Shown one piece after another: positions 1 through 64,000 of a stretch of DNA of 64,000 nucleotides (the stretch's first letter is position 1; every line of letters begins with the position of its first letter). The notes beneath the pieces were generated by a model. It worked only from the letters and a program-made list of their open reading frames with translations, did not search any database and was not told the DNA's origin. The DNA is taken from NCBI GenBank assembly GCA_964579675.1, contig CAZOIA010000002.1, positions 5,060 to 69,059 on the forward strand, written 5' to 3'. Origin of the DNA: an uncultured Planctomycetales bacterium (lineage in GTDB: Bacteria; Planctomycetota; Phycisphaerae; UBA1845; PWPN01). The position numbers were made by a program, and so were the translations under genes.

Positions 1-93
1 AGTCGTCCAGACTGTCCTTGGGGCAGAGGACTTCAGGGTGGACAGACGACTTGCACGTTCGAGCGATCGAACGTGCTCGGTACACCAATGAAA

Positions 94-121
94 CGAGCCG
101 GCTCGGAGTTGAACCGGCTCG
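94..121 (-). terminator. Candidate hairpin terminator downstream of groEL
   Basis: Inverted repeat cgagccgg (94-101) / ccggctcg (114-121) gives an 8-bp GC-rich stem with a 12-nt loop. It begins 26 nt after the groEL stop. It is followed on the minus strand by only a weak T-run (TTTCATT). Confidence 0.25.
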
Positions 122-146
122 CGGGATTACAAGGTTCGGCCAGCGA

Positions 147-1784
<1,638 letters not shown>

Positions 1785-1871
1785 GAGTATTTCGCTCCCT
1801 ACAGTGGCAATGAGTTGTCCCGATCAATCGCGGTCGAATCCGCCCCAAGACGCCCCTCCGACAACCTCAGA

Positions 1872-2168
1872 TTATTCAATAACGGCAAGGATCTCGCTCT
1901 CGTCGATGATCAGCATCTCCTCGCCGTCGACCTTGATCTCGGTGCCGGCGTAGCTGCTGAAGAGCACCTCGTTGCCCTTTTTGACCTGCATCTCGCTGCG
2001 CTCCCCGGAGTCGAGGAGCTTCCCATCACCCACCGCGCGGACGATTCCCCGTTTGGGCTTCTCCTTGGCCGAGTCGGGCAGGACAATCCCGCCGGCGGTT
2101 TTCTCCTCCGCCTCAACCCGCTTGACCAGTACCTTCTCACCCAACGGACGGATCTTCAGCTTGGCCAT
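1872..2168 (-). CDS. groS: Co-chaperonin GroES (Cpn10)
   Basis: 98-aa [44 protein letters not shown]..., a typical Cpn10. AGGAG-type RBS (gaaaggagctgctgATG). Lies 87 nt upstream of groEL. Confidence 0.95.
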
Positions 2169-2294
2169 CAGCAGCTCCTTTCAACAGTTGAGCCCAGAGC
2201 CTCGTTTCATTACTTACTTCCGTACACTGCACACTTGCGCCTAGCCGCCCGCCCTGGCGCGCGAACGGCCCACCACGCCATCCCCCGTCGAGAT

Positions 2295-2310
2295 AGCAAA
2301 GTGGATGCCA
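2295..2310 (-). promoter_or_regulatory. Sigma54-type -24/-12 promoter-like element upstream of groES
   Basis: The minus-strand sequence TGGCATCCACTTTGCT matches the consensus TGGCAC-N5-TTGCW at all specified positions but one. It lies ~125 nt upstream of the groES ATG. Motif match only. Confidence 0.3.
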
Positions 2311-2488
2311 GGCGCTCCCCGGACAGGCACGGGTCGTGTGGCAAGCTCCGTAACTGCATCTAAGGCAGCAGTTTACCGTCTGATCCGGTCAGACTCGCCC
2401 GGGACGGCGGCACCGGTCAGGCTGCCATAATCGGACGTTGGAGCCGCCCGGCTGTCAGAATGGCACGACGCGGGGCGAGCAAGTCTGG

Positions 2489-4171
2489 TCAGGATGGGCC
2501 GCGGTGGGGGCTGGCCGGCGTGAGGACGATGTCCTGCCGGGTAGGATGTGAGACCTGCCATTCCGCCCGGGTCGGGACCCGCCACAGTTCGACCGCGTGC
2601 TGAGGGTCGGTCAGGACCGCCCGCCCGAGGAGCCGGGCCCACAGCGTGCCGAGCCGGTCCCGCGGCGGCTCCTGCCGGGCCACCCGCTCGAACTCGGTGA
2701 GACACGCCATCGGGCGCCCCCGAAGGGTCAGATGATCGTGCTTCTGCCGCGAGGGCCCGAGGCGGTCGGACCTGGTGGCGATGACGTACGCGCCTGGGTA
2801 CCGGTCGATCCACTCGTCATCACTGGTCGGGCCGTGGGGCCAGATCATCTCGACCTGCGGGCAGTCCATCCAGTGCGGCAATCCGTGGAAGCGGTTGAAG
2901 GCAATGCCGGCGGCAACGAGGCGGGCGTTTCGGCCAAGAGTGTGCAGGTTATCAGCGATCAATCGATGGCCGGCGGCAAAGGTCCTGGCGTTGTACCAGC
3001 GCCCGGCCAGTTGATTCGGCCCGACCAGGGACAGGGCAATAGCGAGTATCCCTGCGAATGTCACCGCGCGTCGCGGCCAGGGGCCGGCCCGCCAGATCCG
3101 CCCGATCAAAAGGGCGGTCAGCAGGGCCATCCCGGGCAGGAGCGGGACGACGTAACGAGGCTGGTGGATCACCGGGCGGTAGCTGCTCAGGTCGGTGGAC
3201 CCGACGCTGAGATAGACCAGCGGCGGCACCACAACACAAAGCAACAGACTGGAGAGGGCGTTTCGTTTCACCAGACCGTAGACCACGCCCGCCAGCAGCA
3301 CCATTCCCATCGGTGCCAGAAGCGACCGTGGGTCCACCAGCCAACGCAGATAATCGGTCCACTCGAGCAGCAGGGTGGTGAGTGGCTGCTCGACGGGTGA
3401 GCCGAGGTAATGCTGCTGGGACCGAGACACGACGTGCAGGTGGAACCAGGGATCTGAAGTCCACTGCCACCAGAGCACTGCTTCAAAGCCGAGCCACAGT
3501 CCTGCCCCGAGGGCCAGGAAGCCCGCTCGTCTCCACGCCCACCCGTAACGTGCGGCGGACAGCAGCACGAACAGGATCAGGCCCGGGACAAACAGGGCAA
3601 CGGTTTCCTTGGCGTTGTAACCGGCGGCAATGAGCAGCCCGCCGGCCAGGCATCGCCAGGCGGCACGCGGCGTTCGACGTTCCAGCAGAGCGGCCGCTGC
3701 CAGGTAGACACCAGACCACCCCAGGGCAGTCGCCACCATTTCCGGCATCGCGGTGGAGGCGAGGACCACGTTGATCGGGACCAACCCAAACGCCAGCATC
3801 GCCACCAGCGACATCCGGGGATCGAGGTGCCGGCGCGCAAACGCCCGGAGGATCAGCAGGACACCCAGCGAGGCCGCCATCGAAGGCAGTACCATCGCCC
3901 ACGGCTTCTCGGGCAGGATCGCGACCGCCAGGTGAATCGTCTTCCAGAACGTGAACCGGGCGAAGAACTGGTTGGTGGGAAGGTTGTCCGGCAGTCGGCC
4001 CTCCTGCGTGAGCCAGACGATATTGAGATAGCCGACGTCGTCGGAGGACACCACACCGGTGAAGTAGACCAGTTGCAGCGCCACCACCAGAGTAATGGCG
4101 GCCAGGTCCCACCGCAGGGTACACGACAGCGAGACGGGCAATGATGCGGCGGGTGGGGCGTCGGTGCTCAA
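2489..4171 (-). CDS. Polytopic membrane glycosyltransferase, GT-C fold (PMT_2/ArnT-like, GT39/GT83-type)
   Basis: 560-aa ORF with many hydrophobic segments followed by a ~170-aa soluble C-terminal domain. An early acidic loop (SSDDVGYLN) resembles that of polyprenyl-P-sugar-dependent transferases. TTG start overlaps the upstream stop (TTGA). Family assigned by eye. Confidence 0.6.
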   Translation of the reverse strand: MSTDAPPAASLPVSLSCTLRWDLAAITLVVALQLVYFTGVVSSDDVGYLNIVWLTQEGRLPDNLPTNQFFARFTFWKTIHLAVAILPEKPWAMVLPSMAASLGVLLILRAFARRHLDPRMSLVAMLAFGLVPINVVLASTAMPEMVATALGWSGVYLAAAALLERRTPRAAWRCLAGGLLIAAGYNAKETVALFVPGLILFVLLSAARYGWAWRRAGFLALGAGLWLGFEAVLWWQWTSDPWFHLHVVSRSQQHYLGSPVEQPLTTLLLEWTDYLRWLVDPRSLLAPMGMVLLAGVVYGLVKRNALSSLLLCVVVPPLVYLSVGSTDLSSYRPVIHQPRYVVPLLPGMALLTALLIGRIWRAGPWPRRAVTFAGILAIALSLVGPNQLAGRWYNARTFAAGHRLIADNLHTLGRNARLVAAGIAFNRFHGLPHWMDCPQVEMIWPHGPTSDDEWIDRYPGAYVIATRSDRLGPSRQKHDHLTLRGRPMACLTEFERVARQEPPRDRLGTLWARLLGRAVLTDPQHAVELWRVPTRAEWQVSHPTRQDIVLTPASPHRGPS

Positions 4172-5085
4172 TCAACACCTTCCCGGGAAGCGCTCTCGTC
4201 CTGGGCGGATAGCCGCTCCACCGCGACCAGGCAACGGTAGCCGGCGTAGCGGCCCCATCGATTGAGGGCTCGGTCGATTCTCCACAGCAACCCGGTCGCG
4301 AAAGCCGGCACACGATTCTTCTGCCCGAACCCTCCACTCATGGGCCACAGGAGCGCACTGAAGCACTTGCGATAGGCAATGGATAATTGCGGAAAGAGCT
4401 TGCGGAACTGCGGCTCTTGTTCCCAGAAGATGGCCCGGGCGATTCCCTGGTCGCCGTCCCAGGGGTTGCCCGGATCGAGCACATGCTGATCCGCGCGGAC
4501 GTCCAGGGGACGAATGGAAAGCGTGGTCCGCTCGGGATGAAGGAATCTCAGCACGGGCCAGCTCAGCGGGCTGACAAACACGTCGAGCATCACCAGCCTC
4601 CCGCCCGGGGTCAGCACCCGGGCCGCCTCCGAGAGGAACCGACGCGGATAGGCCAGATGATGCAGAACGTCCACCATGATGACGTTGCCGACCGACCCGT
4701 CAGCCAGCGGCAACGTGCAGGCGTCGGCAGCAAAGTCGAGCCAGGGGAGGGATGCGACATCGCTGGCCAGCAGGTTCGGGAAGAAGGTCTTCGCTTCCCC
4801 CGGACCGCTGCCAAGTTCGATCATCGGTGCGTCCACGTCGGCCAACACCGTTCTGATCCGCGTAAACCAGTCGTGATAGATTCGGCGCAGGATCAGCTTG
4901 GCCCGCCAGATGGCGCGGTGCGTCGCGGCAATCGCTACGGCGTGACGCCGACTGGCCAGGACGTGCTCTTCGAGCGCGGGAGAGGCAGCGAGACAGTCCG
5001 GCATGACCGAGGACTCTTCCGCCGCTGCATCCGGAAGAACGGATTCAGCCGGCTCGCAGATCCGTGCTGAACAACTCGATGCCAT
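4168..5085 (-). CDS. Class I SAM-dependent methyltransferase
   Basis: Motif I MIELGSGPGEA, plus post-I and motif II-like NVIMVDVLHHL and GGRLVMLDV. ATG at 5085 (MASSCSAR...) was chosen because it lies 17 nt after the upstream stop. The ORF-track start 5289 would overlap the upstream gene. Confidence 0.7.
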   Translation of the reverse strand: MASSCSARICEPAESVLPDAAAEESSVMPDCLAASPALEEHVLASRRHAVAIAATHRAIWRAKLILRRIYHDWFTRIRTVLADVDAPMIELGSGPGEAKTFFPNLLASDVASLPWLDFAADACTLPLADGSVGNVIMVDVLHHLAYPRRFLSEAARVLTPGGRLVMLDVFVSPLSWPVLRFLHPERTTLSIRPLDVRADQHVLDPGNPWDGDQGIARAIFWEQEPQFRKLFPQLSIAYRKCFSALLWPMSGGFGQKNRVPAFATGLLWRIDRALNRWGRYAGYRCLVAVERLSAQDESASREGVD

Positions 5086-5102
5086 CGTCGCAACCCAGGC
5101 TT

Positions 5103-6602
5103 TCAGATCCAGCGCAACTTCCGCAGCGCGACCCCGCACATCTTCAGCATGACCCAGGCATTGCGGAACCGGTGGGTCATCTTGGTCGTTCCGGCGACCC
5201 GCTCGCGGTAATGCACGGGCATCTCGACGATCTTCAGATTGTTCTTGGCCGCCCCGAAGATCCAGTCGTAGTCGCCCCAGGCGTCGCAACTGCCGAGGTA
5301 CTCGCGGGCAGCCAGGATCTTGGGATAGTCGCGCCGCCAGATGACCTTGGTGCCGCAGAGCGTGTCGCGGACCCGCTGCTCCAGCAGCAGGCTGAACAGG
5401 CCGGCAAATACCTTGTTCCCGAGGATGTTCAGCGGACGCATCGCCTGGTCCTGCTGCGGATAGACCATGCGTGAGCCGTTGATGAACTCGCCCTTTGCGG
5501 TGCTGATGGCGTCGAAGAACGCCGGCAGTTCCTCGGGCATCACGGTCATGTCGGCGTCGAGGATCATGAAGACGTCACCGGTGGCGGCGGCAAAGCCGGC
5601 CCGGCAAGCGGCGCCCTTACCCTGTCCGGGGCCCTTGACCAGGCGGATGTTGCGATCCGGACGGCGTCGGATGGCCTCCTCCACGCGGGTGGCCGTGTCA
5701 TCCGTGCTCCGGTCATCGACAAGGATGATCTCGGTGCCCGTCCCCATCTCGGGGATGCGATCGACCAGGCCGCCAATGTTGTCATGCTCGTTCTTGCACG
5801 GGACAACCACCGAGCACGAGTGACTATGCGGCGATTCGACGGGCACCAGCGGGCGGGCCACCAGGTACGAGAGGAACCCGAGCTTGCGGAATCCGTAGAA
5901 CCTGCCAAGCACCGAGTTGAACAGCCAGTTGAGGCCGGGGACCCGGATCGGCAGGGGCATGGTGTGGCCCTTGCGGATCATCTCGTAGCTGCACAGGTGC
6001 AGCAGGCCGGCCAGGTCTCGCGCGGCCAGCCAGTTGGGGGACGGATTGTCCAGCCTGAGCCCGAGCCTGGCCGCCAGGCGGCAGATCGGCTCCCACAGGT
6101 AGTTGTACTGGACGATGATGACGCGGGTGTGGGCCGCGCAGCAGCGGTGGATCCGGCGCAGGGCCGTTGCGATGTCGGACATCTCGCCGATCACGTTGAC
6201 CAGCGTGATGTAGTCGTAGGGCCCCTCGGGGATGTCGGCCTGGTCGAGGAATTCGGCGAATCCGACGGCGAAGTCCAGATCCGGATGCCGCCGCCGGGCC
6301 AGCTCGACCATCGCCGGGCTGCAGTCAACGCCCACCCCGTGGCGAGGCTCCAGAGCTTCGAGCAGATCGCCGGTCCCGCAACCGATATCGAGCACCCGAG
6401 CACCCGGGGGCACGAAATGACGCACGAACCGTCTCAGGTAGTGCCGGAAGTACCGGAACCGCCGGTTCCAGTCGAGCTGGCGGTCACCGAGCCCATCGTA
6501 GAACTCACGGACGGCCTGGCGGCTGTCCTGGATGAATCGTTCATACGGACCGGGCGCCGGCGGCCGTGGCGGCTGAGCGGTTGCGGTAGAAAGCAGACTC
6601 AT
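5103..6602 (-). CDS. Fusion protein: N-terminal SAM methyltransferase + C-terminal GT2 glycosyltransferase (DPM1/ArnC-like polyprenyl-phosphate glycosyltransferase)
   Basis: N-terminal half carries [15 protein letters not shown] (methyltransferase motif I). C-terminal half carries [32 protein letters not shown] and [10 protein letters not shown] (GT2 DxD). Start at ATG 6602 ([10 protein letters not shown]) is uncertain because it overlaps the epimerase 3' end by ~60 nt. Confidence 0.75.
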
Positions 6603-7662
6603 GCAAATGGTCTCCCCGCTGTGCCCACTCCGAACGCAGCATCTCCTCGAGGATGCCATCGAGCGTCCGCGAGACGTTCCAATCCGGATAATGCGAGCGG
6701 ATCTTCGCCAGGTTCGTGATGTAGCAAATGTGGTCGCCCGTGCGATTGACGGGCTGATAGTCGGTGGCGATCCTTCGGCCGGTCATTTCCTCCAGGCGGC
6801 TGATGCATTCGAGAACCGAAGCGCTGTTGTCGCGCCCGCCGCCGAGGTTGTACACCTCGCCCGGGCGCGGCGATCGGGCGAACGCGTGAGCGGCCCGAAC
6901 CACGTCGTATGCGTGCAACTGGTCCCGGACCTGTTTGCCCTTGTAGCCGATGATCGTGTACCGCTCGCCGCTGACGGCCACCCGGGCCAGGTAGTTCAGG
7001 AACCCGTGCAGCGGCACGCCCGAATGGCGAGAGCCGGTCAGACATCCACCCCTGAAGACACAGGTCGGCATCCCGTAGTACCGGCCGTACTCCTGCGTCA
7101 TGACGTCGGCCGCCACCTTGCTCGCCCCGAAGATGCTGTGCAGAGACTGGTCGATGCGACACGATTCGTCGATCCCGTCGCGGTCACCCGGGCGGGCGTA
7201 ATCGTACCGCGTGTCGCGTTCGACTAGCGGGAGTTCGTTGGGGGCGTCGCCGTAGACCTTGTTGGTGCTGAGCGTGATGAACGGCGCTTCCGGGCATGAG
7301 CGGCGTGCGGCTTCCAGCAGGTTCAGGGTGCCGACCGCGTTGACGTCGAAATCGTCGTATGGACGCTGCCGGGCGAGATCGTGCGATGGTTGGGCGGCAC
7401 AATGGACTATCAGGTCGAATCGTTCGCGGGAGAGCAGGAGCCCGATCGCCCGGCGGGCTCGGATATCAACGTTCTCGGGGTGGAAGTTCCGCGTATTGGC
7501 CTTGAGCCAGCCCAGGTTCCACGACGTATCCCCGGCCGGGCCGAAGAAGTCCCGCCGCATGTTGTTGTCCACGCCGACCACGCTCCAACCGAGGTCGTCG
7601 AAATAGAGCACCGCTTCGCTGCCGACGAGCCCACTGCTTCCGGTCACCAGTACCCGCTTCAT
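6541..7662 (-). CDS. NAD-dependent epimerase/dehydratase (extended SDR, CDP-tyvelose/paratose-epimerase-like)
   Basis: [18 protein letters not shown] Rossmann GxxGxxG motif, STNKVYG, then FGASK where YxxxK is expected. ATG at 7662. Confidence 0.85.
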
Positions 7663-7979
7663 CGCTGAACTCCCGGATGCCGGAAAAAGGCAACGCCAGC
7701 CGCGACCGCTCGCCGCTTGCGCAATCGCGGGCTGGCGCAGTCCGCAAGGCACCCCCAACCTTTGGCAGAATCGTCGGAAGCCGCTTGCGACGACTTGAGT
7801 TAACGGACCTTGGGTTTCGCTTCTTCGGCGTGCGGGAGCCGGTGCCTGCGACGGGATGGTCCGATAGCCGACGGCTGGCGGCGCCGGCCCATCCGAGCCG
7901 GCCTCTGTGAGGCCGGTGCTCCTCCTGAGACAGACGTTCCGCCCTGGGCCAAACCCGCCAATTCAACCATGACGAATCA

Positions 7980-8981
7980 CTAGGGGGCGGGCACGGTGAC
8001 TTCGAGCCACTGCGTGGGCCCGGTGATCTTCACCCGGGCATCCGACAAGGCAGCTGGCAGCAGCACGACATTGCCCCGGCTGAATTCGACCGGCCCGACT
8101 CCCTGGTTCCAATCGATCAGGCCCCGGCCTTCAAGCACGATCCACACCACCGGGCTGCCGCAGGGGATCAGTGGCTGCGTCCCCTCGGCCGCGCGGACTT
8201 GATCAATGATGAACGAAGGGCAACTCACCAGCCGGCAGGCCGCCCTTGTCGAGGCGCCGGCGACCTGGGACCGCTCCTGCATCGGGGGCGGCGAGGGCAC
8301 CTCGAAGTCGATGCACTCGATGGCCTGACCGAGGTGGAGTTGCCGCGGCTCACCGGTAGTCGGCTCGATGCGTCCCCAATCGTACGTGCGATAAGTGACG
8401 TCGGAGGGGGTCTGGACCTCGGCCACCATGACGCCGGCCCCAAGCGCATGACACGTGCCGCTGGGCAGGTAATAGCAGTCGCCTGGCTTGACCGGCACCT
8501 TGCGCAGCACACCATCGACCCGGCCGGTCAGCATCGCCTCCCGGAACATCGCCGCGTCCACGCCCGCCTCGAGCCCGTGGTAGATGACGCCCCCGGGCTC
8601 GGTGGCAAGGATATACCACGCTTCGTGCTTGACGCGGACGCTCCCGCCGAGCCTGCGGGCAACCCTCTCGGTCGGATGGACCTGGACGCTGAGCGACTCG
8701 CGGGCGTCGAGGAACTTGATCAACAGCGGAAACCGGCCTTCAAAGAGCCCGACCCCGCCAATCAGGGCCGGGCCCCACTGCTGAACCAGTTCGGTGAGCG
8801 TCCTGCCCCGGGCCGGCCCAACCGCCACCCGCGAAGCGTCCTCCTCGAGGTCGGCCAGTTCCCACGATTCCCCAATCGTCTCCGCAGCAACGGGCGGGCG
8901 GGCGAAATGCGTGAAGATCCGCCGGCCGCCCCAGAGCTTGGGCTTGTAGATGGGCTCAAAGATGAGTGGGTGGACAACCAT
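7980..8981 (-). CDS. manA: Mannose-6-phosphate isomerase, class I
   Basis: MVVHPLIFEPIYKPKLWGGRRIF..., GESWELADL, SVQVHP and CYYLPSGTCHALGAG are typical type I PMI cupin motifs. Confidence 0.85.
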   Translation of the reverse strand: MVVHPLIFEPIYKPKLWGGRRIFTHFARPPVAAETIGESWELADLEEDASRVAVGPARGRTLTELVQQWGPALIGGVGLFEGRFPLLIKFLDARESLSVQVHPTERVARRLGGSVRVKHEAWYILATEPGGVIYHGLEAGVDAAMFREAMLTGRVDGVLRKVPVKPGDCYYLPSGTCHALGAGVMVAEVQTPSDVTYRTYDWGRIEPTTGEPRQLHLGQAIECIDFEVPSPPPMQERSQVAGASTRAACRLVSCPSFIIDQVRAAEGTQPLIPCGSPVVWIVLEGRGLIDWNQGVGPVEFSRGNVVLLPAALSDARVKITGPTQWLEVTVPAP

Positions 8982-9076
8982 CGTCGTCCCTCGCGATCAG
9001 GTCTCGGGTTGATCGGACACGAGGATTCTAAGGGCACAGGTATCGACGGGAAACAACGGCGGGCCACGGTTGGGAG

Positions 9077-9499
9077 TCAACCCGTCTTCCGGAAGCGTAG
9101 CGTCGTGTCCGGCGGCGCGGATTCGCGGCCGGCTGGCCTATCGGGTGACGTGGACGCCTGGCTCGCTACCGCCCGGATCGGGGTGGTCCTCACCTCCTCA
9201 TCAGCCAGGTCTTGCTCTGATGGGGGCTCGACCCTGGAGCTACCCCCACTGACCACGCGAGGCCTGTTTGCCAGGTGGTCCTCGTCCACCCCCTCATTCA
9301 GCCATTTCAGAATGTCCTCTTCGGTTGGCGGGCGGTTCTTCTCGACTTCGGTCGGCGGGCGGTTCTTCTCGACCTCAGCGACCCGAAAGGTGGTGTTACA
9401 CTTCACACAACGCGCTCGGTGCCCGATGCTGCGGGCGGACACCCGGTACTTGGCGTTGCACACGGGACACCGCGTCTTGATGGTTGCCTTCCCTGACAT
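9077..9499 (-). CDS. MJ0042-type zinc-ribbon protein with tandem VEKNRPPTE repeat
   Basis: RCPVCNAKYRVSARSIGHRARCVKCNTTFRV provides two CxxC pairs. This is followed by a low-complexity acidic/Pro-rich tail. The internal 27-nt direct duplication spans 9322-9375. Confidence 0.6.
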   Translation of the reverse strand: MSGKATIKTRCPVCNAKYRVSARSIGHRARCVKCNTTFRVAEVEKNRPPTEVEKNRPPTEEDILKWLNEGVDEDHLANRPRVVSGGSSRVEPPSEQDLADEEVRTTPIRAVASQASTSPDRPAGRESAPPDTTLRFRKTG

Positions 9500-9818
9500 C
9501 GTCAGGCTCCGGCCGCCTCTTACCCCCTTCCCGGCCTCCCAGATCCGCCGCGCGCGAGTGGCCGAAACGACGCTTGAACGCCGTCCTCGAGTGCGGCACC
9601 CACTACTGGATCAAGATCGGATAAGTCTTATGAGGCCGGTTGCTGCTGCTCACTCGCGGCAGCAATCATCTGATGATGCCGTCACTCAATTATAGGCATG
9701 TTGCGTGGCTCATTCCACCGCGTCTTGAAGTGAACTCGTGGCCGTCCATGCCCGCCATAGCCAACCGAAAGAAAGTGCTGACGCGGAACGTTTCGCCACG
9801 CTCAAACGCCTTATCCCA

Positions 9819-10484
9819 TCATTCGGAAAGAAACGGGTTGGACTTGCGTTCATTCCCGATCGTCGTTATGGGGCCGTGCCCGCCGTACACGACCGTCTCG
9901 TCCGCGAGCGTGAGAAGGTTCCCGCGGATGTTAGCGACCAACAAAGGGCCGTCAGAACCCGGGAAATCGGTCCTCCCAATACTGCCAGCGAACAACGCAT
10001 CGCCCGTGAAGACAACCCCCGCCTCCGGGCAATGCAGTGAGACACCCCCGGGTGAATGCCCCATCGTATCCAGCACCCGCCAGCTCAGCGGACCCAACCA
10101 CAATTGCATCCCCGGTTCAAGATCGATATCCGCGCGGGCGCGGACGGTGAAACCCACTCCAAACGGCCCGGACAGATTACGGTTCGCGTCGCCTAGCATC
10201 GGTTGCTCGGCTCGGGCCATGGCCACCTGTGCATCGGGGTGGGCATCGTGAACGATGTCGAGGCCGGCAATGTGGTCGGCGTGGCCATGCGTCAGCACGA
10301 TCTTCTCGATCCGGATGGCGTTGTCCGCGACGTAGGCCAAGAGGCGATCGACCTGAGGCGGGAAGCTCGGATCGATGATCCAGCCTACGCGGCCTCTGGC
10401 GTCATCCTCCGTAGATAGGACGAACGCATTCTCGCCAAACGTCCTCTCGACAAACGTTTCGATGGTCAAGGGCGTATCGCTCAA
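9819..10484 (-). CDS. MBL-fold metallo-hydrolase (glyoxalase II-like)
   Basis: VLTHGHADHIAGL (HxHxDH) and a later GHSPG motif. Proposed TTG start at 10484 overlaps the upstream TGA (TTGA) and is preceded by GAAAAGGA. The ORF-track start 10574 would overlap the upstream gene by 94 nt. Confidence 0.8.
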   Translation of the reverse strand: MSDTPLTIETFVERTFGENAFVLSTEDDARGRVGWIIDPSFPPQVDRLLAYVADNAIRIEKIVLTHGHADHIAGLDIVHDAHPDAQVAMARAEQPMLGDANRNLSGPFGVGFTVRARADIDLEPGMQLWLGPLSWRVLDTMGHSPGGVSLHCPEAGVVFTGDALFAGSIGRTDFPGSDGPLLVANIRGNLLTLADETVVYGGHGPITTIGNERKSNPFLSE

Positions 10485-11761
10485 GGGGAGATCCTTTTCT
10501 CCAGAAGGTTCAGCAGGTAGCGGGCCCGTTCGGCACTGGGGGTATCGCCGTAGAATTCGATGATGCGGCGGCAACGACCGGCGGCCTCACGCAGCTTGCC
10601 CTCGGCGACCAGACGTTGAGCGCCGGCGTACATGGCCAGCGCCTCGTCTGCCCGGCGCCGGGCGGCACGCCGGGCCAACTGCTGGCGGACTTCGGGGTCG
10701 GATTCGACCTGAACTCTCGCGTCCCGGGCCTGGCGCCCGAGCCGGCTGGTGCCGTAGTTGACTTCGATCTTCCGCAGCATCTCGGCCGCATCGGCTCCCC
10801 TGCCGCCGGCGATCAGCTTCCGGGCCGCCTCGAGTTCCCGCCTGCCCGGCGCTTCAACGCGCCCCAGCGCATCCCGAGCCGCCTGAACGTGCGCTGGCTC
10901 ATGCCATTGCGCCAGGGCGATGATTCGCTCGAGCCCGGCCGCCGCTTCGGCAACGTTGCCCTGGGGGCTCGCCTTGCTGATGACCGCATCCAACCGGCGT
11001 GCACATTGATCGAAGAACCAATCGAGGGCGGCCTGCCCGACCCCCGCATCCAGCACGTGCCCTATCCGCGGGCGATAGAGATTCACGTTCCCGCCGGCTT
11101 CCCGCAGCCGCTGAATACCATAGCGCATCCGATCATGGTTGACGTCGGCCATGCCCACGGCATAGAAGACCGGCACACGTCGCCGGTCCCCGATCTCGTC
11201 ATCGGTGATAAGAGGCGGGACGTAATTCGCCAGTGCCGCTACCGCCGTCACCGGTACCTTCTCCTTATAGAGCAAGTGAAAGCTCATCGCCCCCCCCGCG
11301 GAGAAGCCCGCCAGCAACACCCGGCTCTCATCGAAAGGCACATGAGCCCGCAGGTGGGCCAGCATGGCGCGTATGGTTGGGATATCGTCGCTTCGCCATC
11401 CGGGAGCGATGCCCTGGGGGGCAGCGATGAGAGTCGGCACCCGCGCGTGGCGGTCGGCCCAGAAATCTACCATCTGCCGGGCGGTGTCGTCCGTGCCGTG
11501 CAGCGCGATCAGAAGTGGGCAGCACTGGCCGGGACCGTGCCCCGCCGGCCGACGCAGCCAGTAATACGCCGGCTCGCCGCGACCGGCGATCGCCAGCCCG
11601 ATCTTTGTGACCACAGGCTTGTCGAGCATTGCTGCCGGCGCGCTGGCCGGCGGGGACGTACCACGCGATGCCGGCTGGGTCCCCGGGCCCGCGACCGCCC
11701 CCGAGTCACCCGCCACCGCTGCGGCAAGCCACAAACTGATTGTCCCACCCACCCAACGCAA
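10481..11761 (-). CDS. Secreted alpha/beta-hydrolase (phospholipase/carboxylesterase-type) with C-terminal helical/TPR-like domain
   Basis: N-terminal signal-like MRWVGGTISLWLAAAVAG, nucleophile elbow GFSAGG (GxSxG), HGTDD, and a C-terminal Ala/Arg-rich helical repeat region. Confidence 0.7.
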   Translation of the reverse strand: MRWVGGTISLWLAAAVAGDSGAVAGPGTQPASRGTSPPASAPAAMLDKPVVTKIGLAIAGRGEPAYYWLRRPAGHGPGQCCPLLIALHGTDDTARQMVDFWADRHARVPTLIAAPQGIAPGWRSDDIPTIRAMLAHLRAHVPFDESRVLLAGFSAGGAMSFHLLYKEKVPVTAVAALANYVPPLITDDEIGDRRRVPVFYAVGMADVNHDRMRYGIQRLREAGGNVNLYRPRIGHVLDAGVGQAALDWFFDQCARRLDAVISKASPQGNVAEAAAGLERIIALAQWHEPAHVQAARDALGRVEAPGRRELEAARKLIAGGRGADAAEMLRKIEVNYGTSRLGRQARDARVQVESDPEVRQQLARRAARRRADEALAMYAGAQRLVAEGKLREAAGRCRRIIEFYGDTPSAERARYLLNLLEKRISP

Positions 11762-11820
11762 TCAGGGATCTCCACATCCAACCAGGGCGGCTATTCTACG
11801 GATCGGCCGGGGCAGCTCAA

Positions 11821-13275
11821 TCAGAACAGTGGTTTCGGCTTCTCGCTCGCAAGGCGGCGGAGGATGTCCCAGAAGGCGCCGCGGTGTCCGGCCGCGATGG
11901 CCTCCTGAATGACCAGGTTGTCGTTGTAGTTGTAGTTGGTGGCGTCCTTGGCGCGGGGTGGGGGAAAGAACCGCCCGTCGCCGCCAATCAGATCACACAC
12001 GAGGGCACCCGGGTCGTCGCCGAGCTGACGCTCGACGTAGAACACGGGCCGGAAGAAACCGGCGTTGTCAATGACGTGTCCTTGGAGGTTGGGGTTGTCG
12101 GGCAGAGGCCCTTGCCGGCTGACGATCTCCGCAAGCCGGGTGCCCGGATAGATCCTCACCCCGGTGGCCGCCCCCGCCCGATCGGGGTCGGCGGCCTTGA
12201 CGAAGTCGATCGTTTCAGCCACCGAAGTCGCATCCTCGCCGGGGCCGCCGATGAGCAGATCGAGCATGACGCTGATGCCGGCCCCTCGGCAATACCGGAC
12301 CGTCCGTTGGATATCCTCGCGGTCGTAGGTGCGTCCCAGGGCGGCAAGCATCCGGTTGCAGCCGCTGTCCGCGCCAAAGTTGATCCCGACGCAGCCGGCC
12401 CGGCGCATCTCCGTGGCCAGCTCGGCCGAGAACGGCTCCACGCTCGCGTAGCAGTACCAGCGGACGCGGTCGCCCAGCTTGCGGGCGATCATCTCCTCGC
12501 ACACCGCCATCGCGTGTTGAGATGGGATATTGAACTCCCCATCGCACAGATGCAGGATGTCCACACCCTGGCCGAGCAGCGACTCGATCTCGTCGGCGAC
12601 CTGCCCGGCGGGCCGGCAGCGGATGATGCGTCCCTTGGCCAGCGGATCGGCACAGTAGATGCACTTCTCCGGGCAGCCACGCTTGGTCTCGATGCTGCCC
12701 ATCGCGCCCTCGCGGAGGTAGCGGGCGTTGTCGATGAGCTGGCGCCCGATGGGAATATCTAACGACCCGTTGTAGCGGGGCGGGTTGAGCATGATTTCAC
12801 CGTGGTCGTCGCGATAGGCCAGGCCCGCAACGCTACGGTAGTCCTTGCCATCTGTCAGGCATTGCACCAGTTTCAGGAAGGCATCCTCGCCGTCGCCAAC
12901 AACGGCCAGGTCCACCCCGCAGGTCTCGAGTATCCGCACGGGAAAGATGCTGAATCCGCACCCGCCGAGGACGATCGGCACCGGCGTTGCCGAACGTATC
13001 AACTCGATGATCTCGCCCAACCGCGGCACGAACCACGCCCCGCTCGATAAGTAGCAGTCATCGGTATTTCGGAAACTCACGCCGATTGCGATGGGATCCG
13101 CATCGGCAAGGGTGTGCGCGATTTCCCGGGCTGGATCATCGACGAAGGACAGATCCACGAGGGTAACCTCGATGCCCGCCGCTGCCACTCGCCCGCCGAT
13201 GTAGTCCAGCGCCAGCGGCGCGACCGGCGGTTTCATTTCGTTCGAGTTGACCAGTACGACATTGCGACGGGGCAC
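11821..13275 (-). CDS. B12-binding-domain radical SAM enzyme (class B)
   Basis: The N-terminal Rossmann-like cobalamin-binding region (VVLVNSNE...IAIGVSF...VLGGCGFS) is followed by TKRGCPEKCIYCADP (CxxxCxxC radical SAM cluster). Confidence 0.85.
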   Translation of the reverse strand: MPRRNVVLVNSNEMKPPVAPLALDYIGGRVAAAGIEVTLVDLSFVDDPAREIAHTLADADPIAIGVSFRNTDDCYLSSGAWFVPRLGEIIELIRSATPVPIVLGGCGFSIFPVRILETCGVDLAVVGDGEDAFLKLVQCLTDGKDYRSVAGLAYRDDHGEIMLNPPRYNGSLDIPIGRQLIDNARYLREGAMGSIETKRGCPEKCIYCADPLAKGRIIRCRPAGQVADEIESLLGQGVDILHLCDGEFNIPSQHAMAVCEEMIARKLGDRVRWYCYASVEPFSAELATEMRRAGCVGINFGADSGCNRMLAALGRTYDREDIQRTVRYCRGAGISVMLDLLIGGPGEDATSVAETIDFVKAADPDRAGAATGVRIYPGTRLAEIVSRQGPLPDNPNLQGHVIDNAGFFRPVFYVERQLGDDPGALVCDLIGGDGRFFPPPRAKDATNYNYNDNLVIQEAIAAGHRGAFWDILRRLASEKPKPLF

Positions 13276-13326
13276 GGTGGACCTCGGTCGTCAAACGACG
13301 AGTGCAGCCGGGAATCAATGATCTTA

Positions 13327-13454
13327 CGCGCTCCCCTTCGGGTCGCGGCTAAACGTCGATGCATTGCCCTTCGGGTCGCGGCTAAACGTCGATGCATTGC
13401 CCTTCGGGTCGCGGCTAAACACCCAACGCGCTCCCCTTCGGGTCGCGGCTAAAC
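13327..13454 (-). repeat. Tandem array of 4 copies of a 28-nt hairpin repeat (sense form GTTTAGCCGCGACCCGAAGGGGAGCGCG); two full and two 3'-truncated copies
   Basis: Full copies at 13327-13354 and 13427-13454. An exact 33-nt unit gtcgatgcattgcccttcgggtcgcggctaaac is duplicated at 13355-13387 and 13388-13420. The array sits in the 248-nt spacer between the RACo-like and radical SAM genes. Confidence 0.85.
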
Positions 13455-13487
13455 GTGCGTTATCAGTACCCGCCCGGCGCGGCGGGG

Positions 13488-13537
13488 CTCAACTCTCGAT
13501 CGTCAGTTCTCAACTCTGAACCCTCAATTCTCAACTG
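13488..13537 (-). repeat. Degenerate heptad repeat tract (GTTGAGA-type, 21-nt super-period) overlapping the stop of the RACo-like gene
   Basis: The minus strand reads GTTGAGAATTGAGGGTTCAGA GTTGAGAACTGACGATCGAGA GTTGAG. GTTGAGA recurs exactly every 21 nt. The gene stop TGA (13524-13526) lies inside the tract. Confidence 0.6.
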
Positions 13538-15158
13538 CAATCGGCTGAAGCTCCGTCATTGTCGCGAACAGGTGGAAGAAGTCCGGCTCCTTTGCAAGTT
13601 CGACGTGCTCGATTCGGCGCACGAGGGATTCAATCCGATCGCGGCAAGCCCGGCTCAGCAGGGCCGCCTTGGCCCCCTCGATGCTGGCGTTGCCGATCCG
13701 AACGACGCGTTCCTCAGGCACCGGCACGAACAAGCCGATCTGTCGGGCCTTGCGGGCGTCGATTCTATTGGCGAATGCCCCGGCGAGGTAATAAGTTCCG
13801 ATCCGCGACGGGCCAATGCCGAACCGCCGAAGCAGGACGGCCTGTCCCAGGCCGATCGCGGCTTTGGTCAGCGCCAATTCGCTGGCGTCGCCGCGGGTGA
13901 AGAACAACGGCGGGTCATCCGAGACGGCCACCCGGTCGGCCCCGTCGTGGAACCGGCCCATTCCGTCCATTTCGCCCGCCGCGCGAAGCTCGGCCAGGAT
14001 GTCCACCAGGCCCGACCCGCAAATCCCTCGAACGGGGCCCGACCCGATCGACGAGACCTCCCAGCGATCGCCACACCGCCGCATTGCGGTAATCGCCCCT
14101 TCGCAGGCCGGCAGCCCGCAACTGACCCTGCCTCCCTCAAACGCCGGGCCCGCTGCACACGAAGCCGCGATGAGCCGATCGCGGCCGCCGACCACAACCT
14201 CGGTGTTCGTGCCGATGTCGATCACCATAAACGGATCGGTGGGCTCCTCGATCGGAATCGTGGCCAGCACCGCGGCGATGTCGGCTCCCACGTGATTCGA
14301 GATCAGCGGCAGGCCGTATACCCGCGCCCGCGGATGCACGTTCAAACCCAGTTGGTCTCCATCGGCCCAGATCGCGGTGCTCTCCCGCCGGCCGGCGAGA
14401 ACCTCCGCCTGAGTCTGGGACATGAACGGGTTCTGCCCAATCGGCTGCACGTTCAGCCCGAACAGCAGGTCGCGCATCGTCGGGTTGCCGGCAACCGTGA
14501 CCGCGAACACCGTCGCCGGGTCGATGGGTAGATCACGCAACAGGTGATTCAGGTGCGTAATGATCGTGTGGTGCAGTTGCCCGGGGTTATCCCTGTCGTA
14601 CGAGATGCGATGCATCACGTCGCTCCCGCCGTACTTCTGCGGGTTCTCGAATGCACGGACCTCAAGCGTGTCACCCGATTCCAGATCGACCAGGTGCATG
14701 ACAACCGTCGTGGTGCCGACATCGACCGCCACGCCATGAATCCCCCCGGTCGCCTCGGCCAGCTTCTCCCCGTCGCAGTAGACGCTGCCCCCGCGGCGTT
14801 GAATCCAGGGCTCGAACGCATCGAGCGCCGGCCGACCGGTCGCCGCGATCTCGAGCTTCTGTTTGAACGTCTCAACCTCGACGACGGCGTCGCTGCGGGC
14901 GATCCTGGCCTGGCAGGCGAGCCGGAACGTCTGCTCCTCGCGGTCGCTTTGCTGCCTGAGGAACGCTTCCGCCTCGGACCACGGCGTGAGGGCGTCACTG
15001 CCGCTCTTGATCTGAACGGCGCACTCCTTGCACTTGCCGATGCCCGGGCACGAGCTGGCGATGTCCCGGGCGCCCCGTGCGGATCGCCGGGCCGCGTCAA
15101 GAATCGTCTCACCGACCTGGACCTCGATACGCTCGCCGTTGAAGATCAACATTGCCAT
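13524..15158 (-). CDS. RACo-like reductive activator of corrinoid proteins (2Fe-2S ferredoxin domain + ASKHA/DUF4445 ATPase domain)
   Basis: The N-terminus MAMLIFNGERIEVQVGETILDAARR...SSCPGIGKCKECAV...RLACQ has a plant-type 2Fe-2S Cys pattern. The long C-terminal region with GVAVDVGTTTVVMHL and VIDIGTNTEVV phosphate-binding motifs is typical of ASKHA corrinoid activators. ATG at 15158. Confidence 0.8.
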   Translation of the reverse strand: MAMLIFNGERIEVQVGETILDAARRSARGARDIASSCPGIGKCKECAVQIKSGSDALTPWSEAEAFLRQQSDREEQTFRLACQARIARSDAVVEVETFKQKLEIAATGRPALDAFEPWIQRRGGSVYCDGEKLAEATGGIHGVAVDVGTTTVVMHLVDLESGDTLEVRAFENPQKYGGSDVMHRISYDRDNPGQLHHTIITHLNHLLRDLPIDPATVFAVTVAGNPTMRDLLFGLNVQPIGQNPFMSQTQAEVLAGRRESTAIWADGDQLGLNVHPRARVYGLPLISNHVGADIAAVLATIPIEEPTDPFMVIDIGTNTEVVVGGRDRLIAASCAAGPAFEGGRVSCGLPACEGAITAMRRCGDRWEVSSIGSGPVRGICGSGLVDILAELRAAGEMDGMGRFHDGADRVAVSDDPPLFFTRGDASELALTKAAIGLGQAVLLRRFGIGPSRIGTYYLAGAFANRIDARKARQIGLFVPVPEERVVRIGNASIEGAKAALLSRACRDRIESLVRRIEHVELAKEPDFFHLFATMTELQPIAVEN

Positions 15159-15272
15159 GGAATAGCCATACCTCACCTTCCGCCGGGGCCAGCTTGGGGG
15201 GGACCGCTCCACCCTGCTTTCTGGGTATCTCCGGAAAGGATATAGTATATGGCAACCACAGGAGCTTTCATC

Positions 15273-16502
15273 ATGACGCCGCGCGAGCGTGTTCTGGCCG
15301 CCATCCGGCACGAAGAGCCCGATCGGGTTCCCATCGACTGCGGGGCCATGCGGTCCACCGGTATCCAGGCCATTGCATACAACCGGCTCAAAGCCCACCT
15401 GGGTGTCCGGACCGGGCAGACCCGCGTCTTCGACGTCATTCAGCAGTTGGCTGAGCCCGAGGACTTCTACCTGGACCGTTTCCGTATCGACGCGATTAAC
15501 GCGGGGCGGGACTTCTCGCCAGACAACTGGAAGGACTGGGCGCTTCCGGACGGGTCGGCCTGTGAGATACCAGGTTACATGGATTTCCGCCCGGACGGTG
15601 GCGACTGGCTCGCCTTCAGTACCGATGGCGAGCTGGTGGCCCGGATGGTCGAAGGAGCCACCTACTTCAACCAGGCGTGTTATCCGCTGGATCGAGACGA
15701 TTGGGCCGACATGCTCGACCGCACGGCGGAGCAGTTGGGCCGGGTTTCTTGGGCAGCGCTGGCCGAACCCATCTACGAGGGCGGCCTCTCAGATGCGAAC
15801 CTTCAGCGGATCGCCGCTCACGTCAGGCACCTTCGCGAGACGAGCGACCGGGCGATCATGATCGCCTTTGGCGCCAATCTCTTCGAGTGGGCGTCGTACC
15901 TGAGGCGAATGGACAACTACCTGATGGATCTGGCCGCCGAGCCCGCCCGGGCCGAAGCGCTGCTGGACAAGCTAGTTGAAATCCACCTGGCCGGTCTGGA
16001 CCGTTTGCTGCCCGTGCTCGGCGACAACGTGGATCTGATCCAGCTCGGCGACGACCTGGGCATGGAGAGCGGGCCCTTCTTCTCGCCGCGGGTATTCCGC
16101 ACGCTCTTCAAGCCGCGGTACAAGGTCATCGTGGACCACGTGAAGAAGCTCAAGCCGGATCTCACGGTGTTCCTGCATTCCTGCGGGTCGATCTACGCCC
16201 TGCTCGGCGACCTGATCGAAGTCGGGATCGAGGTGGTCAACCCGGTACAGATCTCAGCGAAGAACATGACACCGGCCGGGCTCAAGCGTGAGTTCGGCAG
16301 TGACATCACGTTCTGGGGCGGCGGCTGTGATACTCAGCACGTCCTGCCGCGGGCCACCCCGCAGGAGGTGAGGGATCACGTCCGCCGCAACATCGACACG
16401 TTCGCGCCGGGCGGCGGGTTCGTCTTCAACCAGGTTCACAACATCCTCTCCGAAGTCCCACCCGAGAACATCGTTGCCATGTACGAAGCGGCGATGGAGT
16501 GA
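15273..16502 (+). CDS. Uroporphyrinogen-decarboxylase-family methyltransferase (MtaA/CmuA-like corrinoid methyltransferase)
   Basis: MTPRERVLAAIRHEEPDRVPID... is a typical MT2/UroD-family N-terminus. Length is ~410 aa. Divergent from the RACo-like gene. An alternative ATG at 15249 is possible. Confidence 0.8.
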   Translation: MTPRERVLAAIRHEEPDRVPIDCGAMRSTGIQAIAYNRLKAHLGVRTGQTRVFDVIQQLAEPEDFYLDRFRIDAINAGRDFSPDNWKDWALPDGSACEIPGYMDFRPDGGDWLAFSTDGELVARMVEGATYFNQACYPLDRDDWADMLDRTAEQLGRVSWAALAEPIYEGGLSDANLQRIAAHVRHLRETSDRAIMIAFGANLFEWASYLRRMDNYLMDLAAEPARAEALLDKLVEIHLAGLDRLLPVLGDNVDLIQLGDDLGMESGPFFSPRVFRTLFKPRYKVIVDHVKKLKPDLTVFLHSCGSIYALLGDLIEVGIEVVNPVQISAKNMTPAGLKREFGSDITFWGGGCDTQHVLPRATPQEVRDHVRRNIDTFAPGGGFVFNQVHNILSEVPPENIVAMYEAAME

Positions 16503-16518
16503 GTGCGTAGCGGCTTCA

Positions 16519-18024
16519 TCACTGAGTTTCACCGTCCGGCTCGTGTTGCTCCTTGAGCGCATCGAGCAGCGGATCGCCGGTCGATTCCATCAATTCGCGC
16601 ATCTCCAGCCTGAGCTTGTCGATCTCGTCCCGGCAACGGGGATCGTCGATGAGGTTGTGCAAGGCACACGGGTCCTTCTGGAAGTCATAGAACTCCTCGG
16701 GCACCCGGTACAGGAACAGCTTGACGCGGTCGGCGATGTGCTCGTCCCTCTCGGCGGCGGCTTGCATCGCCTTCATCGTCAGGCCGCTTTGCGATTCGTT
16801 CTTAAAGACCGTCTTGCCGTCGGACCAGGAGTTGAAGATGTAGCCGAAACGCCTGTTCTGAATGCAGCGCATCGGGTAATCGCGCTTACCTGCGGTTCGG
16901 TGAAAGACGGTGAAGACCTTGTCGCGGCCCTCCTGGCGCCCACCGGTGAGCACCGGGAGAAACGATCGTCCATCCATCCCCGGGACCGGGGACAAGCCGA
17001 CCACCTCCAGGACGGTGGGCATGAAGTCTATGCCCGAGATGAAGTGCTCGGCATCGACAGTGCCCGTTTTCACCTTGCCGGGCCAGCGGACGATCCAGGG
17101 CGTCCGGGTGCTGGTCAGATAGCAGTTGGTCTTGGCGAAGGGGAAGGCCATCCCGTGATCGCTCAGGAACATGACGATGGTGTTGTCCTTAAGGCCGGTT
17201 TCGGCAAGGGCCCGCAGAATCTCGCCCACCGTCTCGTCGCAACGATGCACGGAGGTGTAATATTCAGCCACCTCCTTGCGCACGTCGGGCAGGTCGGGCA
17301 GGAACCCCGGCACCTGGACCTGGTCGGGCTTGTAATACCGGCTGGCCTTGGGAAAGGCTGCAAGAGCGCGTTTCTTCTGCCTGGCTGCCTGGTTCCTCTC
17401 CTGCCGACTGCCGGCAAAGGGGCGATGGGGATCGTGGGAGTTGGCCATCAGAAAGAACGGTTGACGAGCGTCCTTCGCCTTCTGGAAGAAGGCCCTGGCG
17501 TGCTGATAGTACAGGGCGGGGGCCCGGCCGGAGCCGAGCTGATCGCCCCGGACGACCATGTCCCAGCAGAACTTGCTTTCCGGCTCCAGGTGGCGCGTCT
17601 TGCCGAGGATGCCGTTCATGTAGCCCACCGCCTTCAGGGATTCCTGTAACGTGGGAACGTCGGGATTGATCGGCTGGAACCCCCGGGCCCCGTTGCGGTG
17701 GGGATATCTGCCGGTCATGAGCACCGAACGGCAGGGCTGGCAGACGGCGATGGTGACGTGGGCGTGAACGAAACGAATGCCCTCGGATGCGAGCTTATCA
17801 AGGTTCGGCGTGATCCCCGGCGTCTGGCAGCCGGTGACGCCGAGCGAGTCGTAGTTCATGTCGTCGGCGGTGATGAGCAGCACGTTGGGGCGGGTGCCGC
17901 GACCGGATGTGCTCTCGACGGCCGCATCAGCCTGATCAGGGGAGTAACCCTCTGCCGCGATCGCCGGGAAGGAACTCACAGCAACGCACAGCAGCCCAGT
18001 ATTCAGCCACAGATAAGCTTTCAT
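16519..18024 (-). CDS. Secreted sulfatase (formylglycine-dependent, arylsulfatase family)
   Basis: Signal peptide MKAYLWLNTGLLCVAVSSFPAIAA, NVLLITADD, and the FGly motif CQPCRSVLMTGR (CxPxR). Confidence 0.9.
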   Translation of the reverse strand: MKAYLWLNTGLLCVAVSSFPAIAAEGYSPDQADAAVESTSGRGTRPNVLLITADDMNYDSLGVTGCQTPGITPNLDKLASEGIRFVHAHVTIAVCQPCRSVLMTGRYPHRNGARGFQPINPDVPTLQESLKAVGYMNGILGKTRHLEPESKFCWDMVVRGDQLGSGRAPALYYQHARAFFQKAKDARQPFFLMANSHDPHRPFAGSRQERNQAARQKKRALAAFPKASRYYKPDQVQVPGFLPDLPDVRKEVAEYYTSVHRCDETVGEILRALAETGLKDNTIVMFLSDHGMAFPFAKTNCYLTSTRTPWIVRWPGKVKTGTVDAEHFISGIDFMPTVLEVVGLSPVPGMDGRSFLPVLTGGRQEGRDKVFTVFHRTAGKRDYPMRCIQNRRFGYIFNSWSDGKTVFKNESQSGLTMKAMQAAAERDEHIADRVKLFLYRVPEEFYDFQKDPCALHNLIDDPRCRDEIDKLRLEMRELMESTGDPLLDALKEQHEPDGETQ

Positions 18025-18158
18025 GCGACCTGTCCTTGTTAGCGGGTAAGATGAACGGCCGGCACTTGACGTCTATCATCGCTTCTTGTACACCAAATCG
18101 CGTCGGATGGCCATGCGCCGCGGGGGAAAACGGGGTCACTCTTGAGGCACGAGCGCCG

Positions 18159-19268
18159 ATGAGCGTACGAGCATATGTAATGGCGGTCACACTCCTCTCG
18201 GCGGTACCGGCGAGCCCCGGAGCGGACGCGGAGGCGGAGTTTCGAAGGGGGATACAGCTTTATGAATCCGGCCAATACGATCAGGCGGTGGAGGTACTGA
18301 CCCCGTACGTGGACAAGCCGGCGGACGCCCGGAACGCAGCCCGCGCAATGTATACAATCGCCGCCATCCAGGCGGCCAAGGGCCGGCCGGCCGACGCTGA
18401 GACAACCCTGGAACGATTACTGGCCAAGTACCCCGCCAGCGGTTGGTCGCTCAACGCCTATGCCCTGCTTGCCGAGCGGGCGGCCGCGAGCCGGGACTGG
18501 GACCGCGCCGCCGAGCGGATATCACGGTTCCTGGATCTCTATCTGGCCGGACCCTATGCGACAATTGATGACGTTGTGTGCCGGCAGATGTTCGAGCGGC
18601 TCGTGGAATGTGCCAGGAACGCATCTCGCGGTGCTTCGCTCAAGGTGATCCATCGCTCGCTGAGAACGAAGTATCCCACGTCGTCAGGGACCGGGCGGGT
18701 GGTCGAGTTCTTTGCGGGCGTTGATCCGACCGACCCGGATGCGAATCTGGTACTGAACGCCGGTTTCGAGCTGGATGCGCGAGAGATCGGCACGCCGGTG
18801 GGGTGGACGTACCGGGGCAGCGAGCCCAACCTTCAGGACGACATCGACGGGACGATCAAGACCGGTACTCACATCAAGCTCATCCGTGCCCGGACCGGGA
18901 CGTATGCGGCCGGCAAGTTCACGCTGTGGGGCAAGCATCGGGGCTGGCTGTATCAGCGGGTGCCGGTTCTGCCCGGCAAGCGATACGACGTGAGCGTATA
19001 CGGGATGACGCCGGCATTGGAGGCCCACCCCGGGCAGGTTCGGCTCGGGGTCGATATCAAGGGGGGCACGCATCCGGCCGACGGCAGCGTGCAGTGGACC
19101 GAGCCGGTCTCGCCGCAGGAGCAGTACGAGAAGCTGGCATTCGAGGGCCAGACGGCCCTCACCGCGGAGGGCCGCTTCCTCACTGTTTACCTCGAACTTC
19201 GCCAGGACAACGAAGCAGCCGGCAACGCGATGCTGTTCGATGACGTGGTTGTCCAGCAAGCAAAGTGA
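18159..19268 (+). CDS. Secreted TPR-repeat protein with C-terminal CBM4/9-like carbohydrate-binding module
   Basis: ATG 18159 (MSVRAYVMAVTLLSAVPASPGADA, a signal peptide). TPR-like FRRGIQLYESGQYDQAVEVL. The C-terminus NAGFELD...MLFDDVVVQQ is typical of CBM_4_9-type jelly rolls. Confidence 0.6.
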   Translation: MSVRAYVMAVTLLSAVPASPGADAEAEFRRGIQLYESGQYDQAVEVLTPYVDKPADARNAARAMYTIAAIQAAKGRPADAETTLERLLAKYPASGWSLNAYALLAERAAASRDWDRAAERISRFLDLYLAGPYATIDDVVCRQMFERLVECARNASRGASLKVIHRSLRTKYPTSSGTGRVVEFFAGVDPTDPDANLVLNAGFELDAREIGTPVGWTYRGSEPNLQDDIDGTIKTGTHIKLIRARTGTYAAGKFTLWGKHRGWLYQRVPVLPGKRYDVSVYGMTPALEAHPGQVRLGVDIKGGTHPADGSVQWTEPVSPQEQYEKLAFEGQTALTAEGRFLTVYLELRQDNEAAGNAMLFDDVVVQQAK

Positions 19269-19292
19269 ACAACGACGGGCGGGAGGTTCCCG

Positions 19293-22200
19293 GTGAATCT
19301 GAACGACCGTGCGCGATCAAGCGCCACCTGCGCAGGCGCAGAGCCGCTTGCAATCAGGCACCGCTTCTGTAAGCGAAGGGCCGCGCGGGCTGAAGTCCGC
19401 GGCTCGTCGTGGGTGCGTAATCGCGCACGGTCATTAGGCTGGCGAGTCCCGTGGGGACCGGCCCTGGGGCTGATGGCTATGGCCTTGGTTGCCGCACCCG
19501 ATGCCGGTGGGCAGGAAACGGACAAGCTTGCCGATCTGTTGGCGGCCTCGCACCGGCAGGAACGGGCGGGCCAAATCGACCAGGCCGCCGAGTCCCGCAA
19601 GAAAGCCATCTCGCTGCTGGCCACCGAGGAGGAACGCGCGACGCAGTGGATCGAGCTGGGGGATCTCTACCTGCGGGCGAACAAACCTCATCTGGAGGCC
19701 CAGGCCCGGGCCGAAGCGCTCAAGCACCTGGTCCCTTACGACCCCCGGCACTGGCCGACGGTGGAGCGATTGCTGTTTCTGTACCGGGAGCAACTGGACC
19801 GGCCGGGGTCGGCGGTGGCACTGCTGGAATCGCTCACCGCGGGGCTCGAGCCCGGCCGGGGCGACCTGCGGGCGTGGATGGAGTTGGCTTCGACCCGCCA
19901 CCGAATGGGCGAGACCGATTGGGCTAGCACCGTCTACCACGCCCTGGCACGAAGAACCTCACCGGGGAGTGGTGAGATGCGGCGGCGCCTCATGGTGGCC
20001 CTGGGTTTCTGCAAGCGGTTTTCGCCCGGGGAAGCGAGCTTCAACCGCAATCTCGGAACCGCCGCCCTGATCGGTCGGCTCCGCTCGCGGCTGGGCGAGA
20101 AGCGATGGGATGAGGCGGCCGACTGCATCGCCGAGCTGCTGACTCGTTTCCCCGACGCGGTCATGGATGCCGACGGCGTCGTCGGGACCGGGCCGCGAAC
20201 GGTCGTCGCCGGACTGCTGGCCGGGCTGACGCCGGCGTCAAAGAAGGCGTACGAAGAAACGCTGGCCCGGCCGTTGGCGAAGGTCATCCACGGGGGACGC
20301 ATCGAGGAGATCGAGCGGTTCGCGCGAACGCACCCGTGGCCGGCGTTTCGCCCGGCATTGATGATAGCCGCCGGCGATGCCCTCCTGGCCGAGGAACGTT
20401 TCTCCCGGGCGGCGGCATGCTACCGATCGGCGGCCTCAGCCACGACCGAGCCGGCTCAGCGGCGCGAGGCCCTGATCAAGGCGGCCCGGGCCGCCATTCT
20501 CGCCGGTGAGCCCGTGCCGGCAAATCTCCCCGCCGGCGAAACAGTAACGATCGCTGGCGAGACGGTAACCATCACCGATGCCGTTGCCCGGTGGCAGAAG
20601 GACATCAAGCACCGCGGTGACGAAACCGTCCCGCCGGTGGCACTCTCGGCGATGAAGCACGATCGTCTGCGGCTTCTGCAGGCGCCGTTGGCCCTGCGCA
20701 AATGGCAGGCCGGCTGGCAGACCGACCGGGACGGGCAGAACCCGGTGATGACCGCCGCCTTCGTTCCGTATGTCCTGGCGGGCGACCGTTCCCAGGTGTT
20801 CATCAATACGTCCGAGATGCTCTACGCGATCGACCCGGTTGCCGAGAAGCTGCTGTGGACCCGCGGGCCGAGCGAGCTGTTCACCGCCGAACTCCTGCCG
20901 CCCAGCCTCAAGAGGGTAAGGCTGAGCAACACGCCGAAGCGGTTCTATACCGCGACTTCGGCGGACACGCTCTTCTTCCGTCTGAACTGGGCCGACCGGA
21001 CGACCCAGGCGACGCGCAGCGCCATCTTCGCCGCCCGTCGATCGGATGGCGCGCTTCGATGGAGCACTGAGGGCTTGAGCGCACTGGCGGGCATGCGTTT
21101 CGTGTCCGATCCCGCGTACGGGTGCGGGACGGTGGTGGCGGCCACCTGGGAGCCTCGGGAAATCCCCGTGTTCCATCTGGTGGGGCTGGATGCGGTTACG
21201 GGCGAACTCCTGTGGAAGACGCACTTGTTCAGCGGAACGATGTTCCCTGCCGTCCGCGGAGCGGGGCTGACGGACGCACCGCTCGGGTCAGCCCCACCGA
21301 CGATTGCGGGCAGTGCGGTGTATTTCGTCGCCAGCACGGGCGTTCTGGCTTGCCTCGACCTGCTCGACGGGCACGTGCGGTGGCTGCAAACGTACCCGCG
21401 TATTCACGAGTACGGGCGCGTCGCCAAGGAGAGCTCCAAGGATAGCTGGGCGGGGCGGTTCATCTTCAACCGCCCCAACGCGCCGGTGATCGTCCGGGGC
21501 AATCTGGTACTGGCCGCACCGCAGGACTTTCGCGGCATCCTGTTCTTCGACGCCGAGAGCGGCCGGCTCGTCCGGCAATACGAGTCGATCGACTTCAGGG
21601 TGCTGATCGGCGCGGACGACGCACGGGCCTACATCCAGCAAGGGGGGGCGGTCGCCGCGGTTCAACTCGCCGACGCCAGTGTGGCGTGGGAAACGATGTT
21701 GCCGGCGTCGATGGTGATCGGCTCGCCGGCGATGTCGAAGCGCGGGATCATCTGCGCGACGAAGGAAGGGCTCTTCGTCCTCTCACCGGATGACGGACGC
21801 ATCGTGGATGAGCGCCCGCCCGTAGGCTGGGAACCGGTGGGCAACCCGTTCGATCTCGGTGATCGGATCCTCGCGGTCTCGCCGGTAGCGGTTCACGTCC
21901 TCGCCGCTCGTGTCAACGGTGGAAAAAACTGGTCCATGCCGCGCTCGCCGGAGCCGACCCGGTTGACGGTCGAGGTGTCACCGCCTCAGGGTCTGACCCG
22001 GTGGGCACTGCCGGCGCCGGACCGGGGTGACTTTTTTTTGAGCGAGCAGGCGCCGGACCTGATGGTCATCCGGACGTGGGAGTCGTTCCAGCTCCGGCGG
22101 GTTGACCCGGCACCGACGCTGCTGTGGGAGTATGCGGGCCCGTCCTGGCCGCGGACGATCCAGTTTGACGACAAGATCGTGCTGTTCGACTACACGCACG

Positions 22201-23972
22201 GTCGTTTGATCGGCGTGGACGTTAGGACGGGCAAGCCAAGGTGGGAGCTGAGGGATGCGGCGATGGCGGGCGAGCGCGGGACGGGGGGGGCGATCGTAGC
22301 CGGCGACCTGGCGGTCTGGTTCAACCGGAATCGCGTTCGGGGTGTCAACACCGGGGACGGGCAATCCGGCTGGTCGGCTGCGTTTGAGGGAATGACAATT
22401 CGGGGCATCTGCCCGCACGCCAAGGGAGTCGGCGTTTTCCTGGAGAACGGTGCCGGGCCGCTCGCCGTGCTCCTGGACCGCAAGACGGGCAGCGAGATTC
22501 GACGGATCCCGCTCGTTAAACCGCGCAGGACGGATAAGAACCTGCGTGTGGTTCGCTGCGCAAGGGCCGACGGGCAGAACGTGGTAGCTGCCCTGCCCAT
22601 CGCCCTGATCGACGGGTACCAGATCGCGATGGTCGATTTCTCCGCTGGTCGAGTCGAACTCAAGAAGGTCGATAGGCTGAAGGGGGAAACCTGGTTGGTT
22701 CGCTGCGGCGACGTGTTGTGCATGGTTGGCCGGGGTGGTCTCATCGCAGCGCGTTCGCTGCGTGACTTCAAACCTCTTTCTATTCACCCGGCCGGTCTCT
22801 GGCGTATCGCCGACGGCATCGAGTATTACGCCCATGGGCCGCGCATCTTCGCGTGGGACACGGCAAGGGGCGAGCCGGTCTGGCAGACCCGCGCGTTCAC
22901 GTGGCAAACCAGGCTCCTGGTCGTGGCGGGCAACACCCTACTGGCGGCCCAGGATTTGCCTGACGAGGACAGCCCCCAGGCGAGGGTGATCGCCATCGAT
23001 CGCACAAACGGGGACGTGGTGGCCAAAACGCTGGGGCTCGCCCGGCAGTTCCACAAAGTCGGGGACCAGGGCGAGTCCCTTTACGGTTTCGACCTGGGTT
23101 ACCTGTACCGGTTCGGCGAGCCCCGAAAAGCGACGCAGCGGCGCCAGCGGGTCACGCAGGAAGGAGGCGACGTCGAGGCGATCGCGGCAGTGAAACTCGC
23201 CCGCGACATGGAAACCGGTCTGCTGGATACGCCACCCGCGGGCCGGTTCACGCCGACGATCGACGCCGACCTGACCGACTGGCAGGACGCCACGTGGGTC
23301 AGGCTCCAGTGGCCCGGGCATTGGCAGCCAGATCACGTGCTGCTTTCTTCCACGTCGCCGCGACGACTGACGAGCAGTGACGATTTGTCGGCCGCCATTG
23401 CCCTGGCTCAAGGCGAGGAGTTCGTCTGCCTGGCCGCCCGGGTTCATGACGGCACCCACGACGCGGCCATCGGACGCCCACTGTGGTGTGGGGACAGCCT
23501 TCGCGTGATCTGGTGGGCCGGCGACCGGCGGTCGGGGCGAGCACTTGCAATCACCGCCGCCGTCGTCGATCATGTGCCGTGTATTGAACTGGGGGATATA
23601 TCCAACCCGACGCGGGTGATGCCCGATACCGGGGTGTGGCCCCCGTGGCTGAAGTCTATCTTGTGGGAGAAGGATGTCCCGTGGCTCCGCCGCTGGCAGA
23701 GCGGCTCGACGCAGGTGCCGGGCATCCGTTTCGCCGCCCGCCGCGATGAAGCAGCCGACCAGACCGCGTATGAACTGGCGGTGTCGGTTGATCTGCTCCC
23801 CGCCGCCCGCGGGGCGGACCGTCCGCTGTTGTGGGACGTGATGATCAACGATGCCGACGGCAGCGGCCGCGAAGGGGCACTGGAACTGGGCACCGCCTTC
23901 TTGCAACTGGAACATCCGGTCGGTTTCGCACAATGGCCGGCTTACGATCAGGAAACTGGCCGGGAGAACTGA
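19293..23972 (+). CDS. Giant secreted protein: N-terminal TPR-like helical region, multiple PQQ/BamB-like beta-propeller blades, C-terminal CBM9-like domain
   Basis: 1559-aa ORF with a GTG start; the true start may be further downstream, near the hydrophobic LGLMAMALVAAP. Blade signatures recur (LLWTRGP, GELLWKTHL, VRWLQTY, VAWETML, PRWELRD, SGWSAAF, PVWQTRAF). The C-terminus IDADLTDW...AARVHDG...VMINDADGSGREGALELG resembles CBM9. Confidence 0.7.
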   Translation: MNLNDRARSSATCAGAEPLAIRHRFCKRRAARAEVRGSSWVRNRARSLGWRVPWGPALGLMAMALVAAPDAGGQETDKLADLLAASHRQERAGQIDQAAESRKKAISLLATEEERATQWIELGDLYLRANKPHLEAQARAEALKHLVPYDPRHWPTVERLLFLYREQLDRPGSAVALLESLTAGLEPGRGDLRAWMELASTRHRMGETDWASTVYHALARRTSPGSGEMRRRLMVALGFCKRFSPGEASFNRNLGTAALIGRLRSRLGEKRWDEAADCIAELLTRFPDAVMDADGVVGTGPRTVVAGLLAGLTPASKKAYEETLARPLAKVIHGGRIEEIERFARTHPWPAFRPALMIAAGDALLAEERFSRAAACYRSAASATTEPAQRREALIKAARAAILAGEPVPANLPAGETVTIAGETVTITDAVARWQKDIKHRGDETVPPVALSAMKHDRLRLLQAPLALRKWQAGWQTDRDGQNPVMTAAFVPYVLAGDRSQVFINTSEMLYAIDPVAEKLLWTRGPSELFTAELLPPSLKRVRLSNTPKRFYTATSADTLFFRLNWADRTTQATRSAIFAARRSDGALRWSTEGLSALAGMRFVSDPAYGCGTVVAATWEPREIPVFHLVGLDAVTGELLWKTHLFSGTMFPAVRGAGLTDAPLGSAPPTIAGSAVYFVASTGVLACLDLLDGHVRWLQTYPRIHEYGRVAKESSKDSWAGRFIFNRPNAPVIVRGNLVLAAPQDFRGILFFDAESGRLVRQYESIDFRVLIGADDARAYIQQGGAVAAVQLADASVAWETMLPASMVIGSPAMSKRGIICATKEGLFVLSPDDGRIVDERPPVGWEPVGNPFDLGDRILAVSPVAVHVLAARVNGGKNWSMPRSPEPTRLTVEVSPPQGLTRWALPAPDRGDFFLSEQAPDLMVIRTWESFQLRRVDPAPTLLWEYAGPSWPRTIQFDDKIVLFDYTHGRLIGVDVRTGKPRWELRDAAMAGERGTGGAIVAGDLAVWFNRNRVRGVNTGDGQSGWSAAFEGMTIRGICPHAKGVGVFLENGAGPLAVLLDRKTGSEIRRIPLVKPRRTDKNLRVVRCARADGQNVVAALPIALIDGYQIAMVDFSAGRVELKKVDRLKGETWLVRCGDVLCMVGRGGLIAARSLRDFKPLSIHPAGLWRIADGIEYYAHGPRIFAWDTARGEPVWQTRAFTWQTRLLVVAGNTLLAAQDLPDEDSPQARVIAIDRTNGDVVAKTLGLARQFHKVGDQGESLYGFDLGYLYRFGEPRKATQRRQRVTQEGGDVEAIAAVKLARDMETGLLDTPPAGRFTPTIDADLTDWQDATWVRLQWPGHWQPDHVLLSSTSPRRLTSSDDLSAAIALAQGEEFVCLAARVHDGTHDAAIGRPLWCGDSLRVIWWAGDRRSGRALAITAAVVDHVPCIELGDISNPTRVMPDTGVWPPWLKSILWEKDVPWLRRWQSGSTQVPGIRFAARRDEAADQTAYELAVSVDLLPAARGADRPLLWDVMINDADGSGREGALELGTAFLQLEHPVGFAQWPAYDQETGREN

Positions 23973-23999
23973 AACCGGCTGAATTATGGAGGACACTCT

Positions 24000-25011
<1,012 letters not shown>

Positions 25012-25022
<11 letters not shown>

Positions 25023-25060
25023 GAAGTGAGAAGTCAGAAAGGCAAGAGACGGAGAGAGGG
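25012..25060 (+). repeat. Purine-rich heptad tract (GTCAGAA GTGAGAA GTGAGAA GTCAGAA ...) overlapping the moxR stop
   Basis: Four GTSAGAA heptads at 25012-25039, followed by AGGCAAGAGACGGAGAGAGGG. It contains the 14-mer AGAGACGGAGAGAG (25045-25058), also found at 28343-28356. Confidence 0.7.
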
Positions 25061-25079
25061 CGATGATCCGCAGGGCTCC

Positions 25080-25107
25080 GTTTAGCCGCGACCCGAAGGG
25101 GAGCGCG
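25080..25107 (+). repeat. Single copy of the 28-nt hairpin repeat GTTTAGCCGCGACCCGAAGGGGAGCGCG
   Basis: Exact match to the full copies at 13327-13354 and 13427-13454 (reverse complement). Lies in the moxR-DUF58 spacer, 30 nt before the DUF58 ATG. Confidence 0.85.
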
Positions 25108-25136
25108 CGTCCGCCGACCAGGTTGCGAAACAAGTA

Positions 25137-26087
25137 ATGGCCAAACAGGACGACGACCGGCTGACCGATCGCAAGTACGTCGCGTTCGACGTGCTGAACC
25201 GCATTGCTTCGCTGGAGATGCGGGCGCGGGAGCTGGTCGAGGGGACGATGGCCGGTCTGCAGCGGAGCCCGTACCTCGGCGTGAGCAGCGAGTTCGCCCA
25301 GCACCGGGCGTACGTGCCGGGAGACGACGTCAGGCACATCGACTGGAAAGTGTATGGCCGAACCGAGCGCTACTACGTCCGTCAGTTCCAGGAAGAGACG
25401 AACTTCGTGGTGACGTTCGTCGTGGATTGCAGCGAGTCGATGCGCTACGGCTCGGGCGAAACGAGCAAGCTCGACTACGCCTGCCTGCTGACGGCCACGC
25501 TGTCGTACCTGGTGCTGCGCCAATCGGACGCGGTGTCGCTGGCGTTGTTCGACGAATCGCTGATCAGCTACCTGCCCCCCCGGACGAACGTCGGCTCACT
25601 GGGGCTTCTCGCCTCGCAGTTGGAAACGATCCGGCCCGAGCGGGGCACGAAGCTGGACGCGGTGGCACCCATCCTCACCGAGATGCTCACCCGCCGGGGG
25701 ATCGTGGTCGTGGTGTCCGACCTGCTCGATACCGCCGATCCCGACGAGCCGATGGCGGAATCGAGCCTGGTCCGGGCAATCCAGATGCTCCGGCACCGGC
25801 GGCACGAGATCATCGTGCTCCACGTGATGGATCCGCAGGAGCTGGCGCTCGATTTCGCGGGCCGAAAGCGCTTCGAGGGACTTGAAGCGATGCCCACCGC
25901 GGTCGCGGAGCCCACCAGGCTGCGGGCCGACTATCTCGAGATCGTCCACGACTTTCTCCGTGAGACCAAGGCGGCCTGTGCGGGTGCCCGGGCCGACTAC
26001 GCCCTGGCCAACACCGCCGAGCCGGTCGATCGCCTGCTCATTCGCTACCTGACCGCCCGCGGCAAAGTCCGGGAGGGGCGGCGATGA
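25137..26087 (+). CDS. DUF58 (VWA-like) protein, MoxR partner
   Basis: Typical position directly after MoxR. Motifs EFAQHRAYVPGDDVRHIDWK and a MIDAS-like FVVDCSESM. Confidence 0.85.
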   Translation: MAKQDDDRLTDRKYVAFDVLNRIASLEMRARELVEGTMAGLQRSPYLGVSSEFAQHRAYVPGDDVRHIDWKVYGRTERYYVRQFQEETNFVVTFVVDCSESMRYGSGETSKLDYACLLTATLSYLVLRQSDAVSLALFDESLISYLPPRTNVGSLGLLASQLETIRPERGTKLDAVAPILTEMLTRRGIVVVVSDLLDTADPDEPMAESSLVRAIQMLRHRRHEIIVLHVMDPQELALDFAGRKRFEGLEAMPTAVAEPTRLRADYLEIVHDFLRETKAACAGARADYALANTAEPVDRLLIRYLTARGKVREGRR

Positions 26088-28297
26088 GAGGGATCAACAG
26101 CCAACTGTGGTGGCTCGCCCTGCTCGCGCTGGTGCCGATCCTCATCCACATCCTGATCCGGCAGCGGTTGCCGGTCGTGCGTTGGGCGGCGATGACCTTT
26201 CTGCTGAAGGCCCTGCGCAAGAACCGCCGGAAGCTGCTGCTCGAAACCATCCTGCTGCTGATCGTGCGGACCGCAATCGTGCTTGCGATCGTGCTGGTTG
26301 TGGTTCGGCCGGTGGCCGAGGCGGCGTGGGCCTGGCTGGGATCGGGCGGGCAGCGGACGGTGAGTGTGATCGTCCTGGACGACTCGGCCAGTATGGCGGC
26401 CTCCGATGGGATCCGGACCCGGTTCGATCGGGCGGTGGGGCGGATCGATCAATACCTGAGCGAGCTGTCCGGCGGAAGTGAAGTGCTGGTGGTACTGGCC
26501 GGCGATCCGCCGATCGACCTGATCCGGCTGCCGACGCGCGATCTCACCTACGTCCGCCAGACGCTGGCCAAGCTGACCCCGCGCGACGGCACGGGCGCTA
26601 TCGCCGACGCGGTTGAGCGGGCGGAGGAATGGCTGTCCCACTTGCCTACGCCGAACCGCGAGATCATCGTCGTGACCGACACCCAGGCCGCCGACTGGAA
26701 GCGCGACCGGGCAAAGCTCCGACGTACCCTGGCCTCCGCCGCCCGGAAGGCAACGGTCTTCCTGGTCACCGTGCCCCAGACTCCACCCGCCAACGTCGCG
26801 ATTACCGGCATGTCGGTTACCGGTGGGCCGCAGGCCCTGATCCCATCCCTGGCAACGACGCTCTGGCCCACGTCGGTCAACGTTCAACTGGCTACGTCCA
26901 ATCATGAGGACGTTGTCGAGACCTTCGTAGAGCTTTTCGTGGACGACGACAAGGTTGCCCGGCGCCGGGTCTCGCTCTCGCCCGAACACGCAACCGCCGT
27001 CGGGTTCGAGCATCGTTTCAACTCCGCCCGCGAGTATGCCGTCACCGCCCGGTGCGAAAGGGACCTGTTCGATCGCGACAACGAACGATCGATCATCGTG
27101 CAGGTTCAGGAGCGTATCGGCGTGCTCATGGTCGATGGCCGGCCGGCCGCGGACCCGTTTGCATCGGCCACCGGGTTCTTGCGGGTTGCCATCTGGCCGC
27201 TCCTGCCGGACGATCCGGAGAGTGTCTCGCCTTTCGACATCCGGGTCATACCGGGCGGCGGACTGGAGTCGGTTCGCATCGCCGATTACCCGCTGATTAT
27301 CCTGGCCGACGTGCCCGCGTTGCCGACGAGCGCGCTGGGCCAGATCAAGAGCGCGGTTCGCAAGGGCGCGGGCTTGCTGGTGATCGCCGGGGAGCAGGTG
27401 ACCGGCGGGAACCTGGCCGCTATGTTCGCCGACGGGGGCCGCGGGCCGCTGCCGATCGAACTCGCTCCGCCGATCGATCTAGCCGCCGACGCCGAGCCCG
27501 TCGGACTGACGCTAAGGATCCCGCTTGTGCCGGCGCTGTCGAGTTTCGAGGCCCCGACGCTGACCGAAGCACTGTCCGCCGCCGGGTGGCGGACACTCCG
27601 GCCGGTGGCGGCCGTGCAGGGAGCGGCGGCCCAGGTCTGGGCCGACTTTGCCCGCGGCGGAGCAGCCCTGGTCGCCAACCGCTACGGGCGGGGACGGGTC
27701 GTTTACTTCGGCGGCACCGCGGATCGCAAGGGCGGCGAGTTCCCGCTTTCACCCGCCTTTGTCCCGTTCTTCCAACAACTGGCGTTCTACCTCCTTCACG
27801 GCGCGGACCCAGGGTCCGCCCAAGCCGGCCAGCCGCTCGACTGGCCGGGCGATGAGGCCAGCCCCACGCTGGTCTACCCGGACGGTACGAGCGAACCGGC
27901 GGAGGCGATGATTACCGAGGACACCATCACCGGCGAGAAGCGGGTCGTGCTGCCGGCGGCGGATCGGGCCGGTATCTACGCCCTGCGAGTCACCGGCCGC
28001 GACAACCTTCCCCGCCGTCTGCGGCGCGCGGTGACCGTACCGGCGGATGAATCCGATCCCGCCATGCTGCAGGCCACCGCCCTGGCAGATGATTTCCTCC
28101 CCGAGGGGATCCGGGCTATCAGCCCCGACGAGCCGATGCAGGCCGCCCTGCACGCCGCACGGACCCGGGCGGAACTCTGGCCCCTCGGGCTCGTGCTGCT
28201 GATGGCACTGGTGGCGACCGAACTCGTGCTGGTCTGGCTGTTTGCGCCAAGACAGGTGGATGCCGACGCGCTGCTGCAGCGAGCGATGCGACTTTAG
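26084..28297 (+). CDS. BatA-like membrane protein (aerotolerance-regulator N-terminal domain + VWA-like domain, C-terminal TM anchor)
   Basis: N-terminal LWWLALLALVPILIHILIRQR (BatA_N signature), VIVLDDSASM (DxSxS), and a C-terminal TM segment LWPLGLVLLMALVATELVLVWLF. ATGA overlap with DUF58. Confidence 0.75.
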   Translation: MRGINSQLWWLALLALVPILIHILIRQRLPVVRWAAMTFLLKALRKNRRKLLLETILLLIVRTAIVLAIVLVVVRPVAEAAWAWLGSGGQRTVSVIVLDDSASMAASDGIRTRFDRAVGRIDQYLSELSGGSEVLVVLAGDPPIDLIRLPTRDLTYVRQTLAKLTPRDGTGAIADAVERAEEWLSHLPTPNREIIVVTDTQAADWKRDRAKLRRTLASAARKATVFLVTVPQTPPANVAITGMSVTGGPQALIPSLATTLWPTSVNVQLATSNHEDVVETFVELFVDDDKVARRRVSLSPEHATAVGFEHRFNSAREYAVTARCERDLFDRDNERSIIVQVQERIGVLMVDGRPAADPFASATGFLRVAIWPLLPDDPESVSPFDIRVIPGGGLESVRIADYPLIILADVPALPTSALGQIKSAVRKGAGLLVIAGEQVTGGNLAAMFADGGRGPLPIELAPPIDLAADAEPVGLTLRIPLVPALSSFEAPTLTEALSAAGWRTLRPVAAVQGAAAQVWADFARGGAALVANRYGRGRVVYFGGTADRKGGEFPLSPAFVPFFQQLAFYLLHGADPGSAQAGQPLDWPGDEASPTLVYPDGTSEPAEAMITEDTITGEKRVVLPAADRAGIYALRVTGRDNLPRRLRRAVTVPADESDPAMLQATALADDFLPEGIRAISPDEPMQAALHAARTRAELWPLGLVLLMALVATELVLVWLFAPRQVDADALLQRAMRL

Positions 28298-28316
28298 AAC
28301 GGATGAGATCCACCAC

Positions 28317-28378
28317 GGAGACATGGAGAAGACCGAAGACAGAGAGACGGAGAGAGAACAGAGAGAAAGAGAAAGGGG
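28317..28378 (+). repeat. Purine-rich tract (about 90% purine by eye) downstream of the BatA-like stop
   Basis: Sequence GGAGACATGGAGAAGACCGAAGACAGAGAGACGGAGAGAGAACAGAGAGAAAGAGAAAGGGG. It shares the 14-mer AGAGACGGAGAGAG with the 25.0 kb tract. Confidence 0.7.
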
Positions 28379-28381
28379 CTC

Positions 28382-28443
28382 GTTTAGCCGCGACCCAAAG
28401 GGGAGCGCGTTGGGTGTTTAGCCGCGACCCAAAGGGGAGCGCG
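28382..28443 (+). repeat. Two copies of the 28-nt hairpin repeat (variant GTTTAGCCGCGACCCAAAGGGGAGCGCG) joined by TTGGGT
   Basis: Copies at 28382-28409 and 28416-28443. The only difference from the other loci is one loop base (GAA to AAA). The same TTGGGT linker joins copies 3 and 4 of the 13.4 kb array. Confidence 0.85.
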
Positions 28444-28476
28444 AGAACGTGACTGAGGCAGAACAATAGAGTCATC

Positions 28477-30849
28477 ATGAACATCACCGGCACCTTGACG
28501 GATCTGCTGGTTTGGCCCCGGCGCCTGGGCGGTGACGTGACCGAGCTGGCGGTGCGGGCCCGGCCGATCTTCGGGCCGGCAGCGACCGCGGCCTCGGCAG
28601 TAGCATTGCTCCTGCTGGTGCTTTGGATCTACCGCCGGGCCGGGGCTGAGCTGTCGCCCCGGCGGCGTGGCGTGTTGCTGACCCTGCGGATCGCGGCGGT
28701 CTGTTGTCTGCTGCCCGCGCTTGTCGAGCTGTCGCTGCAGGTCCGGCTTCGCCGGGACGTCAAACCGGTTCTCGCGGTGGCGGTTGACGCCTCCGAAAGC
28801 ATGTCGCTGGCGGATCAGTATACGACGGACCAGCAGCGACGGGCGCTCGCGGCAGCGACCGGCTCGACCGCGAACGACTCGCCGCCGCCGGAATCCACGC
28901 TGCTCCGCATCGAGCTGGTCAGAGCCATGCTGTCGGCGGGCGGCGGTTCGCGGCTCGCGCGATTGAGCCAGGCGAGCGACCTTCAATTCTTCACGTTCGA
29001 TCGCACCGCACGCCCGGTCGCCGAGACCGCCGTCAACTCGCTCCTCGCCGGGCTCAGACCTTCGGGCCTTCACACCTCGCTTGCCGCCAGCATAGGACAG
29101 ATCGCGGATCGGCTCCGCGGCCAGCCGACCGCAGGCATCCTTGTGCTGAGCGACGGGGCAAACAACACCGGCGGATCGCCCCTGCCCGCCTGCGCGCGCT
29201 GGCGACAGGCAGGCGTGCCCGTCCACACCGTCGCGGTCGGCGACCCGGAGCCAAAGGACATCGAGATCCGCCAGGTACTGGCCAACCGATTGCTGTTTAC
29301 CGGCGATCCGGCCACGGTCATCGTTCGCCTCCGTCAGCGCGGGTATCAACAGGGGCACATCCCGGTGATCCTCCGACGAGGGAGTGAGGAACTCGCCCGC
29401 GTGGAAACGGCCTTCTCGAGCGGCCGGGCCGACATCAACGTACCGGTCACCTTCACGCCCACCCAATCCGGCGAACAGACCTTCCGCGTCGAGTGCCCCG
29501 CGCAACCCGGCGAGACGGTCGAGCAGAACAACCACAAGCGTTTCGCGGCCCGCGTCACCAGTGAGCGAATCCGCGTGCTCTACCTCGAACACAGGCCTCG
29601 CTGGCAATACCGCTTCCTTCACGACGCGATGAATCGCGACCGGCGGCTGAAGCTCCAGATCCTGCTGGCAGGGGCCGAGCAGGTCGCCAAGCCCCTGCCG
29701 CCGTTCATCAACGCCCTGCCGACAAGCAAAGAGGCCTTCGACGCTTACGATCTGATCATTGTCGGCGACATCGACCCGGCGAGTATGACCGCCGAACAGA
29801 TGGACTGGATCGCCGAGTTGGTGCGCGACGACGGAGCCGGTCTGCTGCTGCTGGCCGGTCCATGCTTCAACCCGCGGGCCTACATGGACACGCCGCTGGC
29901 GGATCTGTTCCCGGTCGAGCCGGCCGACGAGCCCGGGCGCTCCCCCCGGCGACCACGCGCCGCCAGCGCGGACCGGTTTGCACCCCAGTTGTCGCCGCTC
30001 GGGCGATCGCATCCCGCCGTCCAACTCGCCGAGGGGGTGGAGGAGAACATCGAACGCTGGGGATCGCTTCCGGGCATCTTCTGGTTCGCGCCCGTGCGCA
30101 AGGCACGTCCGGCAGCCTCGGTGCTGGTGGTCCATCCGACCGAGACCACCGAGGCGACGCCTCCCCAGCCGCTGCCGCTGCTGGCGGTGCAACACTTCGG
30201 CCGGGGCAGGGCCTTCTATTGCGGTATCGACGAGACCTGGCGGTGGCGACTCAAACAGGGTGACCGCATCTTCTATCGCCTGTGGGGTCAGGTCATTCAA
30301 TACCTCGGGGCGCCGCATTTAAGCAGCGGACAACAGCAGGTTGCCCTTAGAACCGACCGGCCGCTGTACGGCCGAGGGGAAACGGCCCTGGTCACCGCCC
30401 GCATCGAGGAGATCTCCGGGGCCGAGCTGCCGCCGGTCGTGGCTGAGAGTGAGGACGGCCAGCAGACCCGCCTCGCGCTAACGCCTTCGCCCGGGGCGGA
30501 GCATTTGTACGAGGCCCGCCTGCCCCTGCCCGCCGCCGGGCTGTACAAGCTCTGGATCGAAGGACATGCCCTGGAGGCGTCGGCCAGCATCGAGGTCGAG
30601 GCGCCGCAGCTCGAGTTGCGCGACCCGGCTGCCAACGTATCACTCATGAAGGAGATCGCCGACAACACCGGCGGGCAGCATTGCCGCCCGGGTGAGTTCG
30701 ACGCATTCCTCGATCGGCTCGATCTGTCCCCTCGGACGATCAAGGAGCAGAACAATCTGCCCTTGTGGGATCGGCCGGCGCTGGTCCTGCTGTTCGTGTG
30801 CCTGCTGGGGGCGGAGTGGGTCCTTCGGCGATTGTGGCAATTGCCGTGA
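28477..30849 (+). CDS. VWA-domain membrane protein (BatB-like) with C-terminal class-I glutamine-amidotransferase-like domain and TM anchor
   Basis: N-terminal TM segments, MIDAS VAVDASESM, ILVLSDGANNTG, later YDLIIVGDID, and a C-terminal TM segment LVLLFVCLLGAEWVL. Confidence 0.7.
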   Translation: MNITGTLTDLLVWPRRLGGDVTELAVRARPIFGPAATAASAVALLLLVLWIYRRAGAELSPRRRGVLLTLRIAAVCCLLPALVELSLQVRLRRDVKPVLAVAVDASESMSLADQYTTDQQRRALAAATGSTANDSPPPESTLLRIELVRAMLSAGGGSRLARLSQASDLQFFTFDRTARPVAETAVNSLLAGLRPSGLHTSLAASIGQIADRLRGQPTAGILVLSDGANNTGGSPLPACARWRQAGVPVHTVAVGDPEPKDIEIRQVLANRLLFTGDPATVIVRLRQRGYQQGHIPVILRRGSEELARVETAFSSGRADINVPVTFTPTQSGEQTFRVECPAQPGETVEQNNHKRFAARVTSERIRVLYLEHRPRWQYRFLHDAMNRDRRLKLQILLAGAEQVAKPLPPFINALPTSKEAFDAYDLIIVGDIDPASMTAEQMDWIAELVRDDGAGLLLLAGPCFNPRAYMDTPLADLFPVEPADEPGRSPRRPRAASADRFAPQLSPLGRSHPAVQLAEGVEENIERWGSLPGIFWFAPVRKARPAASVLVVHPTETTEATPPQPLPLLAVQHFGRGRAFYCGIDETWRWRLKQGDRIFYRLWGQVIQYLGAPHLSSGQQQVALRTDRPLYGRGETALVTARIEEISGAELPPVVAESEDGQQTRLALTPSPGAEHLYEARLPLPAAGLYKLWIEGHALEASASIEVEAPQLELRDPAANVSLMKEIADNTGGQHCRPGEFDAFLDRLDLSPRTIKEQNNLPLWDRPALVLLFVCLLGAEWVLRRLWQLP

Positions 30850-30861
30850 GGCGGGGAGAAC

Positions 30862-30910
30862 GATGAATGATGAATGATGAATGATGAGCGATGAATGATG
30901 AACGATGAAC
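30862..30910 (+). repeat. Seven tandem heptads GATGAAY (GATGAAT x4, GATGAGC, GATGAAC x2) spanning the start of the next gene
   Basis: Perfect 7-nt phasing from 30862 to 30910. It begins 13 nt after the upstream stop (30847-30849). The annotated ATG 30905 lies in the last unit. Confidence 0.85.
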
Positions 30911-32926
30911 GGAAGACGCCGGAGCGTTGACGAGAAGGCAATGGCGGCATCAGACGAAAAGGTAACGCCACCAGGACGCGGCGCCGGACCCGAATCGAGC
31001 ATCGCTCACCCGCGGCGCTGCCAGGCCCGGATCGAGCAGGTGCAGAAGCGGTGGCTCATGCTGCGCCGGTTCCTGGCGGTCAGTCTCCTGCTGGCGGTGG
31101 CATCGGTGAGCGGGGCAATCGTCGTCGGGCTGGATGCCTGGCTGCGGGGCGGGCACCTGACCCGGTCGATGCTCCTGCTGGCGTGCGTAGCCAGCGTGGT
31201 ATGGGTCTCTCGCCGGTTCGCTGCCCCGCTGTGGGACCGGCTATCGCATGATAAGGCGGCCCTGCTCCTGGAGCACAGCTATCCGAAGCTGGCCGGGCGG
31301 CTGGTGACGGCGGTGCAACTGGCCACCCCGACCATCCGCGAGCGGTCCGGCACCTCCGTGGGCCTCTACCGACAGGTGCAGACGGCCGCCGAGGAGGCCG
31401 CCGGCCGCCTCGACCCCGTACGCGTCCTGCCGGGACGATCCCCGCTTCAGCGAGCGGCGGTCGCCTGGGGCCTGGTGTTGCTGCTGCTGGTCGTGGCGGG
31501 GCTCAACCGCGAGGGAGCCTCCATCGGCATCGCCCGGGTGCTCATGCCCTGGCGCCAGATCGATTGGCCCCAACGCACCCGACTCCATATCACCGCTGCG
31601 GACGAGCGCGTAGTCCGCGGCGGGACGCTCGAAATCGCCGGCAAGGTGAGCGGAGTCGTACCCGCCACGGGAACGCTTCACGTGCAAAGCGGAACCGGGG
31701 CTGCGGATCGGGCCCGGTTCAACATCGGCCAGGATGGCGCGTTCACCGTGCGATACCGCCCGGTCAATGATGACCTGAATGTGTCACTGGAAGTCGGCGA
31801 CGCCCGGTCGCAGGTACTGCACGTCGAAATGATCCCGCCGCCGGAGATCATCCGCGTCGAAGCGGAATGTACCTATCCCGCATACACCCACATGGCGCCA
31901 GAGCGACTCTCCGATGGGAACGTGCAGGCCGTCTTCGGATCCCGGATCCGCCTTCGCGTCACCACGAACAAAGCGGTTGCGAGTGCTGCCCTTTCGTGGG
32001 ACGACAAGACCACCATCGCGATGGAGCTCATGGGAGAAGACGAGGCAGAGGCCCGTTTCAACGTGGATGCCAGCCGCTCTTACCGCGTACACCTGACCGA
32101 CGAACTGGGATTCCAGAACGAAGAGCCGGTGGTCTACCGCATCGAGATGATCGACAATCTCTATCCGCGCATCGAGCGGGTCACGCCCACGGCGGACAAA
32201 CGGGTGACACCACAGGCAATGGTACCGATTACCGCCCTTGTCACCGACGATTTCGGCGTGACCGGGCTGACCCTGTGCTACCAGCGCGGGGAAGAGCATG
32301 AGGCTCAGCAGGTAACCATCCCGCTCGAGCATCCGGGCAAGGTGGTCGCGGCCCGGTATGTCTGGTCGCTGGAGCCGCTCGGATTGCAGCCGGGAGACAC
32401 GATCAGCTACAGGCTCCAGGCGCAGGATGCCGGCGAGCACGCAGCCCGGAGCGATTGGCCCGTGTCGCGCTGGCGGCGTTTGCACGTCCTGGACGAGCCG
32501 GAACTGGCCCGCCTGCTCAGTGATCAGTTGGAGCAGATCCTGCACGGTCTGGCCGAGCTTGAGGTGCTCCAGGGTGAGTGCACGTCCGCGGTGGTGCGGG
32601 TCAATAACTCGCTCGACGCCTTGCCGCCCGGGGCGCGTCCTGCTCCCGCCGCCCGCCAGCGGACCCAGGCCGAGAAATGGCGCCAGGACCACCTGGCCCG
32701 GAACGCCGGTCAACTGGCGGCCCGGCTCGGCCGCGTGGCCGAGGATTATGCCATCTCGCGGATCGGCCGGCCCGAGCGGGCCCAGCGACTCCAACGCACC
32801 GCCGACCAGCTCGCCAAGATCTCCGCCACCCACATGCCCGGAATCGTATTGCACCTGGATGAAGCGCTGGTGAACCTGCGCGAACTGGTGGCGCCGCCGA
32901 CAACCCGGCCGCCGGAGAAACCATAG
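30905..32926 (+). CDS. Hypothetical membrane-anchored protein of the MoxR/VWA operon
   Basis: 673-aa ORF with two N-terminal TM segments (FLAVSLLLAVASVSGAIVVGL, MLLLACVASVVWV). Coding-like composition. The stop abuts the next ATG. No family recognised by eye. The start is ambiguous (30905 or ATG 30941). Confidence 0.55.
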   Translation: MNGRRRSVDEKAMAASDEKVTPPGRGAGPESSIAHPRRCQARIEQVQKRWLMLRRFLAVSLLLAVASVSGAIVVGLDAWLRGGHLTRSMLLLACVASVVWVSRRFAAPLWDRLSHDKAALLLEHSYPKLAGRLVTAVQLATPTIRERSGTSVGLYRQVQTAAEEAAGRLDPVRVLPGRSPLQRAAVAWGLVLLLLVVAGLNREGASIGIARVLMPWRQIDWPQRTRLHITAADERVVRGGTLEIAGKVSGVVPATGTLHVQSGTGAADRARFNIGQDGAFTVRYRPVNDDLNVSLEVGDARSQVLHVEMIPPPEIIRVEAECTYPAYTHMAPERLSDGNVQAVFGSRIRLRVTTNKAVASAALSWDDKTTIAMELMGEDEAEARFNVDASRSYRVHLTDELGFQNEEPVVYRIEMIDNLYPRIERVTPTADKRVTPQAMVPITALVTDDFGVTGLTLCYQRGEEHEAQQVTIPLEHPGKVVAARYVWSLEPLGLQPGDTISYRLQAQDAGEHAARSDWPVSRWRRLHVLDEPELARLLSDQLEQILHGLAELEVLQGECTSAVVRVNNSLDALPPGARPAPAARQRTQAEKWRQDHLARNAGQLAARLGRVAEDYAISRIGRPERAQRLQRTADQLAKISATHMPGIVLHLDEALVNLRELVAPPTTRPPEKP

Positions 32927-33967
32927 ATGCACCGAATCACACTGGCGACACTGGCTCCTGTGCTGTTCCTCGGACTCACTCGCCCCGCCGCTGCCCAGTC
33001 GGCCAGCCCGCCGGGCTCCGAGGCCCAACGGGACACCTTCATCGAGTTAACGCCGGCATCCGAGCAGGCCATTCAAAACGCGCTGAAGTACCTGGCCACG
33101 AGTCAGTTGCCCAGCGGGGCGTTTGACAGCAGGTACGGGCCCAACATGGGCGTGACCTCGCTCGCTTTGCTCGCGTTCCTGGCCACCGGCAACGTCCCCG
33201 AACAGGGCCAATACGCCGAGGTGCTCGATCGGGGACTGAACTGGGTGCTGGCCAACGCCCAGCCCAGCGGGCTGATCCACTACGAGGACGGCACGTCGCA
33301 CGGGCCGATGTACGAGCACGCCGCTGCCACGCTGCTGCTGAGCGAGGTCTACGGCATGAGCGAGCGGCCGGAAATCCCCGCCGCCGTCCAGGCAGCGGTC
33401 CGGGTCATCGTCAACGCTCAGAACGACGAAGGGGGCTGGCGCTACCAACCCTTCAATCGCGATGCGGACATCTCTGTCACCGTCATGCAGATCCTTGCCC
33501 TGCGGGGGGCCCAGCGGGCGGGCATGGTCGTGCCGGCCGAGACCATCCAGCGGGCCATCAAGTACGTCAAACGCTGTGCGGACCGCGGCGGGGGATTCCT
33601 CTATCAGACCGGATCGGGCCAGCCCAATTACGCCCGGACCGGGGCCGGCGTCTGCTCGCTGGAGGTGTGCGGAGATTACGATTGCGACGAGGTCCGGCGC
33701 GGGCTCGATTACCTGATCGCCAACATCGGTCAGGACGTCCAGAATGAACACTACCACTACGGCACCTATTACGCCGCCCAGGCAGTGTACCAGGCCAAGG
33801 ACGAACGCCGGTGGCAGCAATGGTTCCCGCCGATGCGGGATCAGATGCTGGGTCAGCAAGAATCGGCGGGCTGCTGGAATACCGGAGTCGGGCGAGAGTA
33901 CGCCACCTCCATGATGGTGCTCGCCCTGGCGATACCCTATCGGTGTCTGCCGATCTACCAGAGATGA
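32927..33967 (+). CDS. Secreted prenyltransferase/squalene-oxidase-repeat (alpha/alpha-toroid, terpene-cyclase-like) protein
   Basis: Signal peptide MHRITLATLAPVLFLGLTRPAAAQ. Repeated GGW/GGF motifs (NDEGGWRYQP, DRGGGFLYQ, SAGCWN). Confidence 0.7.
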   Translation: MHRITLATLAPVLFLGLTRPAAAQSASPPGSEAQRDTFIELTPASEQAIQNALKYLATSQLPSGAFDSRYGPNMGVTSLALLAFLATGNVPEQGQYAEVLDRGLNWVLANAQPSGLIHYEDGTSHGPMYEHAAATLLLSEVYGMSERPEIPAAVQAAVRVIVNAQNDEGGWRYQPFNRDADISVTVMQILALRGAQRAGMVVPAETIQRAIKYVKRCADRGGGFLYQTGSGQPNYARTGAGVCSLEVCGDYDCDEVRRGLDYLIANIGQDVQNEHYHYGTYYAAQAVYQAKDERRWQQWFPPMRDQMLGQQESAGCWNTGVGREYATSMMVLALAIPYRCLPIYQR

Positions 33968-33970
33968 ACG

Positions 33971-35385
33971 ATGCACCCCGCCTGCCTGTGCCTGCTGCTG
34001 CTGACCGCCGTGCCTGGCCGAACGGATACACCCGTTATGGTGCTGTCGGAGGGGCGGGTCATCTCAGCAGCCGACTTCTCGATCGGTCCGAGCGGTGAAC
34101 TGATCGTCGTGCCCGCGGGCAAAGGTGAGCCGCCAGAGTCGATCGTTGTTGACTCCCCGGCCCTGCTGGATGCCAGTATGGTGCCGAAGGCCAAGCCCGG
34201 CCAACCCAAAGCCGCCGGCACCGGTGCGAGCGTTCAACTGACCTGCGGTGAGATCCTGCAAGGCTCGATCGTCGAGCCCGATTCGCCCGGTACGATTCGC
34301 TTCAACACCTGCCACTTCGGTCCCCAGCGGCTGGCCCTCGAGAAGATCGCGACGATTCACCTGGCCGGCAGGCGGGCGAGCCGACCGGCCACCGACAGCG
34401 GCCGTGACCACCCCTGCCTGGTGCTCACCAACGGCGACCTGATCGCGGGGGCGATCAAGCTCATCACACCCACCGCGGTCACGATTGACTCGGCGTTCGG
34501 CGAGACTGAAACCGACATCTCCCGGGTCGCCGGCATTACTCTGGCAGGCGATCCGCCGCTCGTGGACGGGCGCACCACCGGCCAACTCATCTGCTCGCTG
34601 GCGGACGGTCAACGGTGGTACGTGGACAACCTCGCCGCCGGCCCGGCCAAGGGGCAGGTACGACTCCACCGCGCCGGCAGCGCGGCCGATCTGCCGGTGA
34701 CCCATTTGCGGCAACTCGTCTTTGCCGGTTGGACGATCCGCGAACTGATCGCGCTCGGTCCGCCTGAGGTCCGCACCACCCCTACCTGGGCGGGACAGTC
34801 CCCGTGCAGATCGACGAGGCCAGGAGCCGGCGCCCCCGGGCGATCGGCAACCGGTCGTTCCTCGGGGGAATCACCGCCCGACCCCGGTCCCGCGTCAGCT
34901 ACACCTTGAACACCCCCGCCGCGTACCTCATCGGCTGGGTCGGGATCGATCCGGTTCGCGGCAGCGCCGGCATCTGCGACGCGCGAATCGAGTCCGACGG
35001 CAAAACACTCGTCAGCTTCAACGGGCTCACCGCGCGTGCCGGCGCCCAGCGCATCGCCGTGTCCACAACCAACCTGAACCACATCACACTGATCACCGAC
35101 TTCGGCCCCAACGCGGAGATCGGCGATTGCCTCAACTGGTGCGAGTTGATGTTGATCGAGAAGAAGCCGCCGGCAACCAGCCAGGGGCACGTGTTGCTCA
35201 ATCACCCCGGTGCGAACAACGGGCAGGCCATCGTCCGGGAGCGGTTGGCGTACGAGGCCCGCGACGCTGTCTTGTTTCGCCTGCCCCTCCCGCTAGAATA
35301 CACCGCGTCATCGATACGATCACGAGAATACGGACCACAAGCCGGTCACAGAACGAGCAGCATTGACGCAGGCCCTCGCGAATAA
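33971..35385 (+). pseudogene. Secreted protein with C-terminal NPCBM-like domain, interrupted by a 1-nt frameshift near 34800-34804
   Basis: The ORF 33971-34909 (signal peptide MHPACLCLLLLTAVPG) runs into Pro/Arg/Ser-rich out-of-frame-looking sequence after ...TPTWAGQSP. The overlapping ORF 34804-35385 continues in a different frame with VQIDEARSRRPRAIGNRSFLGGI...YLIGWVGIDP...ESDGKTL...DCLNWCELMLI (NPCBM-like). The junction falls at a CCCC run (34800-34803). Confidence 0.5.
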
Positions 35386-35388
35386 GAG

Positions 35389-35472
35389 GCCGAAGTGGCG
35401 GAATTGGCAGACGCGCGGGATTCAAAATCCCGTTCCCGCAAGGGAGTGAGGGTTCGAGTCCCTCCTTCGGCA
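35389..35472 (+). tRNA. tRNA-Leu (anticodon CAA), type II with long variable arm
   Basis: Acceptor GCCGAAG/CTTCGGC plus discriminator A. Anticodon stem CGGGA/TCCCG with loop TTCAAAA. Variable arm CCC-GCAA-GGG. T-arm GAGGG-TTCGAGT-CCCTC. CCA is not encoded. Confidence 0.93.
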
Positions 35473-35618
35473 ATTGCAGTAACCCGTTGCGACCAGACGA
35501 ACAAGGGTCTCGCGAGCCATCGGCCATGGCGTTCCCCGTTGCGACCGGAGGCTCAACGCCGCTGGTACCGGAGCCCTGAATGTCGCACCGGCCATATCCG
35601 GAAAGATCGGAGGACGTG

Positions 35619-36104
35619 ATGGCAGAGACGCACAAAGACGGGCTCACGCATCTCGACAGCCGGGGATCGGCCCACATGGTAGACGTCGGGTCCAAGCGTC
35701 CCACCCGGCGTGAGGCCGTCGCAAGCGCTCGGGTCCGCGTGGGAACCAGGACTCTAGACCTGATCCTCTCGGGCGGCATCCCCAAGGGCGACGTCTTCGG
35801 CGTCGCTCGAATCGCCGCCATCGCCGCCGCAAAGCGAACCCCCGACCTGATCCCGCTATGCCATCCCCTGCCGATCGACGTCGTCGAGATCGAGCTCGAA
35901 CCCCAGCCGCCTGACACCGTCCTGATCACCGCCACCACCCGGGCTACCGCCAAAACGGGCGCAGAGATGGAGGTGTTGACCGCTGCCAGTATCGCCGCTC
36001 TGGCGGTCTACGACATGTGCAAACCGGTAACAAAGGGCATGGAGATCGGCCCCATCCGACTTGAACGCAAGACCGGCGGTCAATCCGGCACCTACCGCCG
36101 GTGA
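35619..36104 (+). CDS. moaC: Cyclic pyranopterin monophosphate synthase MoaC
   Basis: MAETHKDGLTHLDSRGSAHMVDVGSKRPTRREAVA..., IPLCHPL and MEVLTAASIAALAVYDMCK are canonical MoaC. GGAGGA RBS lies 6 nt upstream of ATG 35619. Confidence 0.9.
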   Translation: MAETHKDGLTHLDSRGSAHMVDVGSKRPTRREAVASARVRVGTRTLDLILSGGIPKGDVFGVARIAAIAAAKRTPDLIPLCHPLPIDVVEIELEPQPPDTVLITATTRATAKTGAEMEVLTAASIAALAVYDMCKPVTKGMEIGPIRLERKTGGQSGTYRR

Positions 36105-36150
36105 TCGTTCTGCCAGGCCGCAACGCCGCAACCGACAGGCGACCGCGACA

Positions 36151-36906
36151 TTACCCCTGCACGGAGCAGGTCTTGACCAGGCCAACGACCGCCTTGACCA
36201 GGAGAGTCACAATCAGCAGGAGAAGCAGAACCGCCACCGAGAAGGTGATCAACGGCCAGACGGACGTGAGCGGCTCGGCGGCCGACCTCGTGATTCGATC
36301 GATCAGGAACGCCAGGATCCCGGCGATGAAGATGGCCCCCAGTGCGCCCCGTACGTTTCCGGTCAGTGGGGCCATCCGCACCGTCAGGCAGATCGCCAGG
36401 TACAAGAACAGCAGCGTCCGCCAGTCGGTCAGATTGCAGCTTCGGATCACGCTGACCAGTTGCTCGACCAGTTGGAGCGACGTGTGAAGCGTAGCGAAGA
36501 ACAGGGGCAGACTCGTCGGCAGCGAGAAGCGCTCCACCGAGGTCACTGCCATCCCGGCCAGGATTTCCGAGCCGAGATACCGCGAGACCCAGTAGATGGC
36601 TGCGGCACAACCGGCCATCGGCAACAGCGCGATGATGATGGTCCCCACGACCGGCAACCGGGGCTTGGGGTTCCCGGTCTGCGGCTCACCGGACTCGTCG
36701 TCCTTGATCAGGGCGGTGTTCTCGACCGTGCCACCAGTGATTAGCAGGCCGAGGATATGGCCGAGTTGAGCCACCAGGGTCCCGGGCAGCAGGATCGAAT
36801 TGACGACCTTCGGCTGAACCAGCGAACCCCACAATCGATGCACCCCCAGCGCGGTGAAGACGATCACCAGCAGCCAGAACGTGATTGCCGCATATTCCAT
36901 GTTCAC
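36151..36906 (-). CDS. Hypothetical polytopic membrane protein
   Basis: 251-aa ORF with ~6 hydrophobic segments and coding-like composition. No family recognised by eye. Confidence 0.5.
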   Translation of the reverse strand: MNMEYAAITFWLLVIVFTALGVHRLWGSLVQPKVVNSILLPGTLVAQLGHILGLLITGGTVENTALIKDDESGEPQTGNPKPRLPVVGTIIIALLPMAGCAAAIYWVSRYLGSEILAGMAVTSVERFSLPTSLPLFFATLHTSLQLVEQLVSVIRSCNLTDWRTLLFLYLAICLTVRMAPLTGNVRGALGAIFIAGILAFLIDRITRSAAEPLTSVWPLITFSVAVLLLLLIVTLLVKAVVGLVKTCSVQG

Positions 36907-37121
36907 CCGCCTCCTGTTGGGCCGAGCGCTTTAGGATACTGGAATATCGACCACAATGGGCCCTTCGTCTGAGCGGATCTGACCGCATTGGACCGCTTCG
37001 GGGTTTTGAGAGTGCTTCTCGAGACACGGCTTGCCATGACCGGCTTTGCGGCCCGGGCTCTGGCACACGCGGGCGGTTTCAGCCCCTCGTATCCGCCTGG
37101 CTGCACCCGGCTGCTGCGGCT

Positions 37122-38045
37122 CTATTCCCAGTTTTCCACGACGCGATCGGCGATGTGTTCAGGGGCGTCGCTCTCGGTGACGTTCACCCAGCGGATACCG
37201 GGCATGCGGCGCATCCAGGTCCGCTGGTGCTTGGCCAGCCGCCGCGAGTTGATCTTGACTCTTTCGATGGCGTCTTCGAGCGACATTTCGCCGCGGAGGT
37301 GGGCGATGATCTCCGCGTAGCCCACCGCCTGGGCGGCTTGGGGCCCGATGCCGGCCGGCTCCGCCAGCAGCGAGCGTACCTCGTCGACCAGGCCGGCTTC
37401 GATCATCCGTTTCACGCGAGCATTGATCCGCCCGCTCGTTTCCTCCTTCGAGCGACGCAGGGCCACCAGCCGGCAATCGTACCGCGAGTTGGGCTGGTCC
37501 CATTGTCCCTGCAGCTCGCTGATCGACACCCCGGCCAGATGATAGACTTCCAATGCCCGCTCGATGCGGCGCAGGTCGTTCGGGTGAATGCGGGCGGCCG
37601 CCTGCGGGTCGAGCCCGGCCAACTCGACGTGCAGGGCCCGGGTGCCTTCGTGCCGGGCCCGCTCGCGCAGCTCTCGCCGGAACTCGGGATCGGCGCTCGG
37701 CCCCTCGAATACCCCGGCGACCAGGCTCTGCACGTACAGCATCGTGCCCCCCACGGCCAGGACGGGCCTGCCGCCAGCGGCAATCTCGTTGATTGCACGG
37801 TCCGCCTGTTCGACGTAGCGACCGAGGCTGAACGAGTCGCTCGGCTCCGCCACGTCGATCAGGTGGTGCGGGATCTCCGCCCGGACCTCGGACGACGGCT
37901 TTGCGGTGCCGATGTCCATTCGGCGGTAGATCTTCATCGAGTCGACCGAGACGATCTCCCCGCCGAGCCGCCGGGCCAACTCCAGACTGGTACCGCTCTT
38001 ACCGCTTGCCGTACACCCGATCAGCAGATTGACACGAATCGCCAT
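37122..38045 (-). CDS. miaA: tRNA dimethylallyltransferase MiaA
   Basis: ATG 38045: MAIRVNLLIGCTASGKSGTSLELARRLGGEIVSVDSMKIYRRMDIGTAKP (P-loop, DSMxxYRxMDIGTAKP), and HHLIDV. Confidence 0.9.
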   Translation of the reverse strand: MAIRVNLLIGCTASGKSGTSLELARRLGGEIVSVDSMKIYRRMDIGTAKPSSEVRAEIPHHLIDVAEPSDSFSLGRYVEQADRAINEIAAGGRPVLAVGGTMLYVQSLVAGVFEGPSADPEFRRELRERARHEGTRALHVELAGLDPQAAARIHPNDLRRIERALEVYHLAGVSISELQGQWDQPNSRYDCRLVALRRSKEETSGRINARVKRMIEAGLVDEVRSLLAEPAGIGPQAAQAVGYAEIIAHLRGEMSLEDAIERVKINSRRLAKHQRTWMRRMPGIRWVNVTESDAPEHIADRVVENWE

Positions 38046-38211
38046 TTCGTCACCCGGGCGGCTCCCAGTTCCGCTGGCAGTTGCTCTCCAGGATACTTCG
38101 GGCTGCCTTGCCGGGACAGGAGCCGCCGGCTCGCGGGAGAGGGTGCGTGACAGCCCAGACGGCGGGCCGGAGGAAACCCTATGCTCCCTCCGCCAAGCCC
38201 CGGGCCAAACG

Positions 38212-38259
38212 GTGCGAAGGTGGGAACGTGCGAAAGTACGAAGGCGTGAACGTGAAAAA
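38212..38259 (+). repeat. Six tandem purine-rich octamers (GTGCGAAG GTGGGAAC GTGCGAAA GTACGAAG GCGTGAAC GTGAAAAA)
   Basis: 8-nt phasing read directly. It lies in the miaA/AraC divergent spacer, in sense to the AraC-family gene. The core GTGNGAA resembles the heptads at 25012-25039. Confidence 0.6.
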
Positions 38260-38510
38260 GGCACGTCGCAGCCGGTCTCTTGTCACGTTCTCACATTGGC
38301 ACTTGCTCGCGGGCCGCGTCAGGCCATTCCGGGAGAGACGAGGCCAAGGCTTGCTGGGAGCCCCACCGATTACGTCACGGATTCCACGGGAGGTCATACG
38401 ACGTCATCACCATTGCCCCCAGGCTTGATCGTAGTGTAAGATACAGTGAACCCCGGCCGTTTGGGGCCGAACGGCATCTGGGCGAGCGGCAGCAGTCGCG
38501 GGGCGGCCAC

Positions 38511-39422
38511 ATGCAAGAGGACCAGCACGCAAACATGAGCAGCAGCGTAGACTTCAAGAGACTGAAGAAACCAAGCAGTGCGTCCAAGGCTCGCGGCCGG
38601 CGCCGGAAACTGGGGCAGAAGGATTTCTTCGCCGACCTGTCCGATCTGATTGCCGAGCGATTCATGCGAATCAGCGGCCTGGCCGTGGTCGTGGCTCCCG
38701 TTAACTGGCCGGGAAACCCTGCTGACGAGAGTCCGCCGCCGCTCCATCCCCAATGCGCGGATTGCACGGACATTGAAACCTGCCGCGAACCCTGGCAAAC
38801 CCACCTGGCGGAGCTGGAGCATTGCCCAGAGGTTCACTGGCACCGGTGCGATCGCAACAAGATGTGTGCCGTCGTGCCAGTGGTCGCCAAGGGCCGTTGC
38901 CTGGCCGCCTGCAAGCTGGTGTGTCCCGAGACTATGGGGGAGTCGGACTTTGAGCGAAATGTCGAGCTGCTGGACGTGCTGGTTGAGAACTTCGTGGCCA
39001 GGGAAGGTGATCTGCTGGCGAGGATGATACCCGAAGGCAAGGCTGCCCCCGCCGACGAGGCTGCATCCGACGATATGCCTTCCGCCCGCCCGACCCACCC
39101 GAAGGTGCGCAGGGCCATCGAGCATATCAACCAACACCTGGCCGAACCGACTATGACCGTCGCGAACATCGCCCGGGTCCTCGAAATGAACTCGACCTAT
39201 CTTGCTCACCTTTTCTCGCAGCAAGTCGGTACCCGCATGAGCCGCTACGTCGCCGTGCGACGTATGGAGTTAGCCAAGAAGCTTCTTGTTGACACGGATT
39301 CCAAGATCAAGCGGGTGGCGTACGAGAGCGGCCACGCCAATGCTGACTGGTTCAGCCAGGTCTTCCACGCCCACACCGGCCTCACGCCCCGCGAGTACCG
39401 ACGCCGAATGCGCTCGTCCTGA
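38511..39422 (+). CDS. AraC-family transcriptional regulator with Cys-rich N-terminal sensor domain
   Basis: C-terminal double HTH (TVANIARVLEMNSTYLAHLFSQQVG...; KRVAYESGHANADWFSQVFHAHTGLTPREYRRR). The N-terminal region has about ten Cys (for example CADCTDIETC, CDRNKMC, CLAACKLVC). Start ATG 38511 is tentative. Confidence 0.75.
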   Translation: MQEDQHANMSSSVDFKRLKKPSSASKARGRRRKLGQKDFFADLSDLIAERFMRISGLAVVVAPVNWPGNPADESPPPLHPQCADCTDIETCREPWQTHLAELEHCPEVHWHRCDRNKMCAVVPVVAKGRCLAACKLVCPETMGESDFERNVELLDVLVENFVAREGDLLARMIPEGKAAPADEAASDDMPSARPTHPKVRRAIEHINQHLAEPTMTVANIARVLEMNSTYLAHLFSQQVGTRMSRYVAVRRMELAKKLLVDTDSKIKRVAYESGHANADWFSQVFHAHTGLTPREYRRRMRSS

Positions 39423-39475
39423 GCTCTCCGTTTGCACCTGTAACAACGCCGGAGTTCCGGGATCGGACGCAGAGG

Positions 39476-40375
39476 CTACTTCTCCAATCGATCGTTCCCG
39501 GCCGCTCGCAGCAGTCCGATGAACTTCACGACGGTGGGCGTGAACATCTTTCGTCGCCGGTGGATGATGCCGATCGGACGGGTCGGCTTGCGGATGGCCA
39601 GCGGGACCGCTATCAGCGTCCCGCTCCGGACCTCGTTTCGGACGGTCGGCCCGGGCAGGATGCTGACCCCGGCACCGACCTCGATCGCCTGCTTGATCGT
39701 CTCGATGTTGTCGAACTCCATCACCACCCGGACCGTGACTTCATTCTCGCGCAGGTAGCGCTCGAGTTCCTTGCGGATAATCAGGTCCCGCTCAAACCCG
39801 ACGAAGTTCTCACCCCGCAACTGCCCTACGCTCACTTTCGACATGCGGGCCAGATGGTGGTCCGGATGACAGACCAGAACCATGTCTTCCGACCGGAGGG
39901 GGATGACGGTAAGCCCTCGCGAGGCCGTCGGATACGACACGATACCCAGGTCAACCTCTTCATTGAGCACGGCACCGTATACCCTGTTGGGCCTCAGGTA
40001 CTCCAGGCGCACTTTGGCCTTGGGATACTGGCTCATGAAGTCCTGCATGCACTGGCTCATATCGTGCAACCCCACCGAGTAGATGGCCGCTACGCGAACC
40101 AGACCGGTGATTTCCTGGCGCAGCGAACGTACGCGAGCCTCGACCGTATCGTAGCAATCTGTGACCTCGCGGAAGCCCTCGTAGCAGGTTTCCCCTTCCG
40201 GCGTCAGGATGAACGGGCGCTTGGTCCGGTCGATGAGCTGCACGCCCAGATGACGTTCCAGTTGATGGACTGCCTGACTGGCCGCCGACTGGGAGATCTG
40301 GTTGAGGGCCGCCCCACGAGAGAAGCTCTGGCAGCGGACCACGTCACAGAAAACCCTCAGCGCGTCCAGATTCAT
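39476..40375 (-). CDS. LysR-family transcriptional regulator
   Basis: MNLDALRVFCDVVRCQSFSRGAALNQISQSAASQAVHQLERHLGVQLIDRTKRP is a canonical LysR wHTH. A ~200-aa substrate-binding domain follows. Confidence 0.9.
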   Translation of the reverse strand: MNLDALRVFCDVVRCQSFSRGAALNQISQSAASQAVHQLERHLGVQLIDRTKRPFILTPEGETCYEGFREVTDCYDTVEARVRSLRQEITGLVRVAAIYSVGLHDMSQCMQDFMSQYPKAKVRLEYLRPNRVYGAVLNEEVDLGIVSYPTASRGLTVIPLRSEDMVLVCHPDHHLARMSKVSVGQLRGENFVGFERDLIIRKELERYLRENEVTVRVVMEFDNIETIKQAIEVGAGVSILPGPTVRNEVRSGTLIAVPLAIRKPTRPIGIIHRRRKMFTPTVVKFIGLLRAAGNDRLEK

Positions 40376-40388
40376 AGCTACATATTAC

Positions 40389-40405
40389 CATTAGAAAACC
40401 TAATG
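40389..40405. promoter_or_regulatory. LysR-type operator (CATTAG-N5-CTAATG, contains T-N11-A) next to the lysR start
   Basis: Perfect 6-bp inverted repeat cattag aaaac ctaatg, starting 14 nt upstream of the LysR ATG. The same palindrome recurs at 40695-40711. Confidence 0.5.
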
Positions 40406-40694
40406 TCCACCCTCAAAGAATGCCGGTAGACTTAATCAATCACCGGCACCGGGCCGGGGCGTCAGCAGCCTATCGCCCCACCTTCGACGACACGCCTCGT
40501 CGGTGCCTGAGCCAGTTGCCCCGGCAATAGAGTCCGCGCGGCTCATGGGAAGTCTTGCCTGGCCAACCCAGTGCCGCACACCTCGTATCGCGCCCTCAAC
40601 CGGTCAAGCTTCATAAGGGCACCTTATCCGGGGTACCAGAGTTTCTGCAACCGCGCTGGTGCGCGAACGCCCCGGGCTGCTACAAGGCTGGTGC

Positions 40695-40711
40695 CATTAG
40701 TAGAGCTAATG
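40695..40711. promoter_or_regulatory. LysR-type operator (CATTAG-N5-CTAATG), candidate recognition site at about -65 of the target promoter
   Basis: Perfect inverted repeat cattag tagag ctaatg. An extra half-site ctaatg at 40738-40743 overlaps the candidate -35. Confidence 0.5.
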
Positions 40712-40733
40712 TCGTCTATAGCTGACCTGGGGT

Positions 40734-40761
40734 TTTACTAATGGCATATCTGTGGTATAGT
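40734..40761 (+). promoter_or_regulatory. Candidate sigma70 promoter of the FMN glutamate-synthase-like gene
   Basis: -35 TTTACT (40734-40739), 16-nt spacer, -10 TATAGT (40756-40761). It lies 43 nt upstream of ATG 40804, which has a GGGAGGAAG RBS. Confidence 0.4.
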
Positions 40762-40803
40762 CAACCATGGGGATTCACATAGGGCCCGCTTCGGGAGGAA
40801 GTT

Positions 40804-42441
40804 ATGAACCTGCGACGACCGAACTCGAATGACGCAAATCAGACCTCCAACCGCTCTCGCAGCATTGTGCCGGGCTCGGGCCTGTGCTCGCGCTGCGTGG
40901 ACGGCTGCAGGGGCAATTGCGAGGTATTCCAGGCGACGTTCCGCGGCCGCGAACTGATCTATCCGGGCCCATTCGGCGACGTGACCGCCGGCGGGGACAA
41001 GGACTATCCGGTGGATTACTCGCACCTCAACATCCAGGGCTATGCCCTGGGCGGCGACGGCCTCCCGAAAGGCGTCGAGGCGAACCCCGATACCTGCAAG
41101 TTCCCCGATGTCGACGTCCAGACGGAATACGGCTGGGACAAGAAGGTCAAGATGCTGGCCCCGGTGTTTACGGGAGCTCTGGGCTCGACGGAGGTCGCTC
41201 GGAAAAACTGGGACCATTTCGCGGTCGGGGCGGCCATCAGCGGCATCACGCTGGTCTGCGGCGAGAACGTCTGCGGGATCGACCCGGGGCTGGAGCTGGA
41301 CTCCAGCGGCCAGGTCAAGTCGGCCCCTGACATGGACCGCCGGATCGAGACATACAGGCGGTACCACCGCGGGTTCGGCGAGATCCTCGTCCAGATGAAC
41401 GTCGAGGACACGCGCCTGGGGGTTGCTGAGTACGTGATCGACAAGCACGGCCTGGACACGATCGAGCTCAAGTGGGGCCAGGGCGCCAAGTGCATCGGCG
41501 GCGAGATTAAAGTCGATTCGCTGGAGCGGGCTGTGGAGCTCCAGAAACGCGGGTACATCGTCACCCCCGACCCGTCGGATCCGGTGACCCAGGCAGCGTT
41601 CAGGGACGGCGCGCTCAAGCAGTTCGAACGTCACAGCCGGCTCGGTTTCATCGACGAGGAGGGCTTCATGGAGGAATGCGAGCGGTTGCGTGCACTCGGG
41701 TTCAAGCGGATCACGCTCAAGACGGGGGCGTACGGGCTGCGTGAGCTGGCGATGGCCCTCAAGTGGGGCAGCGCGGCAAGGATCGACCTGCTGACCATCG
41801 ACGGCGCCCCGGGCGGGACCGGCATGAGCCCCTGGGGGATGATGCAGGAGTGGGGCGTGCCCAGCATCTACCTGCACTCGGCCGCTGCCGAATTCGCGGA
41901 CAAACTCGCCGCTAAAGGCGAGCGCGTGCCCGATCTGGCCTTTGCCGGCGGGTTCAGCGACGAGGGCCACCTCTTCAAGGCGCTGGCCCTCGGTGCTCCA
42001 TATTGCAAGGCAATCTGCATGGGCCGGGCCCTCATGATCCCCGGCATGGTCGGCAAGAACGTCACCGAGTGGATGAACAACGGCGGCCTGCCCAAAACGG
42101 TCAGCCAGTACGGCGACACGCTGGAAGAGATATTCGTCTGTTGGGAGCAGGTCGCCGACATCGTCGGCAAGGACGAAGCGTCGAAGATGCCGCTCGGCGC
42201 GATCGGGGTCTTCTCCTATGCCGAGAAACTGCGGGTTGGGCTCCAGCAGTTGATGGCCGGTGCCCGCCACTTCAGGATCTCCGCCATCCGCCGCCGGGAC
42301 CTCATGAGCCTGACCGAGGAGTGCGCCAAGATCACCGGCATCCCCTACGTCATGGACGCCTACCGCCAAGAGGCCGAAGGCATCCTCGCCGGATACGCCT
42401 CGACGAAGAGGACCCGGCGTGACAAGGCGGCGCCGGCCTAG
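40804..42441 (+). CDS. FMN-binding glutamate synthase family protein (GltB domain-2-like) with N-terminal Cys cluster
   Basis: IELKWGQGAKCIGGEIKV and LLTIDGAPGGTGMSPW are signatures of the GltS FMN domain. The N-terminus has CSRCVDGCRGNCEVF. Confidence 0.8.
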   Translation: MNLRRPNSNDANQTSNRSRSIVPGSGLCSRCVDGCRGNCEVFQATFRGRELIYPGPFGDVTAGGDKDYPVDYSHLNIQGYALGGDGLPKGVEANPDTCKFPDVDVQTEYGWDKKVKMLAPVFTGALGSTEVARKNWDHFAVGAAISGITLVCGENVCGIDPGLELDSSGQVKSAPDMDRRIETYRRYHRGFGEILVQMNVEDTRLGVAEYVIDKHGLDTIELKWGQGAKCIGGEIKVDSLERAVELQKRGYIVTPDPSDPVTQAAFRDGALKQFERHSRLGFIDEEGFMEECERLRALGFKRITLKTGAYGLRELAMALKWGSAARIDLLTIDGAPGGTGMSPWGMMQEWGVPSIYLHSAAAEFADKLAAKGERVPDLAFAGGFSDEGHLFKALALGAPYCKAICMGRALMIPGMVGKNVTEWMNNGGLPKTVSQYGDTLEEIFVCWEQVADIVGKDEASKMPLGAIGVFSYAEKLRVGLQQLMAGARHFRISAIRRRDLMSLTEECAKITGIPYVMDAYRQEAEGILAGYASTKRTRRDKAAPA

Positions 42442-42665
42442 GAGACCGTCCGAGTAAGGCTGCCGAATGGACGACTCTCGCGTTCTGTGCTGTGTTGTCC
42501 CGGGAAGTCATGCCCCGAACCGATGAACGGACAGGTGACGTCTTCGGCCGACATCTCGCGGGGATAGGCCCGTGTGCCTTCGTTTTTCGGGCTGGATTGG
42601 GGCGTATCATTCCTTTTCATGCCGTTGCCCATGTTCTTCTTCATCTGCTTGACCTCGGCTGCGAT

Positions 42666-44573
42666 TCAATCGGCGCAGTGCGGATCGGCAGAGAGGTTAG
42701 GACCACTGACGCATCCTCGAAAGATGCTGAAATCGGTCTGGTCCACGTCACTGTCGCCATCCAGTTTGGCGTCCTGGCAATCCGGATCATTCTGCGGGAG
42801 GGCCGGTCCGGTCAGGCAGGCCTGAAAGTGGCCGAAGTCCTCCTGGTCCACGTCGCCGTCGCGGTCGAAGTCAGCGGGCGGGGGCGGCACCGGGCGGACC
42901 TCGATTTCGACCTGGTTGGACATCACCGATCCGTTCAGTACGGTTATGATCTCCAGGTGGGCCTGATGGATCCCGAGGTCGCAATACGGGTGATCGACCT
43001 CGCTCGGGGCACCGGGCCCCGGCGACGATCCGCCATCGCCGAAATCCCATTCATGCGAGATTACGCTGTCACCGATTGGTAACTCGACCGTCGGCGTGAA
43101 GTGCACCGTGCCCCCTTGACTGACTTGAGCCGGATCCGCAGTGATCGTGACCCGCGGTTCAAGGATCGTGCCGATATCGACGCGCGCCACCTGGCCCGCA
43201 GTGACCACAACGTCCGGCACGCTCACGGACGGTTGATCGGGATGCGTCACAGTCAGAGTGTAGGTCCCCGGTGGAACAAGCAGAAACGAGTAGAAGCCGT
43301 CTCCCGTGGACAATGCCTTGTACGACGAGTCGGTGCGAACGACCTGCGCGTCGATCACCGCAGTGCCCTGGGCATCGGTGACGAACCCGCAGATGATGCC
43401 GGTCGTTGGATCGTTCTTCCAGGACATCGCCGGGAGAAGCGTCGGCGCAGGGTAGGCATCGGTCCGGTACTGGTTCCACAGGCTTGAATCGAACTTACTC
43501 CAGGAGAAGACCGTGTTACCGTGACCGCCGCGCAGGCGGGTCAGGGCAATTTGCTCCAGCAGCGCAGTGAATCCCTCGGAGGCGTGGTGCCCCATGACGA
43601 CGTGTCGGCCGCCGCTACCGGCCAGCCACTGCTGCAACCGCGTGTCCCAGGTCGATCCCGCACCGCCGGTGAAGTAGCACATCGGCACGATCAGGTCCAA
43701 GCCGCCGGACTGGGCCCACGCCCGGGCGTCCTGATGTTGGTAGGTCGGCGCGGTGCTCGGGTTGGGGAAAACCGCCGCGCTGACTTTCACGTGCGGCTTG
43801 ACGGTCATGACGGCCGCGTAGATGTCGCGAACGTTGCGCGTAATCTGGTCAGCCGTCCATTCGTGAAAACCCAGACCCTCCGGGTTGCTCTGGGGATTGT
43901 TGAGCCGGGCCACGCTGATCGGATCGTACGAGAAAAGGGAGTTCGGGGTGCGGATACGATCAAAGTGCACGCCATCCACGTCGTAGTTCTCCACCACGTA
44001 GCAGATCTGCTGACGAAGATAAGCCTGAAAGGCCGGGACGCCGGGGGCGATCCAGACGTAGTCGTTCTCGTGAAACTGCACCGGGGCGCCGGCGCTGTCG
44101 TGGATCAACCAGTCGCGCGCGTCGGGATCGGCGGCGTTGCAATGCTCGTAGAACAGATGCTCGGGATTGGCTGGCAGCGAGGTGCCTTGCCAGCAGGTGT
44201 GCGTGTTGATGTAGGCATGGAACTCGATGCCGTTCGCATGGGCCGAGTTGACCGCATAGGCTAATGGATCCCACCCGGGATCGTGGCCGCCGATCAGAGG
44301 TGACCACACTTCGAACGGGGACGGGTAGAGTGTGTCGGCCTGGCCTCGAACCTGAACGAAGACGGCGTTGAAGTTGCTCGCCGCCAGGTCCCCCATGATC
44401 GCGTCGATTCGGGCCTGGGCGACGGCGGAATTCGTGCTTGGCCACTCAAAGCGCGTGACCCACATCGCCCGGAACTCGGGTGATTGGGCCTGGCCGACGC
44501 CGGGCGGGAGGATGATCCACAGCGTCACCGCTAACTGAACTGAGGCAACCGTTGCCCGCCACATGCGCGCCAT
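42666..44573 (-). CDS. Secreted GHL10-family (DUF187/YngK-like) glycoside-hydrolase-like protein with CarboxypepD_reg-like, PKD and dockerin-like modules
   Basis: Signal peptide. EFRAMWVTRFEWPS (GHL10 N-terminus). GFVTDAQGTAV...GFYSFLLVPPGTYTLTV (carboxypeptidase regulatory-like fold). HEWDFGDGGSS (PKD). C-terminal DFDRDGDVDQEDF and LDGDSDVDQTDF (dockerin/EF-hand-like pair). Confidence 0.75.
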   Translation of the reverse strand: MARMWRATVASVQLAVTLWIILPPGVGQAQSPEFRAMWVTRFEWPSTNSAVAQARIDAIMGDLAASNFNAVFVQVRGQADTLYPSPFEVWSPLIGGHDPGWDPLAYAVNSAHANGIEFHAYINTHTCWQGTSLPANPEHLFYEHCNAADPDARDWLIHDSAGAPVQFHENDYVWIAPGVPAFQAYLRQQICYVVENYDVDGVHFDRIRTPNSLFSYDPISVARLNNPQSNPEGLGFHEWTADQITRNVRDIYAAVMTVKPHVKVSAAVFPNPSTAPTYQHQDARAWAQSGGLDLIVPMCYFTGGAGSTWDTRLQQWLAGSGGRHVVMGHHASEGFTALLEQIALTRLRGGHGNTVFSWSKFDSSLWNQYRTDAYPAPTLLPAMSWKNDPTTGIICGFVTDAQGTAVIDAQVVRTDSSYKALSTGDGFYSFLLVPPGTYTLTVTHPDQPSVSVPDVVVTAGQVARVDIGTILEPRVTITADPAQVSQGGTVHFTPTVELPIGDSVISHEWDFGDGGSSPGPGAPSEVDHPYCDLGIHQAHLEIITVLNGSVMSNQVEIEVRPVPPPPADFDRDGDVDQEDFGHFQACLTGPALPQNDPDCQDAKLDGDSDVDQTDFSIFRGCVSGPNLSADPHCAD

Positions 44574-44588
44574 ACCCCCCTGTTTCCC

Positions 44589-46460
44589 TCACCTTTGAGA
44601 ACCACCCCCACGTCGCCGTGCTTGTGGCCCCCAGACTATGTTACCCGATACCACTAAGGATTTCCCGTTTCGGGCCGGCAGGCGAACGCCGGCCGCCCTT
44701 TTCGGTCCCATTCCAGCCAGGTAATTGCCAACCGCTTCCGAAGTGTGCAGGCAGCGATTGTAGATCCGCAGGTTCTTCAGTTCACCCCGGAATAACGGGG
44801 CGACTCGGAGCGAGCGTGAACCATTGACGTCACCGAGCGCGTCACTGAATCGCCCCCACCCGTATTGCCGAGACGTACCCCCGTCGCAGAGCACACCATC
44901 GACTACACAGGTAATGATCTTCGGACCGCCATCGACAATGACCACAACGTGATGAAATCGCTTGGGCTTCAACGTTTCTTCGTCGCAATCCCAGCTTGCC
45001 CTGGTTTTGCCGTCGCTCAATTCAATTCGGATCGAAGCCGCTGCGGTGGTGGTGACCGCGATCCCCTTTCCCGCTTCATCACGGGAATCGAGGATAACCT
45101 GCCCCGCTGACAGATCGTTTGCCTTGATCCACACGCCTATGGTGAAGCCGCCGGCACCGCGCAGATCAGGTAACCGCGGCATCTCAATGGTCTTCGTGCC
45201 AGGTTCACGTGAGCCCAGCGAGAACCTGAGCCCTTCTCTCGAGACGGTCTTGACCGTTCCCTGGTTCCAGAGAGCTTCGAGAAGCGTGGCGTTCACCTCA
45301 TGCACCCTGGCAACCGTCTTCTGCGTTTCCGTGATCCAGTATCGCCCACCTTCTTCGATCAGATCAGGGTAGCTGATGCGGATCTTCGGATCAGGGTCGT
45401 ATAACAGGATCTCCGGTTGCGACCAGTGGATGCGACCGTTCTTCTCGACGCCGCCGGCGATCCAGGCGGGGTTCCTGTCCTCAAAGTCCTTGCCCCCATG
45501 ATTATGGTACCAGAGAAGGTACTTGCCGGCGGCGGTCTTCCAGATTCTCGGGCACGCGCGCGGGTGCTTGATGCGTTTTCCTCCGGGCGAGTACGTCGCG
45601 TACGCCGGCGCCGTCCACGTCCGACCGCCGTCGGTGCTGTAAGCATGGCATGGATGCCCGTCAACGGTCCTGTACATGGTGTAAAGATCGCCGTTGCTCA
45701 GCGCGACGAGGTTGTGTTCCTCGGCAACCGGGCCCTTCGGCGCGCGGAGTCCGACGTCACCCTCGGGCAGCATCTGCCACTGGATACCGCCGGGGTCTGT
45801 TTGCGAAAGAAGATCGTCCGATCGAAAGAACCACCCCTCGGTCTGGCTTACAAGGTACTTGCCGATCTTGCTGAAACCAAGGTAAACGCTCTCGCCGACC
45901 ACGATCGGCTTGCCGATTCCCCAGAACATCTGCACGCGGCCGTTCCAGTTGTTGTGCCGATCGACCTCAGTCATGCGCACGGGCAGCCGAAAGCGCCTGT
46001 CGGACCACGTTCGGCCATTGTCGTCGGAGTACTTATAGACGTACCATCCCAGCATGTCGGCGCGAATACCTTTCCGCGCATTCAGGCTGTCGATCCCGTC
46101 TCCGTTGTAATCGTAGAAGACATGAACCCGGCCACTCGGTGTCACCAGCGGCATCGCCCATGAAGCCACCGGGCCGTCAGCGGGCTCGATGTCGATCAGC
46201 TCGGACCAGGTCCTTCCCTTGTCCTGACTGATGGCAGCGACGATATGCTGACCGTCCTGGCCCTCCTGACCCCTGCCCGTGGTCATCGTACACAGCCAGT
46301 TGCCGTCCCGCGTGACCACGACGTAGGGTTGGTCGCAGTATCCTTCATCCGGGATCGTCCAGCCCGTCCTGATGTTGCGAGGATCCACGCCGGCGTTCTC
46401 CCGAGGAGTCGGCGCAACGCCGGAAGCAGAAATGATCGCCATCATCAATACCGATCTCAT
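44589..46460 (-). CDS. BNR-repeat sialidase-like glycosidase with C-terminal LamG/concanavalin-like domain
   Basis: Three Asp-box motifs (SQDKGRTW, SDDNGRTW, STDGGRTW). The C-terminal ~200 aa resembles Laminin_G_3 (LSAGQVILDSRD...FHHVVVIVDG...LRIYNRCL). Confidence 0.75.
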   Translation of the reverse strand: MRSVLMMAIISASGVAPTPRENAGVDPRNIRTGWTIPDEGYCDQPYVVVTRDGNWLCTMTTGRGQEGQDGQHIVAAISQDKGRTWSELIDIEPADGPVASWAMPLVTPSGRVHVFYDYNGDGIDSLNARKGIRADMLGWYVYKYSDDNGRTWSDRRFRLPVRMTEVDRHNNWNGRVQMFWGIGKPIVVGESVYLGFSKIGKYLVSQTEGWFFRSDDLLSQTDPGGIQWQMLPEGDVGLRAPKGPVAEEHNLVALSNGDLYTMYRTVDGHPCHAYSTDGGRTWTAPAYATYSPGGKRIKHPRACPRIWKTAAGKYLLWYHNHGGKDFEDRNPAWIAGGVEKNGRIHWSQPEILLYDPDPKIRISYPDLIEEGGRYWITETQKTVARVHEVNATLLEALWNQGTVKTVSREGLRFSLGSREPGTKTIEMPRLPDLRGAGGFTIGVWIKANDLSAGQVILDSRDEAGKGIAVTTTAAASIRIELSDGKTRASWDCDEETLKPKRFHHVVVIVDGGPKIITCVVDGVLCDGGTSRQYGWGRFSDALGDVNGSRSLRVAPLFRGELKNLRIYNRCLHTSEAVGNYLAGMGPKRAAGVRLPARNGKSLVVSGNIVWGPQARRRGGGSQR

Positions 46461-46532
46461 GTCTACCTGCCCTTCTTCAATTCTCTCTCTTGGCTCGCCG
46501 GCTCCTGCGAAGCAGGCGAATCCGAATCGACG

Positions 46533-46730
46533 TCACATCCTTTCCCCCAAGCCACAGCGCTGAAGATAATACAGCAGCGTCGGGGCCGGCCGGTAGCGAT
46601 TCCATACGCTGTTGAGGTCCTTCTCCCGAATCATCCGAGCGTACCCGGCTCGGGCGTCTGTCAGGCAGTACTCATCGCCGGTCAACTGATGGGCTGGAAG
46701 CCCGTCCCACACGGTTTCAGGAGGCACCAT
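46533..46730 (-). CDS. Small hypothetical protein (65 aa), probably translationally coupled to the RND pump gene
   Basis: ATG 46730 lies 4 nt after the RND stop (TGA CCTC ATG). Product MVPPETVWDGLPAHQLTGDEYCLTDARAGYARMIREKDLNSVWNRYRPAPTLLYYLQRCGLGERM. Codon composition looks coding. No family recognised. Confidence 0.4.
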   Translation of the reverse strand: MVPPETVWDGLPAHQLTGDEYCLTDARAGYARMIREKDLNSVWNRYRPAPTLLYYLQRCGLGERM

Positions 46731-46734
46731 GAGG

Positions 46735-49700
46735 TCACCCACCGCCGAGCCGGTTGTCCTTTTTCGGAGAGCCACCGGAACTGCCGGCATAGAGGAGCCA
46801 GTAGGCCAAGGGGATTACAAACAGCGTAAAGACCGTTGATGCGAGCAGTCCGAAGATCAGGGCCCAGGCCAGGCCGGAGAAGATCGGGTCGATAGTGATC
46901 GGCACCGCTGCGAGCATCGCGGTGCCGGTCGTCAGGAGGATCGGCCGCAGCCGGACCACCCGGCTCTCCATGATCGCGTCAAACAACGACCGCCCCCGCG
47001 CCAGCGACAAGTGAATGAAATCCACGAGGATGATCGAATCGCGCGTGACAATTCCCGCCAGGGCGATCATGCCGATCATGCCCGTGGCAGTGAAGAAGAT
47101 GGGATCTGAGTAGGTACCGACGTGTCCGCCGGCGACGGCGTTCAGCAGCCAGAATCCGGGCATGATGCCGAGGATGGTGAGCGGGATGGCGAGCATGACC
47201 ACAACCGGCAGGGCAAACGAGCCCGTCTGGGCCACGAGCAGAACGAAGATTCCGAGCAGCGCCGCCCCGAACGCCAGGCCCAGGTCGCGAAACACGTCGA
47301 GGGTAATCTTCCACTCGCCTTCGCCGGCCAGGTCCACGCGGATACCGGGCGGGACGAACCATGCGATCCCGCTGCCGTTGGCGAAGAAGGTTCGACCCTT
47401 CACAGGCCGGGGGCCGACATCGGCGATCCAACCACTGCCGACTTGCCTGGCTGCCGGTATCTCAGGCCCCATCTTCTGATCGGCCAGAATGTCCACCACC
47501 GCATCTGCCGGTGGCCGTCCGGCCGTCTCCGCAAAGACATAGACCACCCGTTGAAGGTTCTTGTGGTAAATGGTCTTGTCCACGTGCGTTTCTTGCCACT
47601 GACCGATTTCCGCGAGCGGGACGAGCCCGCCGGTTCGCCCCTTCACGTGAATCTGCGACAATCCCTCCGGACTCGACCGAATGGCGCGCGGCAACCGCAG
47701 CTCGCACCGGAGCGGGTTGCGCTCACCGGCAACACGAACGGTGCCGAGCAACTTGCCGGCCAGGGCCATCTCGATGGTGTCGGCAACGTCGGCCACCGAG
47801 ACCCCGTTGAGGGCGGCCTTCTCTTTGTCTGTGACGAAGACCAGCTTGCGGGTGTCGGCTTCGAGGCTATCGTCCACATCGACGACGCCGGGCTCGGCCT
47901 CCATGCGTGCCCGCAGCACTTGGGCCGCGACAATCAGGTCCTTGTAAGCATGGTCAGGCCGGCCGTACACTTCCCCCACCAGTGACGATATCACCGGTGG
48001 TCCGGGCGGGGTCTCGACGATCTTGAGATTGGCATGCCCCCGGGCCGCGATCGCCATCAGGTCGTCGCGCAAACGCAGCCCGATGGTGTGACTCTGCTGC
48101 ACTCGAGCGTGCTTGCCCACGAAGTTGACCCGAATCTCGCCGACGTTGCCGCCACGCCGCAAGTAGTAGTGCCGGACCATCCCGTTGAAATCCATCGGCG
48201 AGGCGAGGCCCACGTACGCGGTGAAGTCGACGACCTCGGGTACGTTTCTCAGATAGTCCTCCATCTCGCGCGCGGCTGCGTCCGAGCGTTCCAGCGAGGT
48301 GCCCTCGTCAAAGTCGAGCACGAGGAGCAACTCGTTCTTGTTATCGAACGGCAACATCTTGAGCGGCACGTGGCGAGTGGCGGCCAGCCCTGCGCTCAGA
48401 ACGGTCAGGAGCCCCATGACCAGCAGGAAAGCCCACGCCGCCCAACGCTGGTGCAATAGCGGTGCCATCAACGGATAGAACAGCCGATACAGAAACGTAC
48501 GCTTGAGCGCGTCAAGGTCGCTCTCATCCTGGCGCTCGGGCCTCGGCTGAGAATCGCCGCCTGCCGTGCCGCTGGGGCCCTTGTTGTAGCTCCGATTCAG
48601 GACGTGATACGACAGCCAGGGCGTGATCGTGAACGCCACCAGCATCGACACGGCCATCGCCACGGGCACGTTCAGGGCCATCGGCCGCATGTAGGGACCC
48701 ATCATGCCGGTGATGAACGACATAGGCAGAAACGACACGATCACCGCCAACGTGGCGGTAATCAGCGGCGGGCGAATCTCCGCCACCGCATCGAGCACGA
48801 TGGCCCGCGACGCCTTACGTCGCAGCGCGAAGTGGCGAGAGATATTCTCCACGTCCACGATGGGATCATCCACCAGCAGTCCCAGCGACAGGATCAGGGC
48901 GAACAGCGTAACCCGGTTGATGGTGAAACCGGCCAGCATGTTGACGGTCAGCGTCAACCCGAACACGACGGGGACGGCCACCGCCACGATGACCGCCTCT
49001 CGCCAACCCAATCCGAGCACCAGCACCGCGATCACGAAGAGGACAGCTACGGCCAGAGCCTCGATCAGCTCGTTGACTTTCTCGTTGGCGGTCAGCCCAT
49101 AGTTGCGGGTGATGACCACTTCGATGTCATCGGGGATCACGTGGGTCCTGAGTTCCTCGCAGGCGGCGAGGATGTCCCGGGCCACCCAGACGGCGTTGGC
49201 GCCCTTCTTTTTGGCCAAGGCGATCGTGACGGCGGGCTGCGAAATCCCCTGTCCCGCCTCCCCGGCGGGTGGCCCGATCAGCGAGCCCACTACGTGCGGT
49301 TCCTCTTGGAAACCCCGAGCCGGTCCCCAACCGTGCCGGACGTAACTCGTAGCCTCGGCCGGGCCATCGACCACCTGGGCAACATCCCTCAGGAACACGG
49401 GACGATCGCCGAACACCCCTACCACCAGGTTGTCAAGCTCATCGGGCCGCGCGAGGGCCAAGCCGGCTTCAACACGGAAGCCCACGTCTTCGCGGGTGAA
49501 CTCCCCCGCCGTTCGCGTGACATTGGCCGCTTGAACCGCGCGCCTCAGCTCCAACGCAGAGATCCGGTGGGCTTGCATCCGCTGGGGATCGGGCCTGACG
49601 TAGACCGTTCGTGGTCGGCCGCCCACAACGTAGGCCCGCGACGTGTTCTGGACCGCGGCCAGGCGTTCAACCACCTCCTCACCCACCCGGCGAAGCACGT

Positions 49701-50232
49701 ACTCGTCCGAGGTCGGACTGGTCAGGGTAAGGGTGACGATCGGTACGTCGTCGATCTCGACCGGTTTGACCACCCAGCCGGCCACGCCCGGCGGGACGAT
49801 ATCAACGTGCTCTTCGATACGCTTGTACAGCTTGACCAGGCTGCGCTCGCGGTCTTCACCGACGTAGAACCGCGCGGTAATGATCGCCAGACCTTCGTGG
49901 GACATCGAGTAGACGTACTCGACGCCGTCGATCTGGTAGAGCAGCTTCTCCAGCGGCGTCGCGACAAGTTGCTCGACCTCGCCGGCGGAGTGTCCCGGGA
50001 AACGGACGTGCACATCCGCGAGGGGAACCACGATCTGCGGGTCTTCCTCGCGCGGCGTCACCAGCAGCGAGGTGATCCCCGACACCGCCGCCAGCAGAAT
50101 GAGGATGATGGAAAGGTGCGAGTCCAGAAACGCCCGGACGATCCGGTTGGTGAACTCGTGAGGTCGTGCCGTGCCCTCCGGGCTTTGCCCGGCGGACATG
50201 CGGGCCGAATCATCGCCGGGGCTGGGGGCCAT
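46735..50232 (-). CDS. RND efflux transporter permease (AcrB/CzcA superfamily)
   Basis: 1165-aa ORF with a 12-TM/two-large-loop architecture. N-terminus FTNRIVRAFLDSHLSIILILLAAVSGITSLLVTPREEDPQI, and the typical RND segment FALILSLGLLVDDPIVDVENI. Confidence 0.92.
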   Translation of the reverse strand: MAPSPGDDSARMSAGQSPEGTARPHEFTNRIVRAFLDSHLSIILILLAAVSGITSLLVTPREEDPQIVVPLADVHVRFPGHSAGEVEQLVATPLEKLLYQIDGVEYVYSMSHEGLAIITARFYVGEDRERSLVKLYKRIEEHVDIVPPGVAGWVVKPVEIDDVPIVTLTLTSPTSDEYVLRRVGEEVVERLAAVQNTSRAYVVGGRPRTVYVRPDPQRMQAHRISALELRRAVQAANVTRTAGEFTREDVGFRVEAGLALARPDELDNLVVGVFGDRPVFLRDVAQVVDGPAEATSYVRHGWGPARGFQEEPHVVGSLIGPPAGEAGQGISQPAVTIALAKKKGANAVWVARDILAACEELRTHVIPDDIEVVITRNYGLTANEKVNELIEALAVAVLFVIAVLVLGLGWREAVIVAVAVPVVFGLTLTVNMLAGFTINRVTLFALILSLGLLVDDPIVDVENISRHFALRRKASRAIVLDAVAEIRPPLITATLAVIVSFLPMSFITGMMGPYMRPMALNVPVAMAVSMLVAFTITPWLSYHVLNRSYNKGPSGTAGGDSQPRPERQDESDLDALKRTFLYRLFYPLMAPLLHQRWAAWAFLLVMGLLTVLSAGLAATRHVPLKMLPFDNKNELLLVLDFDEGTSLERSDAAAREMEDYLRNVPEVVDFTAYVGLASPMDFNGMVRHYYLRRGGNVGEIRVNFVGKHARVQQSHTIGLRLRDDLMAIAARGHANLKIVETPPGPPVISSLVGEVYGRPDHAYKDLIVAAQVLRARMEAEPGVVDVDDSLEADTRKLVFVTDKEKAALNGVSVADVADTIEMALAGKLLGTVRVAGERNPLRCELRLPRAIRSSPEGLSQIHVKGRTGGLVPLAEIGQWQETHVDKTIYHKNLQRVVYVFAETAGRPPADAVVDILADQKMGPEIPAARQVGSGWIADVGPRPVKGRTFFANGSGIAWFVPPGIRVDLAGEGEWKITLDVFRDLGLAFGAALLGIFVLLVAQTGSFALPVVVMLAIPLTILGIMPGFWLLNAVAGGHVGTYSDPIFFTATGMIGMIALAGIVTRDSIILVDFIHLSLARGRSLFDAIMESRVVRLRPILLTTGTAMLAAVPITIDPIFSGLAWALIFGLLASTVFTLFVIPLAYWLLYAGSSGGSPKKDNRLGGG

Positions 50233-50258
50233 GTTCAGATCCTCTCTGCGCTATCAAG

Positions 50259-51359
50259 TCAGACTCCGGCGGCGAGAGCCACGCGCTCCCCCTCGCGCAG
50301 ACCGGAGAGTACCTCCACGTTCTCTCCGAAGATGCGGCCCAGTTGCACGGCCCGACGGCGCAACACATCACGATCAGCTACTTCCACGATGTCAAGTTGT
50401 CCCACGCGGCGCACCGCCAAGCGCGGGATCACCAGGACTTTTTCCTCCTCCAGCGGGATCATGAGTCGCCCGAACATGCCTCCATAGACGCCGGGCGGAC
50501 AGGGCCCAGTCACCTTAACCGAGAAGGTCCGGCTGGCGGACTCCGCCTCCGGAACGATCTCGCTGATCTGCCCTTCGCAGGTCATCGCCAGAGCGTCCAC
50601 GCGAACCGGAACTCCCTGGCCGACCCGCAGCCGATGCGCCAGGGACTCACGAACCCGGGCGATCAGTTGCATCCGCGTCGGGTCGTAAAGCGCCACCAGG
50701 ACCTGGGCGGGTTTGACCGTGTCGCCCACTTCCACCTGCTTGTCGATCACGATGCCATCCATCGGGGAAGTAATGGTGGAGTAAGCGAGAATGGTTTCGG
50801 CCTCCTTGAGCATGTGATCGGCACGTTGCCACTCCGCCTCGGCGGACTTCAGGGACGTGGTGACGCGATCGAGTTCGATCCTGGCGGCGGAATCCTGCTG
50901 GAACAGCTTCTGAACACGGTCGTACTCAATCTTCGCCTGGTCGCGGGTAGCCTTGGCGGCCTCAAGGGCGGCGGCGGCCTGTTCCTTCCGTGCCTTGACG
51001 TCCGCATCATCCAGTTGAACGAGGACCTGACCCTTGCGGACCGGATCGCCTGCTTTGATCAGAACCGCGGCCACCTTGGCCAGGAGTTTGGACGCGACCG
51101 CCGCCTCGTGGACCGCACGAATGGTTCCGGCCGCGGTTTCCGTCCCGGGTACGCGGATTGTGCGGGCCTCGGCCAGGGGCAGGTCGCCCGCCGGGCGGCC
51201 GGCGGGTGCGGTGGTAGTCGGCGCGGGGGTGCCTACCTTCGGATGGAACACTCCCATGAGCCACATCATCATCACGACCACACCAGCGACCATGGCCACC
51301 GCCACAGCCACGCCTCGAATGACAAACCAGGAACGCGACGAAGCAATGGTTCGTTTCAT
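50259..51359 (-). CDS. RND periplasmic adaptor (HlyD/MFP family)
   Basis: N-terminal TM anchor, coiled-coil hairpin (QLDDADVKARKEQAAAALEAAKATRDQAKIEYDRVQKLF), and beta-barrel/lipoyl motifs. Lies 26 nt upstream of the RND gene. Confidence 0.88.
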   Translation of the reverse strand: MKRTIASSRSWFVIRGVAVAVAMVAGVVVMMMWLMGVFHPKVGTPAPTTTAPAGRPAGDLPLAEARTIRVPGTETAAGTIRAVHEAAVASKLLAKVAAVLIKAGDPVRKGQVLVQLDDADVKARKEQAAAALEAAKATRDQAKIEYDRVQKLFQQDSAARIELDRVTTSLKSAEAEWQRADHMLKEAETILAYSTITSPMDGIVIDKQVEVGDTVKPAQVLVALYDPTRMQLIARVRESLAHRLRVGQGVPVRVDALAMTCEGQISEIVPEAESASRTFSVKVTGPCPPGVYGGMFGRLMIPLEEEKVLVIPRLAVRRVGQLDIVEVADRDVLRRRAVQLGRIFGENVEVLSGLREGERVALAAGV

Positions 51360-51589
51360 GATGACGTCTCCCGTTTGTGCTCATACGTGGCCCGGCGCCT
51401 CGCCACCCCCGGCGGCGAGCTCCCGGACATCCCGCGAGTCCCCGGGCCGCCGATGCGGAGGGCGACGTATCAACGTTACTATGCCGTGCCAACTGTGGAT
51501 ACAGGCTCACGGGCCTCGCAAACCTCATGGGCATGTCGTCATTTGTCATAACACCTTGTGAGGCAAGTACTTGCGGACTTCCGGTCGGC

Positions 51590-51618
51590 TTGACCCCTGT
51601 GTACCCAGCGCCGATAAT
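51590..51618 (+). promoter_or_regulatory. Candidate sigma70 promoter heading the oxidative-stress gene island
   Basis: -35 TTGACC (51590-51595), exact 17-nt spacer, -10 GATAAT (51613-51618). About 150 nt upstream of the tpx ATG. Motif match only. Confidence 0.35.
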
Positions 51619-51770
51619 GACGGCTGTCCGGGCTGGCGCTGGTCGGCTCGCGATGTTGGCCGCCAGGACGTCCTTGGCAAGGAGGGTCTTCGGCATGCCA
51701 CACTTCTGAGAGCTTGCGAATCCGGGTGCCGAATGCGAAAAACGCGCCGGGACGAAAGGAGACGGTGCTG

Positions 51771-52286
51771 ATGATAGAGCGCGAGAACGCCGCGACATTC
51801 AAGGGAAGCCCGCTCACGCTCGTGGGGCCTGAGATCAAGGTGGGCGATCAGGCTCCCCACTTCAAACTGGTGGGTAGCAGCCTGGCCGACATCGACTGCG
51901 AGTCTTTCCATGGCAAGGTGCGGGTGCTGAGCGTCGCGCCGAGCATCGACACCCCGGTCTGCGCCACCCAGACACGCACGTTCAACCAGGAGGCGGCCAG
52001 CCTGTCGGAAGACGTGGTGATTCTGAGTGTGAGCCTCGACCTGCCCTTCGCCTTGGCGCGCTTCTGCGGCGCCGAAGGGATCGAGCACGTCATTACGGCC
52101 AGCGACTACAAGTACCGCACTTTTGGCGAGGCTTACGGCGTCTACATCCGCGAGTTGGGTCTGCTGACCCGCGCGGTGTTCGTCATTGACCGGGCGGACA
52201 AGATCGTGCACGCCGAGTACGTTCCCGAGATTACGAACGAGCCTGACTATGCGGCAGCGCTTGCGGCGGTGGAGGCGGCTCTGTAA
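51771..52286 (+). CDS. tpx: Thiol peroxidase Tpx (atypical 2-Cys peroxiredoxin)
   Basis: MIERENAATFKGSPLTLVGPEIKVGDQAPHFKLV..., SIDTPVCATQTRTFN (peroxidatic Cys) and LPFALARFCGAEGI (resolving Cys). AAAGGAG RBS. Confidence 0.9.
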   Translation: MIERENAATFKGSPLTLVGPEIKVGDQAPHFKLVGSSLADIDCESFHGKVRVLSVAPSIDTPVCATQTRTFNQEAASLSEDVVILSVSLDLPFALARFCGAEGIEHVITASDYKYRTFGEAYGVYIRELGLLTRAVFVIDRADKIVHAEYVPEITNEPDYAAALAAVEAAL

Positions 52287-52331
52287 GAAACCGGATTTGT
52301 CCATGGAACCCGTTGCGGAAAGGATCGAGAA

Positions 52332-52850
52332 ATGCTGAAGCCGAAGATACAGGATGCTTTCAACAGGCAAATCAACGCGGAGCTTTACTCCTCTTACCTC
52401 TACCTCTCAATGTCGGCGTACTTCGAGTCGATCAACCTCAAGGGAATGGCGAACTGGATGCGGATCCAGGCTGGCGAGGAGATGCAGCACGCGATGAAGT
52501 TCTACGATTCTATCAACGAGCGCGGCGGCAGGGTGCTCCTGACGCAAGTAGAGGGGCCGAAGACGGAATGGGACTCCCCGTTGGCGGCTTTCGACGAGAC
52601 TTGCCGGCACGAGGCTAAGGTCACTGGTCTGATCAATGACCTCGTGGACCTGGCCATCAAGGAGAAAGACCATGCGGCCAACGTCTTTCTGCAGTGGTTC
52701 GTCACGGAGCAGGTCGAGGAGGAGGCTACGGCCAAGGAGATTGCAGACAAGCTGAGGATTGCCGGCGACAACGCCGGCGTGCTGTTCATGATCGATCAGG
52801 AGCTGGGCCAGCGAACAACCGCCCCAGCGACGGCTACTGAGTCGGCATAG
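52332..52850 (+). CDS. ftn: Non-haem ferritin (FtnA-type)
   Basis: MLKPKIQDAFNRQINAELYSSYLYLSMSAYFE..., AGEEMQHAMKFYD and FLQWFVTEQVEEE carry the ferroxidase-centre residues. Confidence 0.9.
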   Translation: MLKPKIQDAFNRQINAELYSSYLYLSMSAYFESINLKGMANWMRIQAGEEMQHAMKFYDSINERGGRVLLTQVEGPKTEWDSPLAAFDETCRHEAKVTGLINDLVDLAIKEKDHAANVFLQWFVTEQVEEEATAKEIADKLRIAGDNAGVLFMIDQELGQRTTAPATATESA

Positions 52851-53100
52851 GCGGGCTTTCGGACTCGAACGGGTGGGCAAGGACGGCCCCCAGCTTCGAG
52901 ACGATGAGGTTATCCAGGACCGAAATGTGCGCTCACATTGCCGAGGGCAAGCGGGGTCAGTTTCGCGGCATCAGTGCGGGATGGCGCATGGGATTGGCGG
53001 CGCTTGGTAAGGCAGAAAATGGAGGTGCTCATTGCTCAAAGACGGAACTCGGGAATCACAAGAAGAGAATGTGTCCATCCAAGAGAAGGAGATAGGGACC

Positions 53101-54513
53101 ATGACACGCAGACGAACAGAAACCAGTCGCGCGTGGGCTGCGGTTACACTGTCGTTTCTCTTAATCGCAGCGGTCGGGCTTGCCTTCACCAGGGCGCTGG
53201 CGGAGAAGCCCTCCAGCTACTCCCCGGTCGTGATCAAGGAGGACTTCGAGGCGACGATGGCGCGGATGAAGGCGGCCAAGCCGGAGGTGATGAAACGACA
53301 GATGGATCTGCTGGCCGAGCGGTACGACCTGAGCGACCGGCCGGCAGAGGGGATTACGATGTCACGGGGCAAGGCGATCCAGCAAGGCGTGCGGGTTAAG
53401 CTTCCCCCCGGTGTGACCTGGCAGAAACTTGCGCAAATGGCGCCGGAGGAGATCCGCGAGAAAGGGCTCTTCCCCAAGGGTTTCCTTCCGCTGCCGCACC
53501 CGAACCACCCGGAGGGAGGCATGGTCTTCCCCCAACACCACATCGACGAAATCAAGCGGCAGGAGGGGCGCGATCTGACGCGTTTCGACCTCGACTACGA
53601 CTTACCCGCACATTTCCTCCCGGAGTTTCCGCCGCCGATTTATCTGACCACGCGCCCGGATCTGGGAGATGTGTCGCAAGGCAAGGTCGTGACGATCGAC
53701 AACTACTATGAGCTTTTCAACGGCATTCTGAACCCCAAGCAGATTGAAGGGCTTCGCCTGCTGGTGACGCCATTCCCGCAGCAGCAGTTCAACCAGACGG
53801 AGGACCGGCGCTCCGCCCGCCCCAGTCGGGGCGTAACCTGTTTTGATTGCCACGTTAACGGGCACACGAACGCCACGACGCATCTGGTTGGCGACATCCG
53901 GCCCCAGGAGTTTCGCCACGGTCTGGACACGCCTCCTCTGCGCGGGGTCAACATCCAGCGACTGTTCGGCTCGCAGCGAGCCTTAAAGAGCATTGAGGAC
54001 TTCACGGAGTTCGAGCAGCGAGCCGCCTATTTCGACGGCGACCCGGTGATCGGGACCAAGAAGGGCCTCAACATTCTCGAGCGAGCCAGTCAGGTCCATT
54101 TCATGGCCGAGATGGAGGAGTTGTTCGACTTTCCGCCCGCGCCGAAGCTGGACGTGTTCGGGAAGCTCGACCCGAGCAAGGCCACCGAGTCCGAATTGCG
54201 TGGGCAAGAGGTCTTCTTCGGCAAGAGCCGTTGCGCCGAGTGCCACCCCGCCCCGTACTATACCGATAACCTGATGCACAACCTTCGGACGGAGCGGTTC
54301 TTCAGGCCGCAGATGATCAACGGCCGGATGGCCGCGTGCGATGGCCCGATCAAGACGTTCCCGCTTCGCGGTATCAAGGACTCCCCGCCTTACCTGCACG
54401 ACAGGCGGCTGCTGACCCTGGAGGACACGGTAGAGTTCTTTAACCTGGTCACTGGAGTGAACCTGACCAACCAGGAAAAAAAGGATCTTGTGGCCTTTCT
54501 GCGCGGTCTGTAG
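53101..54513 (+). CDS. Di-haem cytochrome c peroxidase / MauG-family protein with ~250-aa N-terminal extension
   Basis: Signal/TM segment MTRRRTETSRAWAAVTLSFLLIAAVGLAFT. Two CxxCH motifs (CFDCH, CAECH) ~135 aa apart. C-terminal FPLRGIKDSPPYLHDRRLLTLEDTVEFF is typical of CCP. Confidence 0.8.
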   Translation: MTRRRTETSRAWAAVTLSFLLIAAVGLAFTRALAEKPSSYSPVVIKEDFEATMARMKAAKPEVMKRQMDLLAERYDLSDRPAEGITMSRGKAIQQGVRVKLPPGVTWQKLAQMAPEEIREKGLFPKGFLPLPHPNHPEGGMVFPQHHIDEIKRQEGRDLTRFDLDYDLPAHFLPEFPPPIYLTTRPDLGDVSQGKVVTIDNYYELFNGILNPKQIEGLRLLVTPFPQQQFNQTEDRRSARPSRGVTCFDCHVNGHTNATTHLVGDIRPQEFRHGLDTPPLRGVNIQRLFGSQRALKSIEDFTEFEQRAAYFDGDPVIGTKKGLNILERASQVHFMAEMEELFDFPPAPKLDVFGKLDPSKATESELRGQEVFFGKSRCAECHPAPYYTDNLMHNLRTERFFRPQMINGRMAACDGPIKTFPLRGIKDSPPYLHDRRLLTLEDTVEFFNLVTGVNLTNQEKKDLVAFLRGL

Positions 54514-54582
54514 GCCGTCGCCGCAGGGCGGCCGAAGGAATTGTGTGATTGTCCGACCGACGTGTAGAGAGGAGGAGTTGAC

Positions 54583-54891
54583 ATGCCTGAGTTCTGTTCT
54601 TCGTTTTCCGGTCTCGCGAATGACCGGAAGCTCACGAGTGAGGAGCTGATACGCGCGATCCGGTTCATGATCGCAGCCGAATACGAAGCGATTCAGCTTT
54701 ATATGCAGCTTGCCGAATCCACCGACAACGCCTTGGCCATTGAGGTGCTCAAGGACATAGCGGACGAAGAACGCGTGCATGCGGGCGAGTTCCTGCGTCT
54801 TTTGAACGAACTGGCGCCCGACGAAGAGCGGTTCTATGCCGAAGGCGCGAAAGAGGTCCAAGAGGAAATCGAAGATATGAAGAAGAGTTGA
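54583..54891 (+). CDS. Small ferritin-like (rubrerythrin-superfamily, EncFtn/Flp-type) protein
   Basis: 102 aa. Two-helix di-iron half-site pattern AAEYEAIQLY...IADEERVHAGEF (E...ExxH). GAGGAGG RBS. No C-terminal encapsulin targeting peptide is evident. Family call by eye. Confidence 0.7.
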   Translation: MPEFCSSFSGLANDRKLTSEELIRAIRFMIAAEYEAIQLYMQLAESTDNALAIEVLKDIADEERVHAGEFLRLLNELAPDEERFYAEGAKEVQEEIEDMKKS

Positions 54892-54897
54892 TCGGAG

Positions 54898-55071
54898 TTG
54901 CGGTGGGAAACACCGGATTTCGCGGCCCGGGCGGTCATGCCGGACCACCGTGTCGCGGAGTTGAAGCTTTCGCCGTACCGTGGCAAGTATGTGATCCTGT
55001 TCTTCTATCGCTTGGACTTCACGTTCGTGTGCCCATCGGAGATCATCGCCTTCGACGAGGGACTGAAGTAA
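54898..55071 (+). pseudogene. 5' stub of a typical 2-Cys peroxiredoxin (AhpC/Prx1) gene
   Basis: Translation [57 protein letters not shown]. This matches only the first ~55 residues of Prx, including the peroxidatic-Cys motif DFTFVCPSE. It terminates at TAA 55069-55071, 14 nt before the hemerythrin ATG. Confidence 0.7.
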
Positions 55072-55085
55072 TGGCAGGAGGATAA

Positions 55086-55523
55086 ATGGCTTTCTTCGAA
55101 TGGGACCATCGTTTCAGCGTTCGCGTTGCGGAAATCGACCGCCAACACCAGCGGTTGATTGACCTTATTAACCAGTTGTATGAGGCCATGAACCAAGGCA
55201 ACGACTCGAACACATTGACATCCGCAGTCAATGAGCTGGACACCATGACCTCCGTGCTGGATGAGCTGATCGACTACTCGAGGTACCACTTCTCGACGGA
55301 AGAAAAGTACATGCTCGAATACGCGTATCCCGAATATGACAAGCACAAGGGACAACACGATCACTTTGCCGACAAAGTCAGAACGCTCAGACAGGATTTC
55401 GACGAGGGTAAAGCGCTCTTGTCCATGGAGATCATGCAGTTTCTTCGCGACTGGTGGAAGGAACACATCCTGGGTACGGACAAGAGGTTTGGTCCCTTTT
55501 TCAACGAGAAGGGTCTTACTTGA
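55086..55523 (+). CDS. Bacteriohemerythrin
   Basis: [29 protein letters not shown]..., [17 protein letters not shown] and [13 protein letters not shown] give the complete His/Glu/Asp di-iron ligand set. AGGAGGA RBS. Confidence 0.9.
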
Positions 55524-55588
55524 GAAAACCGTTGGCGGTGATGCTATCCAGCAACGAAAGGAAGCAAAAGAAAGTAGAGGAACAAAAG

Positions 55589-55969
55589 ATGGCGACCGAA
55601 CGATTGCAGGTTTACAAGTGTCCGATTTGTGGGAACATGGTCGAGATGATCCGGGCGGGGGCGGGCGAACTCGTCTGCTGCGGTCAGCCGATGATGTTAC
55701 TGACCGAGAATACGACCGACGCGGCGCGGGAGAAGCACGTCCCAGTCATCGAGAAGGTTGAAGGCGGCGTCAAGGTGAAAGTGGGTTCCGCCCCCCACCC
55801 GATGGAAAGTAAGCATTACATCGAGTGGATCGAGGCCATCGCCGACGGCAAGGCGTACCGCCAGTTTCTCAAACCGGGCGATGCGCCGGAAGCCGTTTTC
55901 CCGCTTCAGACTGCCCACGTCACCGCCCGCGAGTTCTGCAACATCCATGGGTTGTGGAAAGGTGAATGA
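55589..55969 (+). CDS. dfx: Desulfoferrodoxin (2Fe superoxide reductase)
   Basis: [35 protein letters not shown] (desulforedoxin-like centre I). [20 protein letters not shown] and FCNIHGLW (centre II). ATG 55589. Confidence 0.9.
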
Positions 55970-56030
55970 CGCGCGAGCAGCTCAGGTATGTTTGCCAGAG
56001 AAGCCAGCGCAAGTCAAAAGGAGATCCGGA

Positions 56031-56606
56031 ATGGGTCGTTTGAAAGGCAGCGAGACGGAGAAGAACCTGCTGACCGGGTTTGCCGGTGAGTCGCAGGCCA
56101 GGAACCGGTACACGTACTTTGCCAGCCAGGCGAGAAAAGAGGGTTTCGTTCAGATTTCAGCCATTTTCGAAGAGACCGCCAATCAAGAGCGGGAGCACGC
56201 CAAGCGGCTGTTCAAGTTCCTCGAAGGCGGCGAGGTCGAGATCCAGGCTGCTTTCCCCGCGGGTGTGATTGGGAGCACGGCCGAGAATCTCAAGGCCGCT
56301 GCCGGCGGCGAGCACTACGAATGGGAAAGCATGTACCCCGGGTTCGCCAAGATCGCCCGTGATGAAGGCTTCAACGAGATCGCCAAGGTGTTCGAGGCCA
56401 TTGCCGTCGCGGAAAAGCAGCATGAAAGGCGATACCTCGGCCTGCTGGAGAATGTAGAAGCCGGCACGGTATTCAAGAAGAGCAAGAAGGTGGTCTGGCG
56501 GTGTCGGAACTGCGGCTACCTGCATGAGGGCGATGAGGCGCCAGAGACCTGTCCGGCCTGTACGCACCCGCAGGCACATTTCGAGCTGCTGGCCGAGAAC
56601 TGGTAA
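56031..56606 (+). CDS. rbr: Rubrerythrin
   Basis: [39 protein letters not shown]..., [10 protein letters not shown], and a C-terminal rubredoxin-like [25 protein letters not shown]. Confidence 0.92.
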
Positions 56607-56636
56607 TTGGCTCGTCGATGGCAAAGGGAGAACCGG

Positions 56637-58283
56637 ATGTTCTGCTACCAGTGTGAACAAACGGCGAAGGGGGCCGGATGCACCGCGAAGGGCGTGTGCG
56701 GTAAGGACGCACCGACGGCGGATCTGCAAGACGTTCTTCTGTATCTGGCCAAGGGTATCTCCATGTATGCTCACCGGGCCCGGGAGCTGGGTGCGCGCGA
56801 CCGGGACATCGACGTATTCGTGGTTGAGGCTTTGTTTACCACCGTGACGAACGTGAACTTCGACCCGGAGCGTCTCCAAAATCTCCTTGCCCGGGCCGTG
56901 GACGTGCGCGAGAAGGCCGAAAACCTGTACGCAACGGCGTGCCGGAAATCAGGGCACAAGGCCGAAACGGTGGGCGGCCCGGCGACGTTCAGACCGGCAG
57001 GCGATCTGGACGGGCTTCGCGAGCAGGCGGCGGAGATTTCCATCGCCAAACGTAAGGAGAGCCTGGGGGACGACATCACAGGGCTACAGGAACTGTTGAC
57101 CTACGGGCTCAAGGGATTGGCCGCCTATGCCGACCACGCGCAGATCCTCGGGCATGAGGACGATGCGATCTACGCCTTCCTGCACAAGGCCCTCGATGCC
57201 CTCACCCGGGACAATCCCGGCGTGGACGCACTGCTCGGGCTCTGTCTCAAGGCGGGCGAGGTGAATCTCCGGACGATGGAGATCCTGGACGCGGCCAACA
57301 CCGGGGCCTACGATCATCCCGTGCCGACGCCCGTGAGGATCACGCCTGTTGCGGGCAAGGCGATAGTCGTGTCCGGCCACGATCTCAAGGACCTCGAAGA
57401 ACTGCTCAAGCAGACGGAAGGAAAAGGCATCAATGTTTATACGCACGGCGAGATGCTTCCGGCTCACGGCTATCCCGGTCTGAAGAAGTACAGGCACCTG
57501 GTGGGCAACTATGGCGGCGCCTGGCAAGACCAGCAAAAGGAGTTCGACGCGCTGCCCGGTGCGATCCTGATGACCACCAACTGCATTCAGAATCCACGGG
57601 ACAGTTACAAGAATCGCATCTTCACCTCGGGACTGGTGGCCTGGCCGGGGGTGAAACACATCGGGCGGCAGCGCGACTTCTCGCCGGTGATCGAGGCGGC
57701 CCTGGGCGCGCCGGGATTCGACCAGGACCAACCGGAGAAGACCATCCTGGTCGGGTTCGGGCACGAAGCGGTCATGCAGGTGGCTGACGAAGTGGTCCAG
57801 GCGGTGAAAAGTGGCAAGATTCGACATTTCTTCCTGATCGGCGGATGTGACGGCGCCAGGCCCGGGCGCAACTACTACACGCGGTTTGCCGAGTCGGTTC
57901 CTGACGATTGCGTGATTCTCACCCTCGCTTGCGGCAAGTACCGGTTCAACAAGCTCGATTTTGGAGAGATCGACGGCATCCCCCGCCTGCTGGATGTTGG
58001 ACAGTGCAATGACGCCTACTCCGCCATCCAGATCGCCGTGGCCCTGGCCAAGGCGTTTGACTGTGGCGTGAACGACCTGCCGCTATCCCTGATCATATCC
58101 TGGTACGAGCAGAAGGCCGTTTGCATCCTGCTGACGTTGCTGCATCTGGGCATCAGGAACATCCGACTGGGACCGACACTCCCGGCGTTTGTCACACCCA
58201 ACGTCTTGAAGGTGCTGGTTGAGAAGTTCAACATCAGTCCGATCGGCACGCCGGAAGAGGACCTGGCCGCGATTCTGGGGTGA
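56637..58283 (+). CDS. hcp: Hybrid-cluster protein (hydroxylamine reductase / NO-stress protein)
   Basis: [24 protein letters not shown]-terminal Cys motif. ~548 aa with typical downstream motifs ([39 protein letters not shown]). Confidence 0.93.
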
Positions 58284-58366
58284 GTTTGCGGCCACGCCTG
58301 CCCGGCTTCGGCGCCACGTGCCTGGCAGTAAGGCGATCGAATAGCCTCCGGCAGAAAAGGTGAACC

Positions 58367-58519
58367 ATGGAGGCGATTGCACTGCGTCAGGGTCCAGCCG
58401 AAGTCGAGCGAGTGGACCTGGCCAAGCGGAACCCGAGGACGGGTGAGGTTCTGGACAAGACGATCCGTTGCGGTGTGTGCCGCACCGATCAGGAGATCCT
58501 TCGCCATGGCCAAGCATGA
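58367..58519 (+). pseudogene. 5' stub of a Zn-dependent alcohol/glucose dehydrogenase gene (paralogous to 59324-60424)
   Basis: MEAIALRQGPAEVERVDLAKRNPRTGEVLDKTIRCGVCRTDQEILRHGQA* aligns residue for residue with the N-terminus of the full gene (MKAIALRAGSTSVELTDLAKPAPRTGEVLVKTVSCGLCGTDREIIRRG). It breaks off exactly where the AOX-like ATG (58506) begins. It has its own RBS (AAAGGTGAACC ATG). Confidence 0.65.
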
Positions 58520-59204
58520 GCACACCATGGGCAAGGAACTCGACCTTAAGGCCGAGCAGGAGAAGACGCTGCAAACACCAGTGATGAAAGCGAACGTCAT
58601 CTTGCGAGCCATGTATCTCGCGATGGACTTGATTCACGGCGCCAAGCGGACCTTGCCCAAATTCAAGATGATCGAGATCCTGGCTCGCTATCCCTATTGG
58701 GCATGGGAGAACGGTTCGTACCACCGGCTGACCCGCAACTACTCCAAAGTGGAGTACGCCAGGAAGGAGGATTCAGAACCTGCTCTCCGGCACATTGAGC
58801 TTGGGCGGCATTCCCAGGATAACGAGCAGTGGCACTTGATGCTGATCGAAGACATCATGCGGCGAAAGGGAATGAGGCAACGCTGGCTCGTGTCGTCGTT
58901 TGTGGCGCGGTTTCTGGCTTTCGGCTATCTCATTCTCACCCGGCTTCTCTACCGCTTGAAGCCGGAGTGGTCGTTTGCCATGAACGCCAGGTTCGAATCC
59001 CATGCGGAACACGAGTACATGCGCCTTGTTCAAGAGCATCCGGAATGGGAAGGCGAACCGGTGGAGTCCGAGTACTTCGAACACTACCCCCGACAGAAGA
59101 CGATGGCCGATCTGTTCAGGCGGATCGGTCTCGACGAACGAGACCACATGACCGAATCGATCGAGGAATACGAGCGCCTGACCGGCCGAACGCTTTCAGA
59201 ATAG
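58506..59204 (+). CDS. Alternative-oxidase-like (AOX/PTOX family) membrane-associated di-iron carboxylate protein
   Basis: Four-motif di-iron pattern in order: KMIEILARYPYWAW (E), DNEQWHLM (ExxH), ARFESHAEHEY (E) and LDERDHM (ExxH). 232 aa. ATG 58506 (MAKHEHTMGKE). Confidence 0.7.
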   Translation: MAKHEHTMGKELDLKAEQEKTLQTPVMKANVILRAMYLAMDLIHGAKRTLPKFKMIEILARYPYWAWENGSYHRLTRNYSKVEYARKEDSEPALRHIELGRHSQDNEQWHLMLIEDIMRRKGMRQRWLVSSFVARFLAFGYLILTRLLYRLKPEWSFAMNARFESHAEHEYMRLVQEHPEWEGEPVESEYFEHYPRQKTMADLFRRIGLDERDHMTESIEEYERLTGRTLSE

Positions 59205-59323
59205 CCCTCCCGACGGCACAGGCGCGGCTTACGGGGTTGCGAGGAAGAGAGCAGGCGTAACAAACGGATTCAACGCGAACCCGAGCAAGATGCCGGATGG
59301 GTACCGACGAGAACTGTGAAGCC

Positions 59324-60424
59324 ATGAAAGCGATAGCGTTACGCGCGGGTTCAACCTCCGTCGAGTTGACGGACCTGGCCAAGCCGGCGCCCAGAACCGG
59401 CGAGGTTCTGGTCAAGACCGTTAGTTGCGGCCTGTGCGGCACCGACCGGGAGATCATTCGCCGCGGCATCCCCGACGTCCCGCCGGGCGAGGACTTCCTA
59501 GTCTTGGGCCATGAGGCCCTGGGCCGGGTCGAAGCGTTGGGCCCCGGAACGGAAACCGACCTGAAACCGGGTGACCTGGTGACGGTGATGGTTCGCCGCG
59601 GCTGCGGTAAGTGCAATGCCTGCCTCACGGGACACGTGGACTACTGCTACACCGGCCAGTACACCGAGCGCGGCATCCACAAGGTTCACGGCTTCTTCAC
59701 GGAGTACTTCGTTGACCAGCCGCAGTACGTCGTGCCCGTGCCGGCTGACCTGGAGGATCTCGGCGTCCTGGCGGAACCCATGAGCGTGTCCGCCAAGGCG
59801 TACGAAGTGGCGGCTGGGCTCATGGGGCGGGTATGTTTCGACGGTGCCTGCTCGTTCCGTGCAAGGCAGGAGAAGGCACTTGTCGCCGGCCATGGTCCGA
59901 TCGGGATGCTTGCGGCACTGCTGCTGATGACGGAAGGGTACGACGTCAGCGTCCTGGGCCGCCGCAAGCCGGGCGACTTCCAGCGAGCGTTCGTCGAGTC
60001 GTTCGGGGCGCGGTATCTGGATATCACCAAGGACGAGGACCGGGTATTTGCGGAGCAGGAAGGCGGCTTTCTGCTCATTATCGAGGCGGCGGGCATAGCG
60101 GAGTTGACGTTCCGGCTGCCGGGGCTGCTGAGTCGCAACGGCATTCTCGTGCTGACGGGTGTGCCGCGTGGGCCGCAGGAGATCTGCCTCGACGGGAACA
60201 CGCTCATGGCGAGCCTGGTGCGGTTCAACCAGACGATCACCGGCACGGTCAATGCTTCACGCGAGAACTTCAAAATGGGTCTTCGGTACCTGGAGGCGTT
60301 CAAGGAGAAGTCCCCCGAAACGGTCAGGGGCATCATTACCAGCCGCTACACACTCGACAACTGGCAAGACGCCTTTGGCGCAAAGAACCAGGATGAGATC
60401 AAAGCGGTCATCGAGTTCGAATGA
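59324..60424 (+). CDS. Zn-dependent medium-chain dehydrogenase (glucose 1-dehydrogenase / threonine-dehydrogenase-like)
   Basis: MKAIALRAGSTSVELTDL..., CGLCGTDREI (catalytic Zn Cys), structural Zn Cys cluster GCGKCNACLTGHVDYC, and Rossmann VAGHGPIG. Confidence 0.85.
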   Translation: MKAIALRAGSTSVELTDLAKPAPRTGEVLVKTVSCGLCGTDREIIRRGIPDVPPGEDFLVLGHEALGRVEALGPGTETDLKPGDLVTVMVRRGCGKCNACLTGHVDYCYTGQYTERGIHKVHGFFTEYFVDQPQYVVPVPADLEDLGVLAEPMSVSAKAYEVAAGLMGRVCFDGACSFRARQEKALVAGHGPIGMLAALLLMTEGYDVSVLGRRKPGDFQRAFVESFGARYLDITKDEDRVFAEQEGGFLLIIEAAGIAELTFRLPGLLSRNGILVLTGVPRGPQEICLDGNTLMASLVRFNQTITGTVNASRENFKMGLRYLEAFKEKSPETVRGIITSRYTLDNWQDAFGAKNQDEIKAVIEFE

Positions 60425-61734
60425 AGACGTATGACATCGTTGCAGGGATCATCACGGCAAGCTGGCAGGTTCTTGGCCAGATGTCGCCGTATCTGCTGTT
60501 CGGCTTTCTCGTGGCCGGGGCGCTTGCGGTATGGGTTTCGCCCGAGTGGGTGGAACGCCACCTGGGCCGGCGCGGGCTTGGTCCTGTGTTCAAGGCGTCA
60601 CTGTTCGGAGTGCCGCTTCCGTTGTGTTCGTGCGGGGTGATACCGGTGTCGGCCTCGCTTCGCCGGCACGGCGCGAGCCGGGCAGCCACGACCGCGTTTC
60701 TGCTCTCCACGCCCCAGACGGGTGTGGACAGCATTGCCGTCACGTACGCGCTGCTCGGGCCGGTCTTCGCAGTCTTCCGTCCGATCGCGGCTTTGCTCAC
60801 CGGCTTTGTCGGCGGCGGGCTGGTGCAGGTTCTCGGCGAGGCGGGCGGGACGGGCAGTACGAAGGACTCTGGCCCTGCCGCCTGCACCGAAGCCTGCTGT
60901 GCGGAGAGGCACGAGGGCGGCGTTCTGTTTCGTGCTCTGCGGTACGGGTTTTTGACCTTGCCGCGGGACATCGGGCCGGCGCTGCTGGTGGGAATCATTA
61001 TCGCCGGGGCGATGGCGGCACTCGTGCCACAGGGTCTTTTGAACGCGTATGTCGGTAGGGGTGTGTTGTCGATTCTGTTGTTGATGGCGGCGGGCGTGCC
61101 GGTCTACGTCTGTGCGACCGCATCGGTTCCGATCGCGGCCGGCTTCATGCATATAGGCGCCTCGCCCGGGGCGGCCCTGGCATTCCTGATTGCCGGACCC
61201 GCCACCAATGCCGCCACGTTCACCACGGTCTGGAAGGTGCTGGGACGGCAGACGGCGATCCTGTATCTTGCCACCGTTGCCGCCAGCGCGATCACCTGCG
61301 GATTGGCGCTGGACCGGCTGGTCCCGGCGGTGGCGGCTGCCCTGCCGCAGCTTGACAGCCATGCTCACGCTGCTGAAGCGGGCGGTCTGTTCTACCACGC
61401 GGCGGCAGTCGTGCTCCTTGTCGTACTGGCGTTTTCCTATCGGGCAACGCCGCGCCACCGGGCCGGCAAAGAAACTGTGGAAAAGGAGCCGAGCAAAGTC
61501 GCCAACGCCGCTGACGAACGCCGCCTGGAACTCGCGGTGACGGGCATGACCTGCAGCCACTGCGCCGAGAGCGTCTCGCGTGCGCTTGCTGAGTGTGCCG
61601 GCGTCCACTCCGTAGAGGTGGATTTGAGCGGCGGACGGGCTGTCGTGAAGGGCGGCGGTATCGATCCCGACCGGCTTCTGGCCGCAGTTGCCGGACTGGG
61701 ATACACGGCTAAGGTGGCGGGCGAAACGGCGTGA
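60421..61734 (+). CDS. Permease (PF03773/DUF318-type, SO_0444-like Cu/Zn efflux transporter) with C-terminal HMA metal-binding domain
   Basis: ~10 TM segments with paired CSCGVIP and YVCATASVP motifs. The C-terminal LELAVTGMTCSHCAESVSRAL...GYTAKV is a heavy-metal-associated domain with GMTCxxC. ATGA overlap with the ADH gene. Confidence 0.8.
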   Translation: MKTYDIVAGIITASWQVLGQMSPYLLFGFLVAGALAVWVSPEWVERHLGRRGLGPVFKASLFGVPLPLCSCGVIPVSASLRRHGASRAATTAFLLSTPQTGVDSIAVTYALLGPVFAVFRPIAALLTGFVGGGLVQVLGEAGGTGSTKDSGPAACTEACCAERHEGGVLFRALRYGFLTLPRDIGPALLVGIIIAGAMAALVPQGLLNAYVGRGVLSILLLMAAGVPVYVCATASVPIAAGFMHIGASPGAALAFLIAGPATNAATFTTVWKVLGRQTAILYLATVAASAITCGLALDRLVPAVAAALPQLDSHAHAAEAGGLFYHAAAVVLLVVLAFSYRATPRHRAGKETVEKEPSKVANAADERRLELAVTGMTCSHCAESVSRALAECAGVHSVEVDLSGGRAVVKGGGIDPDRLLAAVAGLGYTAKVAGETA

Positions 61735-61786
61735 TGCGTGAGCGACTTATCGAGGAAATGAGGAACAGGCAGGTTACGGATAGAAC

Positions 61787-62992
61787 ATGATGAACACGAC
61801 ATTGCGGGACAACATCGACTGGGTCGGGTACGTGGATTGGACGGTCCGGGACTTTCACAGCTACGAGACCGACCGCGGCGCTACTTATAACGCCTATCTC
61901 GTCCGTGACGAGAAGACGGCGCTGATCGACACGGTCAAGGCGCCGTTTGTGGGCGACCTCCTCACGAAAGTGTCGGGGATGGTCCGTCCTGCGAAGGTGG
62001 ACTACGTGGTCTGCAACCATGCCGAGGCCGATCATGCCAGCGCTTTGCCGCAGGTTATGGCGGCTCTGCCCAATGCAACGCTGATATGCGACGAGAAGTG
62101 CAATGCGGCGCTTGCCAGACACTACGACACGTCGAGCTGGAAGGTACGGATAGTGTCCACCGGCGACACCGTCCCGCTCGGCAAGCGGACGCTCCAGTTC
62201 ATAGAGACCCCCATGGTGCACTGGCCCGAGTCCATGTTCACCTACGTTCCCGAGGAGAAACTGCTCTTTTCGATGGACGCCTTCGGCCAGCACTACGCCA
62301 GTTCACAGCGATTCGACGACGAGGTGTGCCTGTCTGCCGTGATGGCCGAGGCTAAAACCTACTACGCCAACATCGTCATGCCCTACGGCAAGCGCGTGGC
62401 CTCAGTGTTGGAACAAGCGGCCGGACTCGACATCGAGATGATCGCACCCGCGCATGGCGTGATCTGGCGCAGTCATATCGCAAAGATCCTGGAAGCGTAT
62501 GAAGACTGGGCGGTCTGCCGGCCCAGCCCCAAGGTGCTGGTTGTCTACGATACCATGTGGGACAGTACCGGCGAGATGGCCCGGGCGATCCACGAAGGCG
62601 CGTCCTTGCCCGGCGTGGCTGCTGAACTCATTCACATCCGGCGTTCCAGCCTGACCCGGATCGCAACGGAGGTTCTCGACGCGGCCACTGTTGCCTTCGG
62701 CTCGTCCACGCTCAACCAGGGCATGATGCCGATGGCGGGGGCGGTGCTGACGTACCTGAAGGGGTTGAGACCGGCGGGCAAAGCCGGTTTCGCGTTCGGC
62801 TCCTACGGATGGGGCAAGGGCGGACCGGAAGCGGTGGATGAATGCCTGAAAGCCATGACGTGGGAGATTCTGCACGACCCGATCAAGTCTCAATACCGCC
62901 CCACACGGGACATACTGGATGAATGCCGGTCGGCAGGGAAAGTGCTCGCCGAAAAGGCAAGAGCGATGGGCGCTCGTCGCGAAACGGTCTAG
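61787..62992 (+). CDS. Flavodiiron protein (class A; O2/NO reductase, FprA/ROO-like)
   Basis: N-terminal MBL-like di-iron domain (YNAYLVRDEKTALIDTV, NHAEADHASAL). C-terminal flavodoxin-like domain (KVLVVYDTMWDSTGEMA, FGSSTLNQGM). Confidence 0.9.
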   Translation: MMNTTLRDNIDWVGYVDWTVRDFHSYETDRGATYNAYLVRDEKTALIDTVKAPFVGDLLTKVSGMVRPAKVDYVVCNHAEADHASALPQVMAALPNATLICDEKCNAALARHYDTSSWKVRIVSTGDTVPLGKRTLQFIETPMVHWPESMFTYVPEEKLLFSMDAFGQHYASSQRFDDEVCLSAVMAEAKTYYANIVMPYGKRVASVLEQAAGLDIEMIAPAHGVIWRSHIAKILEAYEDWAVCRPSPKVLVVYDTMWDSTGEMARAIHEGASLPGVAAELIHIRRSSLTRIATEVLDAATVAFGSSTLNQGMMPMAGAVLTYLKGLRPAGKAGFAFGSYGWGKGGPEAVDECLKAMTWEILHDPIKSQYRPTRDILDECRSAGKVLAEKARAMGARRETV

Positions 62993-63019
62993 AATGGCAA
63001 CGCTCCGTGTTCGATAAGT

Positions 63020-63634
63020 GTGCAGTTCCAGATTGTGGGTGGCACTCCCCTACGGGAGCGAGTGGGAGATCTCGGCTTGGACTTGCCCAGTCTTCTGGGA
63101 ATTGCGGTTGGATTGGCGATGGACGCGTTTGCGGTCTCAATTGCGGCCGGGCTGTCTATACGTCGCGTAACGTCCCGGCACGTGTTCCGCCTTGCCTTTC
63201 ATTTCGGCCTTTTCCAGTTCATGATGCCGATTCTCGGCTGGTGGGCGGGCTCCACGGTCTCTTCACACATTGCCGATTACGACCATTGGCTGGCATGCGG
63301 GCTGCTCAGCGTCATAGGCGGCAAGATGCTGTTCGATGCCTGGTCGGGGAAAGCAAAGGGAACGAAGTCCGATCCGACCAGAGGTTGGCTTCTGGTGGGG
63401 CTCTCGATTGCGACAAGCGTTGACGCATTTGCGGTGGGCCTCAGCATGGCGTTTCTTCGAGTCTCCATTTTGCTACCATGTATTCTCATTGGCCTTGTCG
63501 CGGCGGCCTTCAGCGCTGCAGGCGTCATCTTTGGCAGGCGGCTGCTTCGCGACTGGGGGCGCGCTGCCGATGTGGTTGGGGGCTGCGTTCTGGCACTCAT
63601 TGGCGTCAGGATTCTCGTGTCACATTTGGCATGA
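63020..63634 (+). CDS. mntP: Manganese efflux pump MntP
   Basis: GLAMDAFAVSIAAG and a second VDAFAVGLSMA repeat (DUF204 x2), with 6 TM segments. The true start is probably internal (GTG 63062 or TTG 63077, after GGGAG), because MntP normally begins ~12 aa before MDAF. Confidence 0.85.
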   Translation: MQFQIVGGTPLRERVGDLGLDLPSLLGIAVGLAMDAFAVSIAAGLSIRRVTSRHVFRLAFHFGLFQFMMPILGWWAGSTVSSHIADYDHWLACGLLSVIGGKMLFDAWSGKAKGTKSDPTRGWLLVGLSIATSVDAFAVGLSMAFLRVSILLPCILIGLVAAAFSAAGVIFGRRLLRDWGRAADVVGGCVLALIGVRILVSHLA

Positions 63635-63984
63635 AGCTGTGATGTACGGATCGGCGACCTAACGGGAATTCGCGGGGCTGGAACGGGTGAGGCACTTACC
63701 GTTGATCCGCCCCGCCGCCATCGAACTGGAGAAGCATACGTGAATCTCGAAGGGCTTCTCGCACGTGGCTATGCTTACTACACAGAAGTGTTCAGCGATA
63801 AGCGCCTGCCAACGGCACCCACCCACAGAGCGGAGCCGAGGCGGTGTTTCGACCGAATACTCCCCCGACGGCGCCCGCATACGGAGCGGCGCCGACGGGG
63901 CTTCTGGGGAAGACAGGTCCCCGACCGTCGGGGAACATTCGAGATAGCGAGTTGACACTGACGACCCAGGAAAGGAAGAACACG

Positions 63985-64000
63985 ATGAAGAAGTACGTTT
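63985..64000 (+). CDS. Start of an unidentified gene (partial, runs off the window)
   Basis: ATGAAGAAGTACGTT (MKKYV...) is preceded by GGAAAGGAAG 7 nt upstream. Only 5 codons are visible. Confidence 0.25.

Follow-up and report, generated by a model that had tools for sequence, protein, structure and literature searches.

The cluster of stress-defence genes at 51,771-63,634 of the window, the whole 64-kb stretch of DNA that was analysed, is probably a native stress and metal cluster of anaerobic Phycisphaerae that has been rearranged, has lost its perR gene and operator, and is likely to have become PerR-independent, with a GC content that is intrinsic to it. In comparison with related loci, the missing PerR-type repressor gene and its predicted operator are the one unusual feature of the cluster. 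Its lower GC belongs to the genes themselves and does not signal import.

Gene calls combined with NCBIfam and Pfam profiles identify thirteen intact genes, all on the plus strand, in the order tpx, ferritin, dihaem, EncB-like, hemerythrin, dfx, rbr, hcp, AOX-like, MDR dehydrogenase, exporter, fdp and mntP. The sequence-only reading had listed fourteen genes and two stubs. The genes that it named, their strand and their place are as described, but the count becomes thirteen intact genes and three remnants, the third of which (52,886-52,957) had been overlooked. Curated NCBIfam cut-offs are passed by tpx, desulfoferrodoxin, rubrerythrin, Hcp, the SO_0444-type Cu/Zn exporter and the EncB-family protein; the ferritin, hemerythrin, flavodiiron protein, MntP and MDR dehydrogenase are assigned on a Pfam basis, as is the AOX-like protein, marginally. 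The features of the cluster and its left flank are as follows.

46,735-50,232, minus strand: RND (AcrB-type) efflux transporter (Pfam ACR_tran E = 1.6e-138), left flank, outside the cluster
50,259-51,359, minus strand: HlyD-type membrane-fusion protein (Pfam HlyD_D23 and HlyD_3), divergent from the cluster, left boundary
51,590-51,618, plus strand: candidate sigma-70-like promoter, TTGACC-17-GATAAT, 153 bp upstream of tpx, the lone consensus match in 51-64 kb
51,771-52,286, plus strand: tpx, thiol peroxidase (NCBIfam NF001808 equivalog, scoring 213 bits where the cut-off is 123)
52,332-52,850, plus strand: non-haem ferritin (Pfam Ferritin E = 8.7e-43)
52,886-52,957, plus strand: remnant of a rubredoxin-domain (RUBY_RBDX) gene, last ~24 codons (tblastn with the L004 RBDX protein)
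53,101-54,513, plus strand: exported dihaem c-type protein, 470 aa (CxxCH motifs; C-terminal MauG/CCP similarity)
54,583-54,891, plus strand: EncB-family ferritin-like (rubrerythrin-fold) protein, 102 aa (NCBIfam NF058679, 96 against 90 bits; Pfam Rubrerythrin, EncFtn-like)
54,907-55,080, plus strand: peroxiredoxin (Prx) pseudogene stub, residues ~8-65 of a 195-aa Prx, then a stop codon (match to the L001 Prx)
55,086-55,523, plus strand: bacteriohemerythrin (NCBIfam NF033749, 145 against 84 bits)
55,589-55,969, plus strand: desulfoferrodoxin, 2Fe superoxide reductase (TIGR00320 equivalog, 208 against 147 bits)
56,031-56,606, plus strand: rubrerythrin (NF045767 equivalog, 310 against 200 bits)
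56,637-58,283, plus strand: Hcp, hybrid-cluster protein, hydroxylamine reductase (NF003658 equivalog, 838 against 367 bits)
58,367-58,510, plus strand: zinc-dehydrogenase (ADH) stub, first ~48 codons (resembles the intact ADH gene at its 5' end)
58,506-59,204, plus strand: AOX-like di-iron carboxylate protein, 232 aa (Pfam AOX, 25 against 22.7 bits)
59,297-60,424, plus strand: medium-chain (zinc-type) dehydrogenase, MDR/ADH (Pfam ADH_N and Glu_dehyd_C)
60,421-61,734, plus strand: SO_0444-family Cu/Zn efflux permease with a C-terminal CopZ-like HMA domain (NF033936, 341 against 300 bits; Pfam ArsP_1 and HMA)
61,787-62,992, plus strand: class-A flavodiiron protein, O2/NO reductase (Pfam ODP and Flavodoxin_1)
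63,020-63,634, plus strand: MntP-type manganese exporter (Pfam Mntp E = 6e-47), final gene of the cluster

Spacers within the cluster are short, as had been noted, ranging from a 4-bp overlap to 92 bp with three exceptions of 194-250 bp, and each of these three contains one of the gene remnants. The cluster ends with mntP, 3' of which there is a 350-bp spacer and then an unrelated gene from about 63,985. The rubredoxin-domain remnant is 58% identical to residues 88-111 of the L004 RBDX protein (tblastn, E = 8e-4), the gene for which is found between the ferritin and dihaem genes in relatives. The two stubs noticed previously are true gene remnants. That of the peroxiredoxin has 74% protein identity to residues 8-65 of the L001 Prx (E = 4e-24) and matches Pfam AhpC-TSA over profile positions 6-50 of 124 (E = 1e-10). 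The ADH stub has 65% amino-acid identity to residues 10-57 of the intact ADH (E = 2e-13), and together with the 5' end of that gene forms a direct repeat of 146 nt, 73% identical, the copies being 957 bp apart, so that the AOX-like gene is bracketed by diverged ADH copies. Similar gene stubs are also present in the related loci L173, L085 and L086.

The genes encode a dense, co-oriented set of anaerobe-type defences against O2, reactive oxygen species and NO (Dfx, Rbr, FDP, Hcp and Tpx) combined with the handling of Fe, Mn and Cu/Zn, in agreement with the sequence-only reading. Judged by what these families are known to do, desulfoferrodoxin would convert superoxide to H2O2, with peroxide then being removed by rubrerythrin and Tpx in the cytoplasm and probably by the exported dihaem protein in the periplasm. 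Removal of O2, NO and hydroxylamine would fall to the flavodiiron protein and Hcp, and O2 binding to hemerythrin. Ferritin and the EncB-like protein may withhold iron from Fenton chemistry, with MntP adjusting Mn and the SO_0444/HMA exporter Cu/Zn. Hcp has an N-terminal Cx2Cx8Cx5C motif on reading of the sequence. The flavodiiron protein resembles flavorubredoxin models, with scores under their cut-offs, and is without a rubredoxin domain. No NCBIfam equivalog is reached by the MDR dehydrogenase. The AOX-like protein has two ExxH motifs (NEQWH and ERDH) and about 2,800 homologues, which are from uncultured anaerobe lineages.

Similar clusters are found in Phycisphaerales CP070744.1 (L001), in L085, L086 and L173, and in many metagenome loci. 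In Phycisphaerae bacterium MFD13433 bin31 (L004) the order is perR, ftn, rbr-like, rbdx, dihaem, tpx and DUF302, followed by rbr-like, rbr, dsbH-like, arsP-HMA, fdp, mntP and zip. The order in L084 is sigma70, perR, ftn, dihaem, prx, a gene for an unknown protein, hemerythrin and dfx, and gene order is generally shuffled among the relatives. The core held in common consists of ferritin, the dihaem protein, Tpx or Prx, hemerythrin, Dfx and Rbr, with core identities of 60-88%; the SO_0444/HMA exporter, FDP and MntP are also shared, as are co-orientation, short spacers, a GC content below that of the flanks, and gene stubs. The best homologues of tpx are from Planctomycetota/Phycisphaerae (80-88% identity), the ferritin is 67-78% identical to the ferritin directly after perR in relatives, and the hemerythrin is 70% identical to that of L084, where dfx is likewise directly downstream. 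The exporter gene is immediately 5' of fdp in 20 out of 80 related loci, and the fdp-mntP order is common to the window, L004, L088 and L173. The window cluster differs in having no PerR-like first gene and no operator-bearing promoter, in being headed by tpx, in the reduction of Prx to a stub, and in the addition of the EncB-like protein, Hcp, the AOX-like protein and ADH.

Three or more co-oriented stress genes are present in 34 related clusters, and in 23 of these the head is assessable. A Fur-family (PerR-like) gene is present in 18 of these 23 and is the first gene in every one; the five without a recognisable Fur gene are mostly partial arsP-fdp-zip sub-clusters. PerR models are the best match of the relatives' regulators (E = 1e-28 to 3e-30), ahead of Fur, Irr and Zur, with scores that are under the PerR equivalog cut-offs. 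A Gibbs motif from 15 promoters or sites in relatives yielded a matrix for a predicted operator, a palindrome with a consensus of about CTAATA-N7-TTAGCGATA that is overlapped by the promoter at the cluster head. This matrix has one match per relative locus, at the head of the cluster, and matches the held-out loci L085, L091 and L158 at 24-26 bits. The lone head operator of the relatives stands before arrays with as many as 14 genes in one orientation.

Neither component is present in the window. The island contains no regulator gene, the whole 64 kb has no homologue of Fur, PerR or CRP (best Fur E = 0.7), and the only LysR-type gene in the window (39,476-40,375) was considered as OxyR and rejected, not being OxyR-like, so that the earlier report of an island with no regulator gene stands. 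The best operator match in the window, 12.9 bits, is at the level of shuffled sequence (12.2 +/- 2.0); that in the island is 9.4 bits, within the mntP coding sequence, with none above chance at 51,590-51,618. Where the sequence-only reading had left the control of the island open, this can be sharpened: a PerR-like repressor and operator stand at the head of the relatives' clusters, and both are lost here. Three other assemblies (L171, L172 and L167) match the window at 100% over 49,491-53,744 and 57,906-61,092, and the HlyD-tpx junction has 100% identity in L171 and L172. Since the junction is reproduced in independent assemblies, the loss of PerR is not an assembly artefact.

The cluster could still be controlled in trans by a perR located elsewhere in the genome, of which just 64 kb is visible here, through a diverged or distant operator missed by the matrix. 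Operators do visibly differ among the sub-clades of relatives, and a short GCCG-N7-CGGC inverted repeat can be read over the candidate -10 box, at about 51,609-51,623. However, this is unlikely given that L084, with 88% dihaem identity, and L004, L001 and L086, with 83-85%, all keep one operator type, and that the matrix finds held-out sites elsewhere but gives no score above shuffled background in the island. The operators of relatives contain 13 or more A/T within 18 nt; the island has four stretches of such composition, all of them within coding sequence, and its spacers have none.

The cluster is therefore best seen as a rearranged descendant of the PerR-headed, co-oriented kind of operon known from relatives. 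It has lost the perR gene together with the operator-bearing promoter, tpx is now its first gene, beside the divergent RND efflux operon, and the three remnants record deletions and insertions. The EncB-like gene, hcp and the AOX-like/ADH pair are additions to the conserved core. The cluster appears to have left the PerR control of its lineage, and transcription is probably from a PerR-independent promoter upstream of tpx, for which 51,590-51,618 is a candidate. If so, expression would be constitutive or under a factor acting in trans. The single sigma-70-like site that had been described at this position does exist, but it is not above chance, with 2.7 such sites expected and one found, and planctomycetal promoters are poorly known.

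Instead of one unit, the adjacent genes may be several independent transcription units with separate controls that rearrangement has placed next to one another, for example tpx-ftn, dihaem to hcp, aox-adh-exporter and fdp-mntP. The three spacers of 194-250 bp have room for promoters, gene order is shuffled among relatives, and the AOX-like/ADH module and hcp are additions. Such an arrangement is possible, but somewhat doubtful: all three long spacers are occupied by gene remnants, not by recognisable promoter sequence, the rest are at most 92 bp with one 4-bp overlap, and a lone head operator serves the long arrays of the relatives. No terminators or sigma-70-like sites above chance are found inside the cluster, although it may have internal promoters.

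The island has a GC content of 0.606 against 0.648 in the rest of the window, falling to 0.578 in the 52.9-56.1 kb core and to 0.539 in the lowest 1-kb window. The GC dip noted from the sequence alone is thus real, but its size was overstated by counts of 43-50% from single 60-nt lines. Island genes are lower in GC than others (Mann-Whitney p = 4e-5), and the drop is similar at all codon positions (-4.6, -5.1 and -4.0 points). Amino acids alone, at the background codon usage of the window, predict 0.624 for the island and 0.654 for background genes, so that amino-acid composition accounts for 3.0 of the 4.5-point coding GC deficit, or about two thirds. Synonymous usage is more than 2.5 sd off in only three small genes, EncB-like (z = -2.8), hemerythrin and mntP (z = -2.8 to -4.0 across the three), two of which have low-GC counterparts in relatives (L084 hemerythrin, GC 0.51; L004 MntP, GC3 0.63), and the island as a set has a small residual shift (p = 0.003). 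The lower GC would stem from the small, charged metalloproteins encoded and from a few genes with inherited atypical codon usage.

It is highly improbable that the whole 12-kb block, or its core, was acquired horizontally from a lower-GC anaerobe. The island does fall below every 12.3-kb window elsewhere in the 64 kb, all of which have a GC of at least 0.627, and its tetranucleotides correlate with those of the remaining sequence at 0.90, as against 0.95-0.98 elsewhere. In being a compact single-strand block with a GC under that of its surroundings, it resembles horizontally acquired islands. The three genes of atypical codon usage would also fit, as would the AOX-like gene, which is solitary and in unrelated contexts in L168-L170 and is bracketed here by the ADH repeat scar, and the dihaem family, where 70-97% identity over phyla is compatible with some ancient transfer. 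However, in three relatives the homologous cluster lies 2.6-5.1 GC points under its own flanks, a dip equal to that seen here and shared by the single orthologues in L084 and L004; core genes and order recur over Phycisphaerae at 60-88% identity; the dihaem tree places the window copy among Phycisphaerae; and no tRNA, integrase, transposase or other mobility gene, nor any terminal or flanking repeat, is found at the island borders. With two thirds of the dip explained by amino acids, the description of the core as compositionally foreign is not upheld and the horizontal origin proposed for it fails, on its own terms, for the entire island. It is likely that some genes were acquired piecemeal, since the EncB-like, AOX-like and ADH genes are absent from the clusters of relatives, with an EncB-like homologue in none of the related loci fetched.

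PerR regulons are also present in the strict anaerobes Clostridium acetobutylicum and Desulfovibrio vulgaris. The toolkit is common to these systems (rubrerythrin, desulfoferrodoxin, flavodiiron protein, peroxiredoxins and ferritin-like proteins), and the relatives of the window cluster share with them a Fur-family PerR-like repressor gene within the operon that it presumably represses. The window cluster has no PerR gene or box and is much larger, at 13 genes, with metal exporters, Hcp, hemerythrin and the exported dihaem protein. In Clostridioides difficile the rbr1 operon is PerR-repressed, and strain 630 delta-erm offers a precedent for what the loss of PerR can do: with the DNA-binding-deficient PerR of this strain, the rubrerythrin operon is constitutively derepressed and O2 tolerance is raised (PMC8546684).

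The dihaem protein, identical in sequence to P0001, had been called a di-haem cytochrome c peroxidase (CCP). It does have two CxxCH motifs (residues 248-252 and 379-383) and an N-terminal signal or anchor sequence, but the likeness to CCP is limited to the C-terminal haem domain, which matches the MauG NCBIfam model (E = 5e-10) and, in profile searches, solved structures of bacterial CCPs (E = 1e-7 to 3e-5). No Pfam family is matched at E <= 0.01, and the CCP/MauG model is therefore unmatched. These profile comparisons relate it distantly to the bacterial CCP/MauG group. With that superfamily (Pfam PF03150; 1iqc, 3o5c, 1nml, 6e1c) it shares two CxxCH motifs ~130 residues apart, an export signal, an alignable C-terminal haem domain including a PY(F/L)HD motif, and peroxide-related gene company (PerR-like genes and Prx; catalase in L002). 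It differs in its length, 470 aa as against about 320, and in residues 1-335, which include the first haem site and have no match to anything known. The closest homologues are from Phycisphaerae and Planctomycetota MAGs, L084 being the nearest, and a neighbour-joining tree groups the window copy with L084, L001, L085, L004 and L086, nested among Phycisphaerae in a Planctomycetota clade. The family, which is without a Pfam model, is 70-97% identical over at least ten phyla, and is far more conserved than the canonical CCPs.

The oxidative-stress and metal genes of the island form a native cluster that is typical of the lineage. The kind of system is already well known from the PerR-type defence operons of anaerobes; here it is present without a PerR gene and operator, and with rearrangement scars. 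ORF listing and family scans place 13 intact genes on the + strand. The spacers between them run from a 4 bp overlap to 92 bp, except for three of 194–250 bp, each of which is filled by one gene remnant.

Features of the cluster
51,771–63,634, + strand: in order, tpx, non-haem ferritin, dihaem protein, EncB-like protein, bacteriohemerythrin, desulfoferrodoxin, rubrerythrin, Hcp, AOX-like protein, medium-chain dehydrogenase (ADH), SO_0444-family Cu/Zn exporter fused to a CopZ-like HMA domain, class-A flavodiiron protein (FDP) and MntP
52,886–52,957: remnant of a rubredoxin-domain gene, of which the C-terminal tail is left
53,101–54,513, + strand: exported c-type dihaem protein of 470 aa
54,583–54,891, + strand: EncB-family ferritin-like protein of 102 aa
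54,907–55,080: peroxiredoxin (Prx) stub
58,367–58,510: ADH stub
58,506–59,204, + strand: AOX-like protein of 232 aa

Curated NCBI cut-offs are passed by six of the 13 genes, five with equivalog models and the EncB-like gene with a subfamily model. The others have clear Pfam matches, except for the marginal AOX-like protein and the unmatched dihaem protein. The cargo for peroxide and superoxide detoxification and iron sequestration (tpx, rubrerythrin, desulfoferrodoxin, ferritin and FDP, by curated models) is the same as in PerR-controlled oxidative-stress operons; what is missing is the PerR gene and the palindromic operator. The sequence-only reading had described 14 genes and two stubs, in an island with a compositionally foreign core. 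Its gene list is confirmed nearly line by line by the ORFs and family scans, although the intact genes number 13, and both stubs are real gene remnants, although a third remnant had been overlooked. The observation was largely correct; the 'foreign island' reading of it was not.

The best matches of the dihaem protein are from Phycisphaerae and other Planctomycetota metagenome-assembled genomes (MAGs), as are those of tpx, at 80–88% identity. Related clusters are found in such genomes. Phycisphaerae bacterium MFD13433 bin31 (L004) is the top match among the species-representative genomes scanned, and the dihaem protein of a second related locus, L084, is 88% identical to that of the window.

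Gene order in two related clusters
L004: PerR-like, ferritin, rubrerythrin-like, rubredoxin-domain gene, dihaem, tpx, DUF302, rubrerythrin-like, rubrerythrin, DsbH-like, SO_0444/HMA, fdp, mntP, ZIP
L084: sigma70, PerR-like, ferritin, dihaem, Prx, unknown, hemerythrin, desulfoferrodoxin

The same theme, with the order shuffled, is seen in L001 (Phycisphaerales CP070744.1), in the related loci L085, L086 and L173, and in dozens of metagenome contigs retrieved by means of FDP. As the DNA around homologues shows, the cluster is characteristic of the lineage. The hcp gene is only sometimes near such clusters, as in L091 and, as a fragment, in L086. Joined in a tree by identity distance, 85 dihaem proteins broadly follow taxonomy, and the window protein is placed with those of L084, L001, L085, L004 and L086, inside a Planctomycetota clade. 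Horizontal origin had been proposed for the island, with gene phylogeny and synteny as checks. The dihaem gene tree goes against it, with the window copy nested among Phycisphaerae, and homologous clusters do exist in relatives, apart from the EncB-like, AOX-like and ADH genes.

The lower GC content from which a foreign origin had been read is genuine, but the dip is far smaller than the hand counts of 43–50%. The island has a GC content of 0.606 and the remainder 0.648, for a window mean of 0.640; the 52.9–56.1 kb core is at 0.578 and the lowest 1 kb segment at 0.539. Segments of 12.3 kb elsewhere never fall below 0.627, and the GC of the genes differs (p = 4e-5). The dip is evenly spread over codon positions 1, 2 and 3 (−4.6, −5.1 and −4.0 points). 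The island proteins were recoded with the codon usage of the background genes. This predicts a GC content of 0.624, against 0.654 for the background genes, and amino-acid composition alone therefore accounts for 3.0 points of the 4.5-point coding deficit. The leftover GC was compared with the leave-one-out values of 26 background genes (sd 0.015), a background of about 51 kb and not of the genome. In synonymous usage, 10 of the 13 island genes are within 2 sd. The other three, outlying by more than 2.5 sd, are the EncB-like gene (z = −2.8), hemerythrin (−3.2) and mntP (−4.0). Two of these are equally low in relatives, the hemerythrin of L084 having a GC content of 0.51 and MntP of L004 a GC3 of 0.63. 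The homologous clusters of L001, L086 and L085 are 2.6, 3.8 and 5.1 points under their own flanks, chiefly at codon position 2. Since the dip is mostly explained by amino acids and recurs in relatives, the low GC appears to travel with these genes and to be no mark of recent import.

The left flank of the island is an RND efflux operon. No tRNA, integrase, transposase or terminal repeat was found at the island borders in family, tRNA, Rfam and repeat scans, and the Rfam and tRNA scans for a riboswitch, RNA element or tRNA integration site gave only a tRNA-Leu at 35,389. Borders without signs of mobility, the homologous clusters in relatives and the dihaem tree all stand against a compositionally foreign, horizontally acquired island as a whole. 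Piecemeal additions to the native cluster are likely, because the EncB-like, AOX-like and ADH genes are without a counterpart in the cluster of any relative, and the AOX-like gene is solitary elsewhere.

Among the genes of the cluster, the EncB-like one is the strongest candidate for recent acquisition; no homologue was found in any related locus fetched. Its product scores 96.2 bits against NF058679 (cut-off 90), over model positions 1–98 of 117. As the match stops at position 98, the protein may lack its C-terminal targeting region. No encapsulin shell family was found among the window ORFs scanned with Pfam. The AOX-like protein matches PF01786 at 25.0 bits (cut-off 22.7) over profile positions 94–208 only, and the di-iron motifs NEQWH and ERDH can be read from its sequence. 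It has no NCBIfam or PDB match and is therefore a distant AOX/PTOX member at best. There are about 2,800 homologues, mostly unnamed, the named ones being from Hydrogenedentes, Marinimicrobia, Margulisbacteria, Kiritimatiellae and Spirochaetota MAGs. The contexts of the gene elsewhere (loci L168–L170) are unrelated.

There is no regulator gene in the island, as had been stated, and no Fur, PerR or CRP homologue within the 64 kb window. A tblastn search of the 64 kb with the PerR-like proteins of two relatives found nothing (best E = 0.7). The sole LysR-type gene (39,476–40,375, − strand) is not OxyR-like, ranking about 20th against the OxyR model with 75 bits (cut-off 329). A hidden small regulator in the 411 bp spacer upstream of tpx was also considered and rejected; the ORFs there have no Pfam family, and their GC content by codon position is like that of non-coding sequence.

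Three or more co-oriented stress genes are present in 34 related clusters, of which 23 have a head that can be assessed. A Fur-family gene is present in 18 of these 23 and is the first gene in every case. PerR models score best against the encoded proteins (E about 1e-29), above Fur, Irr and Zur, although below the equivalog cut-offs. The promoters of the relatives, TTGACA-17-TAnTAA, overlap a palindrome that is roughly CTAATA-N7-TTAGCGATA. An operator matrix built on 15 sites from these promoters was tested on held-out loci and finds one site per locus, at the head of the cluster, including the held-out L085, L091 and L158 at 24–26 bits. The single operator in this position argues for one PerR-repressed array in the relatives.

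In the window, the best score of the operator matrix is 12.9 bits, which is that of shuffled sequence (12.2 ± 2.0). In the island it is 9.4 bits, within the mntP coding sequence, and none of the island spacers contains an AT-rich stretch of the operator-forming kind. With neither a perR homologue nor an operator match, the cluster in the window has therefore lost both its repressor gene and its operator-bearing promoter. An assembly artefact as the cause of this loss is ruled out by contigs of independent assemblies, 2.8–4.3 kb long, that overlap the window. L171 (Logan assembly of SRR8556705) and L172 (JGI 3300031379) are 100% identical to it over RND, HlyD, tpx, ferritin and dihaem, and L167 is 100% identical over hcp, the stub, AOX-like, ADH and the exporter.

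The Prx stub has 74% identity to residues 8–65 of the 195 aa peroxiredoxin of a relative and still matches Pfam AhpC-TSA. The ADH stub repeats the start (first ~48 codons) of the dehydrogenase gene that is located 957 bp downstream, with 65% protein identity and 73% identity over a 146 nt direct repeat; the AOX-like gene is therefore flanked on either side by an ADH 5' end. The rubredoxin-domain gene of the third remnant is found in relatives between ferritin and dihaem. Among the motifs and repeats common to the island spacers, the ADH repeat alone is real, the others being short chance matches within coding sequence. In the relatives, L173 has rubrerythrin-like, dihaem and FDP stubs (1,029–1,118, 2,423–2,608 and 5,188–5,283), L085 has Prx fragments (5,488–6,120) and L086 has an Hcp fragment (7,237–7,749). 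Because stubs are common in the clusters of relatives too, these clusters are to be seen as recombination-prone mosaics, and recombination that leaves stubs behind appears to be common to them in general.

In the related loci L097, L100, L112 and L154, HlyD/RND homologues (44–52% identical) are found downstream of fdp and share its strand. The HlyD/RND efflux genes in the window (46,735–51,359) are upstream of the cluster and divergent. Speculatively, a single inversion that broke at the perR end could have generated this layout and removed perR.

The simplest reading is that the cluster in the window would be transcribed independently of PerR, from a promoter upstream of tpx. A candidate, TTGACC-17-GATAAT at 51,590–51,618, is a chance-level match to the consensus. 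Expression would then be constitutive, or under some other factor. There is a precedent in C. difficile 630 delta-erm, where a non-DNA-binding PerR leaves the rubrerythrin operon permanently derepressed and raises the O2 tolerance (PMC8546684). By analogy with well-characterised families, SOR would convert superoxide to peroxide, which rubrerythrin and Tpx would reduce; the exported dihaem protein probably does the same in the periplasm. FDP and Hcp would handle O2, NO and hydroxylamine, the ferritins would limit Fenton chemistry, and MntP and the Cu/Zn exporter would trim metal pools.

The dihaem protein has two CxxCH motifs, C248-x2-C251-H252 and C379-x2-C382-H383, that are invariant in 20 homologues, and an N-terminal hydrophobic signal or anchor sequence as read from the sequence. 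Two CxxCH motifs and export are also characteristics of the bacterial dihaem CCP/MauG family; the dihaem protein differs in not matching the family models over both haem domains. No Pfam family matches at E ≤ 0.01, and only residues ~336–470, the last ~135, resemble the C-terminal haem domain of bacterial CCP/MauG (NCBIfam MauG E = 5e-10; PDB CCP profile E = 1e-7 to 3e-5). AlphaFold2 with an alignment of 20 sequences gave an unusable model (mean pLDDT 45.6), as the members of the family are too alike to provide useful covariation. Clustering at 90% identity yields more than 8,000 clusters, and at 50% identity nearly all full-length members fall into a handful of clusters. Pairwise identity over residues 45–470 is 70–97% (median 78%) across at least ten phyla, the groups spanned being Planctomycetota, Desulfobacterota, Nitrospirota, Acidobacteriota, Proteobacteria, Brocadiales, Verrucomicrobiota, Bacteroidota, Armatimonadota, Binatia and Hydrogenedentota. 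A Fur-family gene is near the dihaem gene in 15 of 86 loci, and directly upstream in several, across several phyla. In locus L002 the dihaem gene adjoins a catalase. The family, followed here over the window and loci L001–L086, goes under 'cytochrome B6' or 'cytochrome c peroxidase' in public sources.

Anaerobic Phycisphaerae abound in sediments and digesters, and to our knowledge almost nothing is known of how they cope with oxygen. The comparison made here shows a shared design, in which a PerR-like repressor and a single operator go with a long array of genes for rubrerythrin, SOR, FDP, Prx, ferritin and metal exporters. The arrays are often reshuffled, with gene stubs left behind. A genome without the repressor or operator is a natural test case for whether these defences could be fixed 'on' in nature. 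The very conserved, unannotated dihaem protein is flagged as likely to take part in the peroxide defence of many anaerobic phyla. It is conceivable, at somewhat less than an even chance, that at least one of two things is true: that the lineage has discarded PerR control, with the 13-gene cluster constitutive, or that the dihaem family is a new type of haem enzyme that handles peroxide in the periplasm. As a system the cluster is ordinary, and none of these results alters current concepts of oxidative-stress defence.

In L084 (2,256–3,673) a sigma-70-family gene (266 aa) is present between the PerR-type operator and perR, with a CRP/FNR-family gene just upstream. This arrangement suggests an extra regulatory layer in L084 that is absent from the window.

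The LysR-family gene in the window is divergent from a Glu_synthase-domain gene, and an AraC-family regulator (38,280–39,422) adjoins it. The promoter region shared by the divergent pair (40,368–40,404) contains an AT-rich near-palindrome, CTACATATTACCATTAG, at 40,378–40,394, which is probably the operator of the LysR-family regulator itself. The best match of the operator matrix in the window, at 40,372–40,396, is in this region and, with its shuffled-level score, was rejected as a PerR site.

A second locus associated with oxygen tolerance, a MoxR (AAA_3), DUF58 and BatA/VWA operon of the Bacteroides 'aerotolerance' (Bat) type, is located at 24,000–34,909, 17 kb upstream of the island, and is preceded by a 1,559 aa PQQ_2/beta-propeller protein (19,293–23,972). 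On the − strand at 11,821–15,398, a B12-binding radical-SAM enzyme adjoins a RACo-type corrinoid reductive activase. Such enzymes are typical of strict anaerobes, and the pair therefore fits the inferred lifestyle of the host.
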